NCBI GenBank assembly: GCA_027490755.1
Contig: JAIXXL010000037.1
Coordinates: 4,352-68,351, forward strand
Direction of reading: 5' to 3'
Source of the DNA: Betaproteobacteria bacterium
Lineage (GTDB): Bacteria > Pseudomonadota > Gammaproteobacteria > Burkholderiales > UBA3065
Length of the DNA: 64,000 nucleotides
The notes beneath the pieces were generated by a model. It worked only from the letters and a program-made list of their open reading frames with translations, was not told the DNA's origin and did not search any database. Every line of letters starts with the position of its first letter. Positions within the stretch are counted from its first letter, which is position 1. The translations under genes were made by a program, and so were the position numbers. Of this stretch, positions 1 to 64,000 are shown one piece after another.

Positions 1-98
1 CGCGCGACGAGGTGCTCGCCGCGCTGCGCCAGGCTTCCGCTCCGCGCGCCGTGCCGGCCCCCGCCGCACCCGCGCAGGCCGCAGGAGGTGCGGCATGA
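1..98 (+). CDS. 3' end of an upstream ORF (partial), probably a first PrtD-type T1SS ABC transporter gene
   Basis: Frame 3 reads ...RDEVLAALRQASAPRAVPAPAAPAQAAGGAA* and its TGA overlaps the ATG at 95 (ATGA). The 'RDxVL' tail resembles the C-terminal tail of the ABC protein at 42521-44257 ('YGPRDMVLDKL'). Only 31 codons are visible. Confidence 0.35.
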   Translation, partial: RDEVLAALRQASAPRAVPAPAAPAQAAGGAA

Positions 99-1810
99 GC
101 CAGATCGCCCTCTCCGCCGGCTATGCGCCTGCGCCCTCCCTCAACCGCAGCCTGTGGGGCTTCCGGCGCGAGTTCTTCTGGGTAGGCGCCTTCAGCCTCG
201 TGGCCAACCTGCTGACCCTGGCGCCCACGCTGTACATGCTGCAGATTTTCGACCGCGTCATGCTCAGCCAGAGCGAGCTCACGCTGATCGGGCTGACGCT
301 GATCACGGCCCTGCTCATCGCCGTCATGGCCTTCGCCGAGTGGATCCGCTCCCGGCTGCTGGTGCGGGCCGGCGTGCGCTTCGATGAGCAGCTCAACACG
401 CGGATCTTCCTCGCCACCTTCGAAGCCAACCTCGAACAGACGCGCGCGGACAATGCGAGCGCCTTCGGCTCGCTCACGCGGCTGCGGCAGTTCCTGACCG
501 GGAACGGCATCATCGCCTTCTTCGACCTGCCGTGGACGCCCATCTATCTTGCCGTGCTGTTCACCATGCACCCGCTGCTGGGCTGGGCCGGCGCCGGCTT
601 TGCGCTCTTCCTCGGCGCGCTCGCCTTCGCGACCCACAAGCTGACGGCCTCCGGTCTCGAGGTCGCGACCACGGCCGAGGGCGATACCAGCGCCTACCTC
701 GGCGGCAAGCTGCGCAATGCCGAGGTGGTGCAGGCCATGGGCATGCTGGGCAACCTGAAGCGGCGCTGGCTGCTGCTGTATCGCGAGCATGCCGACGCGC
801 ACTGGCGGGCGCAGGAGCGGGCCGGCAAGGCAGCCGCCTTCTCCAAATTCGTCCAGTACAGCCAGCAGTCGCTGATCCTCGCGCTCGGCGCCTGGCTGGC
901 GATCCGCGGCGAGATCAGCCTCGGCGCGATGATCGCTTCCAATGTCCTGATGGGCAATGCACTGCGCCCCATCGGCATCCTGGTCGCGACCTGGAAGGAA
1001 TTCGTCCAGGCGCAGCAGTCGTACAAGGACATCGGCACGCTGCTCGACAAGTACCCGGAGCGCAGCGCCGGACACCAGGCCGAGCGCATCGACGGACAAG
1101 TCAGCCTGCGCCAGCTGTCGGCCTATGCGCGGCAACGCGAGCAGTCGATTCTCGACCGCATCGATGCGCGCTTCGAGACCGGCGAGGTGATCGGCATCGT
1201 CGGCCCGTCCGGCGCCGGCAAGTCGACGCTGGCGCGCTGCCTGATCGGCATCTGGCCCAGCACCTCGGGGCAGGTGCTGCTCGACGGCGTGGACATCCGT
1301 TCGTGGTCGCGCGAGGCGCTCGGCCCGCACATCGGCTACCTGCCGCAGGACATCGAGCTGCTCGAGGGCAGCGTCGCCGAGAACATCTGCCGCTTCGGCG
1401 AGATCGACTCGGCCGCCATCATCGAAGCAGCCCGGCGCGCCGACATCCACGACATGATCCTGCGGCTGCCGGCCGGCTACGACACGCCGGTAGGGCAGGC
1501 GGGCAAGCTGCTGTCCGGCGGCCAGCGGCAGCGGCTGGCACTGGCGCGCGCGCTCTACGGCTCGCCGTCGGTCGTCGTGCTCGACGAGCCCAATGCCAAT
1601 CTCGATGACGCTGGCGAGGCCGCGCTCGGACGTGCCATCCGCGAGCTCCGGGCGGCAGGCAAGACCGTCTTCATGGTGCTGCACCAGCGTAACCTGCTCG
1701 CCCTCGCCGACCGCGTGATCGTGATGGCCGAGGGGCGCATCGCGCAATTCGGCAAACTCGACAACAGCGGCGCAGCGGCGCACATCGCCACGGCCCGCAC
1801 CGCCCCCTGA
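95..1810 (+). CDS. T1SS ABC transporter permease/ATPase, PrtD/AprD/RsaD class
   Basis: 571 aa. N-terminal multi-TM permease and C-terminal NBD with Walker A 'GPSGAGKST', signature 'LSGGQRQRLALARAL', Walker B 'VVVLDEPNANLD' and H-loop 'MVLHQ'. No N-terminal C39/CLD extension. Confidence 0.9.
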   Translation: MSQIALSAGYAPAPSLNRSLWGFRREFFWVGAFSLVANLLTLAPTLYMLQIFDRVMLSQSELTLIGLTLITALLIAVMAFAEWIRSRLLVRAGVRFDEQLNTRIFLATFEANLEQTRADNASAFGSLTRLRQFLTGNGIIAFFDLPWTPIYLAVLFTMHPLLGWAGAGFALFLGALAFATHKLTASGLEVATTAEGDTSAYLGGKLRNAEVVQAMGMLGNLKRRWLLLYREHADAHWRAQERAGKAAAFSKFVQYSQQSLILALGAWLAIRGEISLGAMIASNVLMGNALRPIGILVATWKEFVQAQQSYKDIGTLLDKYPERSAGHQAERIDGQVSLRQLSAYARQREQSILDRIDARFETGEVIGIVGPSGAGKSTLARCLIGIWPSTSGQVLLDGVDIRSWSREALGPHIGYLPQDIELLEGSVAENICRFGEIDSAAIIEAARRADIHDMILRLPAGYDTPVGQAGKLLSGGQRQRLALARALYGSPSVVVLDEPNANLDDAGEAALGRAIRELRAAGKTVFMVLHQRNLLALADRVIVMAEGRIAQFGKLDNSGAAAHIATARTAP

Positions 1811-1833
1811 TTACCGACACAAGGACATTTCCC

Positions 1834-3201
1834 ATGGCCCGACCTTCGCTCAAGCTTTCGACACCGGACACCGCCGATGCGGCGAACGTGATCGATCTCG
1901 CCCCGGACCTGCCGACCGATACCCGCTCCACCATTCGGCTCGGCGTGCTGGCCCTAGTCCTCGGCTTCGGCGGCTTCATCGCCTGGGCCGCCTACGCGCC
2001 GCTCGACGAGGGTGTGCCGGCGCCGGCCTCGGTCGCCATCGATACCAAGCGCAAGGCGATCCAGCACATGAGCGGCGGGCTGGTCGAGCGCGTCGCGGTG
2101 CGCGAGGGACAGATGGTGAAGGCCGGCGACCTGCTGGTCGAACTCAACGACGGTGCAACGCGCGCCAACTTCGAATCCATTCGCCAGAACTACATGGCAC
2201 AGCGTGCCGCCGAAAGCCGGCTGCTGGCCGAGATCGAGCGACGCGAAGCGATCGACTTCCATCCCGACCTCGTCGCCGCCAGCGGCAATCCCGTCATCCG
2301 CCAGCACATCGTCACCCAGACCCAGCTGCTGGAGTCCCGGCGCGCGGCCCTGCGCACCGAGCTGGCCGCCATCGACGAAGCGATCGCCGGGCAGGAGGCA
2401 ATGCTGGCCGGCCTGCTGCTGCAACTCGAGAGCCGGCGCCTGCAGGCGCAAAAGCAGTCGGAGCAGCTGCGGAGCATTTCCGAGCTGGCAGCCGAGGGCT
2501 ACGTGCCGCGCAACCAGGCGCTGCAAATGGAACAGGCCCAGGCGGAGCTGTCGGCCGTGCTGGCCGAACTGAGCGCCGCGAAGCTGCGCTCCGAGCGCGC
2601 CATCGCCGAACTCCGCCTGCGCAAGTCGCAGCGGATGATGGAAGGGCAGCGCGAGTCCGCCGCGCAACTGGCCGAAGTCCGGCGCGAGGTGCAGGCCGGA
2701 CGCGAGCGCCTCGACGCCATCGGCGCCGAACTCGGACGCGTACGGATCAAGGCCCCGGTCGACGGGCAAATCGTCGGCCTCGCCATCGCATCGATCGGCG
2801 GCGTGGCCGCGCCCGGGCAGAAACTGATGGACATCGTTCCCAAAGGCGAGGGCGTGCTGCTCGAGGCACGCATACCGACCCATACCATCGACCGCGTGCG
2901 GGCCGGCGACCCCGTCGCCGTGCGCTTCTCCGCTTTTGCCCACACGCCGCAACTGGTCGTCGACGCAGTGATCGACTCCATCTCGGGCGACGCCATCAGC
3001 GAGCAGACACCGATGGGCGCGATGAGCTACTACCTCGCCCGCGTCAGCCTCACGCCCGGGGGCCTGAAAGCTCTCGGCGACCGGCAGCTGCAGCCGGGCA
3101 TGGGCGCCGAGGTGCTGATCAAAACCGGCGAGCGCTCGCTGCTGACCTACCTGCTCAATCCGCTCACCAAGCGGATCGCCGCGGCGATGAGGGAAGAATG
3201 A
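1834..3201 (+). CDS. T1SS membrane fusion protein (HlyD/AprE family)
   Basis: 455 aa. One N-terminal TM segment ('LGVLALVLGFGGFIAWAAYAPL'), a long coiled-coil middle (Q/E/A/L/R-rich) and a C-terminal 'TGERSLLTYLLNPLTKR' tail. Starts 23 nt after the ABC stop. Confidence 0.9.
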   Translation: MARPSLKLSTPDTADAANVIDLAPDLPTDTRSTIRLGVLALVLGFGGFIAWAAYAPLDEGVPAPASVAIDTKRKAIQHMSGGLVERVAVREGQMVKAGDLLVELNDGATRANFESIRQNYMAQRAAESRLLAEIERREAIDFHPDLVAASGNPVIRQHIVTQTQLLESRRAALRTELAAIDEAIAGQEAMLAGLLLQLESRRLQAQKQSEQLRSISELAAEGYVPRNQALQMEQAQAELSAVLAELSAAKLRSERAIAELRLRKSQRMMEGQRESAAQLAEVRREVQAGRERLDAIGAELGRVRIKAPVDGQIVGLAIASIGGVAAPGQKLMDIVPKGEGVLLEARIPTHTIDRVRAGDPVAVRFSAFAHTPQLVVDAVIDSISGDAISEQTPMGAMSYYLARVSLTPGGLKALGDRQLQPGMGAEVLIKTGERSLLTYLLNPLTKRIAAAMREE

Positions 3202-3737
3202 CGCAAGGCGAGACACTGCGCAGCGAGCGTCGCCTGAAGAAAATCACCTTCGAGTATGACCCGCGCGAAGACAGGCTGCTGGCGCGCGTGCTCGCCAACG
3301 ATGGCGCAACCAGCGCCCTCTGGGTCACGCAGCGCCTGTCGCTGCGCCTGGTGCAAGCGCTGCGCAGCCACCTCGACCGCAGCGCTGCTGCCGCCAGCCC
3401 GCACGACCCGGAAGCGCTGCTCAGCTTCCGCCACGAGGCAGCGGTGCAGCGCCGCGAACAGCACGCCCCGGTGCCCGAGTCCGGCGGCGGCCAGCACCCG
3501 CTGCTTGACAGCATCGACGTGCGCCTGCTCGGAAACCGGACAGACCTGGTGCTGAACCTGCCCGACGGACAGGCCGTTCTGTCGCTGTCCCCGGACCATG
3601 TCTGGCAGCTGCTGCAGATCCTGCTGGACATCTTCCGTCGGGGCGAGTGGCCGGTCGATGCGTGGCCGGCATGGATGGTCAACCGTACCGGGGCCGCGAG
3701 TGGCGCCCCGTCCGGCAGCCTGCCTTCCCTGCATTGA
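3198..3737 (+). CDS. hypothetical protein, translationally coupled to the T1SS adaptor
   Basis: 179-aa ORF whose ATG overlaps the adaptor stop (ATGA). No recognisable motif, signal peptide or TM segment. Confidence 0.45.
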   Translation: MTQGETLRSERRLKKITFEYDPREDRLLARVLANDGATSALWVTQRLSLRLVQALRSHLDRSAAAASPHDPEALLSFRHEAAVQRREQHAPVPESGGGQHPLLDSIDVRLLGNRTDLVLNLPDGQAVLSLSPDHVWQLLQILLDIFRRGEWPVDAWPAWMVNRTGAASGAPSGSLPSLH

Positions 3738-3765
3738 CGGAGGGACAAGCTGCCGCGAGCCGGCT

Positions 3766-5082
3766 TCAGATGATTTGGCTTGCCTGATCAAAACTGGTGT
3801 AGCCCACCAGTATGACGAAGCCATTCCCGTTGTTGTCGGCGACATGCACCCGGGTGGAATCCGGGATTAAGCCGTCATTCGGAATGTGGTCGATCATCGA
3901 AACCCCCGTGAATTTGACTTGCCCGACCAAATTCAGCAAGTCGTTGCTGTCAAAGTTGCTGATGACCAGCGGTGACTTGTTTCCGGTAGCTTGCCCTGAG
4001 TTCACCGTGTAGCTGGTGACGGCGTTCGACTCCGCCGCTCCGATGATCGTCACTGTGATCAACCCGGACGCCGTACCATCGAGCGAGGTGACCATCAGCG
4101 TGTCGGTTACCGTCTCGCCTGCACTCAGTGCTTGCACGTTGGATGCCGCGTTGTCAAGGGTATAGCCCCAGACGCCACTGTCCGCATTGAAACTGAAGGT
4201 GCCGTAACTCGAGACCGGATTTCCGGATACCGCGCGGAAGCCTGCCTCGCCCGCATCGGGATCGACCACGGTCAGCTTGCCACCCGCGGTCAATTGTCCG
4301 TCTTCGACAACCGTGCCCGCCGCGTTGCTGCTGATGACCGCCGCATCATTGACCGCCGCCACCTGCACCTTGACCTGCACCGCCGCGGCAGAGACAAGAT
4401 CGCCGTCGAAGGCCTTCACGGTAAACGCGTCCAGCGTGCCGTTGGCATCCTGCGCACCTTTCCACTGCAGCTTGTCGCCGCCGGCAATCACGGTCGACCC
4501 GTCCACCACCGCCTCCCAGGCGCTGCTGACCGCGTTCCACTTCTGCAGCGTGCCCGAGGTCACCGACTCGATCCGGAAGGACAGCGCATCCCCATCGACG
4601 TCGGCCTCGTCGGCCGCCTCAGCGAGCTCCGCGTACGTGATCTCCCTGAACACATCCTCCGTGCCGCCAGACAGGGTGCTGACTGCCGTCAGCGTCGGCG
4701 CATCATTGACGCCCTGCAGCACGACCTTCACGGTGGCTGTGCTCAGTGCGCCATTGGACATACGCACCGTGTAGCTGAAACTGTCTTCGAGGAACTCCCC
4801 CGTACCCAGCGCCTGCAGCATTCCGGAAACCGCCGAGGCATCGTAGGCGATCGTGCCGTCCGGGTTGATCGAAATGGTCGCTCCCCTAGCCGTCGTCGTG
4901 GACATCATCGGAACCAGTTGCCCGGTTCCCGTCGGTGTGCCGACCGAAACGAGCCGCGCCGCTCCGGGGTCATTGGCCAGCACGTTGAGGCTGGTTGTCA
5001 TCACGTCCTCGCCAAAGGTGAACGTATCGTCTTTGGCCGCGCCGGTTTGTAGTGCGACTTTTATTGTTGTGTTGGAACGCAT
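3766..5082 (-). CDS. secreted cadherin-like / VCBS-type repeat protein (probable T1SS substrate)
   Basis: Start chosen at 'MRSNTTIKV' (GGAGA about 12 nt upstream); the ORF track begins at 5157. Contains 'DDTFTFGEDVMTTSLNVLANDPG', 'GVNDAPTLTA' and 'AAVNDAAVISS', boundaries typical of bacterial cadherin-like domains. No N-terminal signal peptide. C-terminus is '...FDQASQII'. Confidence 0.7.
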   Translation of the reverse strand: MRSNTTIKVALQTGAAKDDTFTFGEDVMTTSLNVLANDPGAARLVSVGTPTGTGQLVPMMSTTTARGATISINPDGTIAYDASAVSGMLQALGTGEFLEDSFSYTVRMSNGALSTATVKVVLQGVNDAPTLTAVSTLSGGTEDVFREITYAELAEAADEADVDGDALSFRIESVTSGTLQKWNAVSSAWEAVVDGSTVIAGGDKLQWKGAQDANGTLDAFTVKAFDGDLVSAAAVQVKVQVAAVNDAAVISSNAAGTVVEDGQLTAGGKLTVVDPDAGEAGFRAVSGNPVSSYGTFSFNADSGVWGYTLDNAASNVQALSAGETVTDTLMVTSLDGTASGLITVTIIGAAESNAVTSYTVNSGQATGNKSPLVISNFDSNDLLNLVGQVKFTGVSMIDHIPNDGLIPDSTRVHVADNNGNGFVILVGYTSFDQASQII

Positions 5083-5402
5083 TGTCGAAAATCTCCGTGA
5101 TTTGAGTTGAACGGGCCGAGTGTCCGCAGCGCTCTGCCGTCCGGGAAGGATCGACAACTGCTGTCGGGCAACCCGGCTGTCTCAGGGAGATCCGTGGCTT
5201 TCCGTCACCGCGTCGCCGCGGGTTTGGCCTTGCACGGTGACAATATAAGTTGCATTTAATACATCATCTTGCGTTTCATCAATTCCGTGACCGAACGGCA
5301 ATCATTCTCGGAGCTAAGATTTCCCCCGAGAAAGATCAACACGGGCTTGTCGAAGACGGATCCAGAGGGCGATTGGCAACTCACCCGGCTCGGGCGCACG
5401 CT

Positions 5403-6644
5403 TCAGCGACCGGCCAGTGCGTCCACCCAGGCCAGTTGGCGCGGCAGGCAGACCGTGCGCAGGTCGTAGTTCGCGCGGGCGAATTCGCGGGCGTTGGTGC
5501 CCAGCCGCTGGCGCTCGCCGGCATCGGCCAGCAGGGCGGCCACCTGCTGGGCGAGGCCGGCCGGGTCGAAGAAATCGACCAGCCGGCCGCTGTCGCCATC
5601 GCGGATCGCCTCGTGCAGCGGCGCAGTGTCGCTGGCCACGATCGCGCAGCCGGCGCTCATCGCCTCCAGCAGGCTCCACGAGAGCACGAACGGGTAGGTC
5701 AGGTAAACGTGAACCGACGACAGCTGCAGCAGCGGGATGAACTGCTGGTAAGGCAGGTTGCCGAGAAAATGCACGCGCGCCCATTCGTCGTCCGTCATCT
5801 GCGGCCGCACTTCGGCCGCGAAAATGTCCTTCCACGTCTTGCCCTCGGGCGCGCGCGCGCCGTAGCTGACGTCGTCGCCGCCGACGATCAGCACGCGCGC
5901 CCGCGGGCGCTCGCGCAGCAGCCGGGGCAGCGCGCGCATGAAGACGTGGTAGCCGCGGTAGGGCTCGAGGTTGCGGTTGACGAACGTCACCACCTCGTCC
6001 TCGCGCGTGAGCCTGAGCGTACCGCCCAGCGTCAGCGAGACGGCCGGCGCCGGCGCGACCGCCTCGGTGTCGATGCCGTCGTGCACGACCGAGATCCGGT
6101 CGCGAAAGCGCGCCGGAAACGTGCTGGCCTGCCACAGCGTCGGCGAGATGCCGGCGTCGGCCACCTCGAAGTGCAGCAAGTTGTTCAGATTTTTCAGGCG
6201 CAGCCGGCACGCCTCGCCCGCATCGAGCACCGGAAACTCCGGGTCGAAGCCGACGTCGGCGCCCTGTGCGTGATAGAAGAACTCGCAGTAGATGCCCAGC
6301 TTCGCCCGCGGCCAGACCTCCCTGACGAACAGGCTCTCGCCCCATCCGGGGTGAGCGATCACGACGTCCGGCTCGAAACCCTCGGCCTTCAGGCGCAGCG
6401 CCGCCCGGAAGCAGGCCTCGCCGCGGATCGCCTTGGTTTCAAAGTCCGACACCCACGGGTGGACGCCCGGCGTCGTGCCGCGTTGTGCCGCGTACGGAAA
6501 CAGCCGCACGCCCTGCCAGTCGCCGAGGGCGGTCTTCTGCATCGTCATCGCCGCCACCGAATGACCCTGGCGCACGAGTGCCGGCGCCAGAAACTTGAAC
6601 TGGCCCGGGAAGTTCTGGTGGATGAACAGGATTTTCATGGACAC
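5403..6644 (-). CDS. glycosyltransferase, GT-B fold (family 4-like)
   Basis: 413 aa. 'MKILFIHQNFPGQFKFLAPAL' N-terminus and 'LLEAMSAGCAIVASDTAPLHEAI' (EX7E-type region). Confidence 0.8.
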   Translation of the reverse strand: MSMKILFIHQNFPGQFKFLAPALVRQGHSVAAMTMQKTALGDWQGVRLFPYAAQRGTTPGVHPWVSDFETKAIRGEACFRAALRLKAEGFEPDVVIAHPGWGESLFVREVWPRAKLGIYCEFFYHAQGADVGFDPEFPVLDAGEACRLRLKNLNNLLHFEVADAGISPTLWQASTFPARFRDRISVVHDGIDTEAVAPAPAVSLTLGGTLRLTREDEVVTFVNRNLEPYRGYHVFMRALPRLLRERPRARVLIVGGDDVSYGARAPEGKTWKDIFAAEVRPQMTDDEWARVHFLGNLPYQQFIPLLQLSSVHVYLTYPFVLSWSLLEAMSAGCAIVASDTAPLHEAIRDGDSGRLVDFFDPAGLAQQVAALLADAGERQRLGTNAREFARANYDLRTVCLPRQLAWVDALAGR

Positions 6645-6674
6645 GAATTATCGTCGAAGCGCCATCGACGGCGG

Positions 6675-8228
6675 TCAGAACAGGATGAGGCCGAGATCGG
6701 ACAGCGAATCCACCTTGCCCGCCAGCCGCACCAGCACCCGCGCCGGCTGCGCATCGCCGCCATCCGGGTCGAACAGCACATCGCGACCGGCGAGGTAGAG
6801 GAAGGGTGACAGCGAGGCGAGATCGCGCCCGCTCAGCACGCCGAAAACGGCCGAGGCGAGGGCCACGCTGTCGACCCCGCGCTGGAAATCGGCGATCAGG
6901 TCGAACTGGCGGCCGGCATTCGGCAAGTTCGAGAACATGAAACAGTCGGCGCCGGCGCCGCCGCGCAGCGTGTCCGTGCCGGCGCCGCCGTCGAGGGTAT
7001 CGTTCCCGGCGCCGCCCGTCAGCTGGTCATTGCCGCCGAGGCCGAGCAGGGTGTTGCTCCCCCGGTCGCCCGTCAGGCGGTCGCCATAGGGCGAGCCCAC
7101 CACATCCTCGATGCCGAACAGCCGGTCCACGCCCGTGCCGGCCTCGTCCCTGCGCAGCGACCGTGCCAGCGGCTGGCGCGCCGAGAGGTCGACCATCATG
7201 CCGGCCATCGCGCCCGCATAGGAGACGAAGTCGCGCCCCGCATCCGCCGCGGGCGTACCGCCATACAGCCAGTCGTTGCCGGCGCGGTCGATCAGCACGT
7301 CGTCGCCATCCTCGCCCCACAAGACGTCGTCGCCGTCCCCGCCGAGCAGCGTGTCGTTGCCGGCGGCGCCGCGCACGCTGTCGTTGCCGCCGCCGCCGGC
7401 AATGATCTCGTCGGCCGAATAACCTTGCAGCAGTTGCGGCGAGCCGTCGGCCGCGCTGCTGTAGTCGATGACCTGGCGGGTCGCGGCTGCGCCCAGCAGA
7501 AAATCGTTGCGTGCGATCTCGTCGAGCAATGCATCGGCCTCGGTCCGCACCGAGGCCCACACGGCGCGCTCGGCCGTCCCGCCCGACGCCACGCCGACCA
7601 CCGTGCCATTGACGATCAGCGGGCCGCCCGAGTCTCCCGGTTGCAGGTCGCCGCTGGACGAGGCCAGCAACGATGCCTCGGCCGACATCGCTACCGATAC
7701 CCGGCGGGCCATCATGCCGGTGGCCCCTTGCGGATAGCCGATCGACAGCGCATCGCCGACCGGCAAGGTCAGCGGGTTGAGCGGCAGCCAGCCCACGCGA
7801 TCGCCGATGTTCCGGCCCACGCCGATCAGCGCGAGGTCGAACTGGGCCTCCGAGTCGAGCAGCGTCGACGGCGATCCGTCCTGCCCGAATTCCGATACGA
7901 AGGCCAGCAGCGTGCCGGTGGACGGCGTGTAGGTGATCACCTCATGCGGCAGGAACTCGAGGGTGCCGGTGAAGCGCGCGCCCGTCGAGCCGGTAAAGCT
8001 CCCGCTGCGCCGGTTGAGGTCGGCGCCGAGGAAGAAATCGATCCGCGTCACGGGCGCCCCGGTCGCCGGATCGATCACCACATGGGTGGCGGTCAGGAAG
8101 TCGTTGCGCCCGACGAGCGCAAACGTGCCCTGCTGCACCCGGCCGTCTGCGAGATAAGCGAGCAGGAACCCCACCTGGCGGTAAGGCTCGTCGATCAGCA
8201 GTTCGCGGGAAACTTCAACGGAGGGCAT
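6675..8228 (-). CDS. trypsin-like serine protease fused to RTX (hemolysin-type Ca-binding) repeats
   Basis: 517 aa. 'LTATHVV' (His), 'GDSGGPLIV' (Ser), then 'GGGGNDSVRGAAGNDTLLGGDGDDVLWGEDGDDVL' and '[31 protein letters not shown]'. No signal peptide. C-terminus is '...LSDLGLILF'. Confidence 0.85.
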   Translation of the reverse strand: MPSVEVSRELLIDEPYRQVGFLLAYLADGRVQQGTFALVGRNDFLTATHVVIDPATGAPVTRIDFFLGADLNRRSGSFTGSTGARFTGTLEFLPHEVITYTPSTGTLLAFVSEFGQDGSPSTLLDSEAQFDLALIGVGRNIGDRVGWLPLNPLTLPVGDALSIGYPQGATGMMARRVSVAMSAEASLLASSSGDLQPGDSGGPLIVNGTVVGVASGGTAERAVWASVRTEADALLDEIARNDFLLGAAATRQVIDYSSAADGSPQLLQGYSADEIIAGGGGNDSVRGAAGNDTLLGGDGDDVLWGEDGDDVLIDRAGNDWLYGGTPAADAGRDFVSYAGAMAGMMVDLSARQPLARSLRRDEAGTGVDRLFGIEDVVGSPYGDRLTGDRGSNTLLGLGGNDQLTGGAGNDTLDGGAGTDTLRGGAGADCFMFSNLPNAGRQFDLIADFQRGVDSVALASAVFGVLSGRDLASLSPFLYLAGRDVLFDPDGGDAQPARVLVRLAGKVDSLSDLGLILF

Positions 8229-8344
8229 GGATGCGCTGGCAGCGAGGCAGCCGGGCGGGCCGCAGGATGGCCCTGTTTAGCCCGACCGCCGCCGCCTGTC
8301 TGTGCCTGCGGTCACAAGCGTGCAATGCGGCCGCTCAGGGCAGA

Positions 8345-9976
8345 TCAGGGCCGCGCGTCCGTCACGACCTCGATGCGCGGCAGGCGATCCGGCAGCGCCG
8401 CCCCGGCCTGCAGGAACCGCTCCGTCGCCTCCACATCCAGCGGTCCCGTGCGCCGATGGCGTCCCTCGGCAAGGACGGTAAAACCGTCGCCTCCGTCGGC
8501 CAGGAAAGCATTCACCGTCACCCGGTAAGCGCGGCCGCTCCGAACCGGCTCGCCATGCAGCACCAGGCCTGTCACGCGCTGGCCCGGAGCGGCCGCCGGA
8601 TCCAGACGGTAGCGAAGTCCTGCACTGGGCTGCAGCAGCGACAGTCGGTCAGCGCGGACCTGCTGCTCCAGCAGCGCCTTGATCTGCGCGCCGGTCAATG
8701 TCATGGTCACCAGCGCATTCGAGAACGGCTGCATCGTCACCAGATCCCGAAAGCGCACGTCGCAGGGGCCGCTGTCGCACGGCAGGTCCGAGCGCAGTCC
8801 CCCGGCATTCATGAAGGCCACCTGCGCGCCGCCGCTGTCCCGGCTGCGCGTGGCCGCGAGCTGGGTGTCAGCCACCAGCGCGCCGAGCGTCGAGTTGGCG
8901 CCCTCGACCGGCTTGCGGTCGAAGCCGGCCGCGACCTGGCCGACCACACGCTCGGCCAGCGGACGCGCCAGTGCAGTGTAATGATCGACCAGCGCCGCTA
9001 CCGATGTCTCGGCCGCGCCCTCCGGCGCAGACAAGGCCAGATTTTCGAAACTCGAGCGAGCCAGGTCGATTTCGCCCGTGGCACGGTCGAGTGCGAGGTC
9101 GATGCGCGACAGCATCCGCGCATAGGAACCGGCCTGCATCACCAGACGCCCGTCCCGCAGGCAGCGATAGGCCTGATGGGTATGCCCGCTGAGCACGACC
9201 TTGACCTCGGGATCAAGGCGTGCGGCAATCTCGAACACCCGGCCGCGCGCGCTCGGACACGACAGCGCATCATCGTCGCGATTGACGAAGCCGCCCTCGT
9301 GGATGATGACGACAAACGCGCGCACGCCCTCGCGACGCAGCTGCCGCACGACACGATTGACCGCAACCGCCTCGTCGCCGAAGCGCAGGCCGCGCACGCC
9401 GGACGGCGGCACCAGGGAAGGCGTGCTGCGCGTGACCACGCCAATGAAGGCAACGCGCACGTCACCGTAGCTGCGTACCTCGAACGGCGGCAGCACCGGG
9501 CGGCCGTCGGCGCCGGTCACGTTAGCGCCCAGCATGGAAAACCGCGCCCCGTTGAAATGGCCGGCCGGGCCGCGGCAGGATTGCGAGCGCTCCTGCCCGC
9601 CGGCGCTGGCGCAGCCGCCCTGCCTCAGCCGCAGCAGCTCGGCAAGGCCGCGGTCGAACTCGTGGTTGCCGACGACGGCGATGTCCAGCCCGAGCAGATT
9701 CATCGCCTCGATCGTCGGCTCGTCGCGGAACAGCGACGACTCCAGCGGCGAAGCGCCGACCATGTCGCCGGCCGACACCGTGATGTGATGCGGCGCCGAC
9801 GCGCGCAGCCGCGCGAGGTGATGCTCGAGGCTCACGGCTCCGTGCGGCGCCACGTAGCCGTGAAAGTCATTGAACGCCAGCACGCGCAGCATGACCGCCT
9901 CGCCCGCCGGCGCCGGGCCTGCGAGCAAGGACAGGGACAGCAAGGCAATAGCACGCAGCGAGCATTGAAAACCCAT
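8345..9976 (-). CDS. bifunctional metallophosphatase / 5'-nucleotidase (UshA-like), periplasmic
   Basis: 543 aa. Signal peptide 'MGFQCSLRAIALLSLSLLAGPAPA', 'VLAFNDFHG', 'GDMVGASP', 'GNHEFD', and a C-terminal 5'-nucleotidase-type domain. Confidence 0.85.
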   Translation of the reverse strand: MGFQCSLRAIALLSLSLLAGPAPAGEAVMLRVLAFNDFHGYVAPHGAVSLEHHLARLRASAPHHITVSAGDMVGASPLESSLFRDEPTIEAMNLLGLDIAVVGNHEFDRGLAELLRLRQGGCASAGGQERSQSCRGPAGHFNGARFSMLGANVTGADGRPVLPPFEVRSYGDVRVAFIGVVTRSTPSLVPPSGVRGLRFGDEAVAVNRVVRQLRREGVRAFVVIIHEGGFVNRDDDALSCPSARGRVFEIAARLDPEVKVVLSGHTHQAYRCLRDGRLVMQAGSYARMLSRIDLALDRATGEIDLARSSFENLALSAPEGAAETSVAALVDHYTALARPLAERVVGQVAAGFDRKPVEGANSTLGALVADTQLAATRSRDSGGAQVAFMNAGGLRSDLPCDSGPCDVRFRDLVTMQPFSNALVTMTLTGAQIKALLEQQVRADRLSLLQPSAGLRYRLDPAAAPGQRVTGLVLHGEPVRSGRAYRVTVNAFLADGGDGFTVLAEGRHRRTGPLDVEATERFLQAGAALPDRLPRIEVVTDARP

Positions 9977-9994
9977 GGCACTCCCTCCGGTCGC

Positions 9995-10558
9995 TCAGTG
10001 CTGCGGCTGCAAGTCGAGCAGCAGCAGCTTGACGTCATCCAGCAGGCGCTCGGCGTGGTCCTGCAACACGTTGTAGAGAAGCAGCCCGATCAGGGCCACC
10101 GCGATTCCCAGCGCCGTGGCCAGCAGTGCGACGCCGATGCCTGCGCTGACGGCTTGCGCATCCGATATTCCCGAGCGCGCCAGGGCGCTGAAGGTATCGA
10201 ATATGCCGAGGATCGTCCCCAGCAGGCCCATCAGCGGCGCGGCCGTGATCACGGTATCGAAGATCCACAGATGGCGATTCATCCTGCGCTGCGCGTCAAT
10301 GAAGATCTTCTCCGTGAGGTCGCCGGCGCGCGCCGCATTCGGCGCCTCGGTGAGGCCCTGGGCCGCGGCCGACAGCAGGGTCGATGGCACCGATCCCGGG
10401 CGCGCCATGGCCTGCGCCGCGCCCGGGCCCGTCTGCCGGAGTGCCACGAAATCTTTCGTGCAGGTCCAGTAGAACAGGCCGCGCTCGACGGCAAAGTAAA
10501 TCACTGCCGCCAGCGCCGCGTACAGGAGAATGAAGGTCAGTTCGTGCAAATGCCCCAT
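9995..10558 (-). CDS. exbB: MotA/TolQ/ExbB proton-channel protein
   Basis: 187 aa. 'AAPLMGLLGTILGIFDTF' and 'GIGVALLATALGIAVALIGLLLYN', typical of the ExbB/TolQ C-terminal half. Confidence 0.85.
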   Translation of the reverse strand: MGHLHELTFILLYAALAAVIYFAVERGLFYWTCTKDFVALRQTGPGAAQAMARPGSVPSTLLSAAAQGLTEAPNAARAGDLTEKIFIDAQRRMNRHLWIFDTVITAAPLMGLLGTILGIFDTFSALARSGISDAQAVSAGIGVALLATALGIAVALIGLLLYNVLQDHAERLLDDVKLLLLDLQPQH

Positions 10559-10570
10559 GTCGAGTCCCGA

Positions 10571-12955
10571 TCAGAAGTCGGACGACAAGGTCACGCCGAC
10601 AAAGCGCGGAGCGCCGACGTAATATGCCGGCGCGCGTCCGCCTGCGCCAAGGGCGCGCGTCGTGAACAGGCTGCCGCTGCCGGAGTTGATGCGAAGGTAC
10701 TCCTCGTCGAGCAGGTTCTGCACGTTCAGGCGCACGGTCGGGTTCTTGAAGAACATGCTCGATTCCATGCGGTAGCCGGCGGTCAGGTTCAGCATGGTGT
10801 AGGCATCGAGGCTCTCGTCATTGACCAGCGTCGAGAAGACTTTGCCGGTGTACTTGGCCTGCAGCGAGCCGAAGAACGGGCCATCGACATAGTTGAGCGC
10901 CAGTCCGGCCAGCCAGTTCGGCGTGTCCGGCAGCTGCTTGCCGGCGGTGGGCTCGAAGGCTGCGCTCCCGGTCTGCAAGTTCGACTGCATCTCCGACTTC
11001 AGGTAAGTCAGCGAACCGTACATCGACCAGTTGCCGGCCAGGCGCACGCCGGATTCCAGCTCGGCGCCGTGCGTCTTCACGTCGCCGACATTGATGTCGG
11101 TGGTGAAGGCCGATACCGGGTCGAAGGCCGAAGCGATGCGGTTCTTGTAGTCGACGTAAAACACCGAACCGGACACCGTGAACAGCTCGTTGGCCATGCG
11201 GTAGCCGAGATCGAAGTTGTTCGAGGTCTCGGCAGCCACCACAGGGTTGGCGATGGTGGCGCCGGTCAGCACGCCGTTCACGTAGGTGCCGCCGCGGGCC
11301 AGGTTCTGGAGCGAGAAATTGCCGGGCGCCTTGAAATTCTGGGCCGCGTTGAAGAATACCGAATGGCCGTTGGCGAGCACGAACCGGATGCCGAGGTTGG
11401 GCAGCAGCTTGCTGTAAGTCCGGTCGATCTTGTAGCCGGTGCCGCTGTTGCCGCCGCTGGTCGAGCTCGTGCCCTCGTTGGCGAAGTTGGTGAAGTCGCG
11501 GTTGATGCTGGCGTTCTTTACGCCGAGCACCACGTTGAGCCGGTCGGACATCAGCGAAATGCTGTCCTGCACGAAGACCGAATGCGCGGTGCTGATCGTC
11601 AGCTGGTCGCGCCCCTGGTAAGGCGTGCCGTCGGCGCGGCGCAGGTAGAAATTCGAGTCGCGCAGCCACGGGTCATCGGCACGGCCGGTGTTGTCGAAGC
11701 GGACCGCGGGCTGGGTCTGGCGATGGTCGGCGCGCTCGTACCAGACGCCGACGTTGAACAAGTGGTTGTCGAGCTGGTAGGTGGATTTCAGTGTGATGCC
11801 CGGACGGTGCGTGCGGGTGACGCTGCTGCGGTAGACCATCACCGTGTCGAGGGTGTCGCCATCGCCGTTGATGTCGCGCAGGCCGCCGCCGAGGCGGGTG
11901 GTCGCCGCGCTCTCGGTCAGCCGGGTCAGCTGTTCGCCGCCTGTGCCATAGCCGTACCAGTAATAGGGCTCGGCCGACAGCGCGAGGCGATCATTCACGC
12001 GGTGCGAGAGGCGCGCCGTCCACAACGAGTTCTCGAACGGGTTGATCGCGAAGCGGTAGTAGCCATCGGCCGGCGTCGTCTCGGACTGTGCGGTGCCGTT
12101 CACGCCAGCCAGATGCTGCGGCGGCAGCGCACCGTAGTCGAGCATGCGGCCCGAGGCAGCGATCTGCGCCTTGGTCAGCGTGCGGTAGTTGTTGTTCACC
12201 GCGTAGTTGTACAGGAAGCTGGTCGACAGCTTCGTGCCGGCACCGAAATTCATCTCGGCGCCGACATCGACGTGGTCGCGATCCGCGCCGCCGGGGCCCT
12301 TGAACTTGTCCACCACCGACTTCGAATACGACATGAAGGCCTTGAACTGGTTCTCGCCGATCGCGCCCGTATCCACGCGCACGAAGCTGCGGCGGTAATT
12401 GAGGCCGCCGACCGACTGCGCGACGCGTGCGTTGAAGCGGTCTTTCGGGCCGCAGGTAACGAGACCGACATTGCCGCCGGTGGCGCCGACGTGCGGCGCG
12501 TCGGTATCTGCCGAGCCCTGCGTGATGAACAACTCGCAGAGGTTTTCAGTATCGGTATATTCCTGCGGATAGACGGCAAAGTTGCCGGAGTCATTCACCG
12601 GCGCGCCATTGATCGTAAAACCGAGCTGGTCGCTGTTGAAGCCGCGCACGCGCAAGCCACCGCCGAACAGGCCCGTGGCGTCGTAGCTGAAGGTGTGCAC
12701 GCCCGGCAGCAGCTCCAGCGCCTGGTAGGGATTGCTGGAGGGGTTCAGGTTGTCGAGCAGCTTGCGATTGACCGAGCTGCGAGCCTTGGGCGTATCTTCC
12801 GGAACGATCAGGCCGGTATCCTGACCTCCCTCTTCCGTGCCCTGCACGACGACCTTGCCGACATTGGTCGCGGCAGTCTGTGCGTGGAGCGCCGTCGCTG
12901 CGAACAGCAAGCTGACGAGGGTGGCGATTCGGGTGAGCGGTTGGTTTGTTGTCAT
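10571..12955 (-). CDS. TonB-dependent outer-membrane receptor
   Basis: Start taken at 'MTTNQPLTRIATLVSLLFAATALHA' (AAGGA RBS); the ORF track begins at 13009. Has a plug ('VVVQGTEE...', 'LPGVHTF', 'LRVRGF') and ends '...RFVGVTLSSDF' with a terminal Phe. Confidence 0.9.
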   Translation of the reverse strand: MTTNQPLTRIATLVSLLFAATALHAQTAATNVGKVVVQGTEEGGQDTGLIVPEDTPKARSSVNRKLLDNLNPSSNPYQALELLPGVHTFSYDATGLFGGGLRVRGFNSDQLGFTINGAPVNDSGNFAVYPQEYTDTENLCELFITQGSADTDAPHVGATGGNVGLVTCGPKDRFNARVAQSVGGLNYRRSFVRVDTGAIGENQFKAFMSYSKSVVDKFKGPGGADRDHVDVGAEMNFGAGTKLSTSFLYNYAVNNNYRTLTKAQIAASGRMLDYGALPPQHLAGVNGTAQSETTPADGYYRFAINPFENSLWTARLSHRVNDRLALSAEPYYWYGYGTGGEQLTRLTESAATTRLGGGLRDINGDGDTLDTVMVYRSSVTRTHRPGITLKSTYQLDNHLFNVGVWYERADHRQTQPAVRFDNTGRADDPWLRDSNFYLRRADGTPYQGRDQLTISTAHSVFVQDSISLMSDRLNVVLGVKNASINRDFTNFANEGTSSTSGGNSGTGYKIDRTYSKLLPNLGIRFVLANGHSVFFNAAQNFKAPGNFSLQNLARGGTYVNGVLTGATIANPVVAAETSNNFDLGYRMANELFTVSGSVFYVDYKNRIASAFDPVSAFTTDINVGDVKTHGAELESGVRLAGNWSMYGSLTYLKSEMQSNLQTGSAAFEPTAGKQLPDTPNWLAGLALNYVDGPFFGSLQAKYTGKVFSTLVNDESLDAYTMLNLTAGYRMESSMFFKNPTVRLNVQNLLDEEYLRINSGSGSLFTTRALGAGGRAPAYYVGAPRFVGVTLSSDF

Positions 12956-13021
12956 GGTCGTCCTTTGGGAGTGGCCTGAAGTCGGAAAAGAGAACAATCG
13001 CTGCTGCATGGGCCGCCCGGC

Positions 13022-14017
13022 TCAGCCGGGCGGCATGAATTCGAGTTGTGCGCTGAAGCGGTGCTGCTCCTGGCCGGGCCACGCGTCCTCCGGCATGGCC
13101 GGAAAGCTCGCGCGGCGCACGGTCGACAGCGCTGCCTTGTCGAGCAATATCGAAGGCGACGGTTCGGCCACGCCACAGTCGATCAGCGCGCCGCTGCGCG
13201 AGAGCACGAACCACACCTTCACGATGCCGGTCGGGCGCTGCTGGCTGGCCTCGCGCCCGGTCGGGTAACGCTTGTTCGCCTCCAGCGCCGCATGGATGCG
13301 GCCGACAAAACTGTCCTCGGTACCGCCGCGCGAGGCGTTCCGCTCCGGCGGCGGCGATGGCCGCTCGGGAGCCCGCTCCGCGAGCTTCTCGGCGGGGCGA
13401 TCGGCGGGGCGCTCTGCCGGCCGCTCGCTGCTGCGCTCCGGGCTGCGCTCGGCTTTCGCGGCGGCCCGCTCCGCCGGACGCTCGCTGCGCCGATCCGGGC
13501 CGGGATCGCTCTTGTCGATCGCCTTGTCGATCGCCTTGTCGACCGCCTTGTCGACCACCCGCTCTGGCTGCACGGCTGGCGCAGCGGCGGGCTCCGGCGT
13601 CGGGGCGACGCTTCGTTCCGGGACCGCCGCACGCGGCGGCTCGGCCGGACGCTCCGGCTGGCGCTCTGCCGGTCGCTCGGCCGGCGGCGGCGGTGCGACC
13701 GGGGCACGTGCAACCGGCGGCGTCTCCATCGGCGGGCTGGGTGGCCTGATTTCCTTCGGCGCTTCGGTCTGCGGCGGCGCATTCACCGGCGGCGGTTCGC
13801 TCAGCAGTTGCATGGCCAACGCTTCCACCGGCGGCTCGGGGCTGGCGGCAGGCGGTCGCCACGACGTCATTGCGGCCAGCGCGGCGACCGTGACCAGCGC
13901 CGACCACGCATGGCGGCTGGCATCGGCACGAGGCTCGAACAGGCGGTCGATCGCTGGCACCGGAATGGCCCTGTCAATGCTTCTTAAGCGCCGACAGGTA
14001 GATCGAATGCCAGCCAT
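13022..14017 (-). CDS. tonB: energy transducer TonB
   Basis: 331 aa. N-terminal TM 'WSALVTVAALAAM', a long Pro/Glu/Ala-rich spacer ('ERPAERQPERPAEPP', 'DKAVDKAIDKAIDKS') and a C-terminal TonB domain ('YPTGREASQQRPTGIVKVWFVLSRSGALIDCGVAEPS'). The start overlaps exbD by 44 nt and is uncertain. Confidence 0.8.
   Translation of the reverse strand: MAGIRSTCRRLRSIDRAIPVPAIDRLFEPRADASRHAWSALVTVAALAAMTSWRPPAASPEPPVEALAMQLLSEPPPVNAPPQTEAPKEIRPPSPPMETPPVARAPVAPPPPAERPAERQPERPAEPPRAAVPERSVAPTPEPAAAPAVQPERVVDKAVDKAIDKAIDKSDPGPDRRSERPAERAAAKAERSPERSSERPAERPADRPAEKLAERAPERPSPPPERNASRGGTEDSFVGRIHAALEANKRYPTGREASQQRPTGIVKVWFVLSRSGALIDCGVAEPSPSILLDKAALSTVRRASFPAMPEDAWPGQEQHRFSAQLEFMPPG
13511..13558. repeat. 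4 x 12-bp tandem repeat inside tonB (encodes DKA[VI] x 4)
   Basis: cttgtcgatcgc / cttgtcgatcgc / cttgtcgaccgc / cttgtcgaccac read directly from the sequence. Confidence 0.9.
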
Positions 14018-14384
14018 CTCCCCTCAGTTCATCCATCACGTCGATCATTTGCTGGACTTCGACGGCCTTGTCCGCATTCACGATGATCCGGGCGCTGCGG
14101 TCGCCGTGCGCCTTCTCGCCGACCAGGGCCGCGACGCGGCCCGGCAGGGCATCGCTGCCATCGACCGCCACGCGCTCGCGCGACAGCGTCACCACTACGC
14201 GCTTGCTGTCCGGGGGGATGGCTGAGGTAAACGACGATGACGGCTGCCGGGTCTGCAAGCCGAAGCCCGGGATGACGTTCAGGCTCAGCAGCACGAAGAA
14301 GACCAACAGGAACATCATCACGTCGATCATCGGGATGATCTCGATGCGGCCTTTCTTCTGCCGTTTGCTGCCCCAGTTGCGCAT
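13974..14384 (-). CDS. exbD: biopolymer transport protein ExbD/TolR
   Basis: 136 aa. 'EIIPMIDVMMFLLVFFVL' TM, plus 'IIVNADKAVEVQQMIDVMDELR'. Confidence 0.85.
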   Translation of the reverse strand: MRNWGSKRQKKGRIEIIPMIDVMMFLLVFFVLLSLNVIPGFGLQTRQPSSSFTSAIPPDSKRVVVTLSRERVAVDGSDALPGRVAALVGEKAHGDRSARIIVNADKAVEVQQMIDVMDELRGDGWHSIYLSALKKH

Positions 14385-14471
14385 GTGTCCGCCTCGTTCA
14401 CGCTCGTCGTCAGGAGCGTCGAATCTTATTTTTGGAATATTTCAGGCGAATGGCAGTTGCGTTAAAGCAAT

Positions 14472-14489
14472 ATGAAAAACTTATGACAG
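14472..14489 (-). promoter_or_regulatory. Pho-box-like direct repeat upstream of the exbD operon
   Basis: The minus strand reads CTGTCATAAGTTTTTCAT, i.e. 7-bp CTGTCAT + 4-bp A/T spacer + TTTTCAT (an 11-bp period), 88-105 nt upstream of the exbD ATG. The first half matches the E. coli Pho box half-site exactly. The second half matches only in TCAT. Confidence 0.35.
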
Positions 14490-14492
14490 GAC

Positions 14493-14522
14493 GCCGAGCT
14501 GCCGTATCACCGGCAGCTCGGC
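14493..14522 (-). terminator. perfect 12-bp stem hairpin downstream of the 14548-15438 gene
   Basis: gccgagctgccg-tatcac-cggcagctcggc, 25 nt after the stop. The T-run (TTTTT) follows only after about 12 nt, so it is an atypical intrinsic terminator. Confidence 0.5.
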
Positions 14523-14547
14523 AGCACAGGGAGGGAAGGTGGAGTGC

Positions 14548-15438
14548 TCAGCTGTCGACGACGGTCAGCAGCGAATGCAGCACCGAGCGGGTATCGACGA
14601 AGGCCGCAGCGGACAGCGCGGCGGCCGCCAGTTCATCGGCCGCTACGTCCCCGCCGTCCCCGTCGGCCGCGACCGACGCATCGCCGGCGGCCTCGGCAAG
14701 GAGGGCCGCATCCATCACCGGCGCCGCGCCGTCCGGCAGAGCGGTGCCGGTCTCGCCAGGGGCGATGTGCGCGCCAGCTGCCGTCGGTGCCGCCGGCGTA
14801 TCGATGGCCGCGCGCAGCTGGGCCTGCAGGCCCGGCGACAACTCGGCGGCACGCGCCACCAGCGGCGCCGCCTCGGCCAGGTCGAAGCCGAACAGCCACG
14901 CATGGCGACGGATCGACGCCGCGTCGGATCCGGCATCGCGCAGCAGCAGGCCGTGCGCATCGACCAGCTTCAGGCCGGCATCGACCACGGCGCCGTCCTC
15001 GTCCTTCAGCTGCCGGAGTGCGAACTGCCCGGAGCGGGCCAGCGTGTCCTGCGCGCCGAGATATGTCGCGTCATCGCGGCGCGGCCGGCCCGCCTCGCCG
15101 TACATCTGGCCGGTGGCCCGGCGGGCGGCCGTCACCGGATCGCCGGAGGCCATGATGGCCTGCCAGTTGCGCGTGTCGGTGTTGGAGCCGACCACGCCAT
15201 AGACGAGCTCGGCCGCATCCTCGAACGACGCGCCGCTGGCGTCCATGAAGGTTTTCAGATCCGGCCGGTGCGCCGACGACTTGTCGGCCGAGGTCAGCAG
15301 CGAGTCCGGAATCGGTGTGGCCGCAACGGATTGCAGGGCATCGGCAAAGCGGCCATCGTCGCCGGCGGCGGCGTTCGCGGCCGGCGTGGCATGCGCCAGT
15401 GTCGAGGCACGCGCCGCTGTCGAGGTGCTGAGTTCCAT
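14548..15438 (-). CDS. hypothetical Ala-rich protein
   Basis: Start taken at 'MELSTSTAARAS' (GGAG about 11 nt upstream); the ORF track begins at 15540. No motif recognised. Confidence 0.45.
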   Translation of the reverse strand: MELSTSTAARASTLAHATPAANAAAGDDGRFADALQSVAATPIPDSLLTSADKSSAHRPDLKTFMDASGASFEDAAELVYGVVGSNTDTRNWQAIMASGDPVTAARRATGQMYGEAGRPRRDDATYLGAQDTLARSGQFALRQLKDEDGAVVDAGLKLVDAHGLLLRDAGSDAASIRRHAWLFGFDLAEAAPLVARAAELSPGLQAQLRAAIDTPAAPTAAGAHIAPGETGTALPDGAAPVMDAALLAEAAGDASVAADGDGGDVAADELAAAALSAAAFVDTRSVLHSLLTVVDS

Positions 15439-15532
15439 GGAATCGCTCCGAAAAGGAATGATCGAATCGTTGTAAATTCCATGCCGATCAGGGCCAGGGC
15501 TTGCCGCCGCCGGGCTGGCCGGCCTAGCCGGA

Positions 15533-15631
15533 GTCATCAAACGGCCATCATCGCGTCACGACGAGGTCACAATGAAGTCACGACGGCGTCACGCTATCGT
15601 CACGCCATCGTCATGGGTCGGTCATGTTTGA
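15533..15631 (+). promoter_or_regulatory. array of nine 11-bp-phased GTCA(C/T) cores (candidate PhoB-type direct-repeat operator)
   Basis: Units: gtcatcaaacg, gccatcatcgc, gtcacgacgag, gtcacaatgaa, gtcacgacggc, gtcacgctatc, gtcacgccatc, gtcatgggtcg, gtcatgtttga. Cores start at 15533, 15544, 15555, 15566, 15577, 15588, 15599, 15610 and 15621. The array ends 36 nt before the ATG at 15668 (AAGGAG RBS at 15656-15661). Confidence 0.55.
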
Positions 15632-15667
15632 GGAGTCCAATGTCGGGTTTCCAACAAGGAGACGCGC

Positions 15668-17563
15668 ATGGCACTTTCACTCACCGGCAACAACACGCAC
15701 AAGCTGTCGTCACTCGGCAGCATCGCGCTCAGCGGCGCGGAGATCTCGGCCTATGACCCGGCCAGCAAGCAGTTCTATGTGACCACGCCCAGCAGCGGCA
15801 TTCATCTGGTGTCTGCCGCCGACCCGACCAACCTGCAGCGTGTCGCGACGATCGATTTCTCGTCGGCGGCCTTCTCGTCGTTCGGCAACGACGTCAACCG
15901 CGTGGCCGTGCGCAATGGCGTCGTGGCCGTCGCCGTCGCCAATCCGGTCAAGACCGAGCCGGGCCGCGTGTTCCTGCTCGATGCCGCCGGCAACCTGCTC
16001 AAGAGCGTCACCGTCGGCGCGCTGCCGGACATGCTGACCTTCACGCCCGACGGCAGGAAGATCCTCGTCGCCAACGAAGGCGAGCGCAACGGCGCCAACG
16101 GCGAGACCGATGCCAAGGGCTCGGTCAGCATCATCGACATCGCGAAAGGCGCGGCCCGGGCCACGGTCACGACCGTCGACTTCACCGTCTTCGACGGGCT
16201 CGAGACCCAGCTGCGCACGGCCGGCGTGCGCATCTTCAACGGCAAATCGGCCAGCCTCGACCTCGAGCCCGAGTACATCGCCGTCTCGCCCGACGGCAAA
16301 AAGGCCTTCGTCGCGCTGCAGGAGGCCAACGCCGTCGCGGTGCTCGACCTCGGCCTGAAGGAGTTCCGCGAGATCGTGCCGCTGGGCCTGAAGTCCTTCC
16401 AGGGCCTGCTCGCCGACTTCAGCGACCGCGACAGCAGCACCGGCGGCAACATCTACGCTCCGCGCTCGGACCTGCCGGTCTTCGGCATGTACATGCCGGA
16501 TGCGATTGCGGCCTTCACCAGCAAGGGCAAAACCTACTACGCGATCGCCAACGAGGGCGACAGCCGCGACGACTTCATGAATCCCGACGAGACCATCCGC
16601 ATCGGCAGCGCGACGCTCGACGCGACGCTGTTCCCGGACGCCGCCACGCTCAAGGGCAACGGCGTGCTCGGCCGGCTGAACGTGGCCAACCCGGCCACCG
16701 CCGGCCGCTACATCAGCGGCGACACCGATGGCGACGGCGACCTCGACCAGCTCGTCATGTACGGCGCCCGCTCGTTCTCCATCCTCGACGCCAAGGGCAA
16801 GATGGTATTCGACAGCGGCGACCACATCGAGCGCTTCATCGCCACCCAGGGCACGTTCGTCTCCGGCCAGGCCAACACCGGCGCCTTCGACGACAACCGC
16901 AGCGACGACAAGGGCCCCGAGCCGGAGGGCATCACCACGGCCGTGGTCGACGGGCGCACGCTGGTCTTCGTCGGCATCGAGCGCGGCGGCGGCGGCACCA
17001 TGGTCTATGACGCCACCGACGTCGGCAACGTGCAGTTCGTCACCTATGCGCGCAACATGGCCGATGTCTCGCCGGAGGGGCTGACCTTCGTCTCCGCGGC
17101 CGACAGCCCGACCGGGCAGGCGCTGCTGGCGCTGACCAACGAGGTCTCGCTGACGCTGACCGTCTACGGACTGACCAGCGTCAAGAGCGGAACCGAGGGC
17201 AACGATGTCCTGCGCGCCACCGCCGGCGTGGACGAACTGACCGGCGCCGCCGGCCGCGACCGTTTCGTGTTCGGCGACGCCAAGCCGCTGGCGCAGGCCG
17301 CCAGCGTGCGCGACATCGTCACCGATTTCGTGCGCGGCACCGACCGCATCGACCTGCGGACCATCGATGCGGACAGCACGAAGGCGGGCAACCAGTCGTT
17401 CAAGCTGGTGACGGCATTCGACGGGAAGGCGGGGCAGCTGGTCGCCGCGCAGGCGGGCGGCAACACGCTGCTGTCGGGCGACGTCAATGGCGACGGCCGC
17501 GCCGACTTCGTGATCCAGCTCACCGGCGTGAGCGCATTCGGCGCCGCCGACGTGATGCTGTGA
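15668..17563 (+). CDS. secreted beta-propeller protein (choice-of-anchor-I / phytase-like, often annotated alkaline phosphatase) with a serralysin-type C-terminal Ca-binding secretion domain
   Basis: 631 aa. 'LTFTPDGRKILVANEGE', 'EPEYIAVSPDGKKAFVALQEANAVAVLDL', 'YAIANEGDSRD', 'DDKGPEPEGITT', 'SPEGLTFVSAADSPTGQALLALTNEVSLTLTVY', then 'GTEGNDVLRATAGVDELTGAAGRDRFVFGD ... DRIDLRTIDADSTKAGNQSFKLV ... GDVNGDGRADFVIQLTGVSAFGAADVML'. No signal peptide. Confidence 0.8.
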   Translation: MALSLTGNNTHKLSSLGSIALSGAEISAYDPASKQFYVTTPSSGIHLVSAADPTNLQRVATIDFSSAAFSSFGNDVNRVAVRNGVVAVAVANPVKTEPGRVFLLDAAGNLLKSVTVGALPDMLTFTPDGRKILVANEGERNGANGETDAKGSVSIIDIAKGAARATVTTVDFTVFDGLETQLRTAGVRIFNGKSASLDLEPEYIAVSPDGKKAFVALQEANAVAVLDLGLKEFREIVPLGLKSFQGLLADFSDRDSSTGGNIYAPRSDLPVFGMYMPDAIAAFTSKGKTYYAIANEGDSRDDFMNPDETIRIGSATLDATLFPDAATLKGNGVLGRLNVANPATAGRYISGDTDGDGDLDQLVMYGARSFSILDAKGKMVFDSGDHIERFIATQGTFVSGQANTGAFDDNRSDDKGPEPEGITTAVVDGRTLVFVGIERGGGGTMVYDATDVGNVQFVTYARNMADVSPEGLTFVSAADSPTGQALLALTNEVSLTLTVYGLTSVKSGTEGNDVLRATAGVDELTGAAGRDRFVFGDAKPLAQAASVRDIVTDFVRGTDRIDLRTIDADSTKAGNQSFKLVTAFDGKAGQLVAAQAGGNTLLSGDVNGDGRADFVIQLTGVSAFGAADVML

Positions 17564-17567
17564 CCGG

Positions 17568-26846: not shown

Positions 26847-27839
26847 ATGACCCGCCCCCGAGTTTCCCTTGTCCGCGCGGCTGACACCCGCTGGTATCAC
26901 TGCGTTTCGCGGTGCGTGCGCCGTGCATTCCTGTGTGGCCGCGATCCGGCGAGTGGCCGCGATGTCGAGCATCGCCGCGCATGGGTCACTGACCGCTTGC
27001 GTGAACTGAGCGGGTTGTTTGCCATCGACGTGGCCGCTTTCGCGGTGATGAGCAACCACTACCATCTTGTCTTGCATCTGGCTCCCGAACGCGCCACCGA
27101 ATGGAGCGACGACGACGTGTTGCGCCGCTGGACCCGCCTGTTCACGGGACCGCCGCTCGTGCAGCGCTATCTCGCCGGGGACGGTGCTCCGCTGAGCGCG
27201 GCCGACCTCGACTGCGTGCGCGACCAGGCTGCGACTTACCGCGGGCGGCTGCATGATCTGTCCTGGTTCCTCCGGCTACTCAACGAAAAGATTGCCCGCA
27301 GAGCGAACGCCGAAGACGAATGCACCGGACGGTTCTGGGAGGGCCGCTTCAAAAGCCAGGCGCTGCTTGATTTGCCGGCACTGATCTCGGCCATGATTTA
27401 CGCCGACCTGAACCCGGTGCGGGCCGGGATGGCTGCATCGCTGGAGGCGTCGGTACACACTTCCATCGCGCTGAGGCTCGCAGAGCGGGCATCCGGCAGA
27501 CCAGACGCGCTGCTGATGCCCTTCGATGCCACTGGCCGCGGCGCTCGGACGATTCCCTTTGGCTTGCAGGAATACATCGCACTTGCGGAGTGGACGGGCC
27601 GCCAGCGCCGACCCGGCAAGCGGGGCGCAATCACGCAAGCAACGCCACCCATTCTGGATCGCCTGGGTGTTCAAGAAGAGACTTTCCTGACGATGTCCGG
27701 TCAGCTTCTGGAAGTTTTCGGTAGTGCAGTCGGTTTGCCCGCGATGATGGGCGATCATTGCGCGCGCCGAGCATTGAGGCATTTGCGGGGCATTTCGGCA
27801 TCGCAGCGACCCCACGCGAACCGACGGGTCGATACGTGA
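26847..27839 (+). CDS. REP-associated tyrosine transposase (RAYT; IS200-like Y1 HUH transposase family)
   Basis: 'WYHCVSRCVRRAFLCGRD', HUH motif 'SNHYHLVLHL', 'GRFWEGRFKSQALLD', and the catalytic-Tyr region 'MIYADLNPVRAGMA'. Start taken at 'MTRPRVS' (track start 26784). Confidence 0.8.
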   Translation: MTRPRVSLVRAADTRWYHCVSRCVRRAFLCGRDPASGRDVEHRRAWVTDRLRELSGLFAIDVAAFAVMSNHYHLVLHLAPERATEWSDDDVLRRWTRLFTGPPLVQRYLAGDGAPLSAADLDCVRDQAATYRGRLHDLSWFLRLLNEKIARRANAEDECTGRFWEGRFKSQALLDLPALISAMIYADLNPVRAGMAASLEASVHTSIALRLAERASGRPDALLMPFDATGRGARTIPFGLQEYIALAEWTGRQRRPGKRGAITQATPPILDRLGVQEETFLTMSGQLLEVFGSAVGLPAMMGDHCARRALRHLRGISASQRPHANRRVDT

Positions 27840-27990
27840 AGAGCTAGCATGCGACCAAGCGGCCGAGGCAGGTGCTCGTGCCGCCCGTGGGCTAGGGTGA
27901 GGCCGTCGTGAATTCTCGCGGCTTGTCGTGCGTGCTTCGGCGGGAGGGGGCGTGATCCGCTGTGCGGGCAGTGGGGCGGTTAAGGGATGG

Positions 27991-28010
27991 ACGAAGTGAG
28001 TGTCCCTTTG
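27991..28010 (+). repeat. REP-like element copy R3 (right flank of RAYT)
   Basis: acgaagtgagtgtccctttg, 20/20 identical to 31031-31050. Confidence 0.8.
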
Positions 28011-28107
28011 TTCTGGTTGTTCAGCAGGACCGATCCTGCATACAGACAGGCGATCGTCACCACCAGCCCGCCCCGCGCAACCCAACTGTCACCCAGTAGC
28101 GGGCTGG

Positions 28108-28473
28108 TCATGCCTCTCGCCTGAGGAACAGGGCCAGTTCGGCCTCGATGCGCGAAGAAACGGCATTCAGTTCGCGGCGTGCCTTCGGGCTCAGATTCAG
28201 CGTCACCCGCCGGTGATGAATGGCCGACGTGCCCTGCACCAGCCAGCCCGCTTCGCACAGGCTCTGGATGCGTTTGACGAGCGTGACAGGCGAGCCATGC
28301 AGCAGCGGGTTGCCGGTGACGTCCTTCATGCACACCTCCTGGCCGGCGCTGGTGCTGGCCCCGACGAACTTCAAAATGGCCCGGCTTTCGGGATCCATGC
28401 CGCCCAGCCTAGACCGGCCCTCGGCCGCATCGAGGATATTCGACAAGGCAAACAGCGTGTTATTCAACTCCAT
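28108..28473 (-). CDS. MarR-family winged-helix regulator
   Basis: 121 aa. 'CMKDVTGNPLLHGSPVTLVKRIQSLCEAGWLVQGTSAIHHRRVTLNLSPKARREL' is an HTH-wing-dimerisation helix pattern. Confidence 0.7.
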   Translation of the reverse strand: MELNNTLFALSNILDAAEGRSRLGGMDPESRAILKFVGASTSAGQEVCMKDVTGNPLLHGSPVTLVKRIQSLCEAGWLVQGTSAIHHRRVTLNLSPKARRELNAVSSRIEAELALFLRREA

Positions 28474-28510
28474 GGCGATTATCTTGATTCAATGGCCTGT
28501 TCCACGACAA

Positions 28511-28551
28511 ATCAATATTTTGTATCATATAAAAATATATTTTAAATATAT
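28511..28551. promoter_or_regulatory. extremely AT-rich divergent promoter/operator region
   Basis: atcaatattttgtatcatataaaaatatattttaaatatat between divergent genes (28473 <- -> 28560). Contains the near-palindrome ATATATTTTAAATATAT. It contrasts strongly with the GC-rich surroundings. Confidence 0.4.
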
Positions 28552-28559
28552 GCCAACCA

Positions 28560-29102
28560 ATGAATGGTTCGCCGGATGCCGGGCCTGCGCATGCCGCTCT
28601 GATGCAGCGGCTGGCGGGTATTTTTTACCACATTGTTCCTGAAACATACCGGACCTATTGCTCGTTTACCTCCGACATCATTCAATCGGTGTTGCGACAC
28701 TTTGGCATTCCCTGCAAGCGCGTGCCTTGCCAGCTCTGGTATACCCGGCCGGATCACATCTACATCATCGGTTTTCTGGGCAAGGAGATTCCCGGCAAAT
28801 GGGACGGACATGTGGTCTGCTGCACCGACGATAATATTCTGGTCGACGCCGCAACCCATAACTTCGCGCGTGACTTCGGGCTGGCGGTACCGTGGCTGGT
28901 CATGACGAAGATGTTCGAATTTCCGACCGCGGCCATCGCTCATCGGGCGCTCAGTTCAACCGACGCCCTCTGGTGGCATCCGCCGCCGCAGGGTATCGAC
29001 GCCCGCCCGCCTCAGGAGCCGACCGAGCTGGTGGAAAAATTCGCCATCCAGCTCATCACGGAACTTGCTGCACGCGCGAGCACGGACGGAAGTAATCACT
29101 AA
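28560..29102 (+). CDS. hypothetical protein (possible Cys-His-Asp fold; unassigned)
   Basis: 180 aa. 'YRTYCSFTSDII ... WDGHVVCCTDDNILVDAATHNF' gives ordered Cys...His...Asp candidates. No family recognised. Confidence 0.5.
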   Translation: MNGSPDAGPAHAALMQRLAGIFYHIVPETYRTYCSFTSDIIQSVLRHFGIPCKRVPCQLWYTRPDHIYIIGFLGKEIPGKWDGHVVCCTDDNILVDAATHNFARDFGLAVPWLVMTKMFEFPTAAIAHRALSSTDALWWHPPPQGIDARPPQEPTELVEKFAIQLITELAARASTDGSNH

Positions 29103-29167
29103 CTGCACGTATCCCCCAACGTTTACGGCGCGCTGGTTGCGGCAGGTGGGCGGACATCGGCTGAAGC

Positions 29168-29180
29168 AAGTGAGTGTCCC
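29168..29180 (+). repeat. REP-like element copy R4 (core)
   Basis: aagtgagtgtccc, preceded by gggcggacatcgg, which can partly pair with it. Confidence 0.7.
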
Positions 29181-29285
29181 TTTCTTATTATGGACTTGAT
29201 GCATTCGACCAATCGGCTATACATTTGATGACGTCCGCATAAATGTGCTGCTAATTAATAGCGGCAATAATCAAGGAGACAAGCC

Positions 29286-30983
29286 ATGACGGGGGATTTT
29301 TCAACTGGCAACGTGGTTGCATTGAATGACAGTTCGTCCGGGGGTTTCCACATTATCCCGGGCGGTGAACAACCGCCGCCACCGCCGCCTGACAGCATCC
29401 CCGGCGGCTCGCTTCCCGACTTTACCGATCCCGGCAGCATCGACTGGGGCAGCATCGATTTCGGTGTCATGCCGGTCAATTACGAGCAAATCGACTGGGG
29501 CGAGGTTGAATTCGTCGCATTCGATTCCTCGGATTATGAAAACATCGACTGGGGGAAATTCGACTTCGGCGATTTCGATAATGCCGCCGATTATTCGGCC
29601 ATCGATTGGGGCGCCGTCGACTGGACCGAGGTGAAATGGGCCGACCCGACGGCCGTCACTGCCATCGACTGGGGTGAAATCAGCTGGACCGAGTTCGAAT
29701 GGGATGATCCGACCACCATGCGTGCGATCGACTGGGGCGCCGTCGAGTGGACCGAAATCGATTGGGCCGGCGCCAGCGCCGATGCCGCCGCCATCGACTG
29801 GGGGATGGTCGAATGGTCCGAGTTCTCGTGGACCGATCCAATGGTGCTGGATGCAGTCGACTGGGGCGAGATCCAGTGGACGGAAATGTCGTGGGACGAC
29901 CCACTGGCGCTGTCCGGCATGGACTGGGGCGCGATCGAATGGAGTGAACTCGACTGGAGCGGGCCGCAAGCCGACGTTGCCGCCATCGATTGGGAGCTGG
30001 TCCAGTGGAGCGAGCTGAGCTGGGACGACCCGCTTGCGCTGGCCGGGCTGGATTGGGGCGAGATCGCCTGGACCGAGCTGTCCTGGGACGATCCGCAGGC
30101 GCTGGCCGGCATCGACTGGGGCGAAATCGAATGGACCGAATTCGACTGGACCGGCAAGACCGCCGACGCGCTGGCCGTTGACTGGGGCGTGGTCGAGTGG
30201 ACCGACTTCGACTGGAACGATACCGCCACGCTGCTGGCGATCGACTGGGGCGAGATCGGCTGGGATGAAATCGACTGGACCAACGAAGCCAATACCAGCG
30301 CCATCGACTGGGGCGACGTCCAATGGAACGAGTTCGACTGGACCGGCAGGACCGCCGACGCGCCCGCCGTCAACTGGGGGGCGATCGACTGGGCCGAGCT
30401 CAACTACGACGATCCGGCATTTGCGAGAAGCTTCAAATGGAGCGGCGTCGACTGGCAGGACTTCGCGTGGGAAGCAGACCCGGCTGCGGTGTCCGGCATC
30501 GACTGGGGCGCCGTCAACTGGAAAGACGTGTCGTTCAAGGCCGCCCGGGACGGCAGCTCCGACTACGCGCAGATCGACTGGGGACAGATCGACTGGAACG
30601 AGCTCGACTGGACCGGCCGGGGCTCGGATGCCTCGGTCATCGACTGGGGCGAAATCGACTGGACCGACATCGACGCCACCGCGGCCACCGCAATCGACTG
30701 GGGCGAGATCGACTGGAAGGACATCGACTTCACCGGCAGGGGCTCGGACGTCGCGGCGATCGACTGGGCGCTCGTCGAGTGGAGTGAAGTCGACTGGAGC
30801 GGCGCGGGCAACGACGCGCGGCTGATCAAGTGGGATCACGTCGACTGGAGCGAAGTCGACCTCGCCGACGATGCCATCGTCAACCATATCGAATGGAAGC
30901 AGGTCAAGCTGAAAGACGCGGCCGACATCGCGCTGATCGGGCAGCTGACGGGGATGACGATGACGGAGCTGGCGGCGCTGTAA
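29286..30983 (+). CDS. acidic Trp-rich repeat protein (about 20 units of three [IVLF]-[DE]-W-x-x pentads plus linker)
   Basis: 565 aa with AAGGAG RBS. 'AIDWGAVDWTEVKWADPTAVT AIDWGEISWTEFEWDDPTTMR AIDWGAVEWTEIDWAGASADAA AIDWGMVEWSEFSWTDPMVLD ...'. Poly-Pro 'EQPPPPPPDS' near the N-terminus. No signal peptide, TM or RTX motif. Confidence 0.8.
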   Translation: MTGDFSTGNVVALNDSSSGGFHIIPGGEQPPPPPPDSIPGGSLPDFTDPGSIDWGSIDFGVMPVNYEQIDWGEVEFVAFDSSDYENIDWGKFDFGDFDNAADYSAIDWGAVDWTEVKWADPTAVTAIDWGEISWTEFEWDDPTTMRAIDWGAVEWTEIDWAGASADAAAIDWGMVEWSEFSWTDPMVLDAVDWGEIQWTEMSWDDPLALSGMDWGAIEWSELDWSGPQADVAAIDWELVQWSELSWDDPLALAGLDWGEIAWTELSWDDPQALAGIDWGEIEWTEFDWTGKTADALAVDWGVVEWTDFDWNDTATLLAIDWGEIGWDEIDWTNEANTSAIDWGDVQWNEFDWTGRTADAPAVNWGAIDWAELNYDDPAFARSFKWSGVDWQDFAWEADPAAVSGIDWGAVNWKDVSFKAARDGSSDYAQIDWGQIDWNELDWTGRGSDASVIDWGEIDWTDIDATAATAIDWGEIDWKDIDFTGRGSDVAAIDWALVEWSEVDWSGAGNDARLIKWDHVDWSEVDLADDAIVNHIEWKQVKLKDAADIALIGQLTGMTMTELAAL

Positions 30984-31023
30984 GCTTTGGCGCCGTGTTC
31001 GGGGGCGGACACTCGCGCTATCG

Positions 31024-33513
31024 ATGACTAACGAAGTGAGTGTCCCTTTGTCCCTAGCCTTCCCGTCGGTGCAGATTGCGCTCACCTCCGGCAAAAAGCT
31101 GGCCGAGCGTCGACTGGTCAATGAAGGCTTCCAGGGTATCCCTGACACGTTTATCGTGGCCGACGTCGATGGCGTGCCGGGGATGGAGGTGCTGCTGTCC
31201 GGTGCCGGGAACGGCGTGCTCAGCATCGACAAGCAGTCGCCGCTCTGGATACTGAAGGTGGCCGGCAACAGCCTGACGGTCGTCGATACGCTGAGTGCGC
31301 CGTTTTCCCGGGGCACCTTCCCGCTGGGTTATCTGCCCGGCATGACGCGGCCAGTGCTGTTTACGCCGGCATTTACCGACCAGTATCCGAGCACGTCGGC
31401 CTCGCCCTATTTCATCCCCGAAGGCAGCAGCTACCGCAAGAGCAGCACCAGCCTGCTGCAAACGCACGGCCCGAATGCCGGAAAATTCACGCCTGACGGC
31501 CAGACCTTTGTCGCGGTGCCGGCGCAATGGCCCGACAACCAGCGCGGCTTGTGGCTCGCGTGGCTCGACCTGCCGACGGCCAGCATCGCCTATCACTACC
31601 TCGGCCAGGTGAATGGCCAGGATCCCGGCGCGCCGTCATCTGCGATCATTCCCTCGACGGCCTCCACCAAGGGTGCCATTTTCCTCGGCCAGAGCTACTC
31701 CAGCGGCAGCCAGGTCGCCGACATCATCGTACCTGTCGACGCCAGCGGGACGCGACCGGTCATCGATGGCACGCGCCCGGTGCAAGTTTTCAACAACTAC
31801 TGGAACCTGCCGGAGAATTTCGCCAGAATCGCCTCGCTCGACAGGGTCAAAGACTACGAGTCCCGCAATCCGAGCAATGGCAACGCATCGCATGTCGTCT
31901 TCGCGGAGACCTGCGACCTCAACGCCGACGGCCTGCCCGATATCCTGACCGTACATGCCTACCGGGATCCATCGACGCACCTGATGCAGCTGGTGCCCTA
32001 CATCCAGCATCCGGACGGGAGTTTCACCCAGGAGGCGAACGAGCGCTTCATCGACTTCGACATCCACCAGGACAGCCCGTACCGGCTCAGCGTGATCGAC
32101 CTCAACCAGGACGGCCATCTCGATATCGCCTTCGGCAGCGTCAAATGGGATTTGAAAGACTTCCCCAGCAGCTCCAATGGGGGCGTTTATCTGAATGATG
32201 GCGAGGGTTACTTTGTTCGCGCTGCCGCCGACAGCGACCTGATTGCAAGATTCGGCTACAGCCAGCTGATCACGATCCCGGGAGAGAACGGCAGCTTCGC
32301 CCATGTGACCGTGCGCCCCGGCTCGATCTGGCCGTGGCAGTCGGCCGACGGAAAAGAGTATCCGATCTACGATCTCACCCTGCACGAGACGCTCTACAAC
32401 TTTACCGGACCACGTGGCACCAACCCGGCGCTGCGGGGCGCACCGGGTTTCAATGAATGGTTCTATCTCCGCCACTACCCCGACGCAGCGGAAGCGGTCA
32501 AGGCCGGCCGCCATGCTTCCGGGCTCGACTACTATCTCGCCGTCGGCAAGGCGCGCGGCGACCAGGTCTTTGCGAAGAACTCGACCGTGGCCGGTTCGGC
32601 CGGCGTCGATACACTGGTCCTCCAAGGCAGCAGTGCGCATTTCGTCGTCGCGGAGGTCGCCGGAGGCGGGCTACGGGTCACCGATACCTCGGGTCGCTTC
32701 GGCACGCTCACGCTGAAGGGAATAGAAAAGATTCAGTTCGACGACCGGCTCGCCGTCGTCGCCGGCGCGGCGGGCGGCAGCGCAATCCCGAGTGCCGCGG
32801 CCACCGAGGGCAAGGCCTTCACCTATGCGTTGTCGCCCAAGGCCTTCGCCAGTAACGGCATGGCCGTCGCGAGCTACAGCAGCGAGGATCTGCCAGCCTG
32901 GTTGCGTCTCGACGGACGCACCGGCAGACTGTCCGGGACGCCCGGTTTCGCCGCTGCTGACAGCTGGCCCGTCACCGTCACGCTGGTGGGCACGGACAAG
33001 GCAGGCGGCACGGCGACACGGTCGCTTCAAATCAGCGTCGCGAACACCGATCGCGTATCCGGCACGCGGCAGGGCGACACCTTGCAGGCCGGGCAGGGCA
33101 ATGACCTGATCAGGGGGCTGGCCGGCAATGACCTGCTGGCCGGTGGTGCTGGCAACGACACCCTCAGCGGCGGGCCCGGGTCCGATACACTGAGTGGCGG
33201 CATCGGCAGCGACCAATTCGTATTCGATACCGTGCCGTCAATACCTCAGATGGACCGAATCACCGACTTTGAAACTGCAATCGACCGGATCGTTCTCAGC
33301 ACCAAAGCCATGCCAAAGCTGAAGGGCATCGCCGACCGCACAGCCGTCTTCGTCACGGGCGACGCCAGCGCGGCAAACGACCATCTGCTCTACGCGCCGG
33401 CAAGCGGCACCCTTGCCTACGATGCCGACGGCAACGGACCGGCACGGGCTGTCGGCATCGTCACGCTGGGTGCAGGCACGGCTTTACTGGCAGAAGACGT
33501 GGTGCTCGCCTGA
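31024..33513 (+). CDS. FG-GAP/VCBS-like plus putative Ig (dystroglycan/cadherin-like) plus RTX secreted protein
   Basis: 'VADVDGVPGMEVLL', 'CDLNADGLPDILT', 'IDLNQDGHLDIAFG' (FG-GAP-like). 'FTYALSPKAFASNGMAVASYSSEDLPAWLRLDGRTGRLSGTPG' (putative Ig domain). '[45 protein letters not shown]'. C-terminus is '...GTALLAEDVVLA'. The start is uncertain because the first codons overlap REP copy R5. Confidence 0.8.
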   Translation: MTNEVSVPLSLAFPSVQIALTSGKKLAERRLVNEGFQGIPDTFIVADVDGVPGMEVLLSGAGNGVLSIDKQSPLWILKVAGNSLTVVDTLSAPFSRGTFPLGYLPGMTRPVLFTPAFTDQYPSTSASPYFIPEGSSYRKSSTSLLQTHGPNAGKFTPDGQTFVAVPAQWPDNQRGLWLAWLDLPTASIAYHYLGQVNGQDPGAPSSAIIPSTASTKGAIFLGQSYSSGSQVADIIVPVDASGTRPVIDGTRPVQVFNNYWNLPENFARIASLDRVKDYESRNPSNGNASHVVFAETCDLNADGLPDILTVHAYRDPSTHLMQLVPYIQHPDGSFTQEANERFIDFDIHQDSPYRLSVIDLNQDGHLDIAFGSVKWDLKDFPSSSNGGVYLNDGEGYFVRAAADSDLIARFGYSQLITIPGENGSFAHVTVRPGSIWPWQSADGKEYPIYDLTLHETLYNFTGPRGTNPALRGAPGFNEWFYLRHYPDAAEAVKAGRHASGLDYYLAVGKARGDQVFAKNSTVAGSAGVDTLVLQGSSAHFVVAEVAGGGLRVTDTSGRFGTLTLKGIEKIQFDDRLAVVAGAAGGSAIPSAAATEGKAFTYALSPKAFASNGMAVASYSSEDLPAWLRLDGRTGRLSGTPGFAAADSWPVTVTLVGTDKAGGTATRSLQISVANTDRVSGTRQGDTLQAGQGNDLIRGLAGNDLLAGGAGNDTLSGGPGSDTLSGGIGSDQFVFDTVPSIPQMDRITDFETAIDRIVLSTKAMPKLKGIADRTAVFVTGDASAANDHLLYAPASGTLAYDADGNGPARAVGIVTLGAGTALLAEDVVLA
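31031..31050 (+). repeat. REP-like element copy R5
   Basis: acgaagtgagtgtccctttg. Upstream GGACACTC (about 31008-31015) is the exact reverse complement of GAGTGTCC, giving hairpin potential. Confidence 0.8.
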
Positions 33514-33745
33514 CCCCGCTGGCCGCGCCGTCCCCAAGCCGAGATAGCGGCATCACAGCGGCCCAGCTCCCGCGCAGCGCGCTCTGCACCCAGCCGCCAC
33601 GGACGAGCAAATCTCGACGACAGCAATGCGTGGCCGGGCTGGGCAGCGCAGACTCAACGATCCGTCGCCTGCGTTGCCGTACCAGCGTCTGGGTGGTTGA
33701 GGTTGTCGCTGGACGGCGAACCGCGGGGCGACTATGGGTCGATCA

Positions 33746-33758
33746 AAGTGAGTGTCCC
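33746..33758 (+). repeat. REP-like element copy R6 (core)
   Basis: aagtgagtgtccc followed by TTTTT, 170 nt upstream of the TolC-family gene. Confidence 0.7.
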
Positions 33759-33928
33759 TTTTTAAAAAGGCACTAATTCCGGTGGCGGGGTATGTGACGT
33801 CGGTCACCAAATGCGCAATTGCTGTGGCTCCGGCAAAGCACACTTTAATTTCTTGACTGCGAAAACTTCGATGACGATCCGTATCGGTTAGCATTCGCAT
33901 TGGTTTATTTAAAACGGCATCAGGAATC

Positions 33929-35314
33929 ATGGTCATCGCAAATACAAGAAAAATGACGACTAAAAAAGCTGCACGGGCTGCTCGTGTCAAGGTTACGTAT
34001 GCATTGCTCGCTTGCCTGGCGAGCGCACCGGCGGCTGCCGTAAATTTGCTGGAGGCCTACCGGTTGGCATTGAACATGGATCCTGCCTTTCAAAGCGCAC
34101 GATTCGACCGCGCCGCAGGTGATGAGTATGAGGCGCTGGGCAGAGCAAACTTGCTACCTAATGTGGGAATCAATTACACCCACAGCAGTAACACAGCAGA
34201 TCGCACGATCACGCAATCCAATGGCAACCGGCAAACCGATAATTTGCAATACGACACCCGGATCGCCAGCCTTTCGCTGCGACAGCCGCTACTGAACCTG
34301 GATGCCTGGCAAAGATACAAGGGGGGAAAAGCCCAATCAAAGCTCAGCGAAGCGCAATTCGCGGTGCGTGCTCAAGATCTGATTACAAGGTTGACCACCA
34401 GCTATCTGGAAGCCCTGCTCGCTGAAGATCAACTCCGGCTCGCAATCGCCCAACGCGATGCGTACGATGAAAATCAGCGAGGAAACCAGCGCCTGCTCGA
34501 CATGGGGGTAGGAACCCGGACGGAGATGCTCGAGACAAAGGCGCGATTTGAACTGGCCCGGGCGGAAGTCGTTGAGGCACAAAACAACGTCATCAAAAAA
34601 CGTAATGCACTGGCCATCATTATTGGCCGCGATCCTGATCCGCTGAATGATTTGGCAGACGGACTTCCCGAACTACCTTTGGAGCATGCGACACTCGAAG
34701 AATGGGAAAGTATCGCAAGATCCGACAACCCCGAGATACTGGCGCAACGCTACTCTGTGGAATACGGCAGAACCGAAACGGAGCGATTTCGTGCCGGCCA
34801 TTATCCCCGGGTCGACCTTGTCGCATCCCACAGCCGCAATACCTCTGATTCCCTTTTTGCGTTCAACCAGCAGTCCACCATCAACTCCGTCGGCATCCAG
34901 ATGTCCGTGCCGCTTTATTCGGGAGGCAGCGTAAACGCGCAGACGCGACAAGCTGCTGCCCGGCTTGCTGCCGGACAGGCAGACCTCGACGCCACTTCGC
35001 TCAAAGTACTCCTCGAAGTACGAACACAGTTTCAATTAGTCAGCAGCAGCAGGATTCGCATGACTGCGATGGCACAAGCCGAACAATCGGCGGCTGAAGC
35101 GGTGGAGGCCACTAAAAAAAGTGTGACAGGCGGGCAGCGCGTCAATCTCGACATCCTCATGGCTCTGCAGCAGCTTTTCAAAACACGGCGCGATCTTTCA
35201 GAGGCTCGACACGGGTATTTGCTCGCTTACCTGCGGCTGAAAGCGGCTGCAGGAAGGCTGACCGAGGAGGACTTGGTCAAGTTGTCCGTATGGTTCAAGT
35301 CTGCCGATAGTTGA
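33929..35314 (+). CDS. TolC-family outer-membrane channel (T1SS OMP)
   Basis: 461 aa. Signal peptide '...ALLACLASAPAAA', 'NLLEAYRLALNMDPAFQSARFDRAAGDEYEALGRANLLPNVGINY', two-repeat coiled structure, and 'ARHGYLLAYLRLKAAAGRL'. Confidence 0.9.
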   Translation: MVIANTRKMTTKKAARAARVKVTYALLACLASAPAAAVNLLEAYRLALNMDPAFQSARFDRAAGDEYEALGRANLLPNVGINYTHSSNTADRTITQSNGNRQTDNLQYDTRIASLSLRQPLLNLDAWQRYKGGKAQSKLSEAQFAVRAQDLITRLTTSYLEALLAEDQLRLAIAQRDAYDENQRGNQRLLDMGVGTRTEMLETKARFELARAEVVEAQNNVIKKRNALAIIIGRDPDPLNDLADGLPELPLEHATLEEWESIARSDNPEILAQRYSVEYGRTETERFRAGHYPRVDLVASHSRNTSDSLFAFNQQSTINSVGIQMSVPLYSGGSVNAQTRQAAARLAAGQADLDATSLKVLLEVRTQFQLVSSSRIRMTAMAQAEQSAAEAVEATKKSVTGGQRVNLDILMALQQLFKTRRDLSEARHGYLLAYLRLKAAAGRLTEEDLVKLSVWFKSADS

Positions 35315-36573
35315 AACCGGCATCGCCAACTGACCGGATCTTACCGCCTCCGTCAGCACCATCCGACCGAAAGACACTGGTTCACAACCCATACCGCTCA
35401 AGCCAATTGCCTTTCAACGCTCATCCATCCTCCTCGAGGAATCTGATCGACAGTTTTTGCCCGGGCGCACTCTACGCAACGCCGACGGAAACTGGCGTCT
35501 GGTCATTGCTGGAACCTGCGGCTGTCCGCAATCATGCGCCTCAGTTGTGCTGGCTAGATGACACGACTCTTGCGTGCGTATGGATGGCCGGAGGACAAGA
35601 AGGTACTTCGAGCATGTCGATCTACGGAAGCGTCCTGCATTCCGGAAAGACAACCTGGAGCAAGCCGGTGCTGCTGTCCCAAGACCCGTCGCGATCCGAG
35701 CAGAATCCTCTGCTTTTTGTGACCGCAGACCACCGTATTCACTTGATCCACACAGCACAAGAATCCCGGTCTCCGCATGACACGTCGTGGCAGCGAGAGG
35801 GCTCCACCTTCTCCAAGCAATGGACTGCCACCCTGCGACACCAGTCGACAAAAAGCTGGCGGCACCGCTGGAGTGCTGCGACCGATCTCATTGCGACTCC
35901 GGCGTTTTGCCGGCATCCACCGATTGCAAGTGCAGACGGAAGCTGGCTGCTACCCATTTACCGCAGCCTTGAGGAAGGCGGCGCATTCGGGCATGACCAC
36001 AGTTTTGTGCTGCCCCTTGATGCCACAGTAACTGCCGCCGGCGCTCTCGTGGGGGTTCCCGACAGCATCGGCCGCGTGCACGGCAGCATCGTTCGCTCTG
36101 CCGACGGGCTACGGTTATTGCAATTCTTTCGAAGCCGCCTTGCAGACTGCGTTTATCGATCGATCGGCAGCCTTGACGGCAGGCACTGGACACCGCCCGA
36201 ACCAACCGTCCTCCCGAACAACAACAGCTCGATCCACGCACTGCGGCTGACAAGTGGAATGCTGGCCATCGTGTTTAACCGATTCAGCGCCGAAATCGAC
36301 GGGAAGCCAGCCTGGGGGCAGGCAATATGGCCCCGAACTCGATGGCCATTGACGATGGCGATCAGTGATGATGATGGAGCCAGCTGGCCCTGGGCCAGGG
36401 ATATCGACGCGGGCCTCGGCTTTTGTGGGGAAGCCAACTGGCACTTGAACGGCCAGCTTGCTTATCCCAGCATCGTCGAGGGTCCGCCCGGAACCCTGCA
36501 CCTTGCGTATTCGTGGGGCAACCAGGCTGCGATTCGCTACGTCTGCCTTGTACTCCAAGACATCACGGGATGA
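35311..36573 (+). CDS. sialidase/BNR-like beta-propeller protein (possible ulosonic-acid hydrolase)
   Basis: 420 aa. TTG start overlapping the tolC-family stop, so the start is uncertain. 'LACVWMAGGQEGTSSMSIYGSVLHSGKTTWSKPVLL', 'LLFVTADHRIHLIHTAQ', 'MAISDDDGASWPWARDID' (Asp-box-like SxDxGxxW), 'LAYPSIVEGPPGTLHLAYSWG'. Confidence 0.6.
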   Translation: MKPASPTDRILPPPSAPSDRKTLVHNPYRSSQLPFNAHPSSSRNLIDSFCPGALYATPTETGVWSLLEPAAVRNHAPQLCWLDDTTLACVWMAGGQEGTSSMSIYGSVLHSGKTTWSKPVLLSQDPSRSEQNPLLFVTADHRIHLIHTAQESRSPHDTSWQREGSTFSKQWTATLRHQSTKSWRHRWSAATDLIATPAFCRHPPIASADGSWLLPIYRSLEEGGAFGHDHSFVLPLDATVTAAGALVGVPDSIGRVHGSIVRSADGLRLLQFFRSRLADCVYRSIGSLDGRHWTPPEPTVLPNNNSSIHALRLTSGMLAIVFNRFSAEIDGKPAWGQAIWPRTRWPLTMAISDDDGASWPWARDIDAGLGFCGEANWHLNGQLAYPSIVEGPPGTLHLAYSWGNQAAIRYVCLVLQDITG

Positions 36574-36623
36574 GCCTTTTGCTGGCGGAATCCCTGACCG
36601 GGCAGCGTTTACAATCAGCCTGA

Positions 36624-37495
<872 letters not shown>

Positions 37496-37496
<1 letters not shown>

Positions 37497-38554
37497 TGAC
37501 AAAGGCTACCCGAGACTCGCGCAAGCGGGTGCTCGCCGTGGGCTATGGTCTCATGGGTTCGAGCCTCGCACGACTGATCGACAGCAGTGGCTGGGCGAAA
37601 ATCGCAGGGGCCGTGGATGCATCGGATGCGGCGCGTCAGCGGGCAAGAGAAAATCACCAGCTGGATCAGGGAGCAACAGGCACTCACCTGCACACCATAT
37701 TGCGCCGTCTGCAGCCGGATATCGTTTCGATCAATACGCCGTCGGAGTATCACTTCAAACAGGTGATGGCAGCGCTTGACGCCGGCTGCCATGTACTGGT
37801 CGCCAAGCCTGTCGCCAGCGGACTCAATGAGGCGCTACGTATTACCCGACATGCACAGCTCTGCCGTCGCAAGGTGGTCGTCGGCCAGCAGATGCGCTTC
37901 AATCGTCACTACCGGTCGGTCGCAGCGTTCGTTGCGAGCGGTGCCATCGGGAAGGTGGAAAGCGTACAGCTATTGAACAGCAAGCCCCGGCATCAGGCAC
38001 TGAACCTGGGCTTGATGCCGGAGCCGGCAATGCTCGAAATGGCCTGTCACCACTTCGATGCACTGCTCAGCCTCTTCCCGCGAGCTCGGCCCCGATCGAT
38101 CGTCGCCCAGGGCTTCCGCCCTTCGTGGTCTGTCTATGCCGGGCACTGCATGGTAAACGCGATGATTGAACTGAATTCTGGCGTAAACGTGCTCTACCAT
38201 GGCGGATTTTCCTCGCAAGCCGAGCAGTACGAACTCCGGCTGGAGGGAACGCGCGGTGCGTTGCGCTGCCGGGGTACCCATATGTCGGGCACGGATTTTT
38301 CGTATGAGGTAGCAGAGCGCGGCGGCTTTTTCGTGACTACAGATCTGGAGTCTGCGGTAGAGGCTGGCAGTGCGTGGCAGATCTACCTCGCACAATGGCA
38401 GCGATACCTGCAGGGAGGCGCGGAGCCGGCATTTTCTGCCCGGCGCAATTTGCCTGTGTTTGCGTTACTGTCGGCTGGCATCGAGTCGATCAAGCGCGGC
38501 AGGCGCATCGACCTTTCCTCATCGGCGCGCTATGCCGCTGCCTTGGCGCGCTGA
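37496..38554 (+). CDS. Gfo/Idh/MocA-family NAD(P)-dependent oxidoreductase
   Basis: 352 aa. Rossmann N-terminus 'RVLAVGYGLMGSSLARLI', 'PDIVSINTPSEYHFKQVMAALDAGCHVLVAKP'. The start overlaps the kdsA stop. Confidence 0.85.
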
Positions 38555-38555
38555 C

Positions 38556-39410
38556 ATGGGCCTGCAACTCGAGTGGCGTCCGCTGCCGCAAGGCATGCTC
38601 GCATTCGACAGGCTGCATGGCGTACCCATCGCGGGAATTGGGCAAAGCTTCATGCGGCCTTGGATCTACCCGTTGTATACGCCCGGCGGCTATCAGGTAC
38701 TTCAGGAGTTCGCTTTCGACCATCCGTTCCACAACGGCTGTTTCATCGGCTGGCACCCGGTTCGGTACGACGGTGTCGACCACAATTTCTGGGCCACGCC
38801 GCCAGCGCGGTCAGCGCCCGATCCGATGATGACTAATCTTGGCCGGATCGAAGCGATCTCTCCGCCCTCGCTTACCGCTGCGCCCGACTTCCTCACCGCC
38901 GAGCTGGCATTGAGATGGCGGTCTGAAACGGGAGCGGTCCTGGCTGAGGAGCTGCGGTCGCTGAGGTTCTGGGCTACCGGCTGCGGACACGGCATCGACC
39001 TGCGCTCGCAGCTACGGGCAGTAAACCATCCTCTGGAACTGCCTGCTACAAAGTTTGCAGGTATCGGCATTCGGCTCGATCCTCGACTCACACCGGCCTG
39101 CGGTGGCTGGTTTGAGGGCAGCGCAGGAAAGGGCTGTGCTGCCGCCTTGCATGACCGGCCCGGCGATTTTCTACGGGTAGAGGCAAACGTCGGCGATCGC
39201 GCCTTCGGCTTGTATCTGGAAGCACCGGGTTTCGGCCTTCCCTGGTTCGTGCGCGACTACGGACTGATTCTGCTGAACCCCGTATGGCATGACGGGCGGC
39301 ACCTACTGCGTGACGAGCCGCTCGTCATGCGCCTGACGATGGTCGCCTATGATGCAGCAGCCACGCCAGCCATCGACGAGTTGTCTCGCCTTGCGTGCAT
39401 TCCGGGCTGA
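38556..39410 (+). CDS. PmoA-family (DUF6807-like) protein, tentative
   Basis: Start taken at 'MGLQLEW', 1 nt after the previous stop (track ORF begins 38370, overlapping). 'PWIYPLYTPGGYQVLQEFAFDHPFHNGCFIGWHPV..DHNFWA'. Such proteins commonly pair with Gfo/Idh/MocA oxidoreductases. Confidence 0.5.
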   Translation: MGLQLEWRPLPQGMLAFDRLHGVPIAGIGQSFMRPWIYPLYTPGGYQVLQEFAFDHPFHNGCFIGWHPVRYDGVDHNFWATPPARSAPDPMMTNLGRIEAISPPSLTAAPDFLTAELALRWRSETGAVLAEELRSLRFWATGCGHGIDLRSQLRAVNHPLELPATKFAGIGIRLDPRLTPACGGWFEGSAGKGCAAALHDRPGDFLRVEANVGDRAFGLYLEAPGFGLPWFVRDYGLILLNPVWHDGRHLLRDEPLVMRLTMVAYDAAATPAIDELSRLACIPG

Positions 39411-39415
39411 GCGCC

Positions 39416-40804
39416 TTATTCTTCCTTCATTGACGCAGCGATGCGCTTGGTCAGCGGATGCAGGATGTATTGCAGCAGCGTGCGGCGACCGGTCTTGACG
39501 ACAATCTCGACGGGCATGCCCGGCTGCAGCTTGCGGTCACCTAATGTCTTGATTCCCTCAGGCGTAACGGTCACCCGGCCAAGATAATAAGGCGCCACGG
39601 ACGGGTTGTTCGGATCGGCCAGCACGTCAGTAGATACTGAGCTCAATACCCCCGAAACCACCAGTTGCGGGGAGTGCGCAAACGTATTGAAGCGAACGTC
39701 GACCGGGTCACCGGCTTTCACGCGGTCGATCAAATTGGGAGCGATTTTTGTCTCCAAAACGAGTTCCTCACCCTTGGGAACGATATCCATGATCTTCTGG
39801 CCGGGCTGGATAACCGCGCCGACCGCTTGGACGCCAAGGCCGACAACCTGGCCTGCAGCCGGGGACTTGATCTCGACCCGCGCAAGCTCCTCTGAAATCG
39901 CTTTGTAACGTTCGGCCGTCGCCTGGAGTTCCGGTCGAATCTGCGACATCTGGCCATCGACCTCCTTGTCACGCTCTGCCTTCAGTGAAACCATCCGCTG
40001 CTGGATATCGAAGATGGTCTGGGTTGCCTGCGTCTGCGTGGCACGGACCTGCGCCAGCGAGCTGCTGACTTCAGCGACGCGGCGCTCGAGATCCATCTGA
40101 CGCACCAAGGGTACATAACCTTCCTTGACGAGCTCGCGGATCTTGGATAGCTCGTCATTCAGCGAACCAGATTGAATCAGCAGATTCCTCTCGACCGTTT
40201 TAGCGGCCTCGATGTTGGACTCCTGCGTGACGATATTGGCCTTGAGTGAATTCATCGACGCGACCAGCGCTTCGCGGCGAGATTGGAGCAAGGTTCGTTG
40301 CACCTCCATTTGCCGCGACAGTCCCGGATCCCGCCGTGCCGCCTCGACCAGCGGCGGATCGAAAGCGATTGCCGGCGTACCGAGCTGCTCGGCGAGCAGG
40401 CGCGCCTCCGTTGCTTTCAAGCTCAGATACTGCTGGCGCACCATTTCGAAATTCGCCTTCGCCGTGCTGTCACCGAGCCTCAGCAGTGGCTGTCCGGCCT
40501 CGACGAACTGCCCTTCCCTGACCAGCACTTCCTTGATGATCCCTCCCTGCAGATGCTGGACAGCCTTTCGCTTGGTATCGATAGCCACTGAACCAAAGGT
40601 CGGAACACCTTCATCGAGCCCGGCAAATGATGCCCACAGCAGCATGCCGCCAAGGCCGAGGCCCAGCACAACGAAACCAATGCGCGAAATTCTTTTCGTA
40701 TCTGTGGGCAGATCGACGATCTTCTCCGCCGCACCGGGAAGCTGTGCAGGGATGGGCGCGAGATGAGGGTCTTTGCGGTGGGTCAGGCGCTGGTTGGTGT
40801 TCAT
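39416..40804 (-). CDS. T1SS membrane fusion protein (HlyD/AprE/RsaE family), locus 2
   Basis: 462 aa. TM 'IGFVVLGLGLGGMLLWASFAGL', coiled-coil middle, 'TGRRTLLQYILHPLTKR'. Paralogue of 1834-3201. Confidence 0.9.
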   Translation of the reverse strand: MNTNQRLTHRKDPHLAPIPAQLPGAAEKIVDLPTDTKRISRIGFVVLGLGLGGMLLWASFAGLDEGVPTFGSVAIDTKRKAVQHLQGGIIKEVLVREGQFVEAGQPLLRLGDSTAKANFEMVRQQYLSLKATEARLLAEQLGTPAIAFDPPLVEAARRDPGLSRQMEVQRTLLQSRREALVASMNSLKANIVTQESNIEAAKTVERNLLIQSGSLNDELSKIRELVKEGYVPLVRQMDLERRVAEVSSSLAQVRATQTQATQTIFDIQQRMVSLKAERDKEVDGQMSQIRPELQATAERYKAISEELARVEIKSPAAGQVVGLGVQAVGAVIQPGQKIMDIVPKGEELVLETKIAPNLIDRVKAGDPVDVRFNTFAHSPQLVVSGVLSSVSTDVLADPNNPSVAPYYLGRVTVTPEGIKTLGDRKLQPGMPVEIVVKTGRRTLLQYILHPLTKRIAASMKEE

Positions 40805-42528
40805 GCCGTGAAGTCCGGTGGGTTGTTCAATGCCATTCGTGGCTGTTCGCCTTGATTGATCTGACGACCGACGATTCCGTCTTTCAGTGCAACCACGCGA
40901 TCAGCGAGGTCCAGCAGGTTATTCTGATGGGTGATGACGACCACGGTGGCGCCCTGCTCGCGAAGTGTGGTGAGGGCTCGTGACAGCGCCAATTCCCCCT
41001 CCTCGTCCAGATTGGCGTTGGGTTCGTCAAGCACGAGCAGGGAGGGCTGTCCGTAAACGGCGCGTGCCATGGCGAGCAGCTGACGCTGGCCACCGCTGAG
41101 AAACGAGTTCTGCTTGCGAAGAATCGCGTTGTATCCGCCGGGCAGGCGCTGCACGGTATCGTGCACGCCGGCGAGCTTGGCGGCGGCAATCATTTTGTCC
41201 GGGTCGATGGTGCCAAGGCGTACGATATTGTCCGCGACGCTGGCATCGAACAGTTCATAGTCCTGCGGAAGGTAGCCGATTTCGGCACCGAACTGCTCCC
41301 GGTCGAGCGCCGCGATCGGATGACCACCATACAAAACGCTTCCCGAAACTTCAGGCCAAACACCGAGCAAAACTTTACCCAGTGTCGACTTGCCGGAGCC
41401 CGATGGACCGACGATGGCGACGATCTCGCCAGGCGAGAGCGTCAGATTGACGTTATCGAGAATCGGCCGGCTGCGGCCCGGGGCGGTCGCGCTCACGTTG
41501 CGCAATTCAAGAATGCGGTATCCGGGTAACTGGAGATCGCGCACAGCGGGCTTCGGAGCGCCGTCCAGCAGCGCGTCGACACGCCTCATCGCGGCCCAGG
41601 CCGTCATGAAGCTGCGCCAGCTGCCCACCATCGTGTCGAGCGGCGAAGTTGCCCGCGACATCAGCAAATTGGCAGCGATCATGGCGCCGATCGTGAGTTC
41701 GCCCTGAATGACGAGGATGGCGCCGGCCCCCAAGGCCAAAGACTGCTTGAGCAAGGTCACTTCGCGGGTGAGCGAGCTCATCTTCAGCTCGGTATCGTTG
41801 GCTTTTTCATTGATGGCTATTGACTCTCGCTGTCGCGCAAGCCACCGCTGTTTCAGGTGGCCGACCATGCCATGCGCCTCGATCACTTCCGCATTCCTGA
41901 GCTTGCTGTGAACGAAAGCATTGACCTCACGTTCCTCCTCGCTGGCCTCTTCCTTGACGCCGACGATTTTTCGCGAGCTGAGCAGGGCCAGCAGGCCGAG
42001 GTTCAGGACGAAAGCCACCGTGACCCAGCCGAGGAACGGGTGGAGCATGAACATCGCCGCGACATAGAGCAACGTCCACGGTGCATCAAAAAATGCAAAC
42101 ACCGCCTGACTCGTGATCCACTGGCGAACGGTAGCAAGATCAGCGAATGCCTGGGTCGGGTTGCCGGCGTCTCCACGCAACTGCTGATGAAACGTTGCGC
42201 GAAAAAGGGGATCGCTCAGGCGAAGATCGATCTTCAAACCGATCCTGACAACGATCCTCGATCGCAACCATTCGGAAAAGGCGAGCGCCGAAAGAAGGAT
42301 CAGCGCAATCAGGCTAACTGCAGTCAATGTAACCTCGCTTCGGCTCATCATGACGCGGTCGTACACCTGCAGCATATAGAGCGTCGGCGCCAGCATCATC
42401 AGGTTGGCGACCGAAGAGAACAGTGCGACGAGCCCAAGCTCCCTGCGAAAAAGCGCCAAGGTTCTGAGCACGTGTTTTTTCTGCACGCCGGGCAGCGAGG
42501 CGTGCGCGGTCAGGGTCGGATTAGGCAT
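40801..42528 (-). CDS. T1SS ABC transporter permease/ATPase (PrtD/RsaD class), second gene of a tandem pair
   Basis: 575 aa. 'GPSGSGKST', 'LSGGQRQLLAMARAVYGQPSLLVLDEPNANLD', 'VVVITHQ'. The stop overlaps the adaptor start by 4 nt. Confidence 0.9.
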   Translation of the reverse strand: MPNPTLTAHASLPGVQKKHVLRTLALFRRELGLVALFSSVANLMMLAPTLYMLQVYDRVMMSRSEVTLTAVSLIALILLSALAFSEWLRSRIVVRIGLKIDLRLSDPLFRATFHQQLRGDAGNPTQAFADLATVRQWITSQAVFAFFDAPWTLLYVAAMFMLHPFLGWVTVAFVLNLGLLALLSSRKIVGVKEEASEEEREVNAFVHSKLRNAEVIEAHGMVGHLKQRWLARQRESIAINEKANDTELKMSSLTREVTLLKQSLALGAGAILVIQGELTIGAMIAANLLMSRATSPLDTMVGSWRSFMTAWAAMRRVDALLDGAPKPAVRDLQLPGYRILELRNVSATAPGRSRPILDNVNLTLSPGEIVAIVGPSGSGKSTLGKVLLGVWPEVSGSVLYGGHPIAALDREQFGAEIGYLPQDYELFDASVADNIVRLGTIDPDKMIAAAKLAGVHDTVQRLPGGYNAILRKQNSFLSGGQRQLLAMARAVYGQPSLLVLDEPNANLDEEGELALSRALTTLREQGATVVVITHQNNLLDLADRVVALKDGIVGRQINQGEQPRMALNNPPDFTA

Positions 42529-44257
42529 GGGTCTTCTGCCTCGCTGCCTGCTGGGGGGAAATGGTCGGCACGTCCTTGCCCGCCAGTTTGTCGAGCACCA
42601 TATCGCGCGGTCCGTAAATTTTTGGCCTGCCCGCCTTGAGGATCAGCAGTCTGTCGACATAGGGCAGGATACCTTTCCGGTGGCTGATGATGACCACCGT
42701 GGTTCCCCGCTGCTTCAGGTGCTCGAGCGTGTGATGGAGCGCGCGCTCTCCCTCCTGGTCCAGGTTGGAATTGGGCTCATCGAGCACCACCAGCCTCGGA
42801 TCGCCGTAAATTGCTCGAGCGAGGCCGATCCGCTGCCGCTGGCCGCCAGACAGCAGGCCACTGTCTGCGCTGATGAGTGTGTCGTATTGCTCGGGAAGCG
42901 ACTCGATCATGTCGTGCAGCCCAACCAGCTTCGATGCCTCGATGACTTTCGAGCGCTCGATGTCGCCAAACCGACCAATGTTTTCGGCGATCGACCCCTC
43001 GAAGAGCTCGATATCCTGAGGCAGATAGCCAAGGTGGGGGCCTAGCTGTTCTCGATCCCATGCGTGAACATCGGTACCATCCAGCCTGACCGTACCGGCA
43101 ACGGGTGTCCAGACACCGACCAGCAAACGGGCGAGGCTCGATTTGCCGGAGCCGGACGGTCCCATGACGCCGAGGCTGACGCCTGCTTTCAGTTCGAACG
43201 AGACATTGCTCACAACGACCGACTTGCTCCCCGGCGCACGCGCAGTCACCTCCTCGACCGACAGGCTGCCCATGGGGGGCGGTAACTGGACACGCTGCCT
43301 CGACACCGGGTTATCGGCGAGAAAGATCTCCAGACGATCGCAGGCATCGCGCGCCACCGCCACCTGCTTCCACGAACTGATGAGCTTTGCAAGCGGCTGG
43401 ATAGCCTTCCCGCCAAGGATCGAGGCAATGATCATGCTACCGCCATGCGGCGGCAACTCACCCATCAGCGTCAGCACGCAGCCGACTCCCAGCACGAGCG
43501 ACCCCTGCGCGAGGAGCAAAAACTTGGACAGGCAGGCACTTACGCCCTGCGCCTCGGCCACCAGAGTCTGTGCGCGCAGGGCCACCGACTGCGGCTCGAA
43601 CCAGCGCTGCATCAATTTGTCCATCATGCCCATGGCTTGGGCAACCTGTGCATTCTTCGTGCTGGATGCGATGAACATCTGAGCTGCCGTCGTGCTTTGC
43701 TGCGATTCACGGACCAGCGGGTGCACGCGCCTCTCATTGAGCACCCCGACGGCCATGAGCAGCAGTCCAATCCCGATCGCGGTGAGCCCCATGACCGGGT
43801 GCATGAGGTAGACGATCACGAGGAAGAGCAAGCTGACAGGCGCATCCATCAATGCGCCCATGGTCGGTGAGGCGATAAAGCTGCGTACCGTTCTCAGATC
43901 GAGCAGGGCCTGACCCGAGCCTTGCGAGCGCGTCGCGAGGTGTGCATCAAAACTCGCCTGGAGTACACGGTCGGAGAGCTTGGCATTGAATGCGAGAGAC
44001 GCGGCAATCAGCACCCTGCCGCGAATCCATTCCAGCAGGCCCGACATCAGCAGCAGCCCGATCAGCAACAAGGTGACCATACCAAGCGTGTACAGACTAC
44101 GGCTGTTGATGACCGGACCGTAAACATCTTTCATGTAACCTACCGGAGCCAGCGACAGCAGATTGGCCACGACCGTGAACATCATCGCCTTCGCGAGATA
44201 AGGCGACAGCGAGGCGAGCGCCGTGCGCAATTCGGGTTTTTTTTCCGGGTTCTTCAT
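42521..44257 (-). CDS. T1SS ABC transporter permease/ATPase (PrtD/RsaD class), first gene of a tandem pair
   Basis: 578 aa. 'GPSGSGKSS', 'LSGGQRQRIGLARAIYGDPRLVVLDEPNSNLD', 'VVIISHR'. 8-nt overlap with the next ABC gene. Confidence 0.9.
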   Translation of the reverse strand: MKNPEKKPELRTALASLSPYLAKAMMFTVVANLLSLAPVGYMKDVYGPVINSRSLYTLGMVTLLLIGLLLMSGLLEWIRGRVLIAASLAFNAKLSDRVLQASFDAHLATRSQGSGQALLDLRTVRSFIASPTMGALMDAPVSLLFLVIVYLMHPVMGLTAIGIGLLLMAVGVLNERRVHPLVRESQQSTTAAQMFIASSTKNAQVAQAMGMMDKLMQRWFEPQSVALRAQTLVAEAQGVSACLSKFLLLAQGSLVLGVGCVLTLMGELPPHGGSMIIASILGGKAIQPLAKLISSWKQVAVARDACDRLEIFLADNPVSRQRVQLPPPMGSLSVEEVTARAPGSKSVVVSNVSFELKAGVSLGVMGPSGSGKSSLARLLVGVWTPVAGTVRLDGTDVHAWDREQLGPHLGYLPQDIELFEGSIAENIGRFGDIERSKVIEASKLVGLHDMIESLPEQYDTLISADSGLLSGGQRQRIGLARAIYGDPRLVVLDEPNSNLDQEGERALHHTLEHLKQRGTTVVIISHRKGILPYVDRLLILKAGRPKIYGPRDMVLDKLAGKDVPTISPQQAARQKTHA

Positions 44258-44910
44258 TGGACCATGGGCGCGGCGGGTCTGGCCGATGCAGCAATCGAAA
44301 CATAGGCCGGGTGGTCGGCAAGCACCTCGTCATCCGGACCGAAAACGAAGGTCAGGAAAAACTGGTCTTTCGCAGAGGCCAAACCGATTTCCTTGATTTT
44401 TTCGGTCGCAAAGCGCTGCTCGAGTTCGGTGTCGAGTTTCACTTCAAAGCGAATGCGACCATCCGGCGTGAACATGGACAGCAGATTGCCTTTCAGGCTC
44501 AAGGTATTCCGATCAAAAAAGACAGGGGCATTCGGGCCAAAGTGAATCTTCGGCAACGATGCGTCAGGGTTATCCTTCACCCTCCATGGGCTGTCGGGCG
44601 CGGCATAGGTTTTCTTGCATACGCGACTCACCATGTAGATGGCATTGCAGACCATCTGCGATCCCATTCCGGGATGGCTTTCACGCAAGCTGCGGTAGGC
44701 AAGGTGATGCAGCCCAACCCGGTTCCAGCATCGGTTGTTGATGACAAAGGGCATCAATGCGTTGCAGAGTTCCGCAAAACTCGCCTGGAGTTGCCGGAGC
44801 CGAACCGCCTGCTCCGGACTAGGCTTGATGGGCAGGATGAATTTGCTCTTCACGGCCGTGCCCGAACGGCAGCATCGGCAGCCAAGCGGCTGACGCGGCG
44901 ATCTGTGCAT
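44254..44910 (-). CDS. hypothetical protein resembling only the N-terminal (non-RuvC) half of IS605-OrfB/TnpB-family proteins
   Basis: Start taken at 'MHRSPRQ', 19 nt after the kdsD stop (track start 44991 overlaps kdsD). 'KFILPIKPSPEQAVRLRQLQASFAELCNAL', 'NRVGLHHLAYRSLRESHPGMGSQMVCNAIYMVSRVCKK', 'FFDRNTLSLKGNLLSMFTPDGRIRFEVKL'. Pattern recalled from TnpB N-termini, not verified by search. No RuvC or Zn-finger part. The stop overlaps the ABC start (ATGA). Confidence 0.35.
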   Translation of the reverse strand: MHRSPRQPLGCRCCRSGTAVKSKFILPIKPSPEQAVRLRQLQASFAELCNALMPFVINNRCWNRVGLHHLAYRSLRESHPGMGSQMVCNAIYMVSRVCKKTYAAPDSPWRVKDNPDASLPKIHFGPNAPVFFDRNTLSLKGNLLSMFTPDGRIRFEVKLDTELEQRFATEKIKEIGLASAKDQFFLTFVFGPDDEVLADHPAYVSIAASARPAAPMVQ

Positions 44911-44929
44911 GCGAAGGCAGAGGTCATGC

Positions 44930-45916
44930 TCATGCCACTTTGCTCTGCAGCAGGTCGTGCCATGCGAGCAGCCCGACCGGACGGTCGTCATCCATGCAGA
45001 CGATGCGGCTGATGCGGCGCTCCTCGAACACGCGTAGCGCCTCGCTGGCCAGCATCGATGCGCTGATCGTTTTTGGGGCGGTCGTCATGAACTCGCCCAC
45101 CGGCCTGCCGAGCTTCGTGTCAAATTCGCCGCGCGATTGCAGGATCAGGCGCCGCAGGTCGCTATCCGTGAAAATCCCGCACAGTTTGCCTTCGTCGAGC
45201 AGCACGATGGCACCGGCACGGCCAGTCGCCATCTCGGGGATCGCATCGATCAGGGGCGCCCCGGGCGAGCTTTGTGGTATCTCGGCCAGCGGCTGCATCA
45301 CGTCGCGCACGCGCAGGTAATACTTGCGCCCAAGCGCACCCATGGGATGGGTTCGGGCAAAGTCCTGTGTCGTGAACCCGCGAGCTGCCAGCGCCGCCAT
45401 GGCCAGCGCGTCCCCGAGCGCAAGCTGCACCGTCGTCGACGCCGTGGGCGCGGCACCAATCGGACAAGCTTCCTCGGCAACGTTCGAATTCAGATGACAT
45501 TCACACAATTGGGCAAGCCGGCTGCCCGGGTTGCCGGTGATGCCAATCGCCTTGGCACCAAAGCGGTGAGCAAACGAGACGAAATCAATGACCTCGTCCG
45601 TCTCGCCGCTGTTGGACAGCGCGACCAGCACATCCCCGTGCGTGATCATCCCGAGGTCGCCGTGACCGGCCTCGCCGGCATGCACAAAAAACGCGGGCGT
45701 TCCGGTCGATGCCAGCGTGGCTGCGATCTTCCGTCCGACATGCCCGCTCTTGCCGACGCCGGTCACCACAACCCTGCCGGTGCAGGCCAGCACCATGCCG
45801 GTAGCCTCGGCAAATTCCTCGTCAAGACGTGATGCGGCATGCAATACCGCATCCGCTTCCTTGCGCAATACCTCCTGCCCCAGCTGCAGGAGATCGCCTG
45901 TAAAAGTGACGGCCAT
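44930..45916 (-). CDS. kdsD: arabinose-5-phosphate isomerase (KdsD/KpsF; SIS + tandem CBS)
   Basis: 328 aa. 'GRVVVTGVGKSGHVGRKIAATLASTGTPAFFVHAGEAGHGDLGMI', 'LSNSGETDE', and a C-terminal CBS pair. Confidence 0.9.
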   Translation of the reverse strand: MAVTFTGDLLQLGQEVLRKEADAVLHAASRLDEEFAEATGMVLACTGRVVVTGVGKSGHVGRKIAATLASTGTPAFFVHAGEAGHGDLGMITHGDVLVALSNSGETDEVIDFVSFAHRFGAKAIGITGNPGSRLAQLCECHLNSNVAEEACPIGAAPTASTTVQLALGDALAMAALAARGFTTQDFARTHPMGALGRKYYLRVRDVMQPLAEIPQSSPGAPLIDAIPEMATGRAGAIVLLDEGKLCGIFTDSDLRRLILQSRGEFDTKLGRPVGEFMTTAPKTISASMLASEALRVFEERRISRIVCMDDDRPVGLLAWHDLLQSKVA

Positions 45917-45919
45917 GGC

Positions 45920-46591
45920 TTAGACGTTCATGCCGCTCTGGGCACGGTCATGGGCTGCGTGCCATTCATCGGCCATGTCGCAGTTCCGGTAGTCGGTGAA
46001 GCAGGGCGTGCCGAGCGTGTAATGGAGCAGGCTGGCGTCGTAGTTATCCGGATACTCGGTCGTCAGCCAATTCCACTGCTTCGGCAGTTCACCCACGAGT
46101 TCATCGGGCAGCCAGGTAAACCGGTGAAGGTAGGCACCTGTCTGTTTCATGACGAACTCCGGCGTCAGGATCCGGTTTGCGGCATGGCCGCAATTCCACA
46201 ACACGACGCTCGACCAGTTCTTGCGCGGATAGTCCTGGTTTTTGTTGCCCAGATATTTGTCGTGGGCTTTGGTCTTGTAGTCGTGCTTGACACACATGAC
46301 CGCCTTGCTCTCGTCCCGCAGCGACCACAACTTTGCGATGTCGTCACGGCAGATCATGTCGCCGTCGGCAAAAATGGCCCACCCGCTGAAATCCTGCAGG
46401 TACGGTGTCAGGAAGCGCGAATAAATGAACGTATTGCTCCCGTCGGTATGGGTTTCCCGGTAGCCGGGCAGGGCCTGCAAGACGAGTGGCGTGAACGACA
46501 CGGGCATCGAGCTTTTTTCAAGAATGCTCTGGCAGAAGGTGTGGTACGCCACGGCCTCGCGATGGTCATACCCGATAGTGACTCTGATCAT
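45920..46591 (-). CDS. GT-A fold glycosyltransferase (family 8-like)
   Basis: 223 aa. 'FIYSRFLTPYLQDFSGWAIFADGDMICRDDIAKLW' (DxD = DGD), 'YPRKNWSSVVLWNCGH'. Confidence 0.65.
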   Translation of the reverse strand: MIRVTIGYDHREAVAYHTFCQSILEKSSMPVSFTPLVLQALPGYRETHTDGSNTFIYSRFLTPYLQDFSGWAIFADGDMICRDDIAKLWSLRDESKAVMCVKHDYKTKAHDKYLGNKNQDYPRKNWSSVVLWNCGHAANRILTPEFVMKQTGAYLHRFTWLPDELVGELPKQWNWLTTEYPDNYDASLLHYTLGTPCFTDYRNCDMADEWHAAHDRAQSGMNV

Positions 46592-46622
46592 GGGTGTGCG
46601 GCTGGTTGGTTTTCAGTGGGGT

Positions 46623-47180
46623 TTAGCGCCAGTCCATCGTCGTGTTCAGGGTGGAGCAGACATACAGCCCCTCGGCCTTGCCCGTGCGCAGAAACTGGTC
46701 GACACGAAAAAAATTCGACAGCAACGAGAACCAGTATCCGAAAGGCATCTGGGTCACATGGGCGTTGCGTCCGTCCGGAAGCTTCTTGCCTGCCGGGTAG
46801 TTCGCGATCGAACAGATGAAGACCTTGTTCGTGTGGTCGCGGATGTCCGCGAACACGTTGGCGAGCGCGCCGAACTCGACATGCTCTAGCACATCGAGGC
46901 AAACGGTCAGGTCAAAACGATCTGCCGGCATCGCGGAGAATTCGTCCGACGCAACGTCGAAACCCTCGACACGCACTGCGGGCATTTTCCCGCGCAGATG
47001 GTGCACGAAGTGGCCTTTGCCGCATCCGTAGTCAAGCACCGAGCCGAAACTCCGTTTTTCGATGAGCTTTTCGATCATCGGATAATGCTTTGCGGTGACA
47101 TTGCCGACGCCGAACGACTCGGTTGCCGAATGCAGCTGTTTCAGCTGCTGTGCATATTGTTCGCTGATGGTTTCTCTCAT
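46623..47180 (-). CDS. class I SAM-dependent methyltransferase
   Basis: Start taken at 'MRETISEQ' (track start 47234). Motif I 'VLDYGCGKGHF', plus 'FDLTVCLDVLEHV'. Confidence 0.75.
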   Translation of the reverse strand: MRETISEQYAQQLKQLHSATESFGVGNVTAKHYPMIEKLIEKRSFGSVLDYGCGKGHFVHHLRGKMPAVRVEGFDVASDEFSAMPADRFDLTVCLDVLEHVEFGALANVFADIRDHTNKVFICSIANYPAGKKLPDGRNAHVTQMPFGYWFSLLSNFFRVDQFLRTGKAEGLYVCSTLNTTMDWR

Positions 47181-47187
47181 GATTTCC

Positions 47188-47826
47188 TCACAGTGCTGCG
47201 CAAAAACCAAAACCGGCCAGCGAGCAGTGAACATTCAGCCTCGCGTCGAGAATGATTTCTCCGCAATTCGGAGCCTTGTTACGGCCATATCCCTTGATCA
47301 GGATGAATCCCTTTTTGACTTTTTCGAAAGACTTGAGGCCGCTCGACACCTCGGCTTCGTTGGATGCATTGCAGAACAGGATGTCGATCGCATCCCCCGC
47401 TTCGCCGATGTCGGCCATTTGCAGGCCGGCGTTCATTTGCCGCTCGAGGCGCTGTGCGAGCTCGAGGGCAAACCCATCCGTTGCGTGGATTTTCTGGATG
47501 CCACGCGGGGCATAGACGCGAACCTGCGATGCGAGGTCACCCACGAACGAACTCACCGCCAGCGAGGGCAGGGTCATTGACTGGGACAACTGGAACACCC
47601 GTACTTCAGTCGGCGCCCGGACTTTGCAGACAAACGAGTGGATGAAGTCGATGATCGAATACATCTCGTAGGTGACCTGCTGCGCGCTGAACTGCCGCAG
47701 GAAGGCACCCGAGGTCGATGTTTCGCTGTAGAGGAAATCGCGGCGGTTGAGGACACACATCTCGTTATCCGAGATGACGCCTTGTGGATCTTTCAGGCGA
47801 TCCTTGATGAGGTCATAGAGCTTCAT
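47188..47826 (-). CDS. hypothetical protein (operon member; function unassigned)
   Basis: 212-aa ORF. The start overlaps the upstream stop (ATGA) and the stop is 7 nt before the next start. No confident motif. Confidence 0.5.
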   Translation of the reverse strand: MKLYDLIKDRLKDPQGVISDNEMCVLNRRDFLYSETSTSGAFLRQFSAQQVTYEMYSIIDFIHSFVCKVRAPTEVRVFQLSQSMTLPSLAVSSFVGDLASQVRVYAPRGIQKIHATDGFALELAQRLERQMNAGLQMADIGEAGDAIDILFCNASNEAEVSSGLKSFEKVKKGFILIKGYGRNKAPNCGEIILDARLNVHCSLAGFGFCAAL

Positions 47827-49442
47827 GATTGAGCCACCCGTTCCGGCAGTGCTTTCGATGCGACCAGAGAGAAGAACTCTTCGTTGGTCTGGCTGGTGTT
47901 CTTGCGGTAGATCTTGATATCGGGGTAGGCGATGCTGTAATCGTCTGCCAGCCCCCAGATGAACGGCGCGCCCCTTTCCGACAGCAGCAGATGAACGCTG
48001 CGCCCTGCAGCGCCGGCGAAGTGCACCAGCGCAGTCGAAACAGAAATCACGTCATCGCACGCACAGATCAGCGAAAACCAGCTGTCGAGGTCCTTCTTGA
48101 AATCGATGCCATCGATCCATCGAACATTCTTGAACCGGCTGCTCAGATACTCTTTTTCCTTGCTCACCTCGCCGTACTGGAGAGAGACAAAGATCACGTC
48201 GTCTCGCCGGAAAATCGGGTCCCAGAGCTCGATTTCCAGCGTTTTGGTTTTCTGCGCGCGCTCCCAGTAGCCGCCTTTCCAGGAAAACCCGACTATTCTC
48301 TTTGCCCCGGTTTTCTTGAGCAGCACTTCCCGATATTTTTCCAGCTTGGCCGTGTCCGGGGCAAGGTAGGTCTCGCGGTGAGCGATGAAGTCTTCCTTCG
48401 AGCTGCGGTACTTCTTCTGCATCGAGCCGATCGGGTAGAAGCCGTTGGCGAGGCCAGGGTTGGAGGCAATCAGGGGCGCCGCGCCGTAGGTAAAGACGGG
48501 CAACCCCGGAAACGAGCGCTTCAGGATGGGCTGAAAACGCTTTTCCGCCACCAACGCAGTTTTCGGGAAATCTTTCCTGAACTGGTTCAACACTCCGAGA
48601 AAGAGCACCTGGTCGCCGATACCCTGTTCACAGGCGGCAAAGGTCCATTTGTTCGGATCAATGGTGCCGCTATCGATGATGCGCCGCGCACCCTCGAAAA
48701 GCTTCGGCAGAGGCCGACCGATTTTCCCGACCTCCGGAAGAAGGCCGTTGTCGTAGTTGATCCACCCCTCGCGGAACTCACCGAGGCGCAACTGGACGAG
48801 CGACATGTTCCACAGCGTGGCAACGTTATCCGGATTGATCTCGAGCGCAGCCTTGAATGTTTTCAAAGCTTCCTCGGGGCTGCGCTCTGCCAGCGTATCG
48901 GCTTTCAGGCGGATGATTTCGTGCTTGTCCCCGAAGTGTTCTTCGGCCAGCTTCAGTAACGCATCCGCCTCTTCCTTCATGAACAGCGACCGGTAGCAGG
49001 AAATCAGCCCGCTCAGGACGGATACGTTCGGCTGGTCCGGTTCATGATGCGGCTTGAGGATCTCGAGCGCTTTCGTATACTGCTGTTCCTGGAGCAGCGC
49101 TGCCGCGTAATTGATGCAGACGCTCTGGTTCTTCGGCATGACCTCGTAGGCCTGCTCACCAAAGGCCACGGCCTTTTTGAAGTCGCGCTTCTTGATGTAG
49201 GTGGGAATCAGGTTGGCGAGAGCGAGGTTCTGCTTCGGATTCAGCTGGAAGCTCTCGACCAGATATTCCTCCGCCCTGTCGAACTGCTCGCGGCGAAGCG
49301 CGACGACTCCCTTGTAGGCCAGCCCTGCGGACCGGTTGAAGCGCAGCAGGGAGTCGGCCTTGGTATCGGCCACATCCAACTGGTTCTGCTTTAACGCCTC
49401 ATCTATTTCTGCCGCGAGTTTGATCAGCTCGTTCTGTTTCAT
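47823..49442 (-). CDS. TPR-repeat protein with a C-terminal GT-B (GT9/GT41-like) glycosyltransferase domain
   Basis: 539 aa. N-terminal TPRs ('GLAYKGVVALRREQFDRAEEYL', 'YAAALLQEQQYTKALEIL', 'KAALEINPDNVATLWNMSLVQLRLGEFREGW'). C-terminal 'IVGFSWKGG', 'DLDSWFSLICACDDVISVSTALVHFAGAAGRSVHLLL'. Confidence 0.7.
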   Translation of the reverse strand: MKQNELIKLAAEIDEALKQNQLDVADTKADSLLRFNRSAGLAYKGVVALRREQFDRAEEYLVESFQLNPKQNLALANLIPTYIKKRDFKKAVAFGEQAYEVMPKNQSVCINYAAALLQEQQYTKALEILKPHHEPDQPNVSVLSGLISCYRSLFMKEEADALLKLAEEHFGDKHEIIRLKADTLAERSPEEALKTFKAALEINPDNVATLWNMSLVQLRLGEFREGWINYDNGLLPEVGKIGRPLPKLFEGARRIIDSGTIDPNKWTFAACEQGIGDQVLFLGVLNQFRKDFPKTALVAEKRFQPILKRSFPGLPVFTYGAAPLIASNPGLANGFYPIGSMQKKYRSSKEDFIAHRETYLAPDTAKLEKYREVLLKKTGAKRIVGFSWKGGYWERAQKTKTLEIELWDPIFRRDDVIFVSLQYGEVSKEKEYLSSRFKNVRWIDGIDFKKDLDSWFSLICACDDVISVSTALVHFAGAAGRSVHLLLSERGAPFIWGLADDYSIAYPDIKIYRKNTSQTNEEFFSLVASKALPERVAQS

Positions 49443-49864
49443 TTTTTTTAAAATGCCCTTCCCGTTTCCAAGGGTTTGCGCCGCCGCTTGGCGCCGAGAT
49501 TTATGCCGCCGCTGCCATAAATTTCATATGTGATTTTCGTTTCTTCAGTGCAATCGTCACTGTGTCAGCCGTCACAAACACGAAATCTGGCCGGTTTTTT
49601 TCATATAGTTGATGCAGCGTCCGCATGGTCAGCCGATACCCTCCGGGTCAAAACCGGCCGTACGGATGCGTTGACAGGTTGGCAAACTGCGGGACAGGAC
49701 GAGGAGGATCGGGGCGAGCGAACCGTGACTCCGCTCGGTGTCTTTGTGTTGTTTTACCCGAGATCCGAACGGACTTGCCGCCGGTTGAGGCGGGTCGCAG
49801 CCTCGAGAGACCCGGGCCCATGGCACGAGCCGGCGCGGCTCGAGCCTGCGCTGGGGGGCGGCCT

Positions 49865-51040
49865 TCAGACGCGCGGCGTGTCTGAAGGCGGCTTCAATCT
49901 GACAGGGACGGTTTCGACAGCCTCCATCAGGCGATCGCGGCTGAGATGGGCGTACCGGCTGGTCGTGCGGATATCTGCATGCCCGAGCAACTGCTGCACC
50001 TCGTAAAGACTTCGGCCGGCATTGACGAGGAAAGACGCGAGGCTATGGCGAAGATCGTGAATGCGAAGCTCAGGAATGCCCGCCCTTTTACGCGAGGCGT
50101 CCCAGCTGTAATAGATGGATATGAAAGGTTTGCCAGTCGCCGGGTTGGGGAAAATGAAATCGGCACCGCCGCCGGCCTCGGCGTGCAAACGATGCAGCAA
50201 ACGCAGGGCCTCGGCGGACAGCGGCACGTGGCGCACCTTACCCGACTTGGTTTTTGGAATACGCCACAGCCGCAATTCAAAATCCACATCGCACCAACGC
50301 GCATCGAGTACTTCGCGCTTGCGTGCTCCGGTCAGCACCAGATAATGGACAATATGCAGCAACACACTGTTGGGGCTTTGCCGCACACTCTCGAGCAGTG
50401 CCTCCGATTGAGAGGGTGTCAGGAAACGCTCGATGCGGTTGTCGTCCCGGAGATTGAGCAGGTCTTTTGTGGGGTTGCGGCTGACGCCGTCGGCACCCCA
50501 CCGCAACGCGAGCGTAAATCCGTAGCGGATCAATACGAGAAATCTGTTGCAGGTGCCCGGCGCGTATCCCGCTGCCCGCATCTGGTTAACGGCATCGGCA
50601 ATGTCCCCCTGGGTCAAGCCTCCCATCACATGATGCCCCAAGCGGGGAATGACATGATTTCGGATCATCGAGTCGTCTGTATCCCAGCTACGTTTGTAGC
50701 TCTTCACAAACGGCAAATACTGCGAATTGAAAAAATCCTTGACCGTAATACCGGAGAGTACCTGCTCTTGTTGCTTGGGATCGATGCGGTTATGTGCCCT
50801 GCGCAGAATGTCACGCGCTGCCTCGCGTGCCTCGTCCAGGGTAATGACCCGTGCATCTCCCAATGTGATGACGCGCGGCTTTCCCAGAAGGCGGTAGCGA
50901 ACACGGTAATTCATCCGCCCATTGCGCAGGATGTCGACATAAAAGCCTTTCAAGAGGCTGTCGAATATTTCAACATGCGCACGCCCCTCAGGACACGAGC
51001 AGTTTGCCAGTAGTTCAGATGAGAGAAGCGTGGCAGGCAT
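49865..51040 (-). CDS. tyrosine-type site-specific recombinase (P4-like integrase)
   Basis: 391 aa. N-terminal 'GFYVDILRNGRMNYRVRYRLLGKPRVITLGDARVITLDEAREAARD' (P4-int arm-binding type). Catalytic region 'TGARKREV', 'HDLRHSLASFLVNAGRSLYEVQQLLGHADIRTTSRYAHL'. Confidence 0.9.
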   Translation of the reverse strand: MPATLLSSELLANCSCPEGRAHVEIFDSLLKGFYVDILRNGRMNYRVRYRLLGKPRVITLGDARVITLDEAREAARDILRRAHNRIDPKQQEQVLSGITVKDFFNSQYLPFVKSYKRSWDTDDSMIRNHVIPRLGHHVMGGLTQGDIADAVNQMRAAGYAPGTCNRFLVLIRYGFTLALRWGADGVSRNPTKDLLNLRDDNRIERFLTPSQSEALLESVRQSPNSVLLHIVHYLVLTGARKREVLDARWCDVDFELRLWRIPKTKSGKVRHVPLSAEALRLLHRLHAEAGGGADFIFPNPATGKPFISIYYSWDASRKRAGIPELRIHDLRHSLASFLVNAGRSLYEVQQLLGHADIRTTSRYAHLSRDRLMEAVETVPVRLKPPSDTPRV

Positions 51041-51200
51041 ATCAAAGCCTTTTTATCTGCGTTTTGTATCTGTCTATCTGCTAGAAACGTTTTCGTAAAG
51101 CAACTCATCTCAGTGTCTGTCGTTGAAGAAAGAATTTAATCGTCGCAGGGTCGTTGACGTTTGATGTCTGCCAAAAAAATATTAAGAATCAGTCGGTTAG

Positions 51201-54092
51201 GGACACAATTTTTTCACGCTCACTACCAGCGTCGATGGTGTGTCGGGCTCGGCAGGTAACGACACCATCAACGGCGTGGTCGCTGCCTCGGGAACGTTTA
51301 CGATCGGCGATGACATCATGGGCAACGCCGGTACCGACACGTTGAACCTGACCGCACTCGATCATGAGACCGACAGCGTCTTTGCAACGCTCAATGGCGT
51401 TGAGAACGTCAATGTTCGCCAGCTGGGCACGGCAGCAAATGCCTTGGTGATCAATGCTGTCAACTGGTCAGGCGTTGCGTCGCTGTCGAATGCCAGCTCG
51501 CTTTCAGCAACGACCTTGACGGTGACCGGTGCTGAAGTCGGCACCAACATTCGTCTTGAGGGAAACACCGACATCAACGTCGCATTCCGCAACAGCACGA
51601 CGGCGGGCCCGGTGGGCGTCACGCTGCTGAATGCAGGTAGCTCGGATGGCGCGACCACGCTGGCATCGGCCACCGCCAACGGCACTGCAAACCTCGATCT
51701 GGACCAGGCAGACGCAGGCCTGATCTCGGGCGTGAACGTAGCTCTGCAGGGCACGAACCTCGCGCGTCTCGAGGCTGGAAGCAACGTCACGACGTATACG
51801 ATCACTGGCACCGGTAACGCCATCCTCGTAACCGACGACACCATCACCAGCTTCAATGCTGCTGCTGCGCAGGGGAACCTCGATGTGACGTTCTCGGGTG
51901 CTTCGGAACTCACCGTGATGGGTGGTGCAGGCAACGACACTTTCCGCCTCGGCAGCACGCTGAGCAACAGCGACTCGGTCAACGGCGGTGCTGGCACCGA
52001 TACCGTTGCTGTAACGATCAGCGGCTTCAACCGCAACCTGAACACGTCGCTCGTTGAAAATGCAACGGTGGCTTTCACCGAAGCAGCCGGTGGCACCCTG
52101 AATGCATCCGCCTCGACTGTATCGAACTTCACGCTGGCGGCCGGCACGGCAGGTAACGTCGCCTCGCTGGAGGCGGTTGCCAACGGCACGACAATCACCC
52201 TGAATGACGATGACATCGGCAACGTGACGCTCGACTACGCGTCGGGTGCCGCCTCGACGACCCTGAACCTCGGCTCGGTATCGGGCACCGTGGGTGTCGG
52301 TACGCTGGCCATCACCGACGTCGCTAACGTGACCATCAATGCCGTGGGCGTATCGGGTACGGTTGGCGGCTCCATCGGTACCGCGTCGTTTGATTCCGAC
52401 CTGAAGTCGCTGACAATTGCTACCTCCGGCGGTGAAGCCGACCTGGCCATCGGTACCGATAACGGCGACATGGCTCTCGGTGGCGCAACCTCGCTGACCA
52501 TTACGTCGAACGGTTCGGCCGGAATCGCATTCACCAACGTCGATCTGGCCGGCACGGCACTGGCTGCAGTCAGCGTCAATGCCCGCGGAACCAATGCTGC
52601 CGGCATCACGGTGGGCGACGTGAGCGGCGCCGCGATCTCGACAGTCAACCTGTCCGGCACATCGGGCGCTGACGTCACCGTAGGCACCGTGGACTTGGGT
52701 GACAGCGCATCTGCAGCTGCTCGTTCGATCACCATCGCCGTCACGCAAGGTCAAAGTTCGGATGTCACCGTCGGCAACATTACGGTCAGCGGTCAAGGTA
52801 CCCTGAATGTCAACCTGACCCAGAACGGTACGGCCGTTGCCGACATCGGCACGATCACGCTGGTGAAGACGGGCACAGCCGATGCTGTGGCACAAAACCT
52901 GACTTTCGGTGCGGTTGCGGTCGCAGCAAGCGGTGAAGTCGCCATCAATGCCATCGCAGTTGGTTCGGGCACCGGCGCACAGCTGACCTTCGGTAACATC
53001 TCCGTCGGCCAAGATGGCGGCTACAGTGCCGGCAACATCACGGTGAGCGCTGGCCTGATTGATGTTGATGTCTCCTCGCGCAACGTGACGGTTGGCTCGT
53101 CTGCGACGGCCGTGTTTGGCAACATCGTTGAAAACAGCGGTGGCGCGATTGGCAGCGTTTCGGTGACGCTGGGGTCTGATGCCACGGCCACGTTCGGCAC
53201 GGTGACGGCATCTGCAATCAGCACTCACTCGATCATTGCCGCCACGGGCGCAAGCGCGAATTTCGGCAACATGACGGCTGAGCAAACCGTTGGCGCAATC
53301 GAGATCAGTGGTGTCGATGGCGCAGACGTGCAGTTTGGTTCGATCGGTGCGTCTGCGGTCGGTGCGATTGCTGTGTCTGGCGCGCTGGACGTTACGATCG
53401 GAACGATTACCGCAACGACACTTGGCGAGGTCAACGCGACGAATCTCGGTGCTTCGGGTTCGTTCACGATTGATCTGTCAGGCGTCACAAACGCTGTTGA
53501 AGTGAAGCTGGGTGCTGCTGCCAACACCGTGATTTCGGGTCTTGGTAACGACGTCATTACTCTGCGTGGAAACGGTACTGCTGCGGCTGGCAACGATGTC
53601 ATCCGCTACACTGCGACGGGACAAGGCACCGACAACATCATCAACTTTGTTGGCGGTAACGCTGCGTCGGGCGGGGATCAGATTGAGCTGTCTACGGGCA
53701 TTTCCACAGAAACCCTGTTCAACGTCGATGGTGAGGCGATTGCAAATACCGATGCTGCGGATTTGTCTGTTGCCATGACGGCGACCGGCGATACGCTCGT
53801 CGCGACCGACAACGTCATCGTGATTGCCACTGCCATGAGCACGACTGCGGGTATGCTGGACTTCCTTGATGGCGTCACAATGACGACTGCAGCTCAAGGA
53901 TCGGCAACGTATGTGGTTGCTTGGACTGACGGAACCGATACCTACGTTTCGCTGGTCGATGCAATCGGTGCTGGCTCCGCAGGTGCGACCACACTTGCCT
54001 CCGGCGGACACACCTTGTCGACCACGACACTGGCTGTCCTGCAGGGCGTCACCCCGGGCTCTCTCGTTGCAGCCAACTTCGACTTCGTCTAA
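51201..54092 (+). pseudogene. 5'-truncated RsaA-like S-layer paralogue (promoterless, anchor-less cassette; GTG at 51240 is the only in-frame start)
   Basis: Collinear with 55249-58590 from 'FFTLTTSVDGVSGSAGNDTING' (in frame from 51210; TAG at 51198-51200) to the shared tail '...PGSLVAANFDFV'. About 140 N-terminal codons present in the paralogue are absent. Confidence 0.7.
52141..52473 (+). repeat. near-identical 333-bp tract, arm 1 (inverted partner 56904-57236)
   Basis: By-eye alignment to the reverse complement of 56904-57236 shows about six mismatches. The flanking homologous sequence is clearly more diverged. Confidence 0.85.
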
Positions 54093-54136
54093 CTGACGAA
54101 CCGAAACCGGGGCGCAGGCCCCGGGCAGCCTTACAG

Positions 54137-54171
54137 CCCCGCTGGCCACAAGCCGGCGGGGCTCTTTTGTT
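54137..54171 (+). terminator. rho-independent terminator of the truncated S-layer paralogue
   Basis: CCCCGCTGG-ccacaag-CCGGCGGGG followed by CTCTTTTGTT. Confidence 0.7.
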
Positions 54172-54189
54172 GGTGGGCGATTCAGGGTA

Positions 54190-54699
54190 GTGATCCGACA
54201 GAATCTGCTCACCTCAAGCCGCTATTGCGAATGCCTCGGAAACGCAGCGAAGGCTGTGGCTCAGATTTACTTCACATTTGACACCCCGAGCAGAGATTGC
54301 CGCATAGACCTCGTTGGGGTGTCCGACAACAGCCCCGATGCCGGCTTCTTGCAGGCGCGCGGCCGGGGTGGCTGGTTTGCCTCCCCAGAAGCAGCGCTGA
54401 TCCACCTGGCGCACGCATTCGGCTGCCATAGCGACCCGGCACGGGATGACCAGACAATCGACAGAACCATCCTGAAGCTAATTGCCCGGCAACCGGGTCG
54501 CTTCACGGCACGCCAGTTGCGAAACCTCGCCAACCGCCAGACCGGCATCATCCCCTGCGCCGGAGCGCGCTGCGATGCGGCGGTTCGCCGGTTAGTCCTT
54601 GATGGCCATCTCGTATACGTCGGAAGTGATGGTCGCAGCGCCGGACGGCTGGTATTGGCGCAGCGAGCCAATCCGGCCAAGGCGCCTGATGCGGGCTGA
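54190..54699 (+). CDS. hypothetical protein (weak call)
   Basis: 169-aa ORF in the spacer between the two S-layer paralogues. No motif, and competing ORFs exist on the other strand. Confidence 0.3.
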   Translation: MIRQNLLTSSRYCECLGNAAKAVAQIYFTFDTPSRDCRIDLVGVSDNSPDAGFLQARGRGGWFASPEAALIHLAHAFGCHSDPARDDQTIDRTILKLIARQPGRFTARQLRNLANRQTGIIPCAGARCDAAVRRLVLDGHLVYVGSDGRSAGRLVLAQRANPAKAPDAG

Positions 54700-54713
54700 C
54701 CGGAGGATGGCCG

Positions 54714-54998
54714 ATGCCACGCTCGAACCGATGCAAAAACCCTGTGGATGCGCTCCTGAACCCGCCCCATGCCAGGCGGCGCTGCGGCGCGAAGCTGCGC
54801 GGGAAGGATGCCCGATGCCAGCGCTGGGCGGCGATTGGCTTCACCCGCTGTCGGCTCCACGGCGGGGCACCGGGCTCCGGCCGGCCACCCACCCATGGCC
54901 GTACCACGACCCGGCGGCGGCGTCAGTTGGCCGTGATGACGGCGCTCCTGCAGCTACTGGAGGCGCGGCACGGGCACGAGCGCCCTGAGCCGGAATAG
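54714..54998 (+). CDS. small Cys/Arg-rich protein of the HGGxSTG-motif type seen on mobile elements
   Basis: 94 aa. 'RRRCGAKLRGKDARCQRWAAIGFTRCRLHGGAPGSGRP'. Resembles the 'CGAKTRxGxPCxxxAxxNGRCRxHGGxSTGP' pattern, recalled from memory and not searched. Confidence 0.4.
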   Translation: MPRSNRCKNPVDALLNPPHARRRCGAKLRGKDARCQRWAAIGFTRCRLHGGAPGSGRPPTHGRTTTRRRRQLAVMTALLQLLEARHGHERPEPE

Positions 54999-55170
54999 CG
55001 GGCATGCGAGGCGCAGGCGATACGTTTCTAGTAACGGGATCACCCCCCACTTTGGCGTATCCCTACGGTGCAGCCGGAGGCAGCTCGCTCTGGCGCGGTG
55101 GCGGACGGATGGCAAAGTGGTCGATAACGCTCGCTGGCAGGGAGTGAAAGATGAAGTGGCTGAGCGTACA

Positions 55171-55204
55171 AACAAAAAACCCCGCCGGCTTGTGGCCAGC
55201 GGGG
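55171..55204 (-). terminator. rho-independent terminator of the full-length S-layer gene (inverted copy of 54137-54171)
   Basis: The plus strand reads aacaaaaaaCCCCGCCGGcttgtggCCAGCGGGG. The minus strand gives the stem followed by TTTTTTGTT. Confidence 0.7.
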
Positions 55205-55248
55205 CTGTACGGCTACTCGGGGCTTGCGCCCCGGTTTCGGTTCGTGGG

Positions 55249-58200
55249 TTAGACGAAGTCGAAGTTGGCTGCCACTAGGGCACCCGGGCTTACACCACTG
55301 ATCTGCGCCAAAGTCGTGATTGCGACTGCAGAAGCACTCGCGAGGGTCAGAGTGGTGTTTGCACCAGTGCTTCCACCCTCAACGTTGGCGAGCGAGACAT
55401 AGGTGTCACTGCCGTCCGTCCAGACCACAAGATAGTTGGCGCTTGCCGCGTCAGCCAGTGCCGAAGCAAGAGTGCCGTCTGCCTGCAAGTCCGTAACCAT
55501 TGCGGTGAGGCTAGCATATGCGGTAGTCAGAAGGATGACGTTATCGTCAAACGTGAACGCTGCGCCGCTTCCCGTAGAGAAAACTGCGTCGGAGGCGGCT
55601 GCAATCGCCGAACCGTCACCCGCAAAAATGCCGGTAGCGAACTCCGACACGTCAAGTTCAATCTGATCGCCACCCGAGGCAGTCGCGCCTCCGATAAAGT
55701 TGATGATGTTATCTACACCACCATTTGCAGAGACAAAGCGGATCTTGTCATTGCCCGAAGCGGCAGTCCGGCCGCCCAGCAGAGTGATGACATCGTTACC
55801 GTCACCACTGGTGATGGTGTTAGCACCTGCACCCAACTTAATTTCGATTGAATTGGACACGCCAGACAGATCGATTGTAAAGGCTCCGGAGGCTCCAAGA
55901 CCAGTTGCATTGACTTCACCCAGCGTGGTGGTGGTGATGGTGCCGATAGTTACGTTCAATGCACCAGAAACAGAGATTGCGCCGACAGCCGAAGCGTTAA
56001 TTGTGCCGAATGTCACGTCAGCACCATCGACGCCAGCGATTGCGATTGCTCCGACACGACCTTGGCTTGCATTACCACCAGAGAAAGCGGCAATGTTGCC
56101 GAAATCAGCACCTGCTCCTGATCCCGCGACGATCGAGTAAGCCCCAATAGCTGAGGCGGCTACTGCTCCAAACTCAGCCGAGGCGTCCGAACCAAGCAAA
56201 GTCAGCGAAACTGCACCGACCTCGCCCGCGGTGGTGGTGATCGCCCCGAGATCAGCAGAAGCACCTGAGCCCACCGTCAGCGTAACTGACGAGACATCGA
56301 CGTTGACCGTCGCGGTTGCGCTTATCGGACCTGCACTCCAATCGGCGTTTTCACCAACGGTCACGGCCCCGAACGTGATTTGGGCACCGGTTCCGGCGTT
56401 TTGTGCGTCGATGGAGTTGATCGCGTAAGTCGCGCTTGCGCCAACCGAAACCGCGCCGAATGCAAGGTTCAATGGGGCACTATCCGCAGTTACGTTTTGG
56501 GCGCGGTCCAGAACAATCGCCGCGACATCAAGGTCACCGCCAGTGCCGTTTGACGCAACATTAATCGTTGTTGTGCCTTGTGAAGTCACGGTAATGGCAC
56601 CAACGGTCACGTCAGAGTTCGCGCCTTGGGTAATCGAAATGGTAATGTTTTGTGCTGCGCCAGCGGTAGAATTGTTGCCCAAATCAACGGTGCCGACAGT
56701 GACGTCTGCACCCGACGTCGCGTTAAGAACGATCGACGTGATGGCGGAGCCACTGACGTCTCCCACAGTGATATCGGCAGCGTCAGTACCTCTCGCATTA
56801 ATGGTGACACTTGCGAGCGTGGAACCTGCCAAGTCGACGTTATTGAAAGTTATACCAGCCGAGCCGTTCGAGGTCACGGTCAGCGAGGTTGCACCACCAA
56901 CATCCATGTCGCCGTTATCGGTACCGATGGCTAGGTCCGCTTCACCGCCGGAGGTAGCAATTGTCAGCGACTTCAGGTCGGAATCAAACGACGCGGTACC
57001 GATGGAGCCGCCAACCGTACCCGATACGCCCACGGCGTTGATGGTCACGTTAGCGACGTCGGTGATGGCCAGCGTACCGACACCCACGGTGCCCGATACC
57101 GAGCCGAGGTTCAGGGTCGTCGAGGCGGCGCCCGACGCGTAGTCGAGCGTCACGTTGCCGATGTCATCGTCATTCAGGGTGATTGTCGTGCCGTTGGCAA
57201 CCGCCTCCAGCGCAGCGACGTTACCTGCCGTGCCGGCAGCCAGCGTGTAGGCCGTCGTCGTCGAGGCCGAAGCGTTCAGCGTGCCACCTGCCGCTTCAGT
57301 GAAAGTCACGGTCGCGCTCTCGACGTTCGTGGTGTTCAGGTTGCGGTTGAAACCCGCCACGCTAACTGTCACGGTATCGGTACCTGCACCACCATTCACC
57401 GAGTCGTTGTTGCTCAGGGTTGTGCCGAGGCGAATAGTGTCGTTGCCAGCACCACCGGTGACAGTCACATCAGAAACGCCAGACAATGTGATATCAAGAT
57501 TACCGCTTGCGGTAGACGCGTTCAGCGCTGTGATCGTGTCATCAGTGCTGAGATATGCGTTACCTGCGCCGCCGATGTTAAGCGTACGTAGATCGGCACC
57601 CGCTTCCAGCGTGGCGTAGTTGGTGCCAGTCGCCAGGGTTACGCTCATGGTGTCAATCAGGCCAGCATTGTCCAGATCAACGTCGATATCGGCCACACCA
57701 GCAGATGCGAGCGACTCAGCGGTACCACCGCCAGACCCGGCGCTTGTGAGGGCAACAGTCACAGCATCTGTCCCGGAGGTCAGGCCAACATAGTCAAGGT
57801 TTACATCCACTTCGTTCTTGACGCTGATTGTCGGTGTGGTGGACAGGCCTGAGACACGGATGGCAGTCTCATCAAGAGAATTGTCGAACGAGAGAGTTGT
57901 AACGCCTGACCAGTCTTGTGCGTTCAGGGCTAGTGCTGAGCCCGGCCCTGCTTCCAGCAGGCGAAGGTTTATGTTTTCGACATTTCGCAGCGTGACGAAA
58001 GGTGCTTGGCCGCCGCTCATCATATTTAGGGAAAGCGTATCAGTGCCCGCGCCGCCGTCAATGTAGTCGCCAACGTTGAAAGTGCCACTTACGCCGATCA
58101 GGCCGGTGATCGTGTCGTTACCCGACGTTGCCGTCGGGCTGTCCACACTAGTAGTGAGCGTGAAAGTGCCGCCCGTCGTGGTCGTGCCGCTGCCCGAGCC

Positions 58201-58590
58201 GGCATCAAAGGCTGTCGCCGCCTTCGTGTCGTCGATGTTCGCGTCATTGACGTCGACGGCCTTCTTGCCCAGCTTCGTGCCGCCGAAGGTCGACGTCTTG
58301 CCGTCGAAGGCTGCGTTCAGCGCGCCGTCGAGGAAGCGCACCGACACGGCAGTCGCGCCGTTGGCCAGCTGGAAGACGACGGTCTGTTCGCCGTTGGTCA
58401 GGGTGATGGTACGGCCCGAGGCGCGCACGGTGTACTCGGAGGCCAGGCCTTCGATGTTCAGCACGTCGGCGTTGGTGAGGCGACCGGCGATGGTCACGCG
58501 GGTAGCGTCCGCGCCGATGACGTAGGTGTCGGCGGCGTTCGCTGTGTCACGGAAGGTCTTGCGACCCGAAGTGGCAGTAAAAGTCGGCAT
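55249..58590 (-). CDS. RsaA-like S-layer / surface-array protein, T1SS-secreted
   Basis: 1113 aa with AGGAG RBS. No signal peptide. '...GGTFTLTTSVDSPTATSGNDTITGLIGVSGTFNVGDYIDGGAGTDTLSLNM...VENINLR' parallels Caulobacter RsaA '...LSLTTGTDTLTGTANNDTF...GGAGTDVLNW...IETMNV'. Long T/A/G/V/S/N-rich body. Tail is '...YLVVWTDGSDTYVSL...PGALVAANFDFV'. Confidence 0.8.
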   Translation of the reverse strand: MPTFTATSGRKTFRDTANAADTYVIGADATRVTIAGRLTNADVLNIEGLASEYTVRASGRTITLTNGEQTVVFQLANGATAVSVRFLDGALNAAFDGKTSTFGGTKLGKKAVDVNDANIDDTKAATAFDAGSGSGTTTTGGTFTLTTSVDSPTATSGNDTITGLIGVSGTFNVGDYIDGGAGTDTLSLNMMSGGQAPFVTLRNVENINLRLLEAGPGSALALNAQDWSGVTTLSFDNSLDETAIRVSGLSTTPTISVKNEVDVNLDYVGLTSGTDAVTVALTSAGSGGGTAESLASAGVADIDVDLDNAGLIDTMSVTLATGTNYATLEAGADLRTLNIGGAGNAYLSTDDTITALNASTASGNLDITLSGVSDVTVTGGAGNDTIRLGTTLSNNDSVNGGAGTDTVTVSVAGFNRNLNTTNVESATVTFTEAAGGTLNASASTTTAYTLAAGTAGNVAALEAVANGTTITLNDDDIGNVTLDYASGAASTTLNLGSVSGTVGVGTLAITDVANVTINAVGVSGTVGGSIGTASFDSDLKSLTIATSGGEADLAIGTDNGDMDVGGATSLTVTSNGSAGITFNNVDLAGSTLASVTINARGTDAADITVGDVSGSAITSIVLNATSGADVTVGTVDLGNNSTAGAAQNITISITQGANSDVTVGAITVTSQGTTTINVASNGTGGDLDVAAIVLDRAQNVTADSAPLNLAFGAVSVGASATYAINSIDAQNAGTGAQITFGAVTVGENADWSAGPISATATVNVDVSSVTLTVGSGASADLGAITTTAGEVGAVSLTLLGSDASAEFGAVAASAIGAYSIVAGSGAGADFGNIAAFSGGNASQGRVGAIAIAGVDGADVTFGTINASAVGAISVSGALNVTIGTITTTTLGEVNATGLGASGAFTIDLSGVSNSIEIKLGAGANTITSGDGNDVITLLGGRTAASGNDKIRFVSANGGVDNIINFIGGATASGGDQIELDVSEFATGIFAGDGSAIAAASDAVFSTGSGAAFTFDDNVILLTTAYASLTAMVTDLQADGTLASALADAASANYLVVWTDGSDTYVSLANVEGGSTGANTTLTLASASAVAITTLAQISGVSPGALVAANFDFV
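56904..57236 (-). repeat. near-identical 333-bp tract, arm 2 (inverted partner 52141-52473)
   Basis: See arm 1. Confidence 0.85.
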
Positions 58591-58627
58591 GCAATGCTCC
58601 TGTTATAAGTAAGCAACGATTGGTGCC

Positions 58628-58646
58628 GGTACCGGGGTCCGGTACC
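58628..58646 (-). other. perfect 8-bp stem / 3-nt loop hairpin in the S-layer gene 5' leader
   Basis: GGTACCGG-ggt-CCGGTACC, 38-56 nt upstream of the ATG at 58590. Confidence 0.5.
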
Positions 58647-58756
58647 TTGCGGCTAACTGCGGCGGGTTTTTGCCCTTTTATCCACAATTACCCGATAACA
58701 ATAGATGCTTCTTAGAAACATTCCTGTGAACAACGTCACAATTTCTGAAATAGTTT

Positions 58757-60271
58757 TCAAAAGCGGTAGTTCAGCCCCGTCAGCACCTGCGTGATGTCGA
58801 GGGTGGAGAGGCCAATATTCGAGCGGTCGCGAATGCTTTCAACTTCGATAACGATTGCCCACGGGCTGCGCGGGTCGGCGCCCGGCACCCAGACGGCTTC
58901 GAGCTTGGCGGCCCGGCGCTGCACCCAGCGGCGATCGCCGCCGGCCAGTAGCGGGCTGTAGCCCTGCGCGTCGCGACTGTCGGCCAGCAACAGCACGGCG
59001 CCCAGCTGCAGGCCGGGGCGGGCCTGCCAGCGCGCAAACCCGAGCGCTTCGGCGCGGCGGGTGTCGCCGCCGGGGCGGTCGTTGACGGCGCTGTCGTGGC
59101 CGAGGCGCAGCTGGCCGCCCCACTGCCAGTCGCCGGCTGCGCATTCGGCGCCGGCGCCCAGCCACGGAATCTGCGCGTCGTACTCGCTGGCGCCGGCAAA
59201 GATGCGGCGCTCGGCATCGACGCGGGTGCTGAGGCTGCAGCGGCCGGCCGGCAGGCGCACGCCGCCGCTGGCCTGCAGCAGGCTCACGCCGCGCTGGTCG
59301 ATCCGCAAGTCGCGCAGGTGGGCGCCGGCGAACAGCATGGCGCCGGCCACGCCGCGCCAGTCGAGCGGCCGGCGCCAGGTGCCGCTGGCGGCCACGTCCC
59401 ACTGGTCTTGCGCGCTTTCGTGGCCGTGCTGGCGGTGGCGCAGCAGCGCGCTGGTGTCGGCCTGGCGGCCGTCGGCGAGTTCGAAGCGGCGGGTCAGGCT
59501 GGCGCGCACTTCACCGAAACTGTCGGCCCGCGGGCGGTAGCTGGGGTCGAGCAGCAGCGTGGCGGGCACGCCGTCGAGCGACAGGCTCAGCGCCGAGACG
59601 GCCAGCCCGTAGTTGGCGTTGCTGGTGTGGCCGCCGAAGGCGCCGAGCTCGGCCTGCCAGCCGCGCCAGCGGCGGGCGGCCGCCATGCTGCGGCGCACGC
59701 CGGCAATGTCGGCGCGCAGCGCCGGCGGCGGGTCGAACTGCTTGTCGACATGGGCGAGGATCTCGTCGGCGGTGTCGATCTCGCCCAGCCGGAAGTGGGC
59801 AATGGCCAAATCGAGCCAGGCGCCGGCATAGCTGGGCTGCACGAGCACGACGCGCTCGAGCGCATGGACGGCCGCGGCCGGGCGGCCGGCGGCCAGCGCC
59901 ATCGTGCCGAGCAGGTAGTCGTAGTCGGGGTCGCCGACATGGGCAGCTTCGTGCGAGGCGACGAGCTCGAACGCAGCCTCGGCACGGCCGGCCTCGGCCA
60001 GCGCCCGCGCCTGCGCGCGCAGCGTGTCGATGAAGCCGCCGGCGTGGGCGGGGGTGGAGTCGGGCGCGCTCGGCTGTTCGGCCGGAGCCGATGGCGCCGG
60101 CTGTGCCACTGCGAGGCCGGGCACCAACATAGGCACCAGCGTCGGCACCAGCGCGCCGGCGGCAAGGCCCCAGGACAGCAACGCGGCCGGCGCACTGTGC
60201 AGCCAGCGGGCGAGCGCATACCGGCGCGGTCGTGCCGCACCCGATCGGGCGGGGGCCGGGGGACGATGCAC
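58757..60271 (-). CDS. outer-membrane protein with N-terminal TPR domain and C-terminal beta-barrel (DUF560/Slam-like architecture, tentative)
   Basis: 504 aa. Signal-like N-terminus, TPR-like 'AEAGRAEAAFELV..GDPDYDYLLGTMALAAGRPAAAVHALERVVLVQPSYAGAWLDLAIAHFRLGEIDTADEIL', alternating-pattern C-terminal half ending '...QVLTGLNYRF'. Confidence 0.55.
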   Translation of the reverse strand: MHRPPAPARSGAARPRRYALARWLHSAPAALLSWGLAAGALVPTLVPMLVPGLAVAQPAPSAPAEQPSAPDSTPAHAGGFIDTLRAQARALAEAGRAEAAFELVASHEAAHVGDPDYDYLLGTMALAAGRPAAAVHALERVVLVQPSYAGAWLDLAIAHFRLGEIDTADEILAHVDKQFDPPPALRADIAGVRRSMAAARRWRGWQAELGAFGGHTSNANYGLAVSALSLSLDGVPATLLLDPSYRPRADSFGEVRASLTRRFELADGRQADTSALLRHRQHGHESAQDQWDVAASGTWRRPLDWRGVAGAMLFAGAHLRDLRIDQRGVSLLQASGGVRLPAGRCSLSTRVDAERRIFAGASEYDAQIPWLGAGAECAAGDWQWGGQLRLGHDSAVNDRPGGDTRRAEALGFARWQARPGLQLGAVLLLADSRDAQGYSPLLAGGDRRWVQRRAAKLEAVWVPGADPRSPWAIVIEVESIRDRSNIGLSTLDITQVLTGLNYRF

Positions 60272-60285
60272 TGCCTCGCCCCGCG

Positions 60286-61470
60286 TTACCGTGCCCAGCG
60301 CAGGATTCCGTAAGCTTTCAAGTCGCTGCTGATGTTCTTGAAGTAAACGTAGGCGGCTTCGTCGCCGTTGCCATTGAGGGCGCCGGAGACGGCGACATTC
60401 GAGGCGTCGCGGTCGGGGGCGAGGCGGCCGGTGCTGCCGATGCCGCCCTTGCTGTAGAGGACGTGGTCCTGCCCCTCGAACTCCCAGCGGAAGCTGGTCG
60501 CGTAGCGCATCTTGTCGAAGTTGACCGAGAAGTTGGCGGCCGAGACGGCGGCCGGCTCGTAGTTGCCCTGGCTGCGGCCGAAGGCCTGGCTTTCCTGCAG
60601 CCGGAACGAGACGAAGCCGGTGGTCGGCAGGCGCGCGGCCTCGACGGCGCGGAACAGCACCAGCGCATCGTTCTGCCCCACCACTTCATAGCCGGCCGGC
60701 ACGCTGGCGTGGCCCGACCAGCGGCCCCACATCAGGCTGGGGCTGCCGCCCATGCCGTCGGGCAGCCCGGCGCTGGCGGCGCCGTCGCGGTTGACTTTGG
60801 GTTCTTCGGGGCGCGGCAGCTCGAACGGCAGGCGGCCGTTGGGCGGCGCCACCAGCACCGGCGCGGCCGTGCCCTTGACTTCGAGGTAGTTGCCGGTCAG
60901 CGAGCCGACGAGTTCGCGCGCGGCCGTGCCGCCGCAGGGGCCCAGGGCGGCGCGCGCGCAGTCGTCGCCAAACGGCGAGACGACGACGGCGCCCTGCTGG
61001 ACGGCCACGCGCGTCAGCGCGTCGCGCGCCTGCACGAGGAAATCGGTGCCGCGAATGCCGATGGCGGCCACCGGCGTATTGACGCGGAAGTTGTCTTTGG
61101 CGGCCTGGCCGGCGCGCCCGGTGATCAGGCGCGCCACGCCCTTGGAGAGCTGGAAGCGCACGCGGTTGGCAGCCGGGTTGGCCGCGTCGAACGCATACTG
61201 CTCGATGGCCAGCGACGAGTTCGGGCGCACGCTGACGAAGGCGTCGTCGACGAAGCGCAGGTGGACATGGCCGTTGGCGCCGGTGACGATGGTCTGGCCG
61301 GCGGCAATGCCGTCATTCTTGCGCACCGGGGTGCCGTCGGCCAGCCGGGCGTCGCCAATGGCAAACAGCACGCGCCCGACCGGCTCGGCCGCGCCGACGA
61401 GCGCCGGCAGCAGGCCGGCACAGGCGGCCAATGCCAGCAGAACGACACGAATCGGGGCTGCAAATGTCAT
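60286..61470 (-). CDS. FecR-domain periplasmic/exported protein
   Basis: Start taken at 'MTFAAPIRVVLLALAACAGLLPALVGA' (signal peptide; track start 61581). 'GRVLFAIGDARLADGTPVRKNDGIAAGQTIVTGANGHVHLRFVDDAFVSVRPNSSL' (FecR). 'GIRGTDFLV'. Confidence 0.75.
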   Translation of the reverse strand: MTFAAPIRVVLLALAACAGLLPALVGAAEPVGRVLFAIGDARLADGTPVRKNDGIAAGQTIVTGANGHVHLRFVDDAFVSVRPNSSLAIEQYAFDAANPAANRVRFQLSKGVARLITGRAGQAAKDNFRVNTPVAAIGIRGTDFLVQARDALTRVAVQQGAVVVSPFGDDCARAALGPCGGTAARELVGSLTGNYLEVKGTAAPVLVAPPNGRLPFELPRPEEPKVNRDGAASAGLPDGMGGSPSLMWGRWSGHASVPAGYEVVGQNDALVLFRAVEAARLPTTGFVSFRLQESQAFGRSQGNYEPAAVSAANFSVNFDKMRYATSFRWEFEGQDHVLYSKGGIGSTGRLAPDRDASNVAVSGALNGNGDEAAYVYFKNISSDLKAYGILRWAR

Positions 61471-61752
61471 GGTGCGCGGGTTTTCCGGTGAGGCGGCACC
61501 GCTTGCACGGCACCGAATGCCCGAGCGGCTCGGCACGCGTTGCGCGCGCTGCCACCGACGGACTCCTGTACAGAACAACACTATGACAAATTAACATGAA
61601 GCAACTGTGACACAGCTAACAATTCTTCATGCAACAACGAAAGAAGCACGGCCGGCCTGCTTGTCAAAAGCAGAATTGCCTTTTTAAAACAAGGGCTTGC
61701 CTATCCGGTGCCGCCGCAGGCGGCGGCCGCATTCGCTTATACAAACCGTTTG

Positions 61753-63705
61753 TTATTTGCTATTGACCGTGTAGACGTCCAGCGGCTGCGACAGCGCCTC
61801 GATTGCGTAACTGCCGACGCCGCGCACCTGGTCGGCGGCCAGCAGTTCGGCCGTTGGCCGGCCCATCAGCAGGTTGTCGTCGAGTTCGCGCGTCAGGCGC
61901 TCGATGCGCGAGGCGACGTTGAAGGCCTGGCCCTGGGCCGACCATGCGAAATGGTCGCGGCTGCCGTAGACGCCGACCGACAACGGGCCGGTATTGAGGC
62001 CGATGCTCAGCCGCAGCGGGCCGTAGCCGCGCTCGCCAAACCAGCCGGCGAGGCGGTCGATGCCGTCCTGCATGGCCAGGGCGGCGCTGACGGCACGGGC
62101 CGCGTCGAGCGCCTCGGCCGCCGGCGCGCGACCGTCGGGCGCGGCCGGCCGCACCGGCAGCGACACCCGCAGCGCCCCCGCCTGGCCCGCCTGGCCGCCG
62201 GCCGGCGCGCCCCACAGGGCGACCAGGCCGTCGCCGGTGTATTTCTCGATGATGCCGCCATGGCGCGTGACCTCGGCCGACAGCACCTCGAAGCATTTCT
62301 GCGCGAACTCGGCCACCTGCTCGGGCCGCTTGCCTTCGGAGGCGCGGGTGAAGCCGCGGATGTCGGCAATCAGCACCGTCATCATCCGCAACTCGGTCTC
62401 GGGGCCGATGCGCTGGTCCTCGAGCAGGCGGCCGACCAGGAGGCTGGGCAAAAAGCTGCTGAAGCGGTGGCCGACGCCCTGCAGGCGCGCCGACAGCGAG
62501 ACGTTCTGGCGCAGCAGGTCGAGCGCGGCGATGGCCAGCACGAGCAGCGGCAGCGGGCTCAGCGGCAGCCACAGGTCGCGCGCCAGCAGCAGCCACGACA
62601 GCACGGCCGCCAGCGCGGCCAGCGCGACGACCGGCCACAGCAGCGCGGCATGGCGGTGGCGCGGCCACAGCAGCCACGACAGCAGGACGGCCGCCAGCAG
62701 CAGCAGGAAAGGCGCGGAGTCGGCCGCCAGCGGGCGGATCGGGCGCTGGTCCAGCAGGGCGGCCAGCAGCTGGGCATGGACTTCGACGCCGGGGGTCAGC
62801 GTGTCGATCGGGGTGGCGACGCGGTCGCCGATGCCGAGCGCCGAGCTGCCGACCAGCACCAGCGCATTGTCGAGCGCGGGAATGGCGCGCGCCGGATCCA
62901 TCGCGTCGGCCGCCGAGACGACCGGGAAGCCGCCTTCGGCCACCCGGTAGGGGACGACCAGCGCGCGCCGGGCGTCGAGCGGCAGCTCGAGCGGCTCGGC
63001 CTGCCCGGCCGCCACGCGCAGGCGCGTGCCGCGCTCGCGGTATTCGGCCTCGGGGGCGCCGCCGCCGGTGTCGCCGGCCAGCTGCGCGAACATCTGCAGC
63101 GACAGCGTCAGCATGCAGTCGTCGGCCACGCAGGCCAGCGGGTACAGGCGGCGCACGCGGCCGTCGTCGTCGATCAGCGGGCTGATGTGGCCGACGCCGG
63201 CGTGCGGCGGCACCAGCCGGCGGTCGTTGGCGATGAAGCCGACGGCACGCGGGGCGGCGACGTCGCCGCGCACGCGCACCCGGCCCGCCAGATGGCCGAC
63301 GCGATTGTCGGAACGCGGCGAAAAATCGAGCGTCTGGCTGGCGACGACTTGCGGCTGCGCGAGCGCGGCGCGCAGCGCGGCGTCGCCGGGCCGCGGGTCC
63401 GGGAAGACGATGTCGAGGCCCAGCAGGGCCACGCGGTGGCGGCCGGTGAGTTCGTTGACGAGCTGCGCGACCGTGGCGCGCGGCCACGGCCAGGCACCGA
63501 GGCGGGCGAGGCTTTTTTCATCGATGTCGACGATGACGATGCGCGGCTCGTCGGCGACCGCGGGCGCAACCGCCACGAGGCTGTCGTACAGATGATGCTC
63601 GAGGCTGTCGAACGGCAGCTCGGGGCGCACGAGATAGGCCCACAGCAGGAGCAGCGCGGCGATGGCTACCGGCGCGCGGGCGCGCCATGCGTGCAGGCGG
63701 CGCAT
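61753..63705 (-). CDS. CHASE2-sensor class III adenylate/guanylate cyclase
   Basis: 650 aa. N-terminal TM then a periplasmic CHASE2-type region ('IVIVDIDEKSLARLGAWPWPR', 'VVASQTLDF'), a block of TM helices, then 'MTVLIADIRGFTRASE ... GGIIEKYTGDGLVALWGAP ... IGLNTGPLSVGVYGS ... WSAQGQAFNVASRIE'. Confidence 0.85.
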   Translation of the reverse strand: MRRLHAWRARAPVAIAALLLLWAYLVRPELPFDSLEHHLYDSLVAVAPAVADEPRIVIVDIDEKSLARLGAWPWPRATVAQLVNELTGRHRVALLGLDIVFPDPRPGDAALRAALAQPQVVASQTLDFSPRSDNRVGHLAGRVRVRGDVAAPRAVGFIANDRRLVPPHAGVGHISPLIDDDGRVRRLYPLACVADDCMLTLSLQMFAQLAGDTGGGAPEAEYRERGTRLRVAAGQAEPLELPLDARRALVVPYRVAEGGFPVVSAADAMDPARAIPALDNALVLVGSSALGIGDRVATPIDTLTPGVEVHAQLLAALLDQRPIRPLAADSAPFLLLLAAVLLSWLLWPRHRHAALLWPVVALAALAAVLSWLLLARDLWLPLSPLPLLVLAIAALDLLRQNVSLSARLQGVGHRFSSFLPSLLVGRLLEDQRIGPETELRMMTVLIADIRGFTRASEGKRPEQVAEFAQKCFEVLSAEVTRHGGIIEKYTGDGLVALWGAPAGGQAGQAGALRVSLPVRPAAPDGRAPAAEALDAARAVSAALAMQDGIDRLAGWFGERGYGPLRLSIGLNTGPLSVGVYGSRDHFAWSAQGQAFNVASRIERLTRELDDNLLMGRPTAELLAADQVRGVGSYAIEALSQPLDVYTVNSK

Positions 63706-63748
63706 CAGGCGGCGCGGCCGTTGGCGCGACTGTTGGCGCTGCCGCCGG

Positions 63749-64000: not shown

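Follow-up and report, generated by a model that had tools for sequence, protein, structure and literature searches.

PhoB binds at tandem repeats of 11 bp, in each of which a TGTCA tract is accompanied by A/T-rich bases at the minor-groove positions (PMC4447250, PMC4415409, PMC2648988). A Pho box is defined by at least two direct repeats at 11-bp periodicity (PMC4415409, PMC4447250), with CTGTCAT as the 7-bp consensus of each repeat, and G or C at the minor-groove positions has been reported to lower affinity in E. coli without abolishing binding (PMC4447250). The boxes described in the literature examined usually comprise two or four units; longer ones are the seven direct-repeat units put forward for ugp of E. 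coli and the eight described at phoRP of Streptomyces natalensis (PMC2275107). In the PhoP operators of Streptomyces, core units nucleate a cooperative binding that extends to weaker units (PMC2275107). For the cyanobacterial PhoB, the reported site is a row of three repeats built on a conserved TTAA core (PMC11126600).

The window investigated here, i.e. the whole 64-kb stretch of DNA that was analysed, originates from a freshwater MAG and contains a nine-unit array of 11-bp direct repeats on the + strand (15533-15631), which we propose to be a multi-unit PhoB operator, based on the positions of its units, the chance expectation, the register found in orthologues and the identity of its cores. 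The cores start at 15533 (GTCAT), 15544 (GCCAT), 15555, 15566, 15577, 15588 and 15599 (all GTCAC), and 15610 and 15621 (both GTCAT), all in coding-strand orientation and at an exact spacing of 11 bp. The earlier note, made from the sequence alone, had listed nine cores at this phase, and every coordinate was reproduced from the sequence and by script. Eight of the nine units carry GTCAY (seven of them consecutively) and one carries GCCAT; core position 1 is G throughout and 35 of the 36 GTCA bases are intact, while the 5′ T of TGTCA is absent from all nine. The pattern GTCAY-N6-GTCAY occurs six times on both strands of the window, each time inside the array, against an expectation of 0.36 and a maximum of two in 100 dinucleotide shuffles; the phase of the array is far beyond chance.

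Mean pairwise identity is 0.94 for the cores versus 0.27 for the 6-nt spacers, the latter value being the random expectation at this base composition. These spacers, which correspond to the minor-groove segments, have a G+C content of 57%, unlike the A/T-rich consensus. The earlier note had stated that all spacers differ and that the array is no simple tandem duplication. The first statement is correct, and a recent simple tandem duplication was rejected as the whole explanation because spacer identity is at the random level; units 6 and 7 (spacers GCTATC and GCCATC), however, have five of six spacer bases in common and are the only clearly recent copies. They form a zone of recent growth on the + strand (GTCACGCTATC, GTCACGCCATC; 15587-15609), for which Tandem Repeats Finder reported 93% matches over 15587-15613, and within the array this program found only sub-blocks, with 75-93% matches. 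As an account of origin the denial of duplication did not hold, since unit duplication did occur and a natural 10-unit allele is present (see below). A coding repeat was rejected, in agreement with the earlier note, because 11 is not divisible by three and the array lies between genes. Plasmid or phage iterons, for which repeats of about 17-22 bp beside a replication initiator gene were taken as criterion, were rejected on the 11-bp unit, the random spacers and the lack of a rep gene nearby. A terminator-like hairpin on the minus strand (15579-15593) was set aside as a by-product of the repeats.

Ten nucleotides separate the end of the last core (15625) from TCCAAT, a predicted -10 hexamer (15636-15641, + strand) that is conserved in the orthologous promoters and placed at the spacing seen in E. 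coli pstS. The start codon (15668) lies 26 nt after this hexamer and 36 nt after the end of the array, transcription would start near 15648, and a ribosome-binding site AAGGAG, also conserved in orthologues, is present at 15657-15662 (+ strand). The distance of about 36 nt and the AAGGAG had already been pointed out, and the -10-like hexamer fits between array and start codon. No sigma-70 -35/-10 pair and no -35 element were found in the promoter region, as expected for an activator-dependent promoter. Read in the same register, the pstS promoter of E. coli K-12 consists of GTCAT, GTCAT, TACAT and GTCAC, followed by 10 nt (CTGTTTGTCC) and TATTTT, which we take to be its -10 hexamer. Judged by sequence, the array matches a textbook PhoB promoter in orientation, phase and distance to the predicted -10 hexamer.

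Like the PhoB boxes of E. coli (four units at pstS, multiple boxes at ugpB), the array is thus composed of 11-bp direct repeats whose GTCAY cores lie on the coding strand, and, like pstS, it has its proximal core 10 nt from the -10 hexamer and lacks a -35 element (PMC4447250; PMC4415409), the box being expected in the place of that element and about 10 bp before the -10. It differs from them in having nine to ten contiguous units versus four at pstS and seven proposed for ugp (PMC2275107), in lacking the 5′ T, in its G+C-rich minor-groove segments and in a unit number that is naturally polymorphic. With the class III complex operators of Streptomyces PhoP it shares a large number of 11-nt units, up to six to eight in those operators (PMC2275107), but these belong to another regulator clade, their core is GTTCACC instead of GTCAY, and their extension units are poorly conserved, whereas all nine cores of the array are near-perfect. 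The actinomycete PhoP PHO box itself (11-nt unit, core GTTCACC; PMC4415409, PMC2275107) was rejected as an identification in view of the GTCAY cores and of the host, which is Gram-negative according to its TonB, ExbBD and T1SS genes. The SphR/PhoB boxes of cyanobacteria occupy an equivalent place upstream of choice-of-anchor I homologues and have the same 11-bp spacing (PMC11126600), but have a TTAA core and usually three units. The element is of a known kind. With nine to ten near-perfect units it is longer than the arrays of seven or eight described before, so that the description of nine units as unusually long was right with respect to the record but has to be read against the precedent of other long arrays (PMC2275107). 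Should it be confirmed, it would surpass in length every contiguous Pho operator described in the literature examined.

The array is, we think, likely to be an extended operator of PhoB or of an orthologue, which would drive a -35-less promoter of a secreted choice-of-anchor I gene. The suggestion of an extended Pho-box array had already been made in the earlier note, and it is now well supported, at the level of sequence comparison, by orientation, 11-bp phase and -10 spacing, and also by the orthologous cores, a change of motif in cyanobacteria and a second operator in the window, described below. While anatomy, geometry, conservation and polymorphism of the array are direct observations, we infer PhoB binding, phosphate control and a role for the extra units. 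Under phosphate limitation PhoB~P would bind head-to-tail on one face of the helix, with one monomer per 11-bp unit, and from the proximal unit, 10 nt before the predicted -10 hexamer, PhoB would be able to make contact with sigma-70 and bring RNA polymerase to the promoter. The upstream units combine perfect cores with G+C-rich minor-groove segments, and these segments, together with the missing 5′ T, suggest that each of them binds weakly (PMC4447250). Since single units would be weak, many phased units may compensate through cooperative loading, as in the complex operators of Streptomyces (PMC2275107). The upstream units would then probably add cooperative occupancy, leading to a lower PhoB~P threshold or a higher output and in this way setting the timing or strength of induction.

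The gene downstream of the array (15668-17563, + strand) encodes a choice-of-anchor I beta-propeller protein of 631 aa with a serralysin-type RTX/T1SS C-terminal tail (PF22494, 1.5e-98; NF038117, 2.1e-146; PF08548), here annotated as a putative secreted phosphoesterase. Many T1SS components and RTX substrates are encoded in the rest of the window. Some choice-of-anchor I relatives are fused to 5′-nucleotidase/metallophosphatase domains (P0051, P0114), and a separate 5′-nucleotidase gene is found a few kb from the choice-of-anchor I gene both in the window and in L088, a relative at 80% protein identity (711-2342, within 4 kb). These fusions and neighbouring genes suggest that the family acts on nucleotides or phosphoesters. 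Comparison of the protein with solved structures gave matches to the RTX tail and to generic propeller repeats only. A literature search on “choice-of-anchor I” returned only papers on MSP130, none of them on phosphate; choice-of-anchor I is MSP130-related (PMC11878542), these proteins being bacterial relatives of the animal MSP130 biomineralisation proteins.

A search for homologous proteins yielded relatives of 58-80% identity with the same architecture, whose contigs were compared. The identical protein is encoded on seven contigs, all of which carry the identical 9-unit array. Each orthologous promoter was anchored solely on the -10-like hexamer T[CTG][CGT]AAT, after which the 11-bp register was read upstream. 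This hexamer is conserved in ten orthologous promoters. In nine, its distance to the ATG is 25-26 nt; in the remaining one, L099, it reads TCTAAT and lies 37 nt before the ATG. The ten promoters (62-80% protein identity) have three to six GTCAY-type units in the same register, with conserved cores and spacers that are not conserved. At the register positions nearest the hexamer in nine relatives, a perfect GTCAY was present in 21 of 54 cases, versus about 0.1 expected. Four units were read in L088 and L089 (80% and 78% protein identity), six in L091 (74%), four strong and two weak ones in L092 (70%), about five in L001 (68%), five each in L093 (67%), L100 and L103 (both 65%), and three in L099 (62%), from Pseudomethylobacillus aquaticus, whose protein was named “alkaline phosphatase” by its source. 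The proximal unit is usually a degenerate GAAAC in these promoters, and TTCAT or TTCAC is found in a few units. In L091, the two distal units (GTCATcaaatg TTCATccgtcc) resemble units 1-2 of the window array. Locus L001 (CAZTIF010000007.1) is titled “uncultured Bifidobacterium sp.”, but its 65% G+C, its PhoB-type boxes and a protein with an RTX/T1SS tail make it look proteobacterial, and the Bifidobacterium bin label is probably wrong. Phased units are conserved upstream of the orthologues of a gene whose product, a putative enzyme, would be of the phosphate-scavenging type expected of a Pho target.

The number of units also varies between alleles of the locus itself. Nine units were found in runs X1-X4 and in loci L081-L087. 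A 10-unit allele, in which an 11-bp insertion (CGTCACGCTAT) behind 15586 represents an exact extra copy of unit 6, was present in a freshwater contig of run X7 and in a 170-nt groundwater contig of run X9, from a different study, and a loose contig end in run X5 is compatible with it. The contigs of runs X5 and X6 break inside the array, and no sequence over the array was found in runs X10, X12, X15, X17 and X18. Between the 9- and 10-unit alleles, five of six SNPs within the array fall in spacers, a split that by itself does not reach significance (p=0.16); the remaining one (15622 T>A) turns the proximal core into GACAT. The array grew from an ancestral operator of four to six units by slipped-strand gain of single 11-bp units: the exact duplication of unit 6 shows growth by slippage, the existence of both alleles shows that growth is still ongoing, and the gain of whole units keeps the helical phase.

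This polymorphism is open to a more modest interpretation, according to which the working Pho box consists of the two to four promoter-proximal units and the distal ones are neutral by-products of slippage, without regulatory effect. The variable number of nine or ten units, the near-identity of units 6 and 7, the contig breaks within the array and the close relatives that function with four units are all in line with it. However, neutral copies would not be expected to retain 35 of 36 GTCA bases next to random spacers, and distal units 1-2, being common to the array and its 74% relative L091, are old and have been retained. The avoidance of cores by the allelic SNPs points in the same direction, although not significantly alone. 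Neutrality of the distal units is, in our opinion, unlikely.

If the extra units do contribute to regulation, the number of PhoB half-sites might act as an evolvable tuning knob, by which co-existing strains would differ heritably in the phosphate threshold or strength of secretion. This remains a tentative proposal, which compares co-existing freshwater strains (nine versus ten units) and relatives (three to six units). In contingency loci, the unit number of short tandem repeats in a promoter differs between strains through slippage, and the classical repeats of 1-7 bp alter spacer length or reading frame. The array resembles these loci in that its unit number varies between strains by slippage, but here the unit is a whole 11-bp regulator half-site and helical phase is kept on gain or loss. 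If true, the tuning knob would be a contingency-like mechanism acting via the copy number of response-regulator sites. The series of 3, 4, 5, 6, 9 and 10 units among alleles and orthologues, which includes variation within a population, represents a natural experiment that could reveal how half-site number sets the threshold and output of a promoter regulated by a two-component system.

Eighty choice-of-anchor I homologue loci from the genome collection were compared in order to place the array in the wider family. A 3-unit phased site on the coding strand and within 200 bp of the start was present in 11 of 26 non-cyanobacterial homologues at a within-locus empirical p≤0.05, with about 1.3 expected. 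As a control that is independent of base composition, the spacing was varied from 7 to 15 bp: 11 bp was uniquely the best spacing in 10 of the 26 non-cyanobacterial loci and it came out best for 18 of the 44 cyanobacterial loci, for which a TTAA-core motif was used, while every other spacing was best in zero to three loci. Within-locus p-values for the cyanobacterial motif are inflated by the A/T-rich intergenic DNA, and for this reason the spacing control was relied on instead. The cyanobacterial choice-of-anchor I genes (loci L008-L077) are often preceded by three TTAA-core repeats of the SphR/PhoB type at 11-bp spacing, such as GTTAACCATATCTTAAAGAAAGCTTATC in L073. The motif in front of these genes thus changes with the Pho regulator of the phylum, which argues for PhoB and against another OmpR-family regulator. 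By this comparison, the choice-of-anchor I family, so far uncharacterised, would belong to the Pho regulon of Proteobacteria as well as of Cyanobacteria, and this assignment points to a phosphate-scavenging role of its members.

A second operator was identified in the window on the minus strand (14433-14489; composite score 19/25), with five phased units and AT-rich spacers: CTGTCATaagt TTTTCATattg CTTTAACgcaa CTGCCATtcgc CTGAAATattc. The full CTGTCAT is present here, and a predicted -10 hexamer TAAGAT (14423-14428, minus strand) follows 10 nt after the proximal GAAAT core. This operator precedes an operon (8345-14384, minus strand; Pfam) of exbD, tonB, a TonB-dependent receptor gene, exbB and a 5′-nucleotidase gene, an order that continues with an RTX-tailed S1 protease gene and is located beyond the divergent gene discussed below. 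A composite filter, consisting of five phased cores with a score of at least 16/25 and a -10-like hexamer placed exactly 10 nt downstream of the proximal core, matched only two sites on both strands of the window, the array (25) and the exbD operator (19), and in 200 first-order Markov simulations of the window the score never rose above 17. When a four-unit filter (at least 15/20) was applied to about 90 fetched loci, all seven matches were choice-of-anchor I promoters. On this shared operator geometry, the same regulator probably controls the secreted putative phosphoesterase and the TonB uptake system ending in a periplasmic 5′-nucleotidase. The two would form a coherent phosphate-scavenging unit. 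Elsewhere in the window, a Pho-like pair on the minus strand (TGTCACagttgCTTCAT, with TGTCAT 13 bp further on; 61583-61611) was observed just upstream of a FecR-like gene (60286-61581), too near to its start codon for a standard promoter.

These data also bear on the identity of the regulator. Many members of the OmpR/PhoB family bind direct repeats of pentamers or hexamers at 10-11-bp spacing that replace the -35 element, and the array could in principle be the operator of another such regulator that uses 11-bp direct repeats and responds to a non-phosphate signal, for which its departure from the 5′ T and A/T-rich spacers of the E. coli Pho box leaves room. CreB is an example, as its cre-tag is TTCAC-N6-TTCAC and the few TTCAT or TTCAC units in orthologous promoters lean towards a CreB-like protein; however, the cre-tag has T at core position 1, where the array has G in all nine units, and the geometry of the array equals that of E. 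coli pstS. Beyond CreB, the TTAA repeats at the cyanobacterial homologues tie the gene family to the Pho regulator specifically (PMC11126600), and a canonical CTGTCAT box is present at the neighbouring 5′-nucleotidase operon. The scanned ORFs of the window, which was annotated only in part at 34-58 kb, did not include a response-regulator gene. Control by a different family member is, on this evidence, quite improbable, and PhoB or its orthologue is the preferred regulator.

The 229-bp intergenic region that holds the array separates the choice-of-anchor I gene from a divergent ORF of 296 aa (14548-15438, minus strand), for which no family match was obtained in Pfam or NCBIfam. Two exact contigs from metatranscriptome runs X13 and X14 lie inside the two genes and show in situ transcription only. 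A family-less protein of about 300 aa is encoded beside the choice-of-anchor I gene, usually divergently, down to the relatives at 62% identity: homologues of the divergent ORF are its neighbours in L081-L087, L088 (2497-3435), L091 (372-1253) and L099 (2658-3563). This protein may be a conserved partner of choice-of-anchor I. The earlier note had considered that the divergent gene might share the array, which found no support: in L088 the array and the divergent gene are set apart by an FG-GAP gene together with a REP hairpin, and the array is still directly upstream of the choice-of-anchor I gene, so that it is to be assigned to the + strand gene. A role as a bidirectional or repressive element, serving mainly the divergent gene or silencing the locus by wrapping DNA round a regulator oligomer, is very improbable for this same reason and because all orthologues keep the register fixed with respect to the + strand gene's -10 hexamer, even though the array lies between divergent genes, the pair is conserved in L091 and L099 and some E. 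coli promoters are repressed by high PhoB~P (PMC4447250). The hairpin in L088 (5850-5925), an inverted repeat of the REP type (GGGACACTCACTCTG ... CAGAGTGAGTGTCCC), immediately precedes the Pho boxes.

Finally, a scan of metagenomes for arrays of at least five perfect units returned at least 120 stretches. Among the matches listed, nearly all were simple tandem repeats (spacer identity 0.7-1.0) or came from unrelated contexts, and these listed matches provided no independent link of extended arrays to phosphate genes. Four of the loci (L116, L151, L179 and L222) have G+C-rich arrays of 5-10 GTCAC units with 11-bp spacing and heterogeneous spacers in unannotated, unrelated contexts, some of which may be inside coding sequence. 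Only L144 (JACXTT010066448.1), among the matches listed, resembled another Pho-type array: on its minus strand (about 3344-3400) five perfect GTCAY units with a spacer identity of 0.20 are located about 70 nt upstream of a gene for a 143-aa protein with a signal peptide, and this array may be another extended Pho-type operator.

Follow-up and report, generated by a model that had tools for sequence, protein, structure and literature searches.

An open reading frame of 565 aa in the window, by which we mean the whole 64,000-nt stretch of betaproteobacterial DNA analysed here, is a real gene and belongs to a real, unannotated family whose hallmark is tandem pentads centred on tryptophan. Judged from its sequence, the Trp-pentad block is best read as a new, previously undescribed repeat family, and with moderate confidence we regard as the best explanation of the whole that it represents a family of extracellular repeat modules exported by a T1SS and predicted to adopt a new solenoid fold. 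Several observations go beyond the first-pass annotation of the same DNA, namely that exoproteins carry the block as a module, that a subgroup of its carriers ends in a conserved C-terminal tail, and that the orthologues of the gene are under purifying selection.

The protein contains 59 Trp residues (10.4%), 125 acidic residues (86 Asp, 39 Glu) against 18 Lys and Arg, and no Cys, with a pI of 4.05 and a net charge of about -107, in line with the earlier description of an acidic protein with some 10% Trp and about 20 units of W-x4-W-x4-W. Distances between successive Trp residues run 5, 5, 11 / 5, 5, 11 / 5, 5, 12 and recur, W-x4-W-x4-W being strictly kept in units of 21, 21 and 22 aa, and the motif W-x4-W occurs 35 times, compared with 6.1 +/- 2.2 (maximum 14) in shuffles of the same protein. 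Within the pentad, the position two residues before Trp is hydrophobic in all 59 cases (30 Ile, 15 Val, 7 Phe, 5 Leu, 2 Met) and the position immediately before it is Asp or Glu in 43 of 59; Gly, Thr or Ser follows Trp in 40 of 59, and the next position is Glu or Asp in 36 of 59, including 20 of 20 middle pentads. Neither a signal peptide nor a TM segment is present, as had been noted before: the N-terminus is not hydrophobic and the highest Kyte-Doolittle mean over 19 residues is 1.05.

Table 1. Features of the Trp-pentad gene and its surroundings (window coordinates)
Feature	Position	Strand	Basis or remark
Shine-Dalgarno sequence AAGGAGA	29273..29279	+	6 nt 5' of the ATG; read directly
Trp-pentad repeat protein CDS	29286..30983	+	ORF list (stop codon included); acidic; substitution pattern against L007
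N-terminal Pro/Gly-rich region, probably disordered	29286..29438	+	aa 1-51; pLDDT <50; without signal peptide
Opposite-strand ORF, 671 aa	29301..31316	-	
Three degenerate 17-19-aa units, one Trp each	29439..29600	+	aa 52-105; type 'IDWGxhDF....DYxx'
Twelve regular triple-Trp units	29601..30368	+	aa 106-361; four super-repeats of 21+21+22 aa
Eight less regular units	30369..30887	+	aa 362-534; 18-25 aa, approximately eight in number
C-terminal cap and conserved tail IEWKQVKLKDAADIALIGQLTGMTMTELAAL	30888..30980	+	aa 535-565; conservation in relatives
FG-GAP / He_PIG / RTX exoprotein, 829 aa	31024..33513	+	Pfam; 40 bp downstream of the repeat gene
TolC-like outer-membrane factor (OEP)	33929..35314	+	Pfam OEP, E 3.8e-46
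Candidate export machinery (MFP and two ABC exporters)	39416..44257	-	Pfam
HlyD/AprE-type membrane-fusion protein	39416..40804	-	Pfam; AprE-type domains on record, same protein
PrtD-size ABC exporter	40801..42528	-	Pfam
PrtD-size ABC exporter, second	42521..44257	-	Pfam

A PPPPPP tract occupies aa 30-35, and the degenerate units that had been said to follow it do so (Table 1), reading IDWGSIDFG..., IDWGEVEF... and IDWGKFDFGDFD...; they match the 18-aa 'DWSKVxFGEFS' repeats of the large proteins P0007, P0012 and P0015-18. Pro-rich N-termini of a similar kind are seen in L007, L023 and the Synechococcus relative. In the less regular units towards the C-terminus, some Trp residues are replaced by Phe, Tyr or Ala, several linkers are GxGxD-like (TGRGSD, SGAGND), and pLDDT in the full-length model ranges from 52 to 91. 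The three-unit super-repeat is real but modest: TRF finds a 192-bp period in 3.6 copies, and identity between units is 0.49 at lag 3 and 0.46 at lag 6, compared with 0.39-0.44 at lags 1, 2, 4 and 5. This period had been proposed before and stands, but the linker cycle proposed with it ('DDP, DDP, G..AD' across the first 12 units) is strict for units 1-9 only, DP giving way to ND or TNE in units 10-11. Since the DNA copies of the repeat are only 60-66% identical to one another, the array is an old one that is upheld at the protein level, with no recent expansion.

Could such a repetitive frame be no gene at all, i.e. a chance or shadow ORF lying over GC-rich repetitive DNA, the alternative being the 671-aa ORF of the opposite strand? 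Several long overlapping ORFs in other frames and on the opposite strand would fit this notion; however, a strong Shine-Dalgarno sequence precedes the ATG, and comparison with the Oxalobacteraceae orthologue (L007) gives a dN/dS of 0.17 at a dS of 0.75 in the frame of the repeat protein, with Trp kept in 59 of 59 positions. Moreover, the protein pattern is retained despite the divergence of the DNA copies, and homologues of the protein block are spread over five phyla. The substitution pattern already refutes a chance origin, to which we give practically no credence, and the opposite-strand ORF is a shadow of the repeats. The gene is genuine and its orthologues are under purifying selection: when three of them are compared, Trp is identical in 55 of 55 positions and positions -2, -1 and +2 are identical in 79-85%. 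The orthologue in L007 has the same pattern of unit lengths as the window protein, and orthologues differ from each other by entire three-unit blocks. Gene calls on 13 metagenome contigs include the identical protein; a search of RNA runs found the gene in none of them. The intergenic region upstream of the gene is 180 bp long and AT-rich.

The statement of the first-pass annotation that this is not a known class (not pentapeptide, choline-binding, SLH, WD40 or RTX) is borne out by Pfam, NCBIfam, the PDB and the literature. The protein matches nothing in Pfam or NCBIfam even at E<=10, nothing in PHROGs or PADLOC, and no PDB sequence below E 0.01; no Pfam model spans the repeat block in seven homologues, and 16 repeat blocks compared with Pfam returned sub-threshold fragments alone. 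Searching the literature for the motif, for Trp-rich repeats and for Trp ladders retrieved only unrelated eukaryotic cases, and in a sequence-cluster look-up the family carried no names. One candidate, CdiI_ImmP (PF24172), gave weak matches in 5 of the 16 homologue blocks (best E 2.4e-4) and was rejected: the match examined covers 21 residues of the 129-position profile and reaches 12 bits against a cut-off of 33.2 bits, and the window protein has none. Relatives do exist elsewhere, a question that had been left for checking, and the family is rare, with 77 matches among 1.84 billion representatives in an exhaustive HMMER run; the latter was required, as a word-indexed homology search returned 5 and 11 matches and missed the closest relatives. 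The hosts are freshwater and marine bacteria; picocyanobacteria and lake methanotrophs are among them. If membership is defined by at least five tandem units, each of two or three h-[D/N]-W-x-x pentads and a linker, the window protein has about 20, and the unit pattern is common to P0001, P0002, P0004, P0006, P0008, P0009, P0013, L008, L023, L025 and others.

In what kind of protein does the block occur? It is found in RTX proteins with a T1SS-type end (P0001, P0002, P0004, P0009, P0010, P0014 and the Synechococcus protein in L009), in a protein combining an S8 subtilase, a P-domain and RTX repeats (P0013), in a giant Ig-repeat protein with a DUF4347-like N-terminus (P0006), and in proteins that carry a Sec signal peptide (P0086, L038/L039); its domain partners are extracellular ones, i.e. 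RTX, subtilase, PPC and Ig-like repeats. Uninterrupted runs of pentads occur in P0086, P0074, P0035 and L038. Because its relatives form part of proteins that bacteria secrete, the window protein is probably an exported module too, with a putative structural or binding role, and the Sec signal peptides of some relatives imply that the module is not bound to a single export route. As regards P0006, which adjoins ShlB and TPS-domain genes, its identification as a TpsA of two-partner secretion was rejected because nothing but a 200-N scaffold gap separates it from the preceding part of its ORF, which has a DUF4347-like start of its own.

A tail of about 30 aa (…DIALIGQLTG.T..ELAAL) ends a subgroup of the family that includes the window protein, at the place where others have RTX repeats. 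It is kept in L007, L023, L025, L026, L008, L011, L013, P0006, P0008, P0011 and P0013, and is spread over Oxalobacteraceae, Methylococcaceae, one Bacteroidetes MAG and unassigned metagenomic contigs. The window tail was aligned with eight others, more examples being found besides, and the alignment of the tail by itself is too variable for a pattern scan of metagenomes. The window protein displays the full cap pattern h-x-W-x-x-V-x(2-4)-D-x-x-D-I-x-[IL]-I, followed by ..TG.[ST]..[EQ]L... and the stop codon. The exchange is illustrated by P0006, where the W block and the tail take the place of the W block, RTX repeats and T1SS end of its relative P0014. The terminus of the window protein, E-L-A-A-L, bears a weak likeness to T1SS ends. 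In the full-length AlphaFold model the tail is predicted as two short helices with a pLDDT of 87-92; as it is predicted to pack within the fold, it may be a structural cap alone.

What fold might such a sequence adopt? For six regular units (aa 234-361), AlphaFold returned a model with a pLDDT of 90.5 and a pTM of 0.80, for which the input was a pseudo-alignment of repeat blocks that was shallow, two of the five models scoring only about 60. DSSP assigns each unit of this model the pattern HHH--HHH-----HHHHH, with turns that start at the first and second Trp and no beta strands. The full-length run, based on a 10-row alignment, has a mean pLDDT of 58 (below 50 in the N-terminal 233 residues) and shows the same helical-turn pattern in its confident C-terminal half. 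Foldseek found no match to the six-unit model in the PDB at E<=10; an armadillo-type fold, to which the top matches of the full-length model belong, was discarded as insignificant (E >= 0.3, TM ~0.2). The block is predicted to be a solenoid of single-turn helices at Trp plus a short linker helix, probably a new fold. Of the Trp-ladder solenoid that the first-pass annotation had suggested checking, the solenoid is present in the confident model, but its elements are single-turn helices and it is not a pentapeptide-like beta-helix.

According to this model, the elementary unit would be a pentad of a hydrophobic residue, Asp or Asn, Trp, a small residue and Glu or Asp; three pentads and a linker of 6-7 residues would form a unit of 21-22 aa, and about 20 such units would stack into an elongated solenoid. 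The first two Trp residues of each unit would each start a one-turn helix and the linker would form a short helix, while the invariant Trp together with the Ile or Val two residues earlier could, to judge by the sequence logic and DSSP, line up as an unbroken hydrophobic ladder. In a 'capping box', the N-cap position may be filled by the Asp preceding Trp and N3 by the Glu at position +2, with the flanking hydrophobic residues as a 'hydrophobic staple'; the pentad and the next residue, h-D-W-x-E-h, would correspond to what we take to be the N'-Ncap-N1-N2-N3-N4 positions of the box. Such geometry would account for acidic residues at fixed positions, beyond their mere abundance. In known proteins, the capping box and the hydrophobic staple stand at the start of a long helix, and the likeness lies in the predicted turns beginning exactly at the Trp of the pentad; here, by contrast, the motif would recur every five residues, so that the 'helix' would never extend. 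This arrangement would yield a rod whose surface is very negative.

The genomic surroundings point to export. The FG-GAP/He_PIG/RTX gene directly downstream, with no terminator found between it and the repeat gene, is a probable candidate for a co-transcribed partner and T1SS substrate. A gene of this type adjoins the repeat gene in three genomes (window, L007 and L023), the two being divergent and not co-transcribed in L007 and L023, and an RTX-type gene lies next to the repeat gene or close by in the window, L007, L023, L025 and L028. Two T1SS gene sets and at least eight T1SS-type substrates are encoded in the window, the substrates all ending in an acidic residue followed by three to five hydrophobic ones, to be compared with the E-L-A-A-L of the repeat protein; together with the RTX-type neighbours recognised by Pfam, these sets agree with the earlier placement of the gene among T1SS substrates. 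T1SS machinery was found near the repeat gene only in the window, the other loci having short flanks or lacking the genes. Within the T1SS cluster lie sugar genes (DAHP_synth_1/KdsA-like, SIS+CBS/KpsF-like, BNR_2 and GFO_IDH_MocA).

Two further claims about the neighbourhood fared less well. The gene had been described as flanked by REP elements, but there is no palindromic REP at its ends, the flanks carrying a dispersed 16-mer direct repeat; it had also been placed downstream of a MarR-like regulator, but the neighbour in question is divergent, has a sub-threshold winged-helix match alone (E 0.1) and is not conserved in orthologous loci. The 16-mer, AAGTGAGTGTCCCTTT, was considered as an operator common to the genes for the W protein, the RTX protein and the OEP and rejected, because the flanks of its copies differ and the orthologous locus has copies elsewhere and none upstream of the gene. 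Downstream in L025 and L026 lies an ABC protein of 879 aa; considered as a clue to the exporter, it proved to be an ABCG-type transporter.

As regards export route, cation binding and biological role, we infer that the protein would leave the cell through the T1SS encoded 3-13 kb downstream, its cap and tail (…DIALIGQLTGMTMTELAAL) standing in for the RTX block and secretion signal of its relatives, and that it may be produced jointly with its FG-GAP/RTX neighbour. Its extracellular role may be that of a rigid polyanionic spacer, or of a module that binds cations or surfaces. A bolder extension, which we consider speculative and rather unlikely, is that the new fold, with its capping-box helices and Trp/Ile ladder, and the tail together would make a self-contained, RTX-independent C-terminal secretion-and-folding module for T1SS, kept unfolded in the cytoplasm by charge repulsion and folding outside once cations screen or bind the acidic surface.

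Three other readings of the protein have to be weighed against export of a new solenoid. Perhaps it is not exported at all but is a cytoplasmic or cell-associated acidic protein, e.g. a chaperone or secretion co-factor of the FG-GAP/RTX protein, with the tail as a cap or partner-binding motif. The lack of both a signal peptide and RTX repeats, the adjacency to the FG-GAP/He_PIG/RTX gene kept in three genomes and the predicted folding of the tail would all suit a helper of this kind, which we deem possible though improbable: the block is covalently part of many exoproteins, some with Sec signals, the two genes are divergent in L007 and L023, and, to our knowledge, T1SS pathways rarely require dedicated 60-kDa acidic chaperones. 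An unlikely reading, in our estimate, is that of a glycan- or cell-wall-binding aromatic repeat of the choline-binding/CW_binding_1/CROP kind, whose exposed Trp residues would stack on the sugars of a polysaccharide (capsule or exopolysaccharide) that the neighbouring Kdo-type sugar genes produce. Trp arrays are a common sugar-binding device, sugar genes do lie inside the T1SS cluster, and the CROP repeats of the toxin TcsH, which likewise have a 21-residue period and an aligned Trp, are the sole match among PDB sequences (E 0.011 in one search, E 2.3 in another). That match is marginal, however (domain E 0.37, one Trp per unit aligned), CW_binding_1 of Pfam is not matched, and the model has no beta-hairpins; a hydrophobic residue two positions before Trp in 59 of 59 pentads suits a buried core more than a binding face, and a strongly acidic surface would be unusual for binding acidic Kdo-type polymers.

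The five-residue period raises a different question: is this merely a divergent pentapeptide-repeat protein, with the right-handed quadrilateral beta-helix of MfpA and Qnr (Rfr fold) and Trp for Leu/Phe, maybe acting as a cytoplasmic acidic DNA mimic? The pattern h-[D/N]-aromatic-x-x resembles A(D/N)LXX, the 15 plus 6-7 residues per unit come near the 20 residues per coil of the Rfr fold, four relatives have the uninterrupted pentad runs mentioned above, Pentapeptide_4 was matched at E 0.33 in one of the 16 repeat blocks, and the protein combines an extreme negative charge with the lack of a signal peptide. Yet neither the protein nor its homologues have a significant Pfam Pentapeptide match, the confident AlphaFold model is free of beta structure, Foldseek retrieved no pentapeptide-repeat structure although the PDB contains many, position i-2 is Ile or Val and not Ala, and the partners of the block are extracellular domains. 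Taken together, these points make a pentapeptide fold very improbable.

If the prediction of a helical-turn solenoid holds, it would add an undescribed architecture of interest to structural biologists and protein designers, with a simple, almost design-like sequence logic in which five residues would equal one capped turn, and three turns and a linker one layer; the 10% Trp would constitute a built-in fluorescence probe. If export is true, a conserved C-terminal module free of RTX would give a new handle on substrate recognition and ratcheting by T1SS, and, being found on stand-alone proteins as well as on large exoproteins, it could become a new secretion tag. In ecological terms, polyanionic surface proteins of freshwater and marine bacteria such as the hosts of this family could affect cation binding, aggregation or grazing.

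How does the Trp-pentad protein compare with known systems? With armadillo/importin-alpha proteins it would share three helical elements per repeat and superhelical stacking, but its units have 21-22 aa as opposed to some 42 aa, and its 'helices' are single turns of three residues. CROP and CW_binding_1 repeats likewise have about 21 residues, conserved aromatics and extracellular carriers; they differ in that one Trp per unit aligns and no Pfam match is obtained here, and in that CROPs are sugar-binding beta-hairpin solenoids, whereas the present model is helical-turn and strongly acidic. In the pentapeptide repeats (PF00805 clan; MfpA, Qnr), which are also solenoid-type and often acidic, a hydrophobic-[D/N]-large hydrophobic-x-x motif is likewise repeated in tandem every five residues. 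However, Trp takes the place of Leu/Phe and Ile/Val that of Ala, the pentads are grouped by three with linkers of 6-7 aa between the groups, and the context is extracellular; PF00805 and related profiles give no match at E<=10, position i is always Trp, and the AlphaFold prediction has one-turn helices and no strands, and hence no quadrilateral beta-helix with four pentads per coil. With the RTX repeats and C-terminal secretion domain of T1SS substrates there is a likeness in placement, the block lying at the C-terminal end of proteins or beside the RTX block. Like these substrates, the protein is acidic, Cys-free and signal-peptide-free, has an acidic and hydrophobic extreme C-terminus and some GxGxD linkers, and is linked to ABC/MFP/OMF genes, the latter in the window only. 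It differs from them in having no GGxGxDxUx repeat and no HemolysinCabind or Peptidase_M10_C match, GxGxD being confined to three isolated linkers, and in having a Trp-based core and a predicted fold that is not a beta-roll. Finally, whereas classical T1SS signals are poorly conserved, its tail of about 30 aa is conserved across phyla.

It is close to certain that the Trp-rich protein of the window is real and belongs to a new family of repeat proteins. Its ORF was recovered exactly where the first-pass annotation had placed it, behind an AT-rich spacer of 180 bp and a strong Shine-Dalgarno sequence (AAGGAGA) ending 6 nt before the ATG, and gene calls on 13 contigs from a single freshwater metagenome study give exactly this protein, with identical neighbours every time. 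The orthologue from an Oxalobacteraceae pond MAG (locus L007, 579 aa) has the same series of unit lengths, and at a dS of 0.75 the two genes show a dN/dS of 0.17 with 59/59 Trp kept; when a third orthologue (L023) is added, Trp is invariant at 55/55 repeat-region positions, and positions -2, -1 and +2 around it are 79-85% identical, with +1 and the linkers freer. The long opposite-strand ORF is a shadow ORF produced by the repeats.

The protein comprises 59 Trp (10.4%), 86 Asp and 39 Glu residues, only 18 Lys+Arg and no Cys, and has a pI of 4.05. Trp spacing (5,5,11 / 5,5,11 / 5,5,12) is nearly faultless across residues 108 to 352, and W-x4-W occurs 35 times versus 6.1 +/- 2.2 in shuffled versions (maximum 14). 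Position -2 from Trp is hydrophobic in 59/59 cases, -1 is Asp/Glu in 43/59, +1 is Gly, Thr or Ser, and +2 is Glu/Asp in 36/59, including 20/20 middle pentads. The three-unit super-repeat previously proposed is real: unit lengths cycle 21/21/22, TRF returns a period of 192 bp, unit-to-unit identity is highest at lags 3 and 6, and relatives differ by entire three-unit blocks. Since the units are only 60-66% identical at the DNA level, the array must be old and maintained at the protein level.

That the protein fits no known class was upheld: Pfam and NCBIfam scans gave no match even at E<=10, PHROGs and PADLOC nothing usable, and PDB sequences none for the protein itself and a marginal one at most for the repeat profile. 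In seven large homologues Pfam annotates other domains and leaves the Trp block (the array of units) blank, as does NCBIfam, and a scan of sixteen individual repeat blocks at E<=10 yielded sub-threshold scraps only; the most frequent, PF24172, was rejected, the examined case being a 21-residue match of 12 bits versus a 33-bit cut-off. Full-text literature searches (motif strings, Trp-rich repeats) found no description of the repeat. Does the family, then, exist elsewhere? It does, and it is rare: HMMER, run exhaustively against 1.84 billion representative proteins, gave 77 matches at E<=0.001, 26 of them at E<=1e-10, and genome and metagenome scans found relatives in Oxalobacteraceae, Methylococcaceae, Chthoniobacteraceae, marine Synechococcus and Prochlorococcus, and one Bacteroidetes MAG.

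The Trp block is modular. In proteins both small and large (P0001, P0002, P0004, P0009, P0010, P0014 and a 594-aa Synechococcus protein) it precedes RTX repeats and an end of T1SS type; in P0013 it comes after a subtilase, a P-domain, RTX repeats and a linker rich in proline, and in the giant Ig-repeat protein P0006 it stands at the end. Uninterrupted pentad runs follow the Sec signal peptide of P0086 and of L038/L039 and end the S8 protease P0074. Because the block occurs in these settings, some of them bare pentad runs, its elementary unit is the pentad h-[D/N]-W-x-x (h, hydrophobic). All its identifiable partner domains are extracellular, and the degenerate N-terminal units tie the window protein to a wider set of proteins of 1000-1500 aa with 18-aa single-Trp repeats. 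The C-terminal ends of L038, L039, P0074 and P0035, some of which carry Sec signal peptides or an S8 protease domain, are long unbroken single-pentad runs (VNWNA, IDWTG, VNWNS; ~30 copies of IDWTG in P0074), a linker-less version of the Trp-pentad. In the Synechococcus protein, seven near-identical 22-aa Trp units (DADAEAIDWGAVDWGDLDWDGP) are preceded by proline-rich 'PEGSYPPAIDPETG' repeats and followed by an RTX-like C-terminus that closes with NADFV; copies so alike suggest a recent expansion in a marine picocyanobacterium.

Every Trp block is closed by a cap, h-x-W-x-x-V…ELD..D, which in one subgroup, the window protein included, is followed by ~20 conserved residues (…DIALIGQLTGMTMTELAAL) and the stop. 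This tail is shared with both orthologues and is present in stand-alone proteins of 295-671 aa (L025, L026, L008, L011), none of which has a signal peptide, in a Bacteroidetes locus (L013) and in P0006, P0008, P0011 and P0013. The homology of P0006 with P0014 extends as far as the Trp block and into it; from there P0014 continues into RTX repeats and a classical end, whereas P0006 ends in the tail. P0006 adjoins two-partner-secretion genes, with ShlB/TpsB, CHAT-TPR and TPS-domain genes immediately upstream of it; it was ruled out as a TpsA because its ORF, interrupted by nothing but a scaffold gap, has a DUF4347-like start of its own, and the real protein, starting at ~6367, would have ~2500 aa.

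Coordinates of features in the window and, where a locus is named, in relatives
Feature	Position	Strand	Remarks
W gene	29286..30983	+	565 aa
16-mer AAGTGAGTGTCCCTTT, exact copies	27994-28009, 29168-29183, 31034-31049, 33746-33761	+	
16-mer AAGTGAGTGTCCCTTT, further sites	24650-24665 (-); L007 11664-11679 (-), 12509-12524 (+)		
351-aa ORF	26784-27839	+	HxH-type 'NHYHLVLH' motif; sub-threshold IS200-like Y1 transposase match, E 0.1
First T1SS gene set	95-3201		
Second T1SS, OEP	33929-35314	+	
Second T1SS, MFP	39416	-	AprE-type
Second T1SS, two ABC exporters	40801, 42521	-	PrtD-size (575 and 578 aa); set spans 39416-44257
Tyrosine integrase	49865..51040	-	
Pair of large acidic proteins	51240-54092 (+); 55249-58590 (-)		950 aa; 1113 aa
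1108-aa protein	17568-20897	-	15 ALTTAQ repeats; Pfam PF20080, E 2.9e-110
P0006, true extent	L019 6367-13939		gene call split by 200-N scaffold gap
Synechococcus sp. MIT S1220 protein	L009 9659-11443		594 aa
Linker-less pentad proteins	L038 2156-3802; L039 7633-9279		also P0074, P0035

G+C is 0.56-0.64 at ~28000-58700 and 0.65-0.76 on both sides; this stretch, which may be a genomic island, holds the W gene, its RTX neighbour, a complete T1SS, Kdo-type sugar genes, a TPR protein, the integrase and two further T1SS-type substrates, and no tRNA gene was found in the window. The second T1SS is four-component and interleaved with sugar-metabolism genes: two tandem ABC exporter genes adjoin the single membrane-fusion gene, BNR_2, KdsA-like, GFO_IDH_MocA and DUF6807 genes lie between these and the OEP gene, and a KpsF-like SIS+CBS gene lies beyond. 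The two large acidic proteins have near-identical C-termini (…GSLVAANFDFV and …GALVAANFDFV) and are probably paralogous T1SS substrates sharing a secretion signal. The 16-mer has four exact copies in the window (expected 0.17), inside or bordering the intergenic gaps around the W, RTX and OEP genes and with mutually unrelated flanks; it seems to be a short genomic repeat dispersed in this lineage, and the orthologous locus has near-copies, none upstream of its W gene. The annotated start of the 829-aa RTX ORF is overlapped by one of the copies, so that this ORF may really begin farther downstream. The 351-aa ORF may be a relative of REP-associated tyrosine transposases; all Logan contigs with the W gene break ~90 bp upstream of it, as expected for a repeated element.

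As annotated earlier, neither signal peptide nor membrane segment is present in the window protein sequence, and its position between T1SS substrates is confirmed by surroundings rich in secretion genes, with two T1SS gene sets and at least eight RTX-type or similar substrates in the window. The C-termini of these substrates have an acidic residue and then 3-5 hydrophobic residues as their last; in the Trp protein the last residues are ELAAL. A gap of 40 bp, in which no terminator was found, separates the W gene from the one downstream, which encodes the FG-GAP/He_PIG/RTX protein, and a gene of the same architecture adjoins the orthologues in L007 and L023 in divergent orientation; RTX-type genes also lie near relatives in L025 and L028, and no T1SS machinery genes were seen in the flanks of these four loci. 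Our best reading of the protein, as a whole slightly above an even chance, is a hitherto undescribed solenoid module acting outside the cell, its core formed of Trp/Ile and its surface polyanionic; it would be exported without a signal peptide, probably via the neighbouring T1SS, with cap and tail standing in for RTX block and signal, and would function as a stiff acidic spacer or bind cations or surfaces. An extracellular location is likely, the T1SS as its route about a toss-up, and cation-dependent folding a guess; that the block combines a new fold with a new type of secretion module independent of RTX is doubtful. It is improbable that the protein is instead a non-exported partner of the RTX neighbour, and that the ORF is no gene is hardly worth entertaining, given its strong Shine-Dalgarno sequence, low dN/dS and fully retained Trp.

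The earlier question of a Trp-ladder solenoid is answered in part by a confident six-unit AlphaFold model, which predicts a solenoid; the Trp residues may well be buried in it. A full-length run on a 10-row alignment was confident in the C-terminal half only; a second, on residues 234-361 with 16 in-register six-unit blocks from family members, reached pLDDT 90.5 and pTM 0.80, with 3/5 models above 85. Both runs give the unit pattern HHH--HHH-----HHHHH, with three-residue helical turns beginning exactly at Trp1 and Trp2, the third pentad extended, the linker a short helix and no beta strands. The string h-D-W-x-E-h may be read as a helix capping box plus hydrophobic staple, with its residues at N'-Ncap-N1-N2-N3-N4, which would explain the fixed Asp/Glu positions and the helical turns. 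Foldseek with the full-length model retrieved armadillo-type solenoids only, insignificantly, and with the residues 234-361 model no PDB entry at E<=10, so that none of the many pentapeptide-repeat or CROP structures matched; with strandless models as well, a divergent pentapeptide beta-helix or DNA mimic is very unlikely. A glycan-binding aromatic repeat akin to CROPs is unlikely: the repeat profile's sole PDB match, to the 21-residue CROP repeats of a clostridial toxin, is marginal at E 0.011 and aligns one Trp per unit. The Trp-pentad repeat, its predicted fold and its tail, undescribed in any resource searched, are the new part, and the familiar part is the tandem-repeat solenoid module of bacterial exoproteins.

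Follow-up and report, generated by a model that had tools for sequence, protein, structure and literature searches.

Among the closest known counterparts of the locus reported here is FlmG of Caulobacter crescentus and Brevundimonas (PMC7591256; bioRxiv 10.1101/2022.03.25.485807), a cytoplasmic flagellin O-glycosyltransferase with TPR and GT-B domains whose activity has been demonstrated experimentally (PMC7591256). The first gene of a nine-gene array in the 64,000-nucleotide stretch of betaproteobacterial DNA that we analysed (the window) encodes a 539-aa glycosyltransferase, TPR-GT, in which an N-terminal TPR domain, the acceptor-binding domain in FlmG, is likewise followed by a C-terminal GT-B domain, and which is also encoded with sugar-supply genes. 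FlmG is a soluble enzyme acting in the cytoplasm before its acceptor is exported through a narrow channel, and we propose that the same would hold for TPR-GT. The two differ in that the acceptor proposed for TPR-GT is a type I-secreted giant protein rather than flagellin, that TPR-GT has an obligate, translationally coupled partner of ~200 aa, and that the supply genes are for Kdo here and for Pse/Leg there; the likeness rests on architecture and gene position. A sequence-only reading of this DNA had already drawn this parallel, and it is an apt one, with homologues of the window enzyme holding the position of FlmG in flagellin/NeuB islands. The second parallel drawn there, to the Caulobacter RsaA exporter and its neighbouring O-antigen genes, fits less well.

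The TPR plus GT-B architecture is shared with the GT41 enzymes (OGT, SPINDLY, XcOGT and the HMW1C-type N-glycosyltransferases, which act before secretion), and these glycosylate proteins in the cytoplasm, as proposed for TPR-GT. However, no match to Pfam Glyco_transf_41 was found, and the motifs of the catalytic domain look GT9-like. The autotransporter heptosyltransferases TibC/AAH (Lu et al. 2014, as cited in PMC7591256) resemble TPR-GT in being GT9-related; they modify Ser residues of a secreted surface protein while it is still in the cytoplasm, and they are encoded next to their substrate. Unlike TPR-GT, they are iron-containing dodecamers without a TPR domain, and their substrates are exported by a Sec/type V route, whereas the window locus is of type I.

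Among exporters, PrtDEF/AprDEF/HasDEF, RsaDEF of Caulobacter and SapDEF of Campylobacter fetus resemble that of the window in combining an ABC protein lacking the C39/CLD domain (TIGR01842) with HlyD and TolC components, and their cargo shares RTX-like motifs and an acidic-hydrophobic C-terminus with ours. In contrast to these PrtDEF-type and S-layer type I secretion systems (T1SSs), the window has two paralogous ABC genes instead of one, and its exporter has a TnpB-derived protein as a fixed first gene and is joined to glycosylation genes in a single operon. Aquatic bacteria also have large glycosylated surface proteins that are presumed to be ABC-exported, exemplified by SwmA of Synechococcus WH8102, a PAS-positive S-layer glycoprotein (PMC2943079) and glycosylated RTX-type surface protein of cyanobacteria; no defined glycosyltransferase or coupling mechanism for proteins of this kind was found in the searchable literature. 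Group 2 capsule loci, with their kpsF/kpsU duplicates of Kdo genes, likewise dedicate a KpsF-family isomerase to raising the Kdo supply for a surface glycoconjugate, but the window locus is without KpsC/S/M/T/E/D and without a CMP-Kdo synthetase gene.

From the observed gene identities, operon anatomy, conserved linkage and the folds of two of the proteins, we consider it rather probable that the window encodes an FlmG-like O-glycosylation system that acts in the cytoplasm and is devoted to giant proteins secreted by the type I route (here p1113/p950). Our literature search found no published description of such a coupling of a flagellin-type protein glycosyltransferase and sugar-supply genes to a type I exporter.

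The nine-gene array and its surroundings

The nine genes occupy positions 39416-49442 of the minus strand, and an ORF listing and a junction script reproduced every coordinate and junction given in the sequence-only reading. From the 5' end the order is TPR-GT, the 212-aa partner, a methyltransferase (MTase), a GT8-like glycosyltransferase, a KpsF/KdsD isomerase, orf218, ABC1, ABC2 and a periplasmic adaptor (MFP). The TPR-GT and partner genes overlap by 4 nt (ATGA) and are followed by gaps of 7 nt before MTase, 31 nt before the GT8-like gene, 3 nt before the isomerase gene and 19 nt before orf218 (ATG at 44910); orf218 overlaps ABC1 through another ATGA, ABC1 overlaps ABC2 by 8 nt, and ABC2 overlaps MFP by 4 nt. 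No terminator-like sites were found on the minus strand within the array, and we infer that the nine genes are co-transcribed. Pfam and NCBIfam searches upheld the earlier identifications of the TPR plus GT-B protein, the SAM methyltransferase, the GT8-like enzyme, KpsF/KdsD, the two ABC proteins and the MFP. That reading had missed a true KdsA, TolC and a trio of BNR_2, GFO and DUF6807 genes, all on the convergent strand.

Table 1. Features of the window, in order of position.
Feature	Position	Strand	Evidence
TolC-family T1SS outer-membrane channel	33929..35314	+	TIGR01844, 325 bits (cut-off 225)
BNR_2 sialidase-like beta-propeller	35311..36573	+	PF13088, E 1e-39
KdsA, 3-deoxy-8-phosphooctulonate (Kdo8P) synthase	36663..37496	+	NF009109 (equivalog), 474.8 (cut-off 457)
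GFO/IDH/MocA sugar oxidoreductase	37496..38554	+	Pfam
DUF6807 protein	38370..39410	+	PF14100, E 1.5e-30
HlyD-family T1SS periplasmic adaptor (MFP)	39416..40804	-	TIGR01843, 331.7 bits (cut-off 208.7)
T1SS ABC permease/ATPase 2 (ABC2), ABC1 paralogue	40801..42528	-	TIGR01842, 570 bits (cut-off 510)
T1SS ABC permease/ATPase 1 (ABC1), PrtD type, without C39/CLD domain	42521..44257	-	TIGR01842, 595 bits (cut-off 510)
RuvC-less TnpB derivative (orf218), about 199-218 aa	44254..44910	-	AF2, Foldseek, sequence
KpsF/GutQ-family arabinose-5-phosphate isomerase (SIS + 2 CBS)	44930..45916	-	TIGR00393, 294.9 (cut-off 203.7)
Small GT-A, GT8-like glycosyltransferase, 223 aa, DGD motif	45920..46591	-	PF01501, 26.2 bits (cut-off 24.3)
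Class I SAM-dependent methyltransferase (MTase), 185 aa	46623..47180	-	Methyltransf_23, E 2e-11
TPR-GT partner, 212 aa	47188..47826	-	4-nt overlap with TPR-GT, conserved downstream position
TPR + GT-B (GT9-like) glycosyltransferase (TPR-GT), 539 aa	47823..49442	-	Pfam, AF2, Foldseek
Tyrosine integrase	49865..51040	-	Phage_integrase + Arm-DNA-bind_3 (Pfam)
p950, inverted paralogue of p1113	51240..54092	+	Sequence
p1113, candidate glycosylated T1SS cargo	55249..58590	-	Composition, sequence, HemolysinCabind

The true start of MTase is the ATG at 47180, with GAGGAA ahead of it as ribosome-binding site, and the resulting length matches that of homologues. The GT8-like enzyme is 58-73% identical to the products of genes directly after distant TPR-GT relatives in nine loci. 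The KpsF-family isomerase falls below the cut-off of the KdsD equivalog model (317 against 505, NCBIfam). Neither kdsB nor kdsC is present in the window; the sequence-only reading had correctly named the absence of kdsB as a limit, but this was incomplete, a bona fide kdsA lying 2 kb away on the other strand. The BNR_2 protein, with no predicted TM segment or signal peptide, may act on ulosonic-acid glycosides, and its gene accompanies the locus in two relatives (L001 and L008). The GFO gene adjoins TPR-GT in L001, L005 and L008, and the DUF6807 gene, the real start of which is probably near 38529-38553, is always paired with it. Neither TM segments nor signal peptides are predicted in the sugar and glycosylation enzymes of the locus, and these are predicted to be soluble.

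The glycosyltransferase, its partner and the candidate cargo

Pfam matches in TPR-GT are to TPR families only and are confined to residues 1-235; in the AF2 model (pLDDT 91.8), 14 TPR helices are followed by two Rossmann-like lobes. The best Foldseek matches in the PDB are SPINDLY, OGT and XcOGT (E 2e-9), with low TM-scores of up to 0.45. A weak PF01075 (GT9) signal is seen in 3 of 15 relatives, and the TPR-GT motif SVSTALVHFAGAAG resembles what we take to be the GT9 signature, D(S/T)G..H.A.A. The similarity to the glycosyltransferase of a flagellin/NeuB island spans both domains (28% identity, E 2e-42), and we propose that TPR-GT is a protein O-glycosyltransferase of the FlmG type. The 4-nt overlap with the gene of the ~200-aa partner recurs in every relative checked, and a partner homologue lies directly downstream of the glycosyltransferase in 28 loci. 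The partner has no Pfam match and no PDB match, and only M1 and D20 are invariant. TPR-GT probably acts in complex with this translationally coupled protein, which we suspect to be an adaptor or chaperone.

The composition of p1113 (23.6% Ser+Thr, no Cys, 2.5% Lys+Arg) is accompanied by degenerate RTX motifs, a weak HemolysinCabind match at residues 920-940 and the C-terminus ...LVAANFDFV; p950 is without the first ~140 aa of p1113 and has an identical C-terminus. Both proteins match T1SS substrates in their composition, in their RTX-like motifs and in a D-hydrophobic C-terminus, the C-terminal motif being linked to PrtD/AprD-type systems. The p1113 product is 60% identical to a DUF4214 giant protein of L001 and 37% identical to the giant protein encoded directly upstream of TPR-GT in L009. 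Against a pairing with TPR-GT, its gene in the window lies 5.8 kb away, beyond the integrase and p950. Since the giant gene abuts TPR-GT in relatives, the integrase appears to be part of an insertion that splits p1113 from the TPR-GT operon. We regard p1113/p950 as the likely acceptors of TPR-GT.

Linkage in relatives and alternative readings

The identical nine-gene order is found on three freshwater MAG contigs (L006, L007 and L008), the proteins of which are 42-78% identical to those of the window, the T1SS proteins only 42-55%. In loci of marine betaproteobacteria (L014 and L017-L020), TPR-GT is only 33-35% identical. The array in L014 and L018, the two marine loci in which gaps were measured, reads giant protein (1882-1922 aa), TPR-GT, partner, ABC, ABC, MFP and TolC, with gaps of at most 12 nt from the TPR-GT gene onward and the giant-protein gene 76-107 nt upstream. 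Across the L013-L020 group the giant proteins have 24-28% S+T and 0 Cys, and a giant Ser/Thr-rich protein is also encoded immediately upstream of TPR-GT in L004, L009, L011, L012, L085 and two further contexts. The sugar genes downstream of TPR-GT differ by locus (Galf, epimerase/aminotransferase, GT4, radical SAM), which is the pattern of a glycosylation island. In sister clades of a neighbour-joining tree, built without support values, the glycosyltransferase and partner pair adjoins giant flagellins, and more distant homologues, in nonulosonic-acid flagellin islands, stand in the order flagellin, glycosyltransferase, CMP-sugar synthetase, NeuB, PseB, PseC. Linkage of glycosylation genes to an exporter recurs in many aquatic bacteria.

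The sequence-only reading had offered either glycosylation of the exported proteins or synthesis of an anchoring glycan; comparative genomics strongly favours the former, and the latter is disfavoured. Glycosylation of the exported protein is favoured because the genes of TPR-GT and its partner accompany those of giant Ser/Thr-rich proteins and a T1SS, or of flagellins, and because the enzymes are predicted to be soluble and the machinery for a lipid-linked glycan is missing from the locus. The annotated genes of the island at 28-58 kb include none that we recognised as a phosphoglycosyl transferase, flippase, polymerase or O-antigen/oligosaccharyl ligase; the island also contains four small unannotated ORFs (28000-28545, 28560-29102, 53478-54212 and 54267-54896), of which the scan covered the first, second and fourth.

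The proposed system is a self-contained one in which giant surface proteins would be glycosylated first and exported afterwards. In it, KpsF/KdsD and KdsA would boost the supply of Kdo-8-phosphate, and housekeeping KdsC and KdsB, encoded outside the window, would complete CMP-Kdo. The TPR domain would dock on the giant Ser/Thr-rich protein (p1113 or p950) in the cytoplasm, the likely site of glycosylation, where the GT-B domain would put the first sugar on Ser/Thr and the GT8-like enzyme and methyltransferase would extend or decorate the glycan. The glycoprotein would then be exported, by way of its C-terminal signal, through two PrtD-type ABC proteins acting as a heterodimer, together with the HlyD adaptor and TolC, the RuvC-less TnpB derivative heading this exporter module. 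Kdo is a plausible sugar for transfer to protein, and PMC11339370 indicates that a Maf flagellin glycosyltransferase can use it as donor. With GT9-like motifs, however, ADP-heptose would be as fitting a donor as CMP-Kdo, and the constancy of TPR-GT and its partner while the sugar genes vary suggests that Kdo may have been added later or have no connection with the pair.

Alternatively, TPR-GT could transfer a housekeeping sugar, such as heptose from ADP-heptose as in TibC/AAH, with the Kdo genes, BNR_2, GFO and DUF6807 serving a subsequent decoration step, recycling or some other need of the envelope unrelated to it. This would agree with the weak GT9 similarity, with the SVSTALVHFAGAAG motif, with an HldE-like gene beside the orf218-T1SS in L086 and with the occurrence of the glycosyltransferase and partner pair without Kdo genes in most clades. 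It is nevertheless improbable given that at least two sugar types would have to be handled by just two recognisable glycosyltransferases, that KdsD is inside the operon and kdsA directly upstream of TPR-GT in L006 and L007, and that distant homologues adjoin CMP-ulosonic-acid synthetases.

We also think it unlikely that the enzymes synthesise or alter a lipid-carried, LPS-core-like oligosaccharide with Kdo to which the exported surface-layer protein attaches, much as RsaA binds O-antigen in Caulobacter, with the TPR domain serving only to link the enzyme to secretion or assembly components. The LPS inner core does rely on the same combination of GT9, GT8 and Kdo, and the GT9-like motifs, GT8-like enzyme and KdsA/KdsD of the locus point to enzyme families of inner and outer core synthesis, whose members are likewise soluble or peripheral cytoplasmic proteins. 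However, no genes for lipid-linked assembly, flippase or ligase were recognised among those annotated at the locus, the pair also accompanies flagellins, which are not LPS-anchored, and in the marine relatives it sits between cargo and exporter without any Kdo genes. Moreover, the sugar gene sets differ widely around a constant glycosyltransferase, and the best fold matches are protein O-glycosyltransferases. That a hypervariable, lower-GC surface island simply packs independent modules, with functionally meaningless read-through, is very improbable. The GC content does drop to 57-62% in the island, an integrase is present, and divergence is much greater in the T1SS components than in the enzymes. 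In L001 the exporter forms a unit of its own on the opposite strand, so that exporter and sugar modules are able to function as independent transcription units. Against this, the genes have stayed linked, or become linked again, over a TPR-GT identity range of 33-78% and in two different gene orders, and orf218-type T1SSs adjoin sugar or glycosyltransferase genes in at least four of five unrelated contexts.

The exporter and its TnpB-derived first gene

ABC1 carries canonical Walker A, signature and Walker B-E motifs, ABC2 is ~36% identical to it (tblastn cross-matches 35-37%), and the two are likely to form a heterodimer; the HlyD adaptor has one N-terminal TM segment. The gene ahead of them, orf218, had been guessed to be TnpB-N-like, and both fold and sequence bear this out. 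Its AF2 model (pLDDT 86.7) comprises WED and REC only, with RuvC missing, each of the top 25 Foldseek matches is to the N-terminal portion of a Cas12f, TnpB, Fanzor or Cas12k (E from 3e-6), and the protein shares 38% identity (E 5e-31) with the N-terminus of a complete TnpB adjoining a TnpA. The family comprises 766 clusters, and among the members sampled the gene stands directly before ABC-ABC-MFP in 10 contexts. Family N-termini point to the GTG at 44853 as a possible start of orf218, which would give a gap of 76 nt after kdsD.

Exapted TnpB derivatives (TldR and others) are immobilised and have conserved host-gene neighbours, among them flagellin genes and an operon for an ABC transporter (PMC10691335), and orf218 is similar in both respects. 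The known exapted TnpBs keep an inactivated RuvC and a guide-RNA region, whereas orf218 consists of WED and REC only (~200 aa) and, because it overlaps the next gene, leaves no room for a 3' guide RNA. It may serve as a regulator or as a cargo adaptor.

Operon anatomy and the TPR-glycosyltransferase

The nine minus-strand ORFs and eight junctions described in the sequence-only reading were all reproduced exactly by ORF listing and junction measurement. In order, the junctions are a 4-nt ATGA overlap between the genes of the TPR-glycosyltransferase (TPR-GT) and its 212-aa partner, gaps of 7, 31, 3 and 19 nt leading through the methyltransferase, GT8-like, KdsD/KpsF and orf218 genes, and ATGA, 8-nt and 4-nt overlaps joining the two ABC transporter genes and the adaptor gene; no terminator-like hairpin was found on the minus strand inside the array. 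The methyltransferase gene starts at the ATG at 47180, preceded by GAGGAA, and its product is 185 aa long, as in its homologues. There are two candidate starts for orf218, the ATG at 44910, which leaves the 19-nt gap after kdsD, and the GTG at 44853, which leaves 76 nt; the N-termini of the family (MKxK-F/I-x-L..., alignment A4) agree with the GTG.

Pfam and NCBIfam profiles support the identities first read for the TPR-GT, the methyltransferase (Methyltransf_23), the GT8-like protein (Glyco_transf_8, barely over the gathering score), the isomerase, the ABC proteins and the adaptor, and give no match to the 212-aa and 218-aa ORFs. No transmembrane segment or signal peptide is predicted in any of the locus enzymes. 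The convergent plus-strand neighbours, encoding a TolC-family channel, a BNR_2 sialidase-like protein, KdsA, a GFO/IDH/MocA oxidoreductase and a DUF6807 protein, belong to the same system. The locus was detected in four small freshwater-metagenome DNA runs only.

TPR repeats occupy residues 1–235 of the 539-aa TPR-GT, and its C-terminal 300 aa match no Pfam or NCBIfam profile. An AlphaFold2 model from a 31-sequence alignment (pLDDT 91.8) places 14 TPR helices ahead of two Rossmann-like lobes, and its leading Foldseek matches are the TPR plus GT-B protein O-glycosyltransferases SPINDLY, human OGT and Xanthomonas OGT. The resemblance to GT41, a family which these matches suggest and which had been put forward for checking, is one of fold only; membership was rejected at the level of sequence, where PF13844 was found neither in the TPR-GT nor in 15 relatives, even with matches as weak as E 10 allowed. 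For GT9, likewise put forward for checking, PF01075 matches three of the 15 relatives weakly (best E 0.025) and does not match the TPR-GT of the window. Some fragments of the family carry the JGI label of a COG 'ADP-heptose:LPS heptosyltransferase', and the family has two invariant motifs, EQG(I/L)GDQ and S-x-S-T-A-x-V-H-F-A-G-A, which we take to resemble GT9 signatures. Sequence searches of solved structures gave nothing useful for the 212-aa partner (alignment A2) and, for the GT domain alone (A3), nothing of use except designed TPRs.

The TPR-GT has the features of FlmG, the flagellin O-glycosyltransferase of Caulobacter (CCNA_01524) and Brevundimonas, namely an N-terminal TPR domain, a C-terminal GT-B domain and predicted solubility, with no transmembrane segments. 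The FlmG-type linkage is also present, in that a giant protein or flagellin adjoins the enzyme in relatives and the window carries kdsD in the operon and kdsA 2 kb away. Over both domains the TPR-GT aligns with the GT of a flagellin island in L034, a Terriglobia MAG (28% identity, E 2e-42); the sequence homology shown is to uncharacterised GTs of FlmG-like islands. The 212-aa ORF was also considered as a degenerate methyltransferase, a reading rejected with no supporting profile and only two invariant columns.

Exporter, candidate cargo and their linkage in related genomes

Both ABC proteins pass the PrtD-type model TIGR01842 (595 and 570 bits, cut-off 510), with canonical ATPase motifs, no N-terminal C39/CLD domain and transmembrane regions that begin at residue ∼20–30. 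The HlyD-family adaptor (TIGR01843, 331.7 versus 208.7) and the TolC-family channel (TIGR01844, 325 versus 225) also pass. The candidate cargo consists of two giant paralogues, p1113 and p950, both of about 24% Ser+Thr with no Cys and almost no Lys or Arg; the p1113 gene lies 5.8 kb from that of the TPR-GT. Each has 3–4 degenerate RTX-like GxGNDxI motifs about 130–190 residues before the C-terminus, with a weak HemolysinCabind match (E 4e-4, under the cut-off), and both end identically in ...LVAANFDFV. Substrates of the PrtD/AprD class are known to carry their signal at the very C-terminus, as an acidic residue with hydrophobic ones after it. A sequence search of solved structures gave nothing useful for p1113.

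Coordinates of features in the window and in related loci (L handles)
Sequence	Feature	Position	Strand	Remark
Window	p1113	55249-58590	minus	giant protein, candidate T1SS substrate
Window	p950	51240-54092	plus	giant paralogue of p1113, candidate T1SS substrate
Window	Tyrosine integrase	49865-51040	minus	with inverted copy p950, between p1113 and operon
Window	Inverted repeats of p950/p1113	51792-52704 / 56673-57585		913 nt, 81%
Window	1109-aa protein with 15 ALTTAQ repeats and three more RTX-repeat proteins	17568-20897; 21024-22322; 24820-26607; 31024-33513	minus; minus; minus; plus	
Window	565-aa Trp/Asp-rich protein	29286-30983	plus	
Window	c-di-GMP-I riboswitch	5164-5238	minus	directly 5' of minus-strand ORF 3766-5157
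L024	Giant flagellins adjoining TPR-GT and partner pairs	3146-8788; 12041-15505; 15739-19125		
L025	Giant flagellin adjoining TPR-GT and partner pair			
L028	Giant flagellin adjoining TPR-GT and partner pair			
L016	Giant flagellin adjoining TPR-GT and partner pair	979-5835		
L014	1229-aa protein with three GT4 domains	155-3844		
L034	Flagellin island	8022-18023		
L091	SapC-family protein	8852-9658		

A scan of representative genomes gave 78 loci, which were analysed locally together with Pfam-annotated contexts; the related loci all come from uncultured MAGs or SAGs. Proteins of the GT-domain family are ∼525–535 aa long and nearly all metagenomic, the copy in a Limnohabitans MAG being 77% identical. 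The order TPR-GT, 212-aa partner, methyltransferase, GT8-like, KdsD, orf218, ABC, ABC, adaptor is repeated in L006, L007 and L008, with TolC added in L007 and kdsA just upstream of the array in L006 and L007. Between these loci and the window the enzymes are 67–78% identical, whereas the T1SS proteins and orf218 are only 42–55% identical, a divergence that could reflect either a faster-evolving exporter or replacement of the module while the gene order was kept. In L001 and L005 the gene set is the same but the exporter is located elsewhere.

As judged from these gene neighbourhoods, the linkage of the GT and its partner to cargo and exporter is conserved. A homologue of the 212-aa protein directly follows the GT in 28 loci. 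These take in nearly all the loci whose GT is at least 31% identical (the exceptions are L026 and L027), and the two genes overlap by 4 nt in all six loci with measured gaps. In the marine betaproteobacterial loci L014 and L018, a giant Ser/Thr-rich protein (1882–1922 aa) is followed by GT, partner, ABC, ABC, adaptor and TolC, with gaps of 12 nt or less and no sugar genes in between from the GT gene onward, and with the giant-protein gene 76–107 nt upstream; L017, L019 and L020 have the same gene order, the gaps being those of L014 and L018 only. A protein with three GT4 (Glycos_transf_1) domains is encoded directly upstream of this array in L014. Giant Ser/Thr-rich proteins, often with an N-terminal DUF4214 domain, are also immediately upstream of the GT in L004, L009, L011, L012, L085 and two further contexts, and the variable genes downstream of the GT in giant-protein loci encode a Galf mutase with DUF4422, an epimerase, aminotransferases, radical-SAM and SAM methyltransferases, GT4 and GT61.

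In a flagellin-linked sister clade, found in marine and freshwater betaproteobacterial MAGs, the GT and partner pair instead lies beside giant flagellins of 1128–1893 aa with Flagellin_N and Flagellin_C domains. Homologues at 25–29% identity reside in classic nonulosonic-acid flagellin islands such as that of L034, where flagellin, GT and cytidylyltransferase genes are followed by NeuB, PseB-like and PseC-like genes. In a neighbour-joining tree of the GT domain, calculated without support values, the partner-associated GTs all group together and the T1SS- and flagellin-linked clades are interleaved. The proposed glycosylation/export system is frequent among abundant betaproteobacteria of fresh and marine waters, with Limnohabitans-like lineages and marine SAGs and MAGs among them.

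Two further observations concern the distant loci. In L034 and L037, both Terriglobia MAGs, a TPR-GT with an N-terminal SEC-C motif lies after flagellin and before the cytidylyltransferase, with NeuB, PseB-like and PseC-like genes behind. From its gene content we read this arrangement as a compact island of FlmG type for the glycosylation of flagellin, located outside the Proteobacteria. The GT8-like protein is 58–73% identical in nine loci (L040, L045, L047, L062, L065, L073, L075, L078 and L082) in which the adjacent TPR-GT is only 25–29% identical; this small GT-A enzyme is conserved far more strongly than the GT that it accompanies and could have a fixed role.

A TnpB-derived protein before the exporter

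The label 'TnpB-N-like' first given to orf218 is borne out by both fold and sequence. Its AlphaFold2 model (pLDDT 86.7) has Cas12f/TnpB as its top 25 Foldseek matches, with matches confined to the N-terminal WED and REC domains of Cas12f, TnpB, Fanzor and Cas12k, and the family profile also retrieves full-length TnpBs in which OrfB_IS605 and TNB domains follow. In one of these, encoded beside a Y1 transposase (TnpA), the N-terminus shares 38% identity with orf218 across 169 residues (E 5e-31). The orf218 protein stops after the WED domain and has no PF01385 or PF07282 match to RuvC or TNB/zinc-ribbon, domains that its full-length relatives have. A sequence search of solved structures with A4 gave nothing useful.

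An Rfam scan of the window found no omega-RNA, the only family at the gathering threshold being a c-di-GMP riboswitch, and orf218 lies outside any transposon context (TnpA, ends), with a 4-nt overlap with ABC1 and a fixed host-gene context. A ∼200-aa protein of this type directly precedes ABC-ABC-adaptor, with or without an outer-membrane channel gene, in all five distant contexts and in five related ones (L001, L006–L008 and L011), a small sample, and among the distant contexts sugar-nucleotide or glycosyltransferase genes flank it in at least four out of five. More than 1100 family members are close to 200 aa long, with 37 invariant columns, and at 50% identity the family forms 766 clusters; this diversity and conservation, together with its fixed place before ABC-ABC-MFP in unrelated genomes, rule out a decaying IS remnant.

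The exapted TnpBs described in published surveys retain RuvC and are associated with sigma factors, SpoIIE, flagellin and a peptide ABC importer (PMC10691335), whereas orf218 lacks RuvC and nothing like it appears there. Our literature search, incomplete for subscription journals, found no earlier description of a RuvC-less TnpB or of a TnpB-derived T1SS protein. If this reading is correct, a nuclease-less TnpB remnant of ∼200 aa heading hundreds of T1SS operons would extend TnpB exaptation by a new type. In L091 the gene of a SapC-family protein, of the family named after the Campylobacter fetus S-layer secretion locus, closely precedes an orf218-ABC-ABC-MFP-OEP array and the gene of a 1221-aa protein.

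Proposed glycosylation before export, the donor sugar and the surface island

On the usual view, type I secretion draws its polypeptides straight from the cytoplasm, unfolded and either unmodified or at most acylated, and we know of no established source for the sugars on the glycosylated RTX-type proteins at the surface of aquatic bacteria. Flagellins (FlmG, Maf), autotransporters (TibC/AAH) and two-partner-secretion adhesins (HMW1C) are known cases of proteins that receive O-linked sugars in the cytoplasm before they are exported. The conserved fusion of FlmG-like enzyme, exporter and cargo offers a concrete, testable answer, with glycosylation occurring first, in the cytoplasm; this may be a new application to type I cargo of a mechanism known for other export routes, and orf218 possibly more than that. 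A literature search with most subscription journals outside its coverage found no prior description of T1SS-cargo glycosylation, DUF4214 surface proteins, giant-flagellin glycosylation or the GT and partner pair.

On the model of FlmG, whose TPR domain binds flagellin (PMC7591256), the TPR domain of the TPR-GT would bind the giant Ser/Thr-rich protein in the cytoplasm and the GT-B domain would initiate its O-glycosylation. The GT8-like enzyme and the methyltransferase would elaborate the glycan, KpsF and KdsA would increase the supply of Kdo, and the glycoprotein would exit through a putatively heterodimeric ABC/HlyD/TolC system, whose channel would then have to pass glycopeptide chains. More broadly, we put forward tentatively, as a generalisation that is rather doubtful as a whole, that two-ABC T1SSs headed by a RuvC-less TnpB fragment are a widespread, unrecognised exporter class for cytoplasmically glycosylated giant surface proteins, with FlmG-type TPR-GTs and their ∼200-aa partner switching between flagellin and T1SS cargo, and with the WED/REC fragment recruited to the exporter either as a regulator that binds nucleic acid or as an adaptor for cargo or ABC protein. 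The TPR-GT and partner pair could serve to annotate glycosylated T1SS cargo and glycosylated giant flagellins, and phage and grazers are likely to target the surface glycoproteins of such aquatic betaproteobacteria.

The established order of Kdo activation is KdsD, KdsA, KdsC and KdsB. The arabinose-5-phosphate isomerase of the operon passes the KpsF/GutQ family model TIGR00393 and the plus-strand Kdo8P synthase, KdsA, passes the equivalog NF009109, so the locus encodes two of these four enzymes. The lack of kdsB remarked on earlier is matched by tblastn of the window, in which E. coli KdsC (Kdo8P phosphatase) and KdsB (CMP-Kdo synthetase) queries gave no match at E 1e-3, a result that rules out close or moderate homologues only; both enzymes are presumably supplied by housekeeping copies elsewhere in the genome. 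Kdo is about as likely as not to be the sugar linked to the protein. The kdsD gene in the operon and the CMP-ulosonic-acid synthetases beside distant homologues count for it, as does a Maf enzyme able to use Kdo (PMC11339370). The GT9-like features and the occurrence of the GT and partner pair without Kdo genes in most clades count against it, and the protein may instead be glycosylated with another sugar while Kdo serves another purpose, although we consider that combination improbable.

It is similarly unlikely that the enzymes build an LPS-core-like anchoring glycan, the second of the two possibilities raised in the sequence-only reading. The combination of GT9, GT8 and Kdo fits such a glycan, but the flagellin-linked relatives of the GT and partner and the marine operons without Kdo genes do not. 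The lipid-linked steps that it needs are also missing, since no gene of an Und-P or O-antigen-type pathway (phosphoglycosyl transferase, flippase or ABC glycan exporter, polymerase, ligase or oligosaccharyltransferase) was recognised among the annotated genes at 28–58 kb, a search that left out, without a TM check, four small unannotated ORFs (three without a Pfam match; 53478–54212 unscanned). Mere co-location of modules on a variable island is very improbable, as the linkage persists over 33–78% identity and two gene orders.

The 28–58 kb region has 57–62% GC against 65–74% in the flanks, and this drop across 28000–58000 points to a surface island that is flexible or came in by horizontal transfer. 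It carries several likely T1SS substrates, including an 829-aa RTX/He_PIG/FG-GAP protein, p1113 and p950. The ALTTAQ-repeat protein and three further RTX-repeat proteins make the window dense in likely secreted or surface proteins. The paralogous genes of p950 and p1113 converge; the first ∼140 aa of p1113 have no counterpart in p950, which adjoins the tyrosine integrase, and besides the longer inverted repeat a second one of 128 nt (86%) covers the 3' ends. By analogy with the C. fetus sap system, p950 could be a silent cassette for recombinational surface-protein variation, or it could be a plain insertion. Also in this region, a 565-aa protein of 10% Trp and 15% Asp, with about 20 'IDWGxVxWxE'-type repeats and no Cys, has no Pfam match. 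The c-di-GMP-I riboswitch (Rfam RF01051) scores 51.8 bits.

Follow-up and report, generated by a model that had tools for sequence, protein, structure and literature searches.

The window analysed here, a stretch of 64,000 nucleotides, carries two convergent paralogous genes, A and B, that are 66.6% identical over all aligned columns but share a sharply bounded, nearly identical tract in inverted orientation. How did a few hundred bases of two otherwise diverged genes come to be almost the same? The best explanation overall is very probably that A and B are RsaA-like paralogues between which a 334-bp segment was recently transferred by non-reciprocal gene conversion, likely from A into B. The features on which the argument draws are as follows (basis in parentheses):

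33929-35314, plus strand: outer-membrane factor (Pfam)
39416-44257, minus strand: type I secretion genes, an HlyD-type adaptor and two ABC exporters (Pfam)
49613-54412: 4.8-kb block of integrase, headless A and terminator, missing from the related locus L019 (blastn synteny)
49865-51040, minus strand: 391-aa tyrosine recombinase, P4 integrase type, in divergent orientation to A (Pfam)
51041-51212: AT-rich spacer from integrase to A, with GTCGTT repeats at 51119-51124 and 51150-51155 and a promoter-like site at 51154-51183 (promoter scan)
51201-54092, plus strand: gene A, predicted headless S-layer gene, 963 codons (open reading frame, tblastn against B)
51213-51236, plus strand: candidate junction site in A, TTCACGCTCACTACCAGCGTCGAT, start of homology to full-length genes
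52140-52473, plus strand: probable conversion tract, arm in A (MAFFT alignment, dS, shuffle tests)
54107-54163, plus strand: terminator module of A
54413-55168: inter-terminator spacer with 66% GC, natively lying downstream of B (similarity to L019)
55178-55234, minus strand: terminator module of B, two hairpins and a T run
55249-58590, minus strand: gene B, predicted full-length RsaA-like S-layer protein, 1113 aa (open reading frame, AlphaFold2, Foldseek)
56904-57237, minus strand: probable conversion tract, arm in B, codons 452-562 (MAFFT alignment, dS, shuffle tests)
58141-58164, minus strand: candidate junction site in B where head meets core, TTCACGCTCACTACTAGTGTGGAC, coding for F-T-L-T-T-S-V-D
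58165-58590, minus strand: head of B, N-terminal 142 residues, not in A (tblastn)

Gene B comprises a promoter region, a ribosome-binding site (AGGAG, 7 nt upstream of the ATG at 58590), a head of 142 residues and a core of ~970 residues, and is likely the expressed copy. Its AlphaFold2 model has a mean pLDDT of 81, with values below 50 in the head region. The six best Foldseek matches of the model in the PDB are all Caulobacter RsaA (E 2e-8 to 5e-5), at 16-18% identity in the structural alignments and low TM-scores of 0.14-0.21; a phmmer search against the PDB sequences returned nothing at E up to 1. Glycosylation genes identified by Pfam also adjoin the locus, the same secretion operon flanks the S-layer gene in relatives, and JGI annotates two relatives as 'S-layer protein'. 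The RsaA matches, the adjacent type I secretion and glycosylation genes and the names of the relatives together suggest that the products of A and B are S-layer proteins of the RsaA type, which leave the cell through the type I secretion system encoded nearby. The head, presumed to be an anchoring domain, is of several unrelated kinds across the family, some with DUF4214.

Gene A consists of the core only. Homology between the two genes begins at residue 143 of B (tblastn), and the A protein is 61% identical to B. The open frame of A follows a TAG at 51198-51200, its first start-type codon is a GTG at 51240, and the gene has neither an ATG nor a ribosome-binding site. From this anatomy, A would be silent, a cassette preserved as a store of core sequence. 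Headless members make up about 17 of 48 in the family, and in L016 and L106 a headless gene is the sole S-layer gene seen within 15-20 kb, so that headless copies might be expressed in some way.

When positions 51100-54250 were aligned with MAFFT to the reverse complement of 55100-58700, a single discrete block emerged, pairing 52140-52473 with 57237-56904. The arms differ at six of 334 positions (52163, 52164, 52247, 52340, 52439 and 52445; 98.2% identity), five of the differences being synonymous, and they are inverted, equal in codon phase and identical in exact runs of up to 98 bp. Identity falls to 72% in the 300 nt to the left and 67% in the 300 nt to the right, and the edges are sharp, with mismatches at 12 of 37 bases on the left and 9 of 47 on the right. 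The initial annotation, made by eye, had placed a 333-bp tract with about six mostly synonymous mismatches between flanks of roughly three-quarters identity; its coordinates hold to within one base, and the identity profile bears out the step that it described. The best segment score (268-304) far exceeds the highest obtained when the columns of the full alignment were shuffled 2000 times (33-39), and it was never reached in 5000 shuffles confined to the best-conserved 810-column block, where the maximum was 85-147. At the flank rate, six or fewer mismatches in 334 bases have a binomial probability of 7e-37. Synonymous divergence (dS) reaches 1.0-1.5 in the flanks but only 0.055 within the tract.

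Could these data have arisen without copying between A and B? The source is a short-read metagenome-assembled genome, in which an assembler might collapse or chimerically join two strains or diverged copies. Four public runs, each assembled independently, provide k=31 contigs that cover the arms. The central 274 bp (52165-52438) form one contig at 1.5-1.85 times flank depth in the four runs, about the twofold depth expected of two true copies, so that the repeat is real and present twice. The unique flank contigs are identical in all four assemblies and end exactly 30 bases past the outermost differences, whereas diverged copies would assemble straight through. The inner differences at 52247 and 52340 were resolved differently between runs, a point in favour of an artefact, and the assignment of these variants to one arm or the other is uncertain; nevertheless, an assembly origin of the near-identity appears highly unlikely. 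In all four runs the contig with the integrase and 5' part of A, both 3' parts, and the contig joining the 5' part of B to the core genome have equal, co-varying depths, and one 4560-bp contig links the 3' parts of A and B. These depths, the joining contig and the roughly doubled repeat depth place both arms in one genome. The orientation in the assembly is probably the parental one, as suggested by P0013 from another sample, which resembles A to either side of the tract (82% left, 76% right; 84% and 87% further out), and by GC3, which shows no break along A (0.69-0.73) or along B (0.50-0.63); formally, the orientation of the 4.56-kb middle piece cannot be confirmed from k=31 contigs.

Purifying selection on the protein segment, or on an embedded DNA or RNA element, might also keep the tract identical, and the tract does occupy the most conserved part of the S-layer core, where other members are up to 83% identical to it in protein. 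However, the fall in synonymous divergence from above 1 to 0.055 amounts to a ~20-fold homogenization of synonymous sites relative to the flanks, which rules out selection on the protein as the cause, and the same stretch is 47-72% identical in DNA in all ten other family loci compared, which rules out a family-wide constraint at the nucleotide level. An Rfam search of the tract matched no family. Selective constraint is thus an extremely improbable account. That the segment came instead from an A-type allele of another strain is very unlikely, even though the family is strongly mosaic between samples and S-layer cores vary greatly among close relatives (the core of L019 is 42% identical in the tract region): a 98% identical donor is already present in the same genome, 4.4 kb away, and an external one would need to match it by coincidence.

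Recent gene conversion, the reading of the initial annotation, is therefore supported by the contrast between 98.2% and 67-72% identity, the drop in dS, the lack of the same DNA tract elsewhere in the family and the approximately doubled repeat depth, and no other reading agrees with these data. We envisage that 334 bp were copied non-reciprocally by ordinary homologous recombination, through heteroduplex formation or double-strand-break repair with the other copy as template. With only six differences between the arms the event would be recent, and at least two of the six may be strain differences in the sampled population rather than differences between copies. Because two sequences from one genome are compared, the donor has to be judged from composition and distant relatives. 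The codon usage of the tract (GC3 0.775) resembles the rest of A, with a log-likelihood of +6.8 to +9.1 against -3.8 to 9.5 for windows of A and a maximum of 1.1 for windows of B, suggesting A as the donor. In four relatives (P0002, P0004, P0005 and P0006), identity to B is 80-82% immediately to the right of the tract and drops to 68-70% within it. The most likely direction is thus from headless A into B. The family as a whole is mosaic: in 33 protein pairs a stretch of 60 residues or more is ≥93% identical and the remainder <80%, and some of these breakpoints fall near the tract edges.

A second similar inverted segment at the 3' ends, also noted initially, is present (54045-54172 versus 55169-55296, 128 nt, 86% identical), but it comprises the coding end for the C-terminal secretion signal and a two-hairpin terminator, and it recurs across the family. 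Over the 80 nt after the stop codon the single gene of L019 matches A and B at 90% and 93%, respectively, and the two match each other no better (88%), so there is no clear sign of a second conversion; the segment appears to be a family-conserved terminator module. Synteny with L019 breaks at 49611/49612 and 54412/54413, and 54413-55318, the spacer with the 3' end of B, matches the sequence that follows the lone S-layer gene there at 90.6% identity.

The integrase within the block bounded by these breaks has matches to Phage_integrase (9e-30) and Arm-DNA-bind_3 (5.6e-12) in Pfam and putative catalytic residues (R, K, HxxR, H, Y), found by eye in the translation unaligned to a reference. The pairing is found again in four other metagenomic loci: L101, L103 and L106 each have an orthologue (49-55% identical) similarly placed next to a headless S-layer gene, and in L014 that place is taken by an N-terminal fragment of 47 residues (47% identical). 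Repeats of the form GTCGTT(A/T)AACGAC or GTCGTTGA occur in the equivalent spacers of these four. The homology of A to B begins at a conserved DNA site, ACGCTCACTAC..., which is inverted in B, 6.95 kb apart, and has only these two matches in the window, none being expected by chance.

It is possible, if somewhat doubtful, that the adjacent integrase recombines the inverted sites at 51213-51236 and 58141-58164 in a programmed S-layer switch: inversion of 6.95 kb would put core A behind the promoter and head of B. This would complement gene conversion rather than compete with it, the tract being a by-product of two cores held close in inverted orientation. Several observations favour such a switch: (i) Headless copies begin at the same few bases, (A)CGCTCAC, in seven loci. 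(ii) Conservation of the site at synonymous positions greatly exceeds the background: of the 4- to 6-fold degenerate codons in 367 same-residue columns, ACG CTC ACT are the most conserved. (iii) B, L014, L016, L102 and L109 all contain the same 20-mer, CGCTCACTACTAGTGTGGAC, in cores that share <50% protein identity. (iv) Orthologous integrases lie 100-200 nt upstream of the headless gene in five loci, with GTCGTT spacer repeats in common. (v) All five integrase-adjacent headless genes have intact frames of 953-1002 codons, with pS of 0.69-0.79 and pN of 0.25-0.37, and headless copies are frequent in the family. (vi) There are precedents in the inversion at Lactobacillus acidophilus slpA/slpB, as outlined in PMC3666127, and in Mycoplasma pulmonis vsa with HvsR (PMC2268961). 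However, the same junction contigs and no inverted isomer were seen in all four runs, although contigs drop rare variants, and the sites of A and B differ at four of the last nine positions. Integration and excision of elements, rather than inversion of DNA, are the usual reactions of P4-type integrases that carry an arm-binding domain, and the module lies at varied places in other loci, in direct orientation relative to the flanking operon in L014, so that cassette integration fits as well as inversion. The view of the initial annotation that the arms are a substrate for inversion is sound in principle; inversion via the 334-bp arms or via the junction sites at the 5' ends of the cores is plausible, and the adjacent integrase may act on the latter. 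An integrase beside a headless copy hints at a system by which the cell could change its outer coat, but does not prove one.

Among known systems, Caulobacter crescentus RsaA provides the six best structural matches and likewise has adjacent type I secretion genes, although B has no match to it at the sequence level (phmmer against PDB sequences). The opening motif of the core may resemble the start of the lattice-forming C-terminal domain of RsaA, and to our knowledge rsaA is present once in C. crescentus, without a cassette system. The sap proteins of Campylobacter fetus are also type I-secreted S-layer proteins of a Gram-negative bacterium, in which an N-terminal part that binds LPS is conserved and the rest varies. 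Several sap homologues recombine to give chimeras, and a promoter-bearing segment inverts between complete homologues, mainly RecA-dependently, via a conserved 5' region of ~600 bp. Here, in contrast, one copy is headless with an integrase adjacent; we know of no dedicated integrase or headless cassette in sap. In Neisseria (pilS to pilE), Borrelia (vls) and Anaplasma (msp2), segments of silent cassettes are converted into an expressed surface-protein gene. The present locus would likewise have moved a short internal tract non-reciprocally from a copy lacking expression signals into an expressed gene, albeit with one cassette and one tract, and no specialized initiator such as a G4 element was found here. 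In a freshwater bacterium, phages or grazers rather than antibodies would be the likely selective agents. The Borrelia vls system is described in PMC3585125.

Going by the account in PMC3666127, which cites Boot et al. 1996, active and silent S-layer genes of L. acidophilus (slpA/slpB) are swapped by inversion of a chromosomal segment. As here, the S-layer genes form a pair in opposite orientation with a few kb between them, one at the expression site and the other silent (as A appears to be), near-identical in part and diverged in the remainder. The L. acidophilus proteins are Sec-secreted Gram-positive proteins unrelated to RsaA, and inversion is known there, whereas here it is proposed from sequence, the silent copy lacks a whole N-terminal domain and not merely a promoter, and a P4-type integrase gene adjoins the locus. 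In M. pulmonis the vsa expression site supplies promoter, ribosome-binding site and 5' coding part, which the silent genes lack (PMC2268961). Its products are lipoproteins and the locus holds many silent genes, and HvsR, whose activity has been shown by experiment (PMC2268961) whereas that of the present integrase is putative, is small, Xer-like and without an arm-binding domain. Both loci nevertheless have a recombination site within the coding region, a candidate site in our case, and an adjoining tyrosine recombinase gene.

The window holds two convergent S-layer genes, a headless copy (A) and a full-length gene (B), whose products share 61% protein identity; no other relatives of either gene occur in the 64-kb window. 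The features on which the analysis rests are as follows.

51240–54092, plus strand: A, open reading frame as listed, 950 aa
55249–58590, minus strand: B, open reading frame, 1113 aa
49865–51040, divergent from A: P4-type integrase, candidate recombinase (predicted activity)
54093–54172 and 55169–55248: two-hairpin terminator modules 3′ of A and B
39416–44257: HlyD-type adaptor and two ABC exporters (from domain search)
33929–35314: outer-membrane factor (from domain search)

Base-by-base nucleotide alignment pairs positions 52140–52473 in A with 57237–56904 in B over 334 bp with six mismatches (52163, 52164, 52247, 52340, 52439 and 52445), corresponding to 98.2% identity. Mismatches become frequent directly beyond the edges of this tract (12 of 37 bases on the left and 9 of 47 on the right), and over the 300 bases to its left and right A and B share 71.7% and 67.3% identity, respectively. 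Comparison of A with the reverse complement of B in 60-column windows gives identities mostly between 25 and 77%, with a single discrete block at 95–100%. In a GENECONV-type permutation test the tract scored 268–304 versus null maxima of 33–147, a score never reached among 2000–5000 column shuffles, and at the mismatch rate of the flanks, a 334-base stretch would hold no more than six mismatches with a binomial probability of 7e-37. The two arms share codon phase: the tract starts at codon position 1 in both genes, 900 bases after the GTG of A (52140) and 1353 bases after the ATG of B (57237). The initial annotation, made by eye, had described this inverted tract correctly to within one base, including its roughly six mostly synonymous mismatches (five of the six are synonymous), and the step to about three-quarters identity that it saw in the flanks agrees with 98.2% inside versus 67–72% outside.

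Several explanations for such a block were weighed. Nei-Gojobori dS is 0.055 in the tract versus 1.0–1.5 in the flanks; for the colinear flanks dS is 1.2 and 1.4, and dN is 0.17–0.21 versus 0.004 in the tract. Because selection on the protein cannot homogenise synonymous sites, the dS values exclude protein-level selection as the cause. A DNA element conserved throughout the family is excluded by the ten other family loci, in which the same stretch has only 47–72% DNA identity to A or B, and a search of the tract against Rfam returned no family match. Two reciprocal inversions would have left the sequence swapped, not homogenised. With synonymous sites homogenised, the block longer than chance allows and both arms located in one genome, the gene conversion proposed in the initial annotation stands: the tract very probably arose by ectopic gene conversion between the paralogues, which would have been a non-reciprocal 334-bp transfer between the two cores (the parts of the proteins shared by A and B), within the part of the sequence that the family conserves best. 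Paralogous genes for surface proteins are well known to undergo gene conversion, and the tract on its own is an ordinary though very clean new example of it.

The window derives from a 72-kb contig of the freshwater metagenome-assembled genome GCA_027487615.1, and both arms were checked against k = 31 contigs of four separately assembled public runs. One contig leads from upstream through the integrase gene into the 5′ part of A and ends at 52194, 30 bases beyond the difference at 52164. A second contig of 4560 bp (52409–56968) begins 30 bases before the difference at 52439 and joins both 3′ parts, and a third runs from 57183 into the 5′ part of B and then into the core genome. The intervening 274 bp form one contig with a depth 1.5–1.85 times that of the other contigs in the four runs; the three unique contigs have matching depths in any one run, and these depths change together from run to run. 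Thus, the contig ends and depths indicate a true two-copy repeat in one genome, with physical linkage, co-varying depth and approximately twofold repeat depth in all four runs. The inner differences at 52247 and 52340 were resolved differently from run to run, so the assignment of those bases to the arms is uncertain. The orientation of the middle piece is not readable from the k = 31 contigs; the assembly orientation is taken as the parental linkage because P0013, a related protein from another sample, is A-like on both sides of the tract and because GC3 is continuous across it (0.69–0.73 along A and 0.50–0.63 along B). A cannot be a truncation product of a contig end, as a 25.5-kb contig carries it in one piece with the 172-nt spacer and the integrase gene.

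Two kinds of evidence bear on the direction of transfer. The GC3 of the tract, 0.775, fits the rest of A, and its codon-usage log-likelihood exceeds that of every 111-codon window of B in a leave-one-out comparison. Four related proteins (P0002, P0004, P0005 and P0006) are 80–82% identical to B just right of the tract and 68–70% identical within it; the A-like P0013 gives 82%, 83% and 76% across the tract. Based on the codon usage and these identity patterns over a tract of only 109 residues, A is the probable donor and B the probable recipient. The family as a whole is mosaic, with 33 protein pairs that share long near-identical segments inside otherwise diverged sequences. Some of their breakpoints fall at or near the tract edges, which suggests recurrent recombination breakpoints in conserved stretches. 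In the family alignment (A1), the shared segments of other members break at B residues ~439–457, 562–580 and 920–929. An exact 13-nt direct repeat, GGCCGGCACGGCA, is present at 52139–52151, at the left edge of the tract, and at 52547–52559, and is probably a chance match in repetitive coding sequence.

No Pfam or NCBIfam family scored above threshold for A or B, and a PDB sequence search with both gave no match at E values up to 1. A large protein collection contains 133 relatives, nearly all metagenomic, two of which are named 'S-layer protein' by JGI and several of which carry DUF4214 or RTX repeats; a genome-collection scan with the family alignment returned, among the matches listed, distant relatives only (27–44% identity). 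An AlphaFold2 model of B generated from 48 family members is all-beta, with a mean pLDDT of 81, and is confident from residue 140 on, the core being mostly above 85. The six best Foldseek matches of B in the PDB are all to the Caulobacter S-layer protein RsaA (E 2e-8 to 5e-5), with probabilities of 0.99–1.00 but low TM-scores (0.14–0.21). The HemolysinCabind score is 20.7 bits, under the cut-off of 23, and the C-terminal sequence ...GALVAANFDFV is nearly invariant in the family. Type I secretion genes lie 7–20 kb upstream of A together with sugar-modifying genes, and the same secretion operon flanks the S-layer gene in relatives. Given the fold matches, the S-layer-named relatives and the adjacent secretion operon, we read A and B as putative RsaA-like S-layer proteins exported by the type I system. 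Elsewhere the window encodes another ABC/HlyD export pair and a number of large proteins of the secreted type (cadherin/Big_9, an RTX trypsin-like protease, an ALTTAQ-repeat protein, an RTX/FG-GAP/He_PIG protein and a 1582-aa ORF without a family), at 95–3201, 3766–5157, 6675–8228, 8231–12979, 17568–20897 and 31024–33513.

The initial annotation had also reported a second highly similar inverted segment, formed by the 3′ ends of the genes and their terminators. A similarity of 86% does extend over 128 nt, but the last 60 coding bases are just 71% identical and the similarity lies mainly downstream. The 80 nt following the two genes are 88% identical to each other and 90% and 93% identical to those following the single S-layer gene of L019, the most closely related locus. 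The architecture of this terminator and much of its sequence (…GCCYCGCAGGTCACAAGCCTGCGGGGCTTTTT) recur across the family, and Rfam gave nothing beyond a chance-level match on the terminator of B. Since A and B here resemble the L019 gene at least as closely as they resemble one another, we read the segment as a probable conserved module and not as evidence of a second recent conversion. Among the loci with two-hairpin terminators behind their S-layer genes are L014, L016, L019, L020, L101–L103 and L106. The further proposal that the tract arms are a substrate for inversion is reasonable for arms of 334 bp that are inverted, in phase and contain exact runs of 82–98 bp. Crossing-over within them would yield in-frame chimeras, one with the head and 5′ core of B and the 3′ core of A, and the other the reverse.

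In B, an AGGAG precedes the ATG by 7 nt, and the first 142 residues of the protein, the head, have no counterpart in A. The frame of A follows a TAG at 51198–51200 and, four codons on, reads TTC ACG CTC ACT ACC..., encoding F-T-L-T-T-S-V-D, the point at which homology to B starts (B residue 143). This frame contains no ATG, and its first start-type codon, the GTG at 51240, has no ribosome-binding site before it. On the 5′ side of A are a 172-nt AT-rich spacer and then a divergent 391-residue tyrosine recombinase with a P4-type arm-binding domain. Judged from this anatomy, A is quite likely to be a silent cassette. A search for RNA runs with the gene found none. The window pairs a complete gene with an inverted copy without expression signals, as a switch of the slpA/slpB or vsa type requires.

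Relative to L019, with flanking DNA 83–91% identical, the window contains an additional block at 49613–54412 (the integrase gene, A and the terminator of A). At the position of B, L019 carries its only S-layer gene, followed by the downstream segment of B (54413–55318) at 90.6% identity. The ends of the 4.8-kb block carry no direct repeats, and a tRNA/tmRNA search revealed no gene that could serve as an integration target. The segment between both terminators, 54413–55168, is 66% GC; it includes a small ORF at 54714–54998, which has cysteine pairs and an HGG motif, and a 169-aa ORF without a family at 54190–54699. GC content steps sharply from 57–62% to 73–76% at the promoter region of B (58600–59000), and the S-layer and secretion locus (~28–58.6 kb) as a whole is below its surroundings in GC.

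Headless genes are recurrent in the family: in approximately 17 of the 48 aligned members, the sequence begins no more than a few codons from T-L-T-T-S/N-V-D. At four further loci from other samples and organisms (L101, L014/L015, L103–L105 and L106/L107), a divergent integrase gene is located 100–200 nt upstream of the headless gene; together with the window these make five independent loci. The integrases of L101, L103 and L106 are 41–55% identical to that of the window and to one another, and the L014 integrase, represented by its first 47 residues only, is 47% identical to that of the window. The spacers between integrase and headless gene have in common GTCGTT(A/T)AACGAC or GTCGTTGA repeats. 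All five integrase-adjacent headless genes have intact frames of 953–1002 codons, with pS of 0.69–0.79 and pN of 0.25–0.37; intact frames, saturated synonymous sites and the pN values together indicate that their coding capacity has been maintained. At L016/L017 and L106/L107 the headless gene is the sole family member seen within 15–20 kb, and either a full-length partner lies elsewhere or these headless copies are expressible. A metagenome integrase scan with exact-peptide patterns, blind to orthologues of 50–55% identity, returned relatives at ≤36% identity, from which the frequency of the module is not readable.

The DNA at the junction between head and core is unusually conserved, and 9 of 12 loci have exactly ACGCTCACTAC there. 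B, L014, L016 and L109 carry the same 21-mer, ACGCTCACTACTAGTGTGGAC, at this boundary, and L102 departs from it at the first base only; among these loci the GC content of the cores spans 44–60% and their protein identity to B 39–70%. Mean codon identity over 367 conserved-residue columns is 0.39, and the first three codons of the site (Thr, Leu, Thr) reach 1.0, 0.8 and 1.0. They are the only codons of 4- to 6-fold degeneracy with such high values, one valine at 0.8 being comparable. Homology between headless and full-length genes starts at (A)CGCTCAC in six of seven headless copies. The window contains exactly two junction sites, at 51213–51236 (plus) and 58141–58164 (minus), inverted and 6.95 kb apart, and no viral contig matched the 21-mer exactly. 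An integron does not account for the arrangement, because against the NCBIfam models for integron integrases the protein reaches 56 and 28 bits, below the cut-offs of 265 and 435, and it carries a P4-type arm-binding domain. Nor does a shufflon of the R64 Rci type, as there are only two site copies in 64 kb and not several sfx-like sites.

Because this anatomy (a complete gene, an inverted headless copy, a shared site, and a recombinase with repeats) matches known switches, we tentatively propose integrase-driven exchange at the junction site, which would mark the exact boundary of the anchoring head and the 950-residue lattice core. Through this site, one complete core would replace another behind a fixed promoter and head, either by inversion, which the geometry of the window allows, or by integration of core cassettes. 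Recombination of both sites would set the core of A behind the promoter and head of B, and the expressed gene would in addition receive short conversion tracts from headless cores. Cassette integration is the alternative topology and agrees with L014, whose headless gene lies in direct orientation relative to the operon beside it. A single orientation is present in the contigs of the four runs, and contigs drop rare variants. Extending the proposal of exchange at the junction site to freshwater bacteria with RsaA-type S-layers is possible though still doubtful: they may carry a dedicated recombination module composed of a P4-type integrase, arm-like GTCGTT repeats and the ~21-bp ACGCTCACTACTAGTGTGGAC. 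Free-living bacteria would thereby vary their surface in a programmed way, with phages or grazers as the presumed driving force.

The interest of the setting is that the recipient of the tract is the S-layer gene of the cell and the likely donor a headless copy, and that headless copies recur beside orthologous integrases and start at a site conserved even synonymously. If the switch reading is true, two sites, one recombinase and a visible coat would make a simple testable system, which could be used to study phage or grazing pressure on cell surfaces. The papers searched describe systems in Lactobacillus, Campylobacter and Mycoplasma, but no module of the proposed type for type I-secreted S-layers. 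In Lactobacillus acidophilus, a silent S-layer gene comes under the active promoter when a chromosomal segment inverts (PMC3666127). In Mycoplasma pulmonis the inversion site lies within the coding region, and recombination there joins the promoter and 5′ coding part to silent 3′ genes; next to the locus is a gene for a tyrosine recombinase (PMC2268961). The window resembles slpA/slpB or vsa in that a short conserved site occurs, inverted, at the corresponding position in A and in B. With its RsaA-type S-layer gene, headless partner, orthologous integrase and synonymously conserved junction site, the setting seems to be a novel form of cassette-based surface variation, one that recurs in several uncultured freshwater lineages. 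If so, cassette-type surface variation, known in pathogens and lactobacilli, would extend to the RsaA-type S-layers of environmental Gram-negative bacteria.
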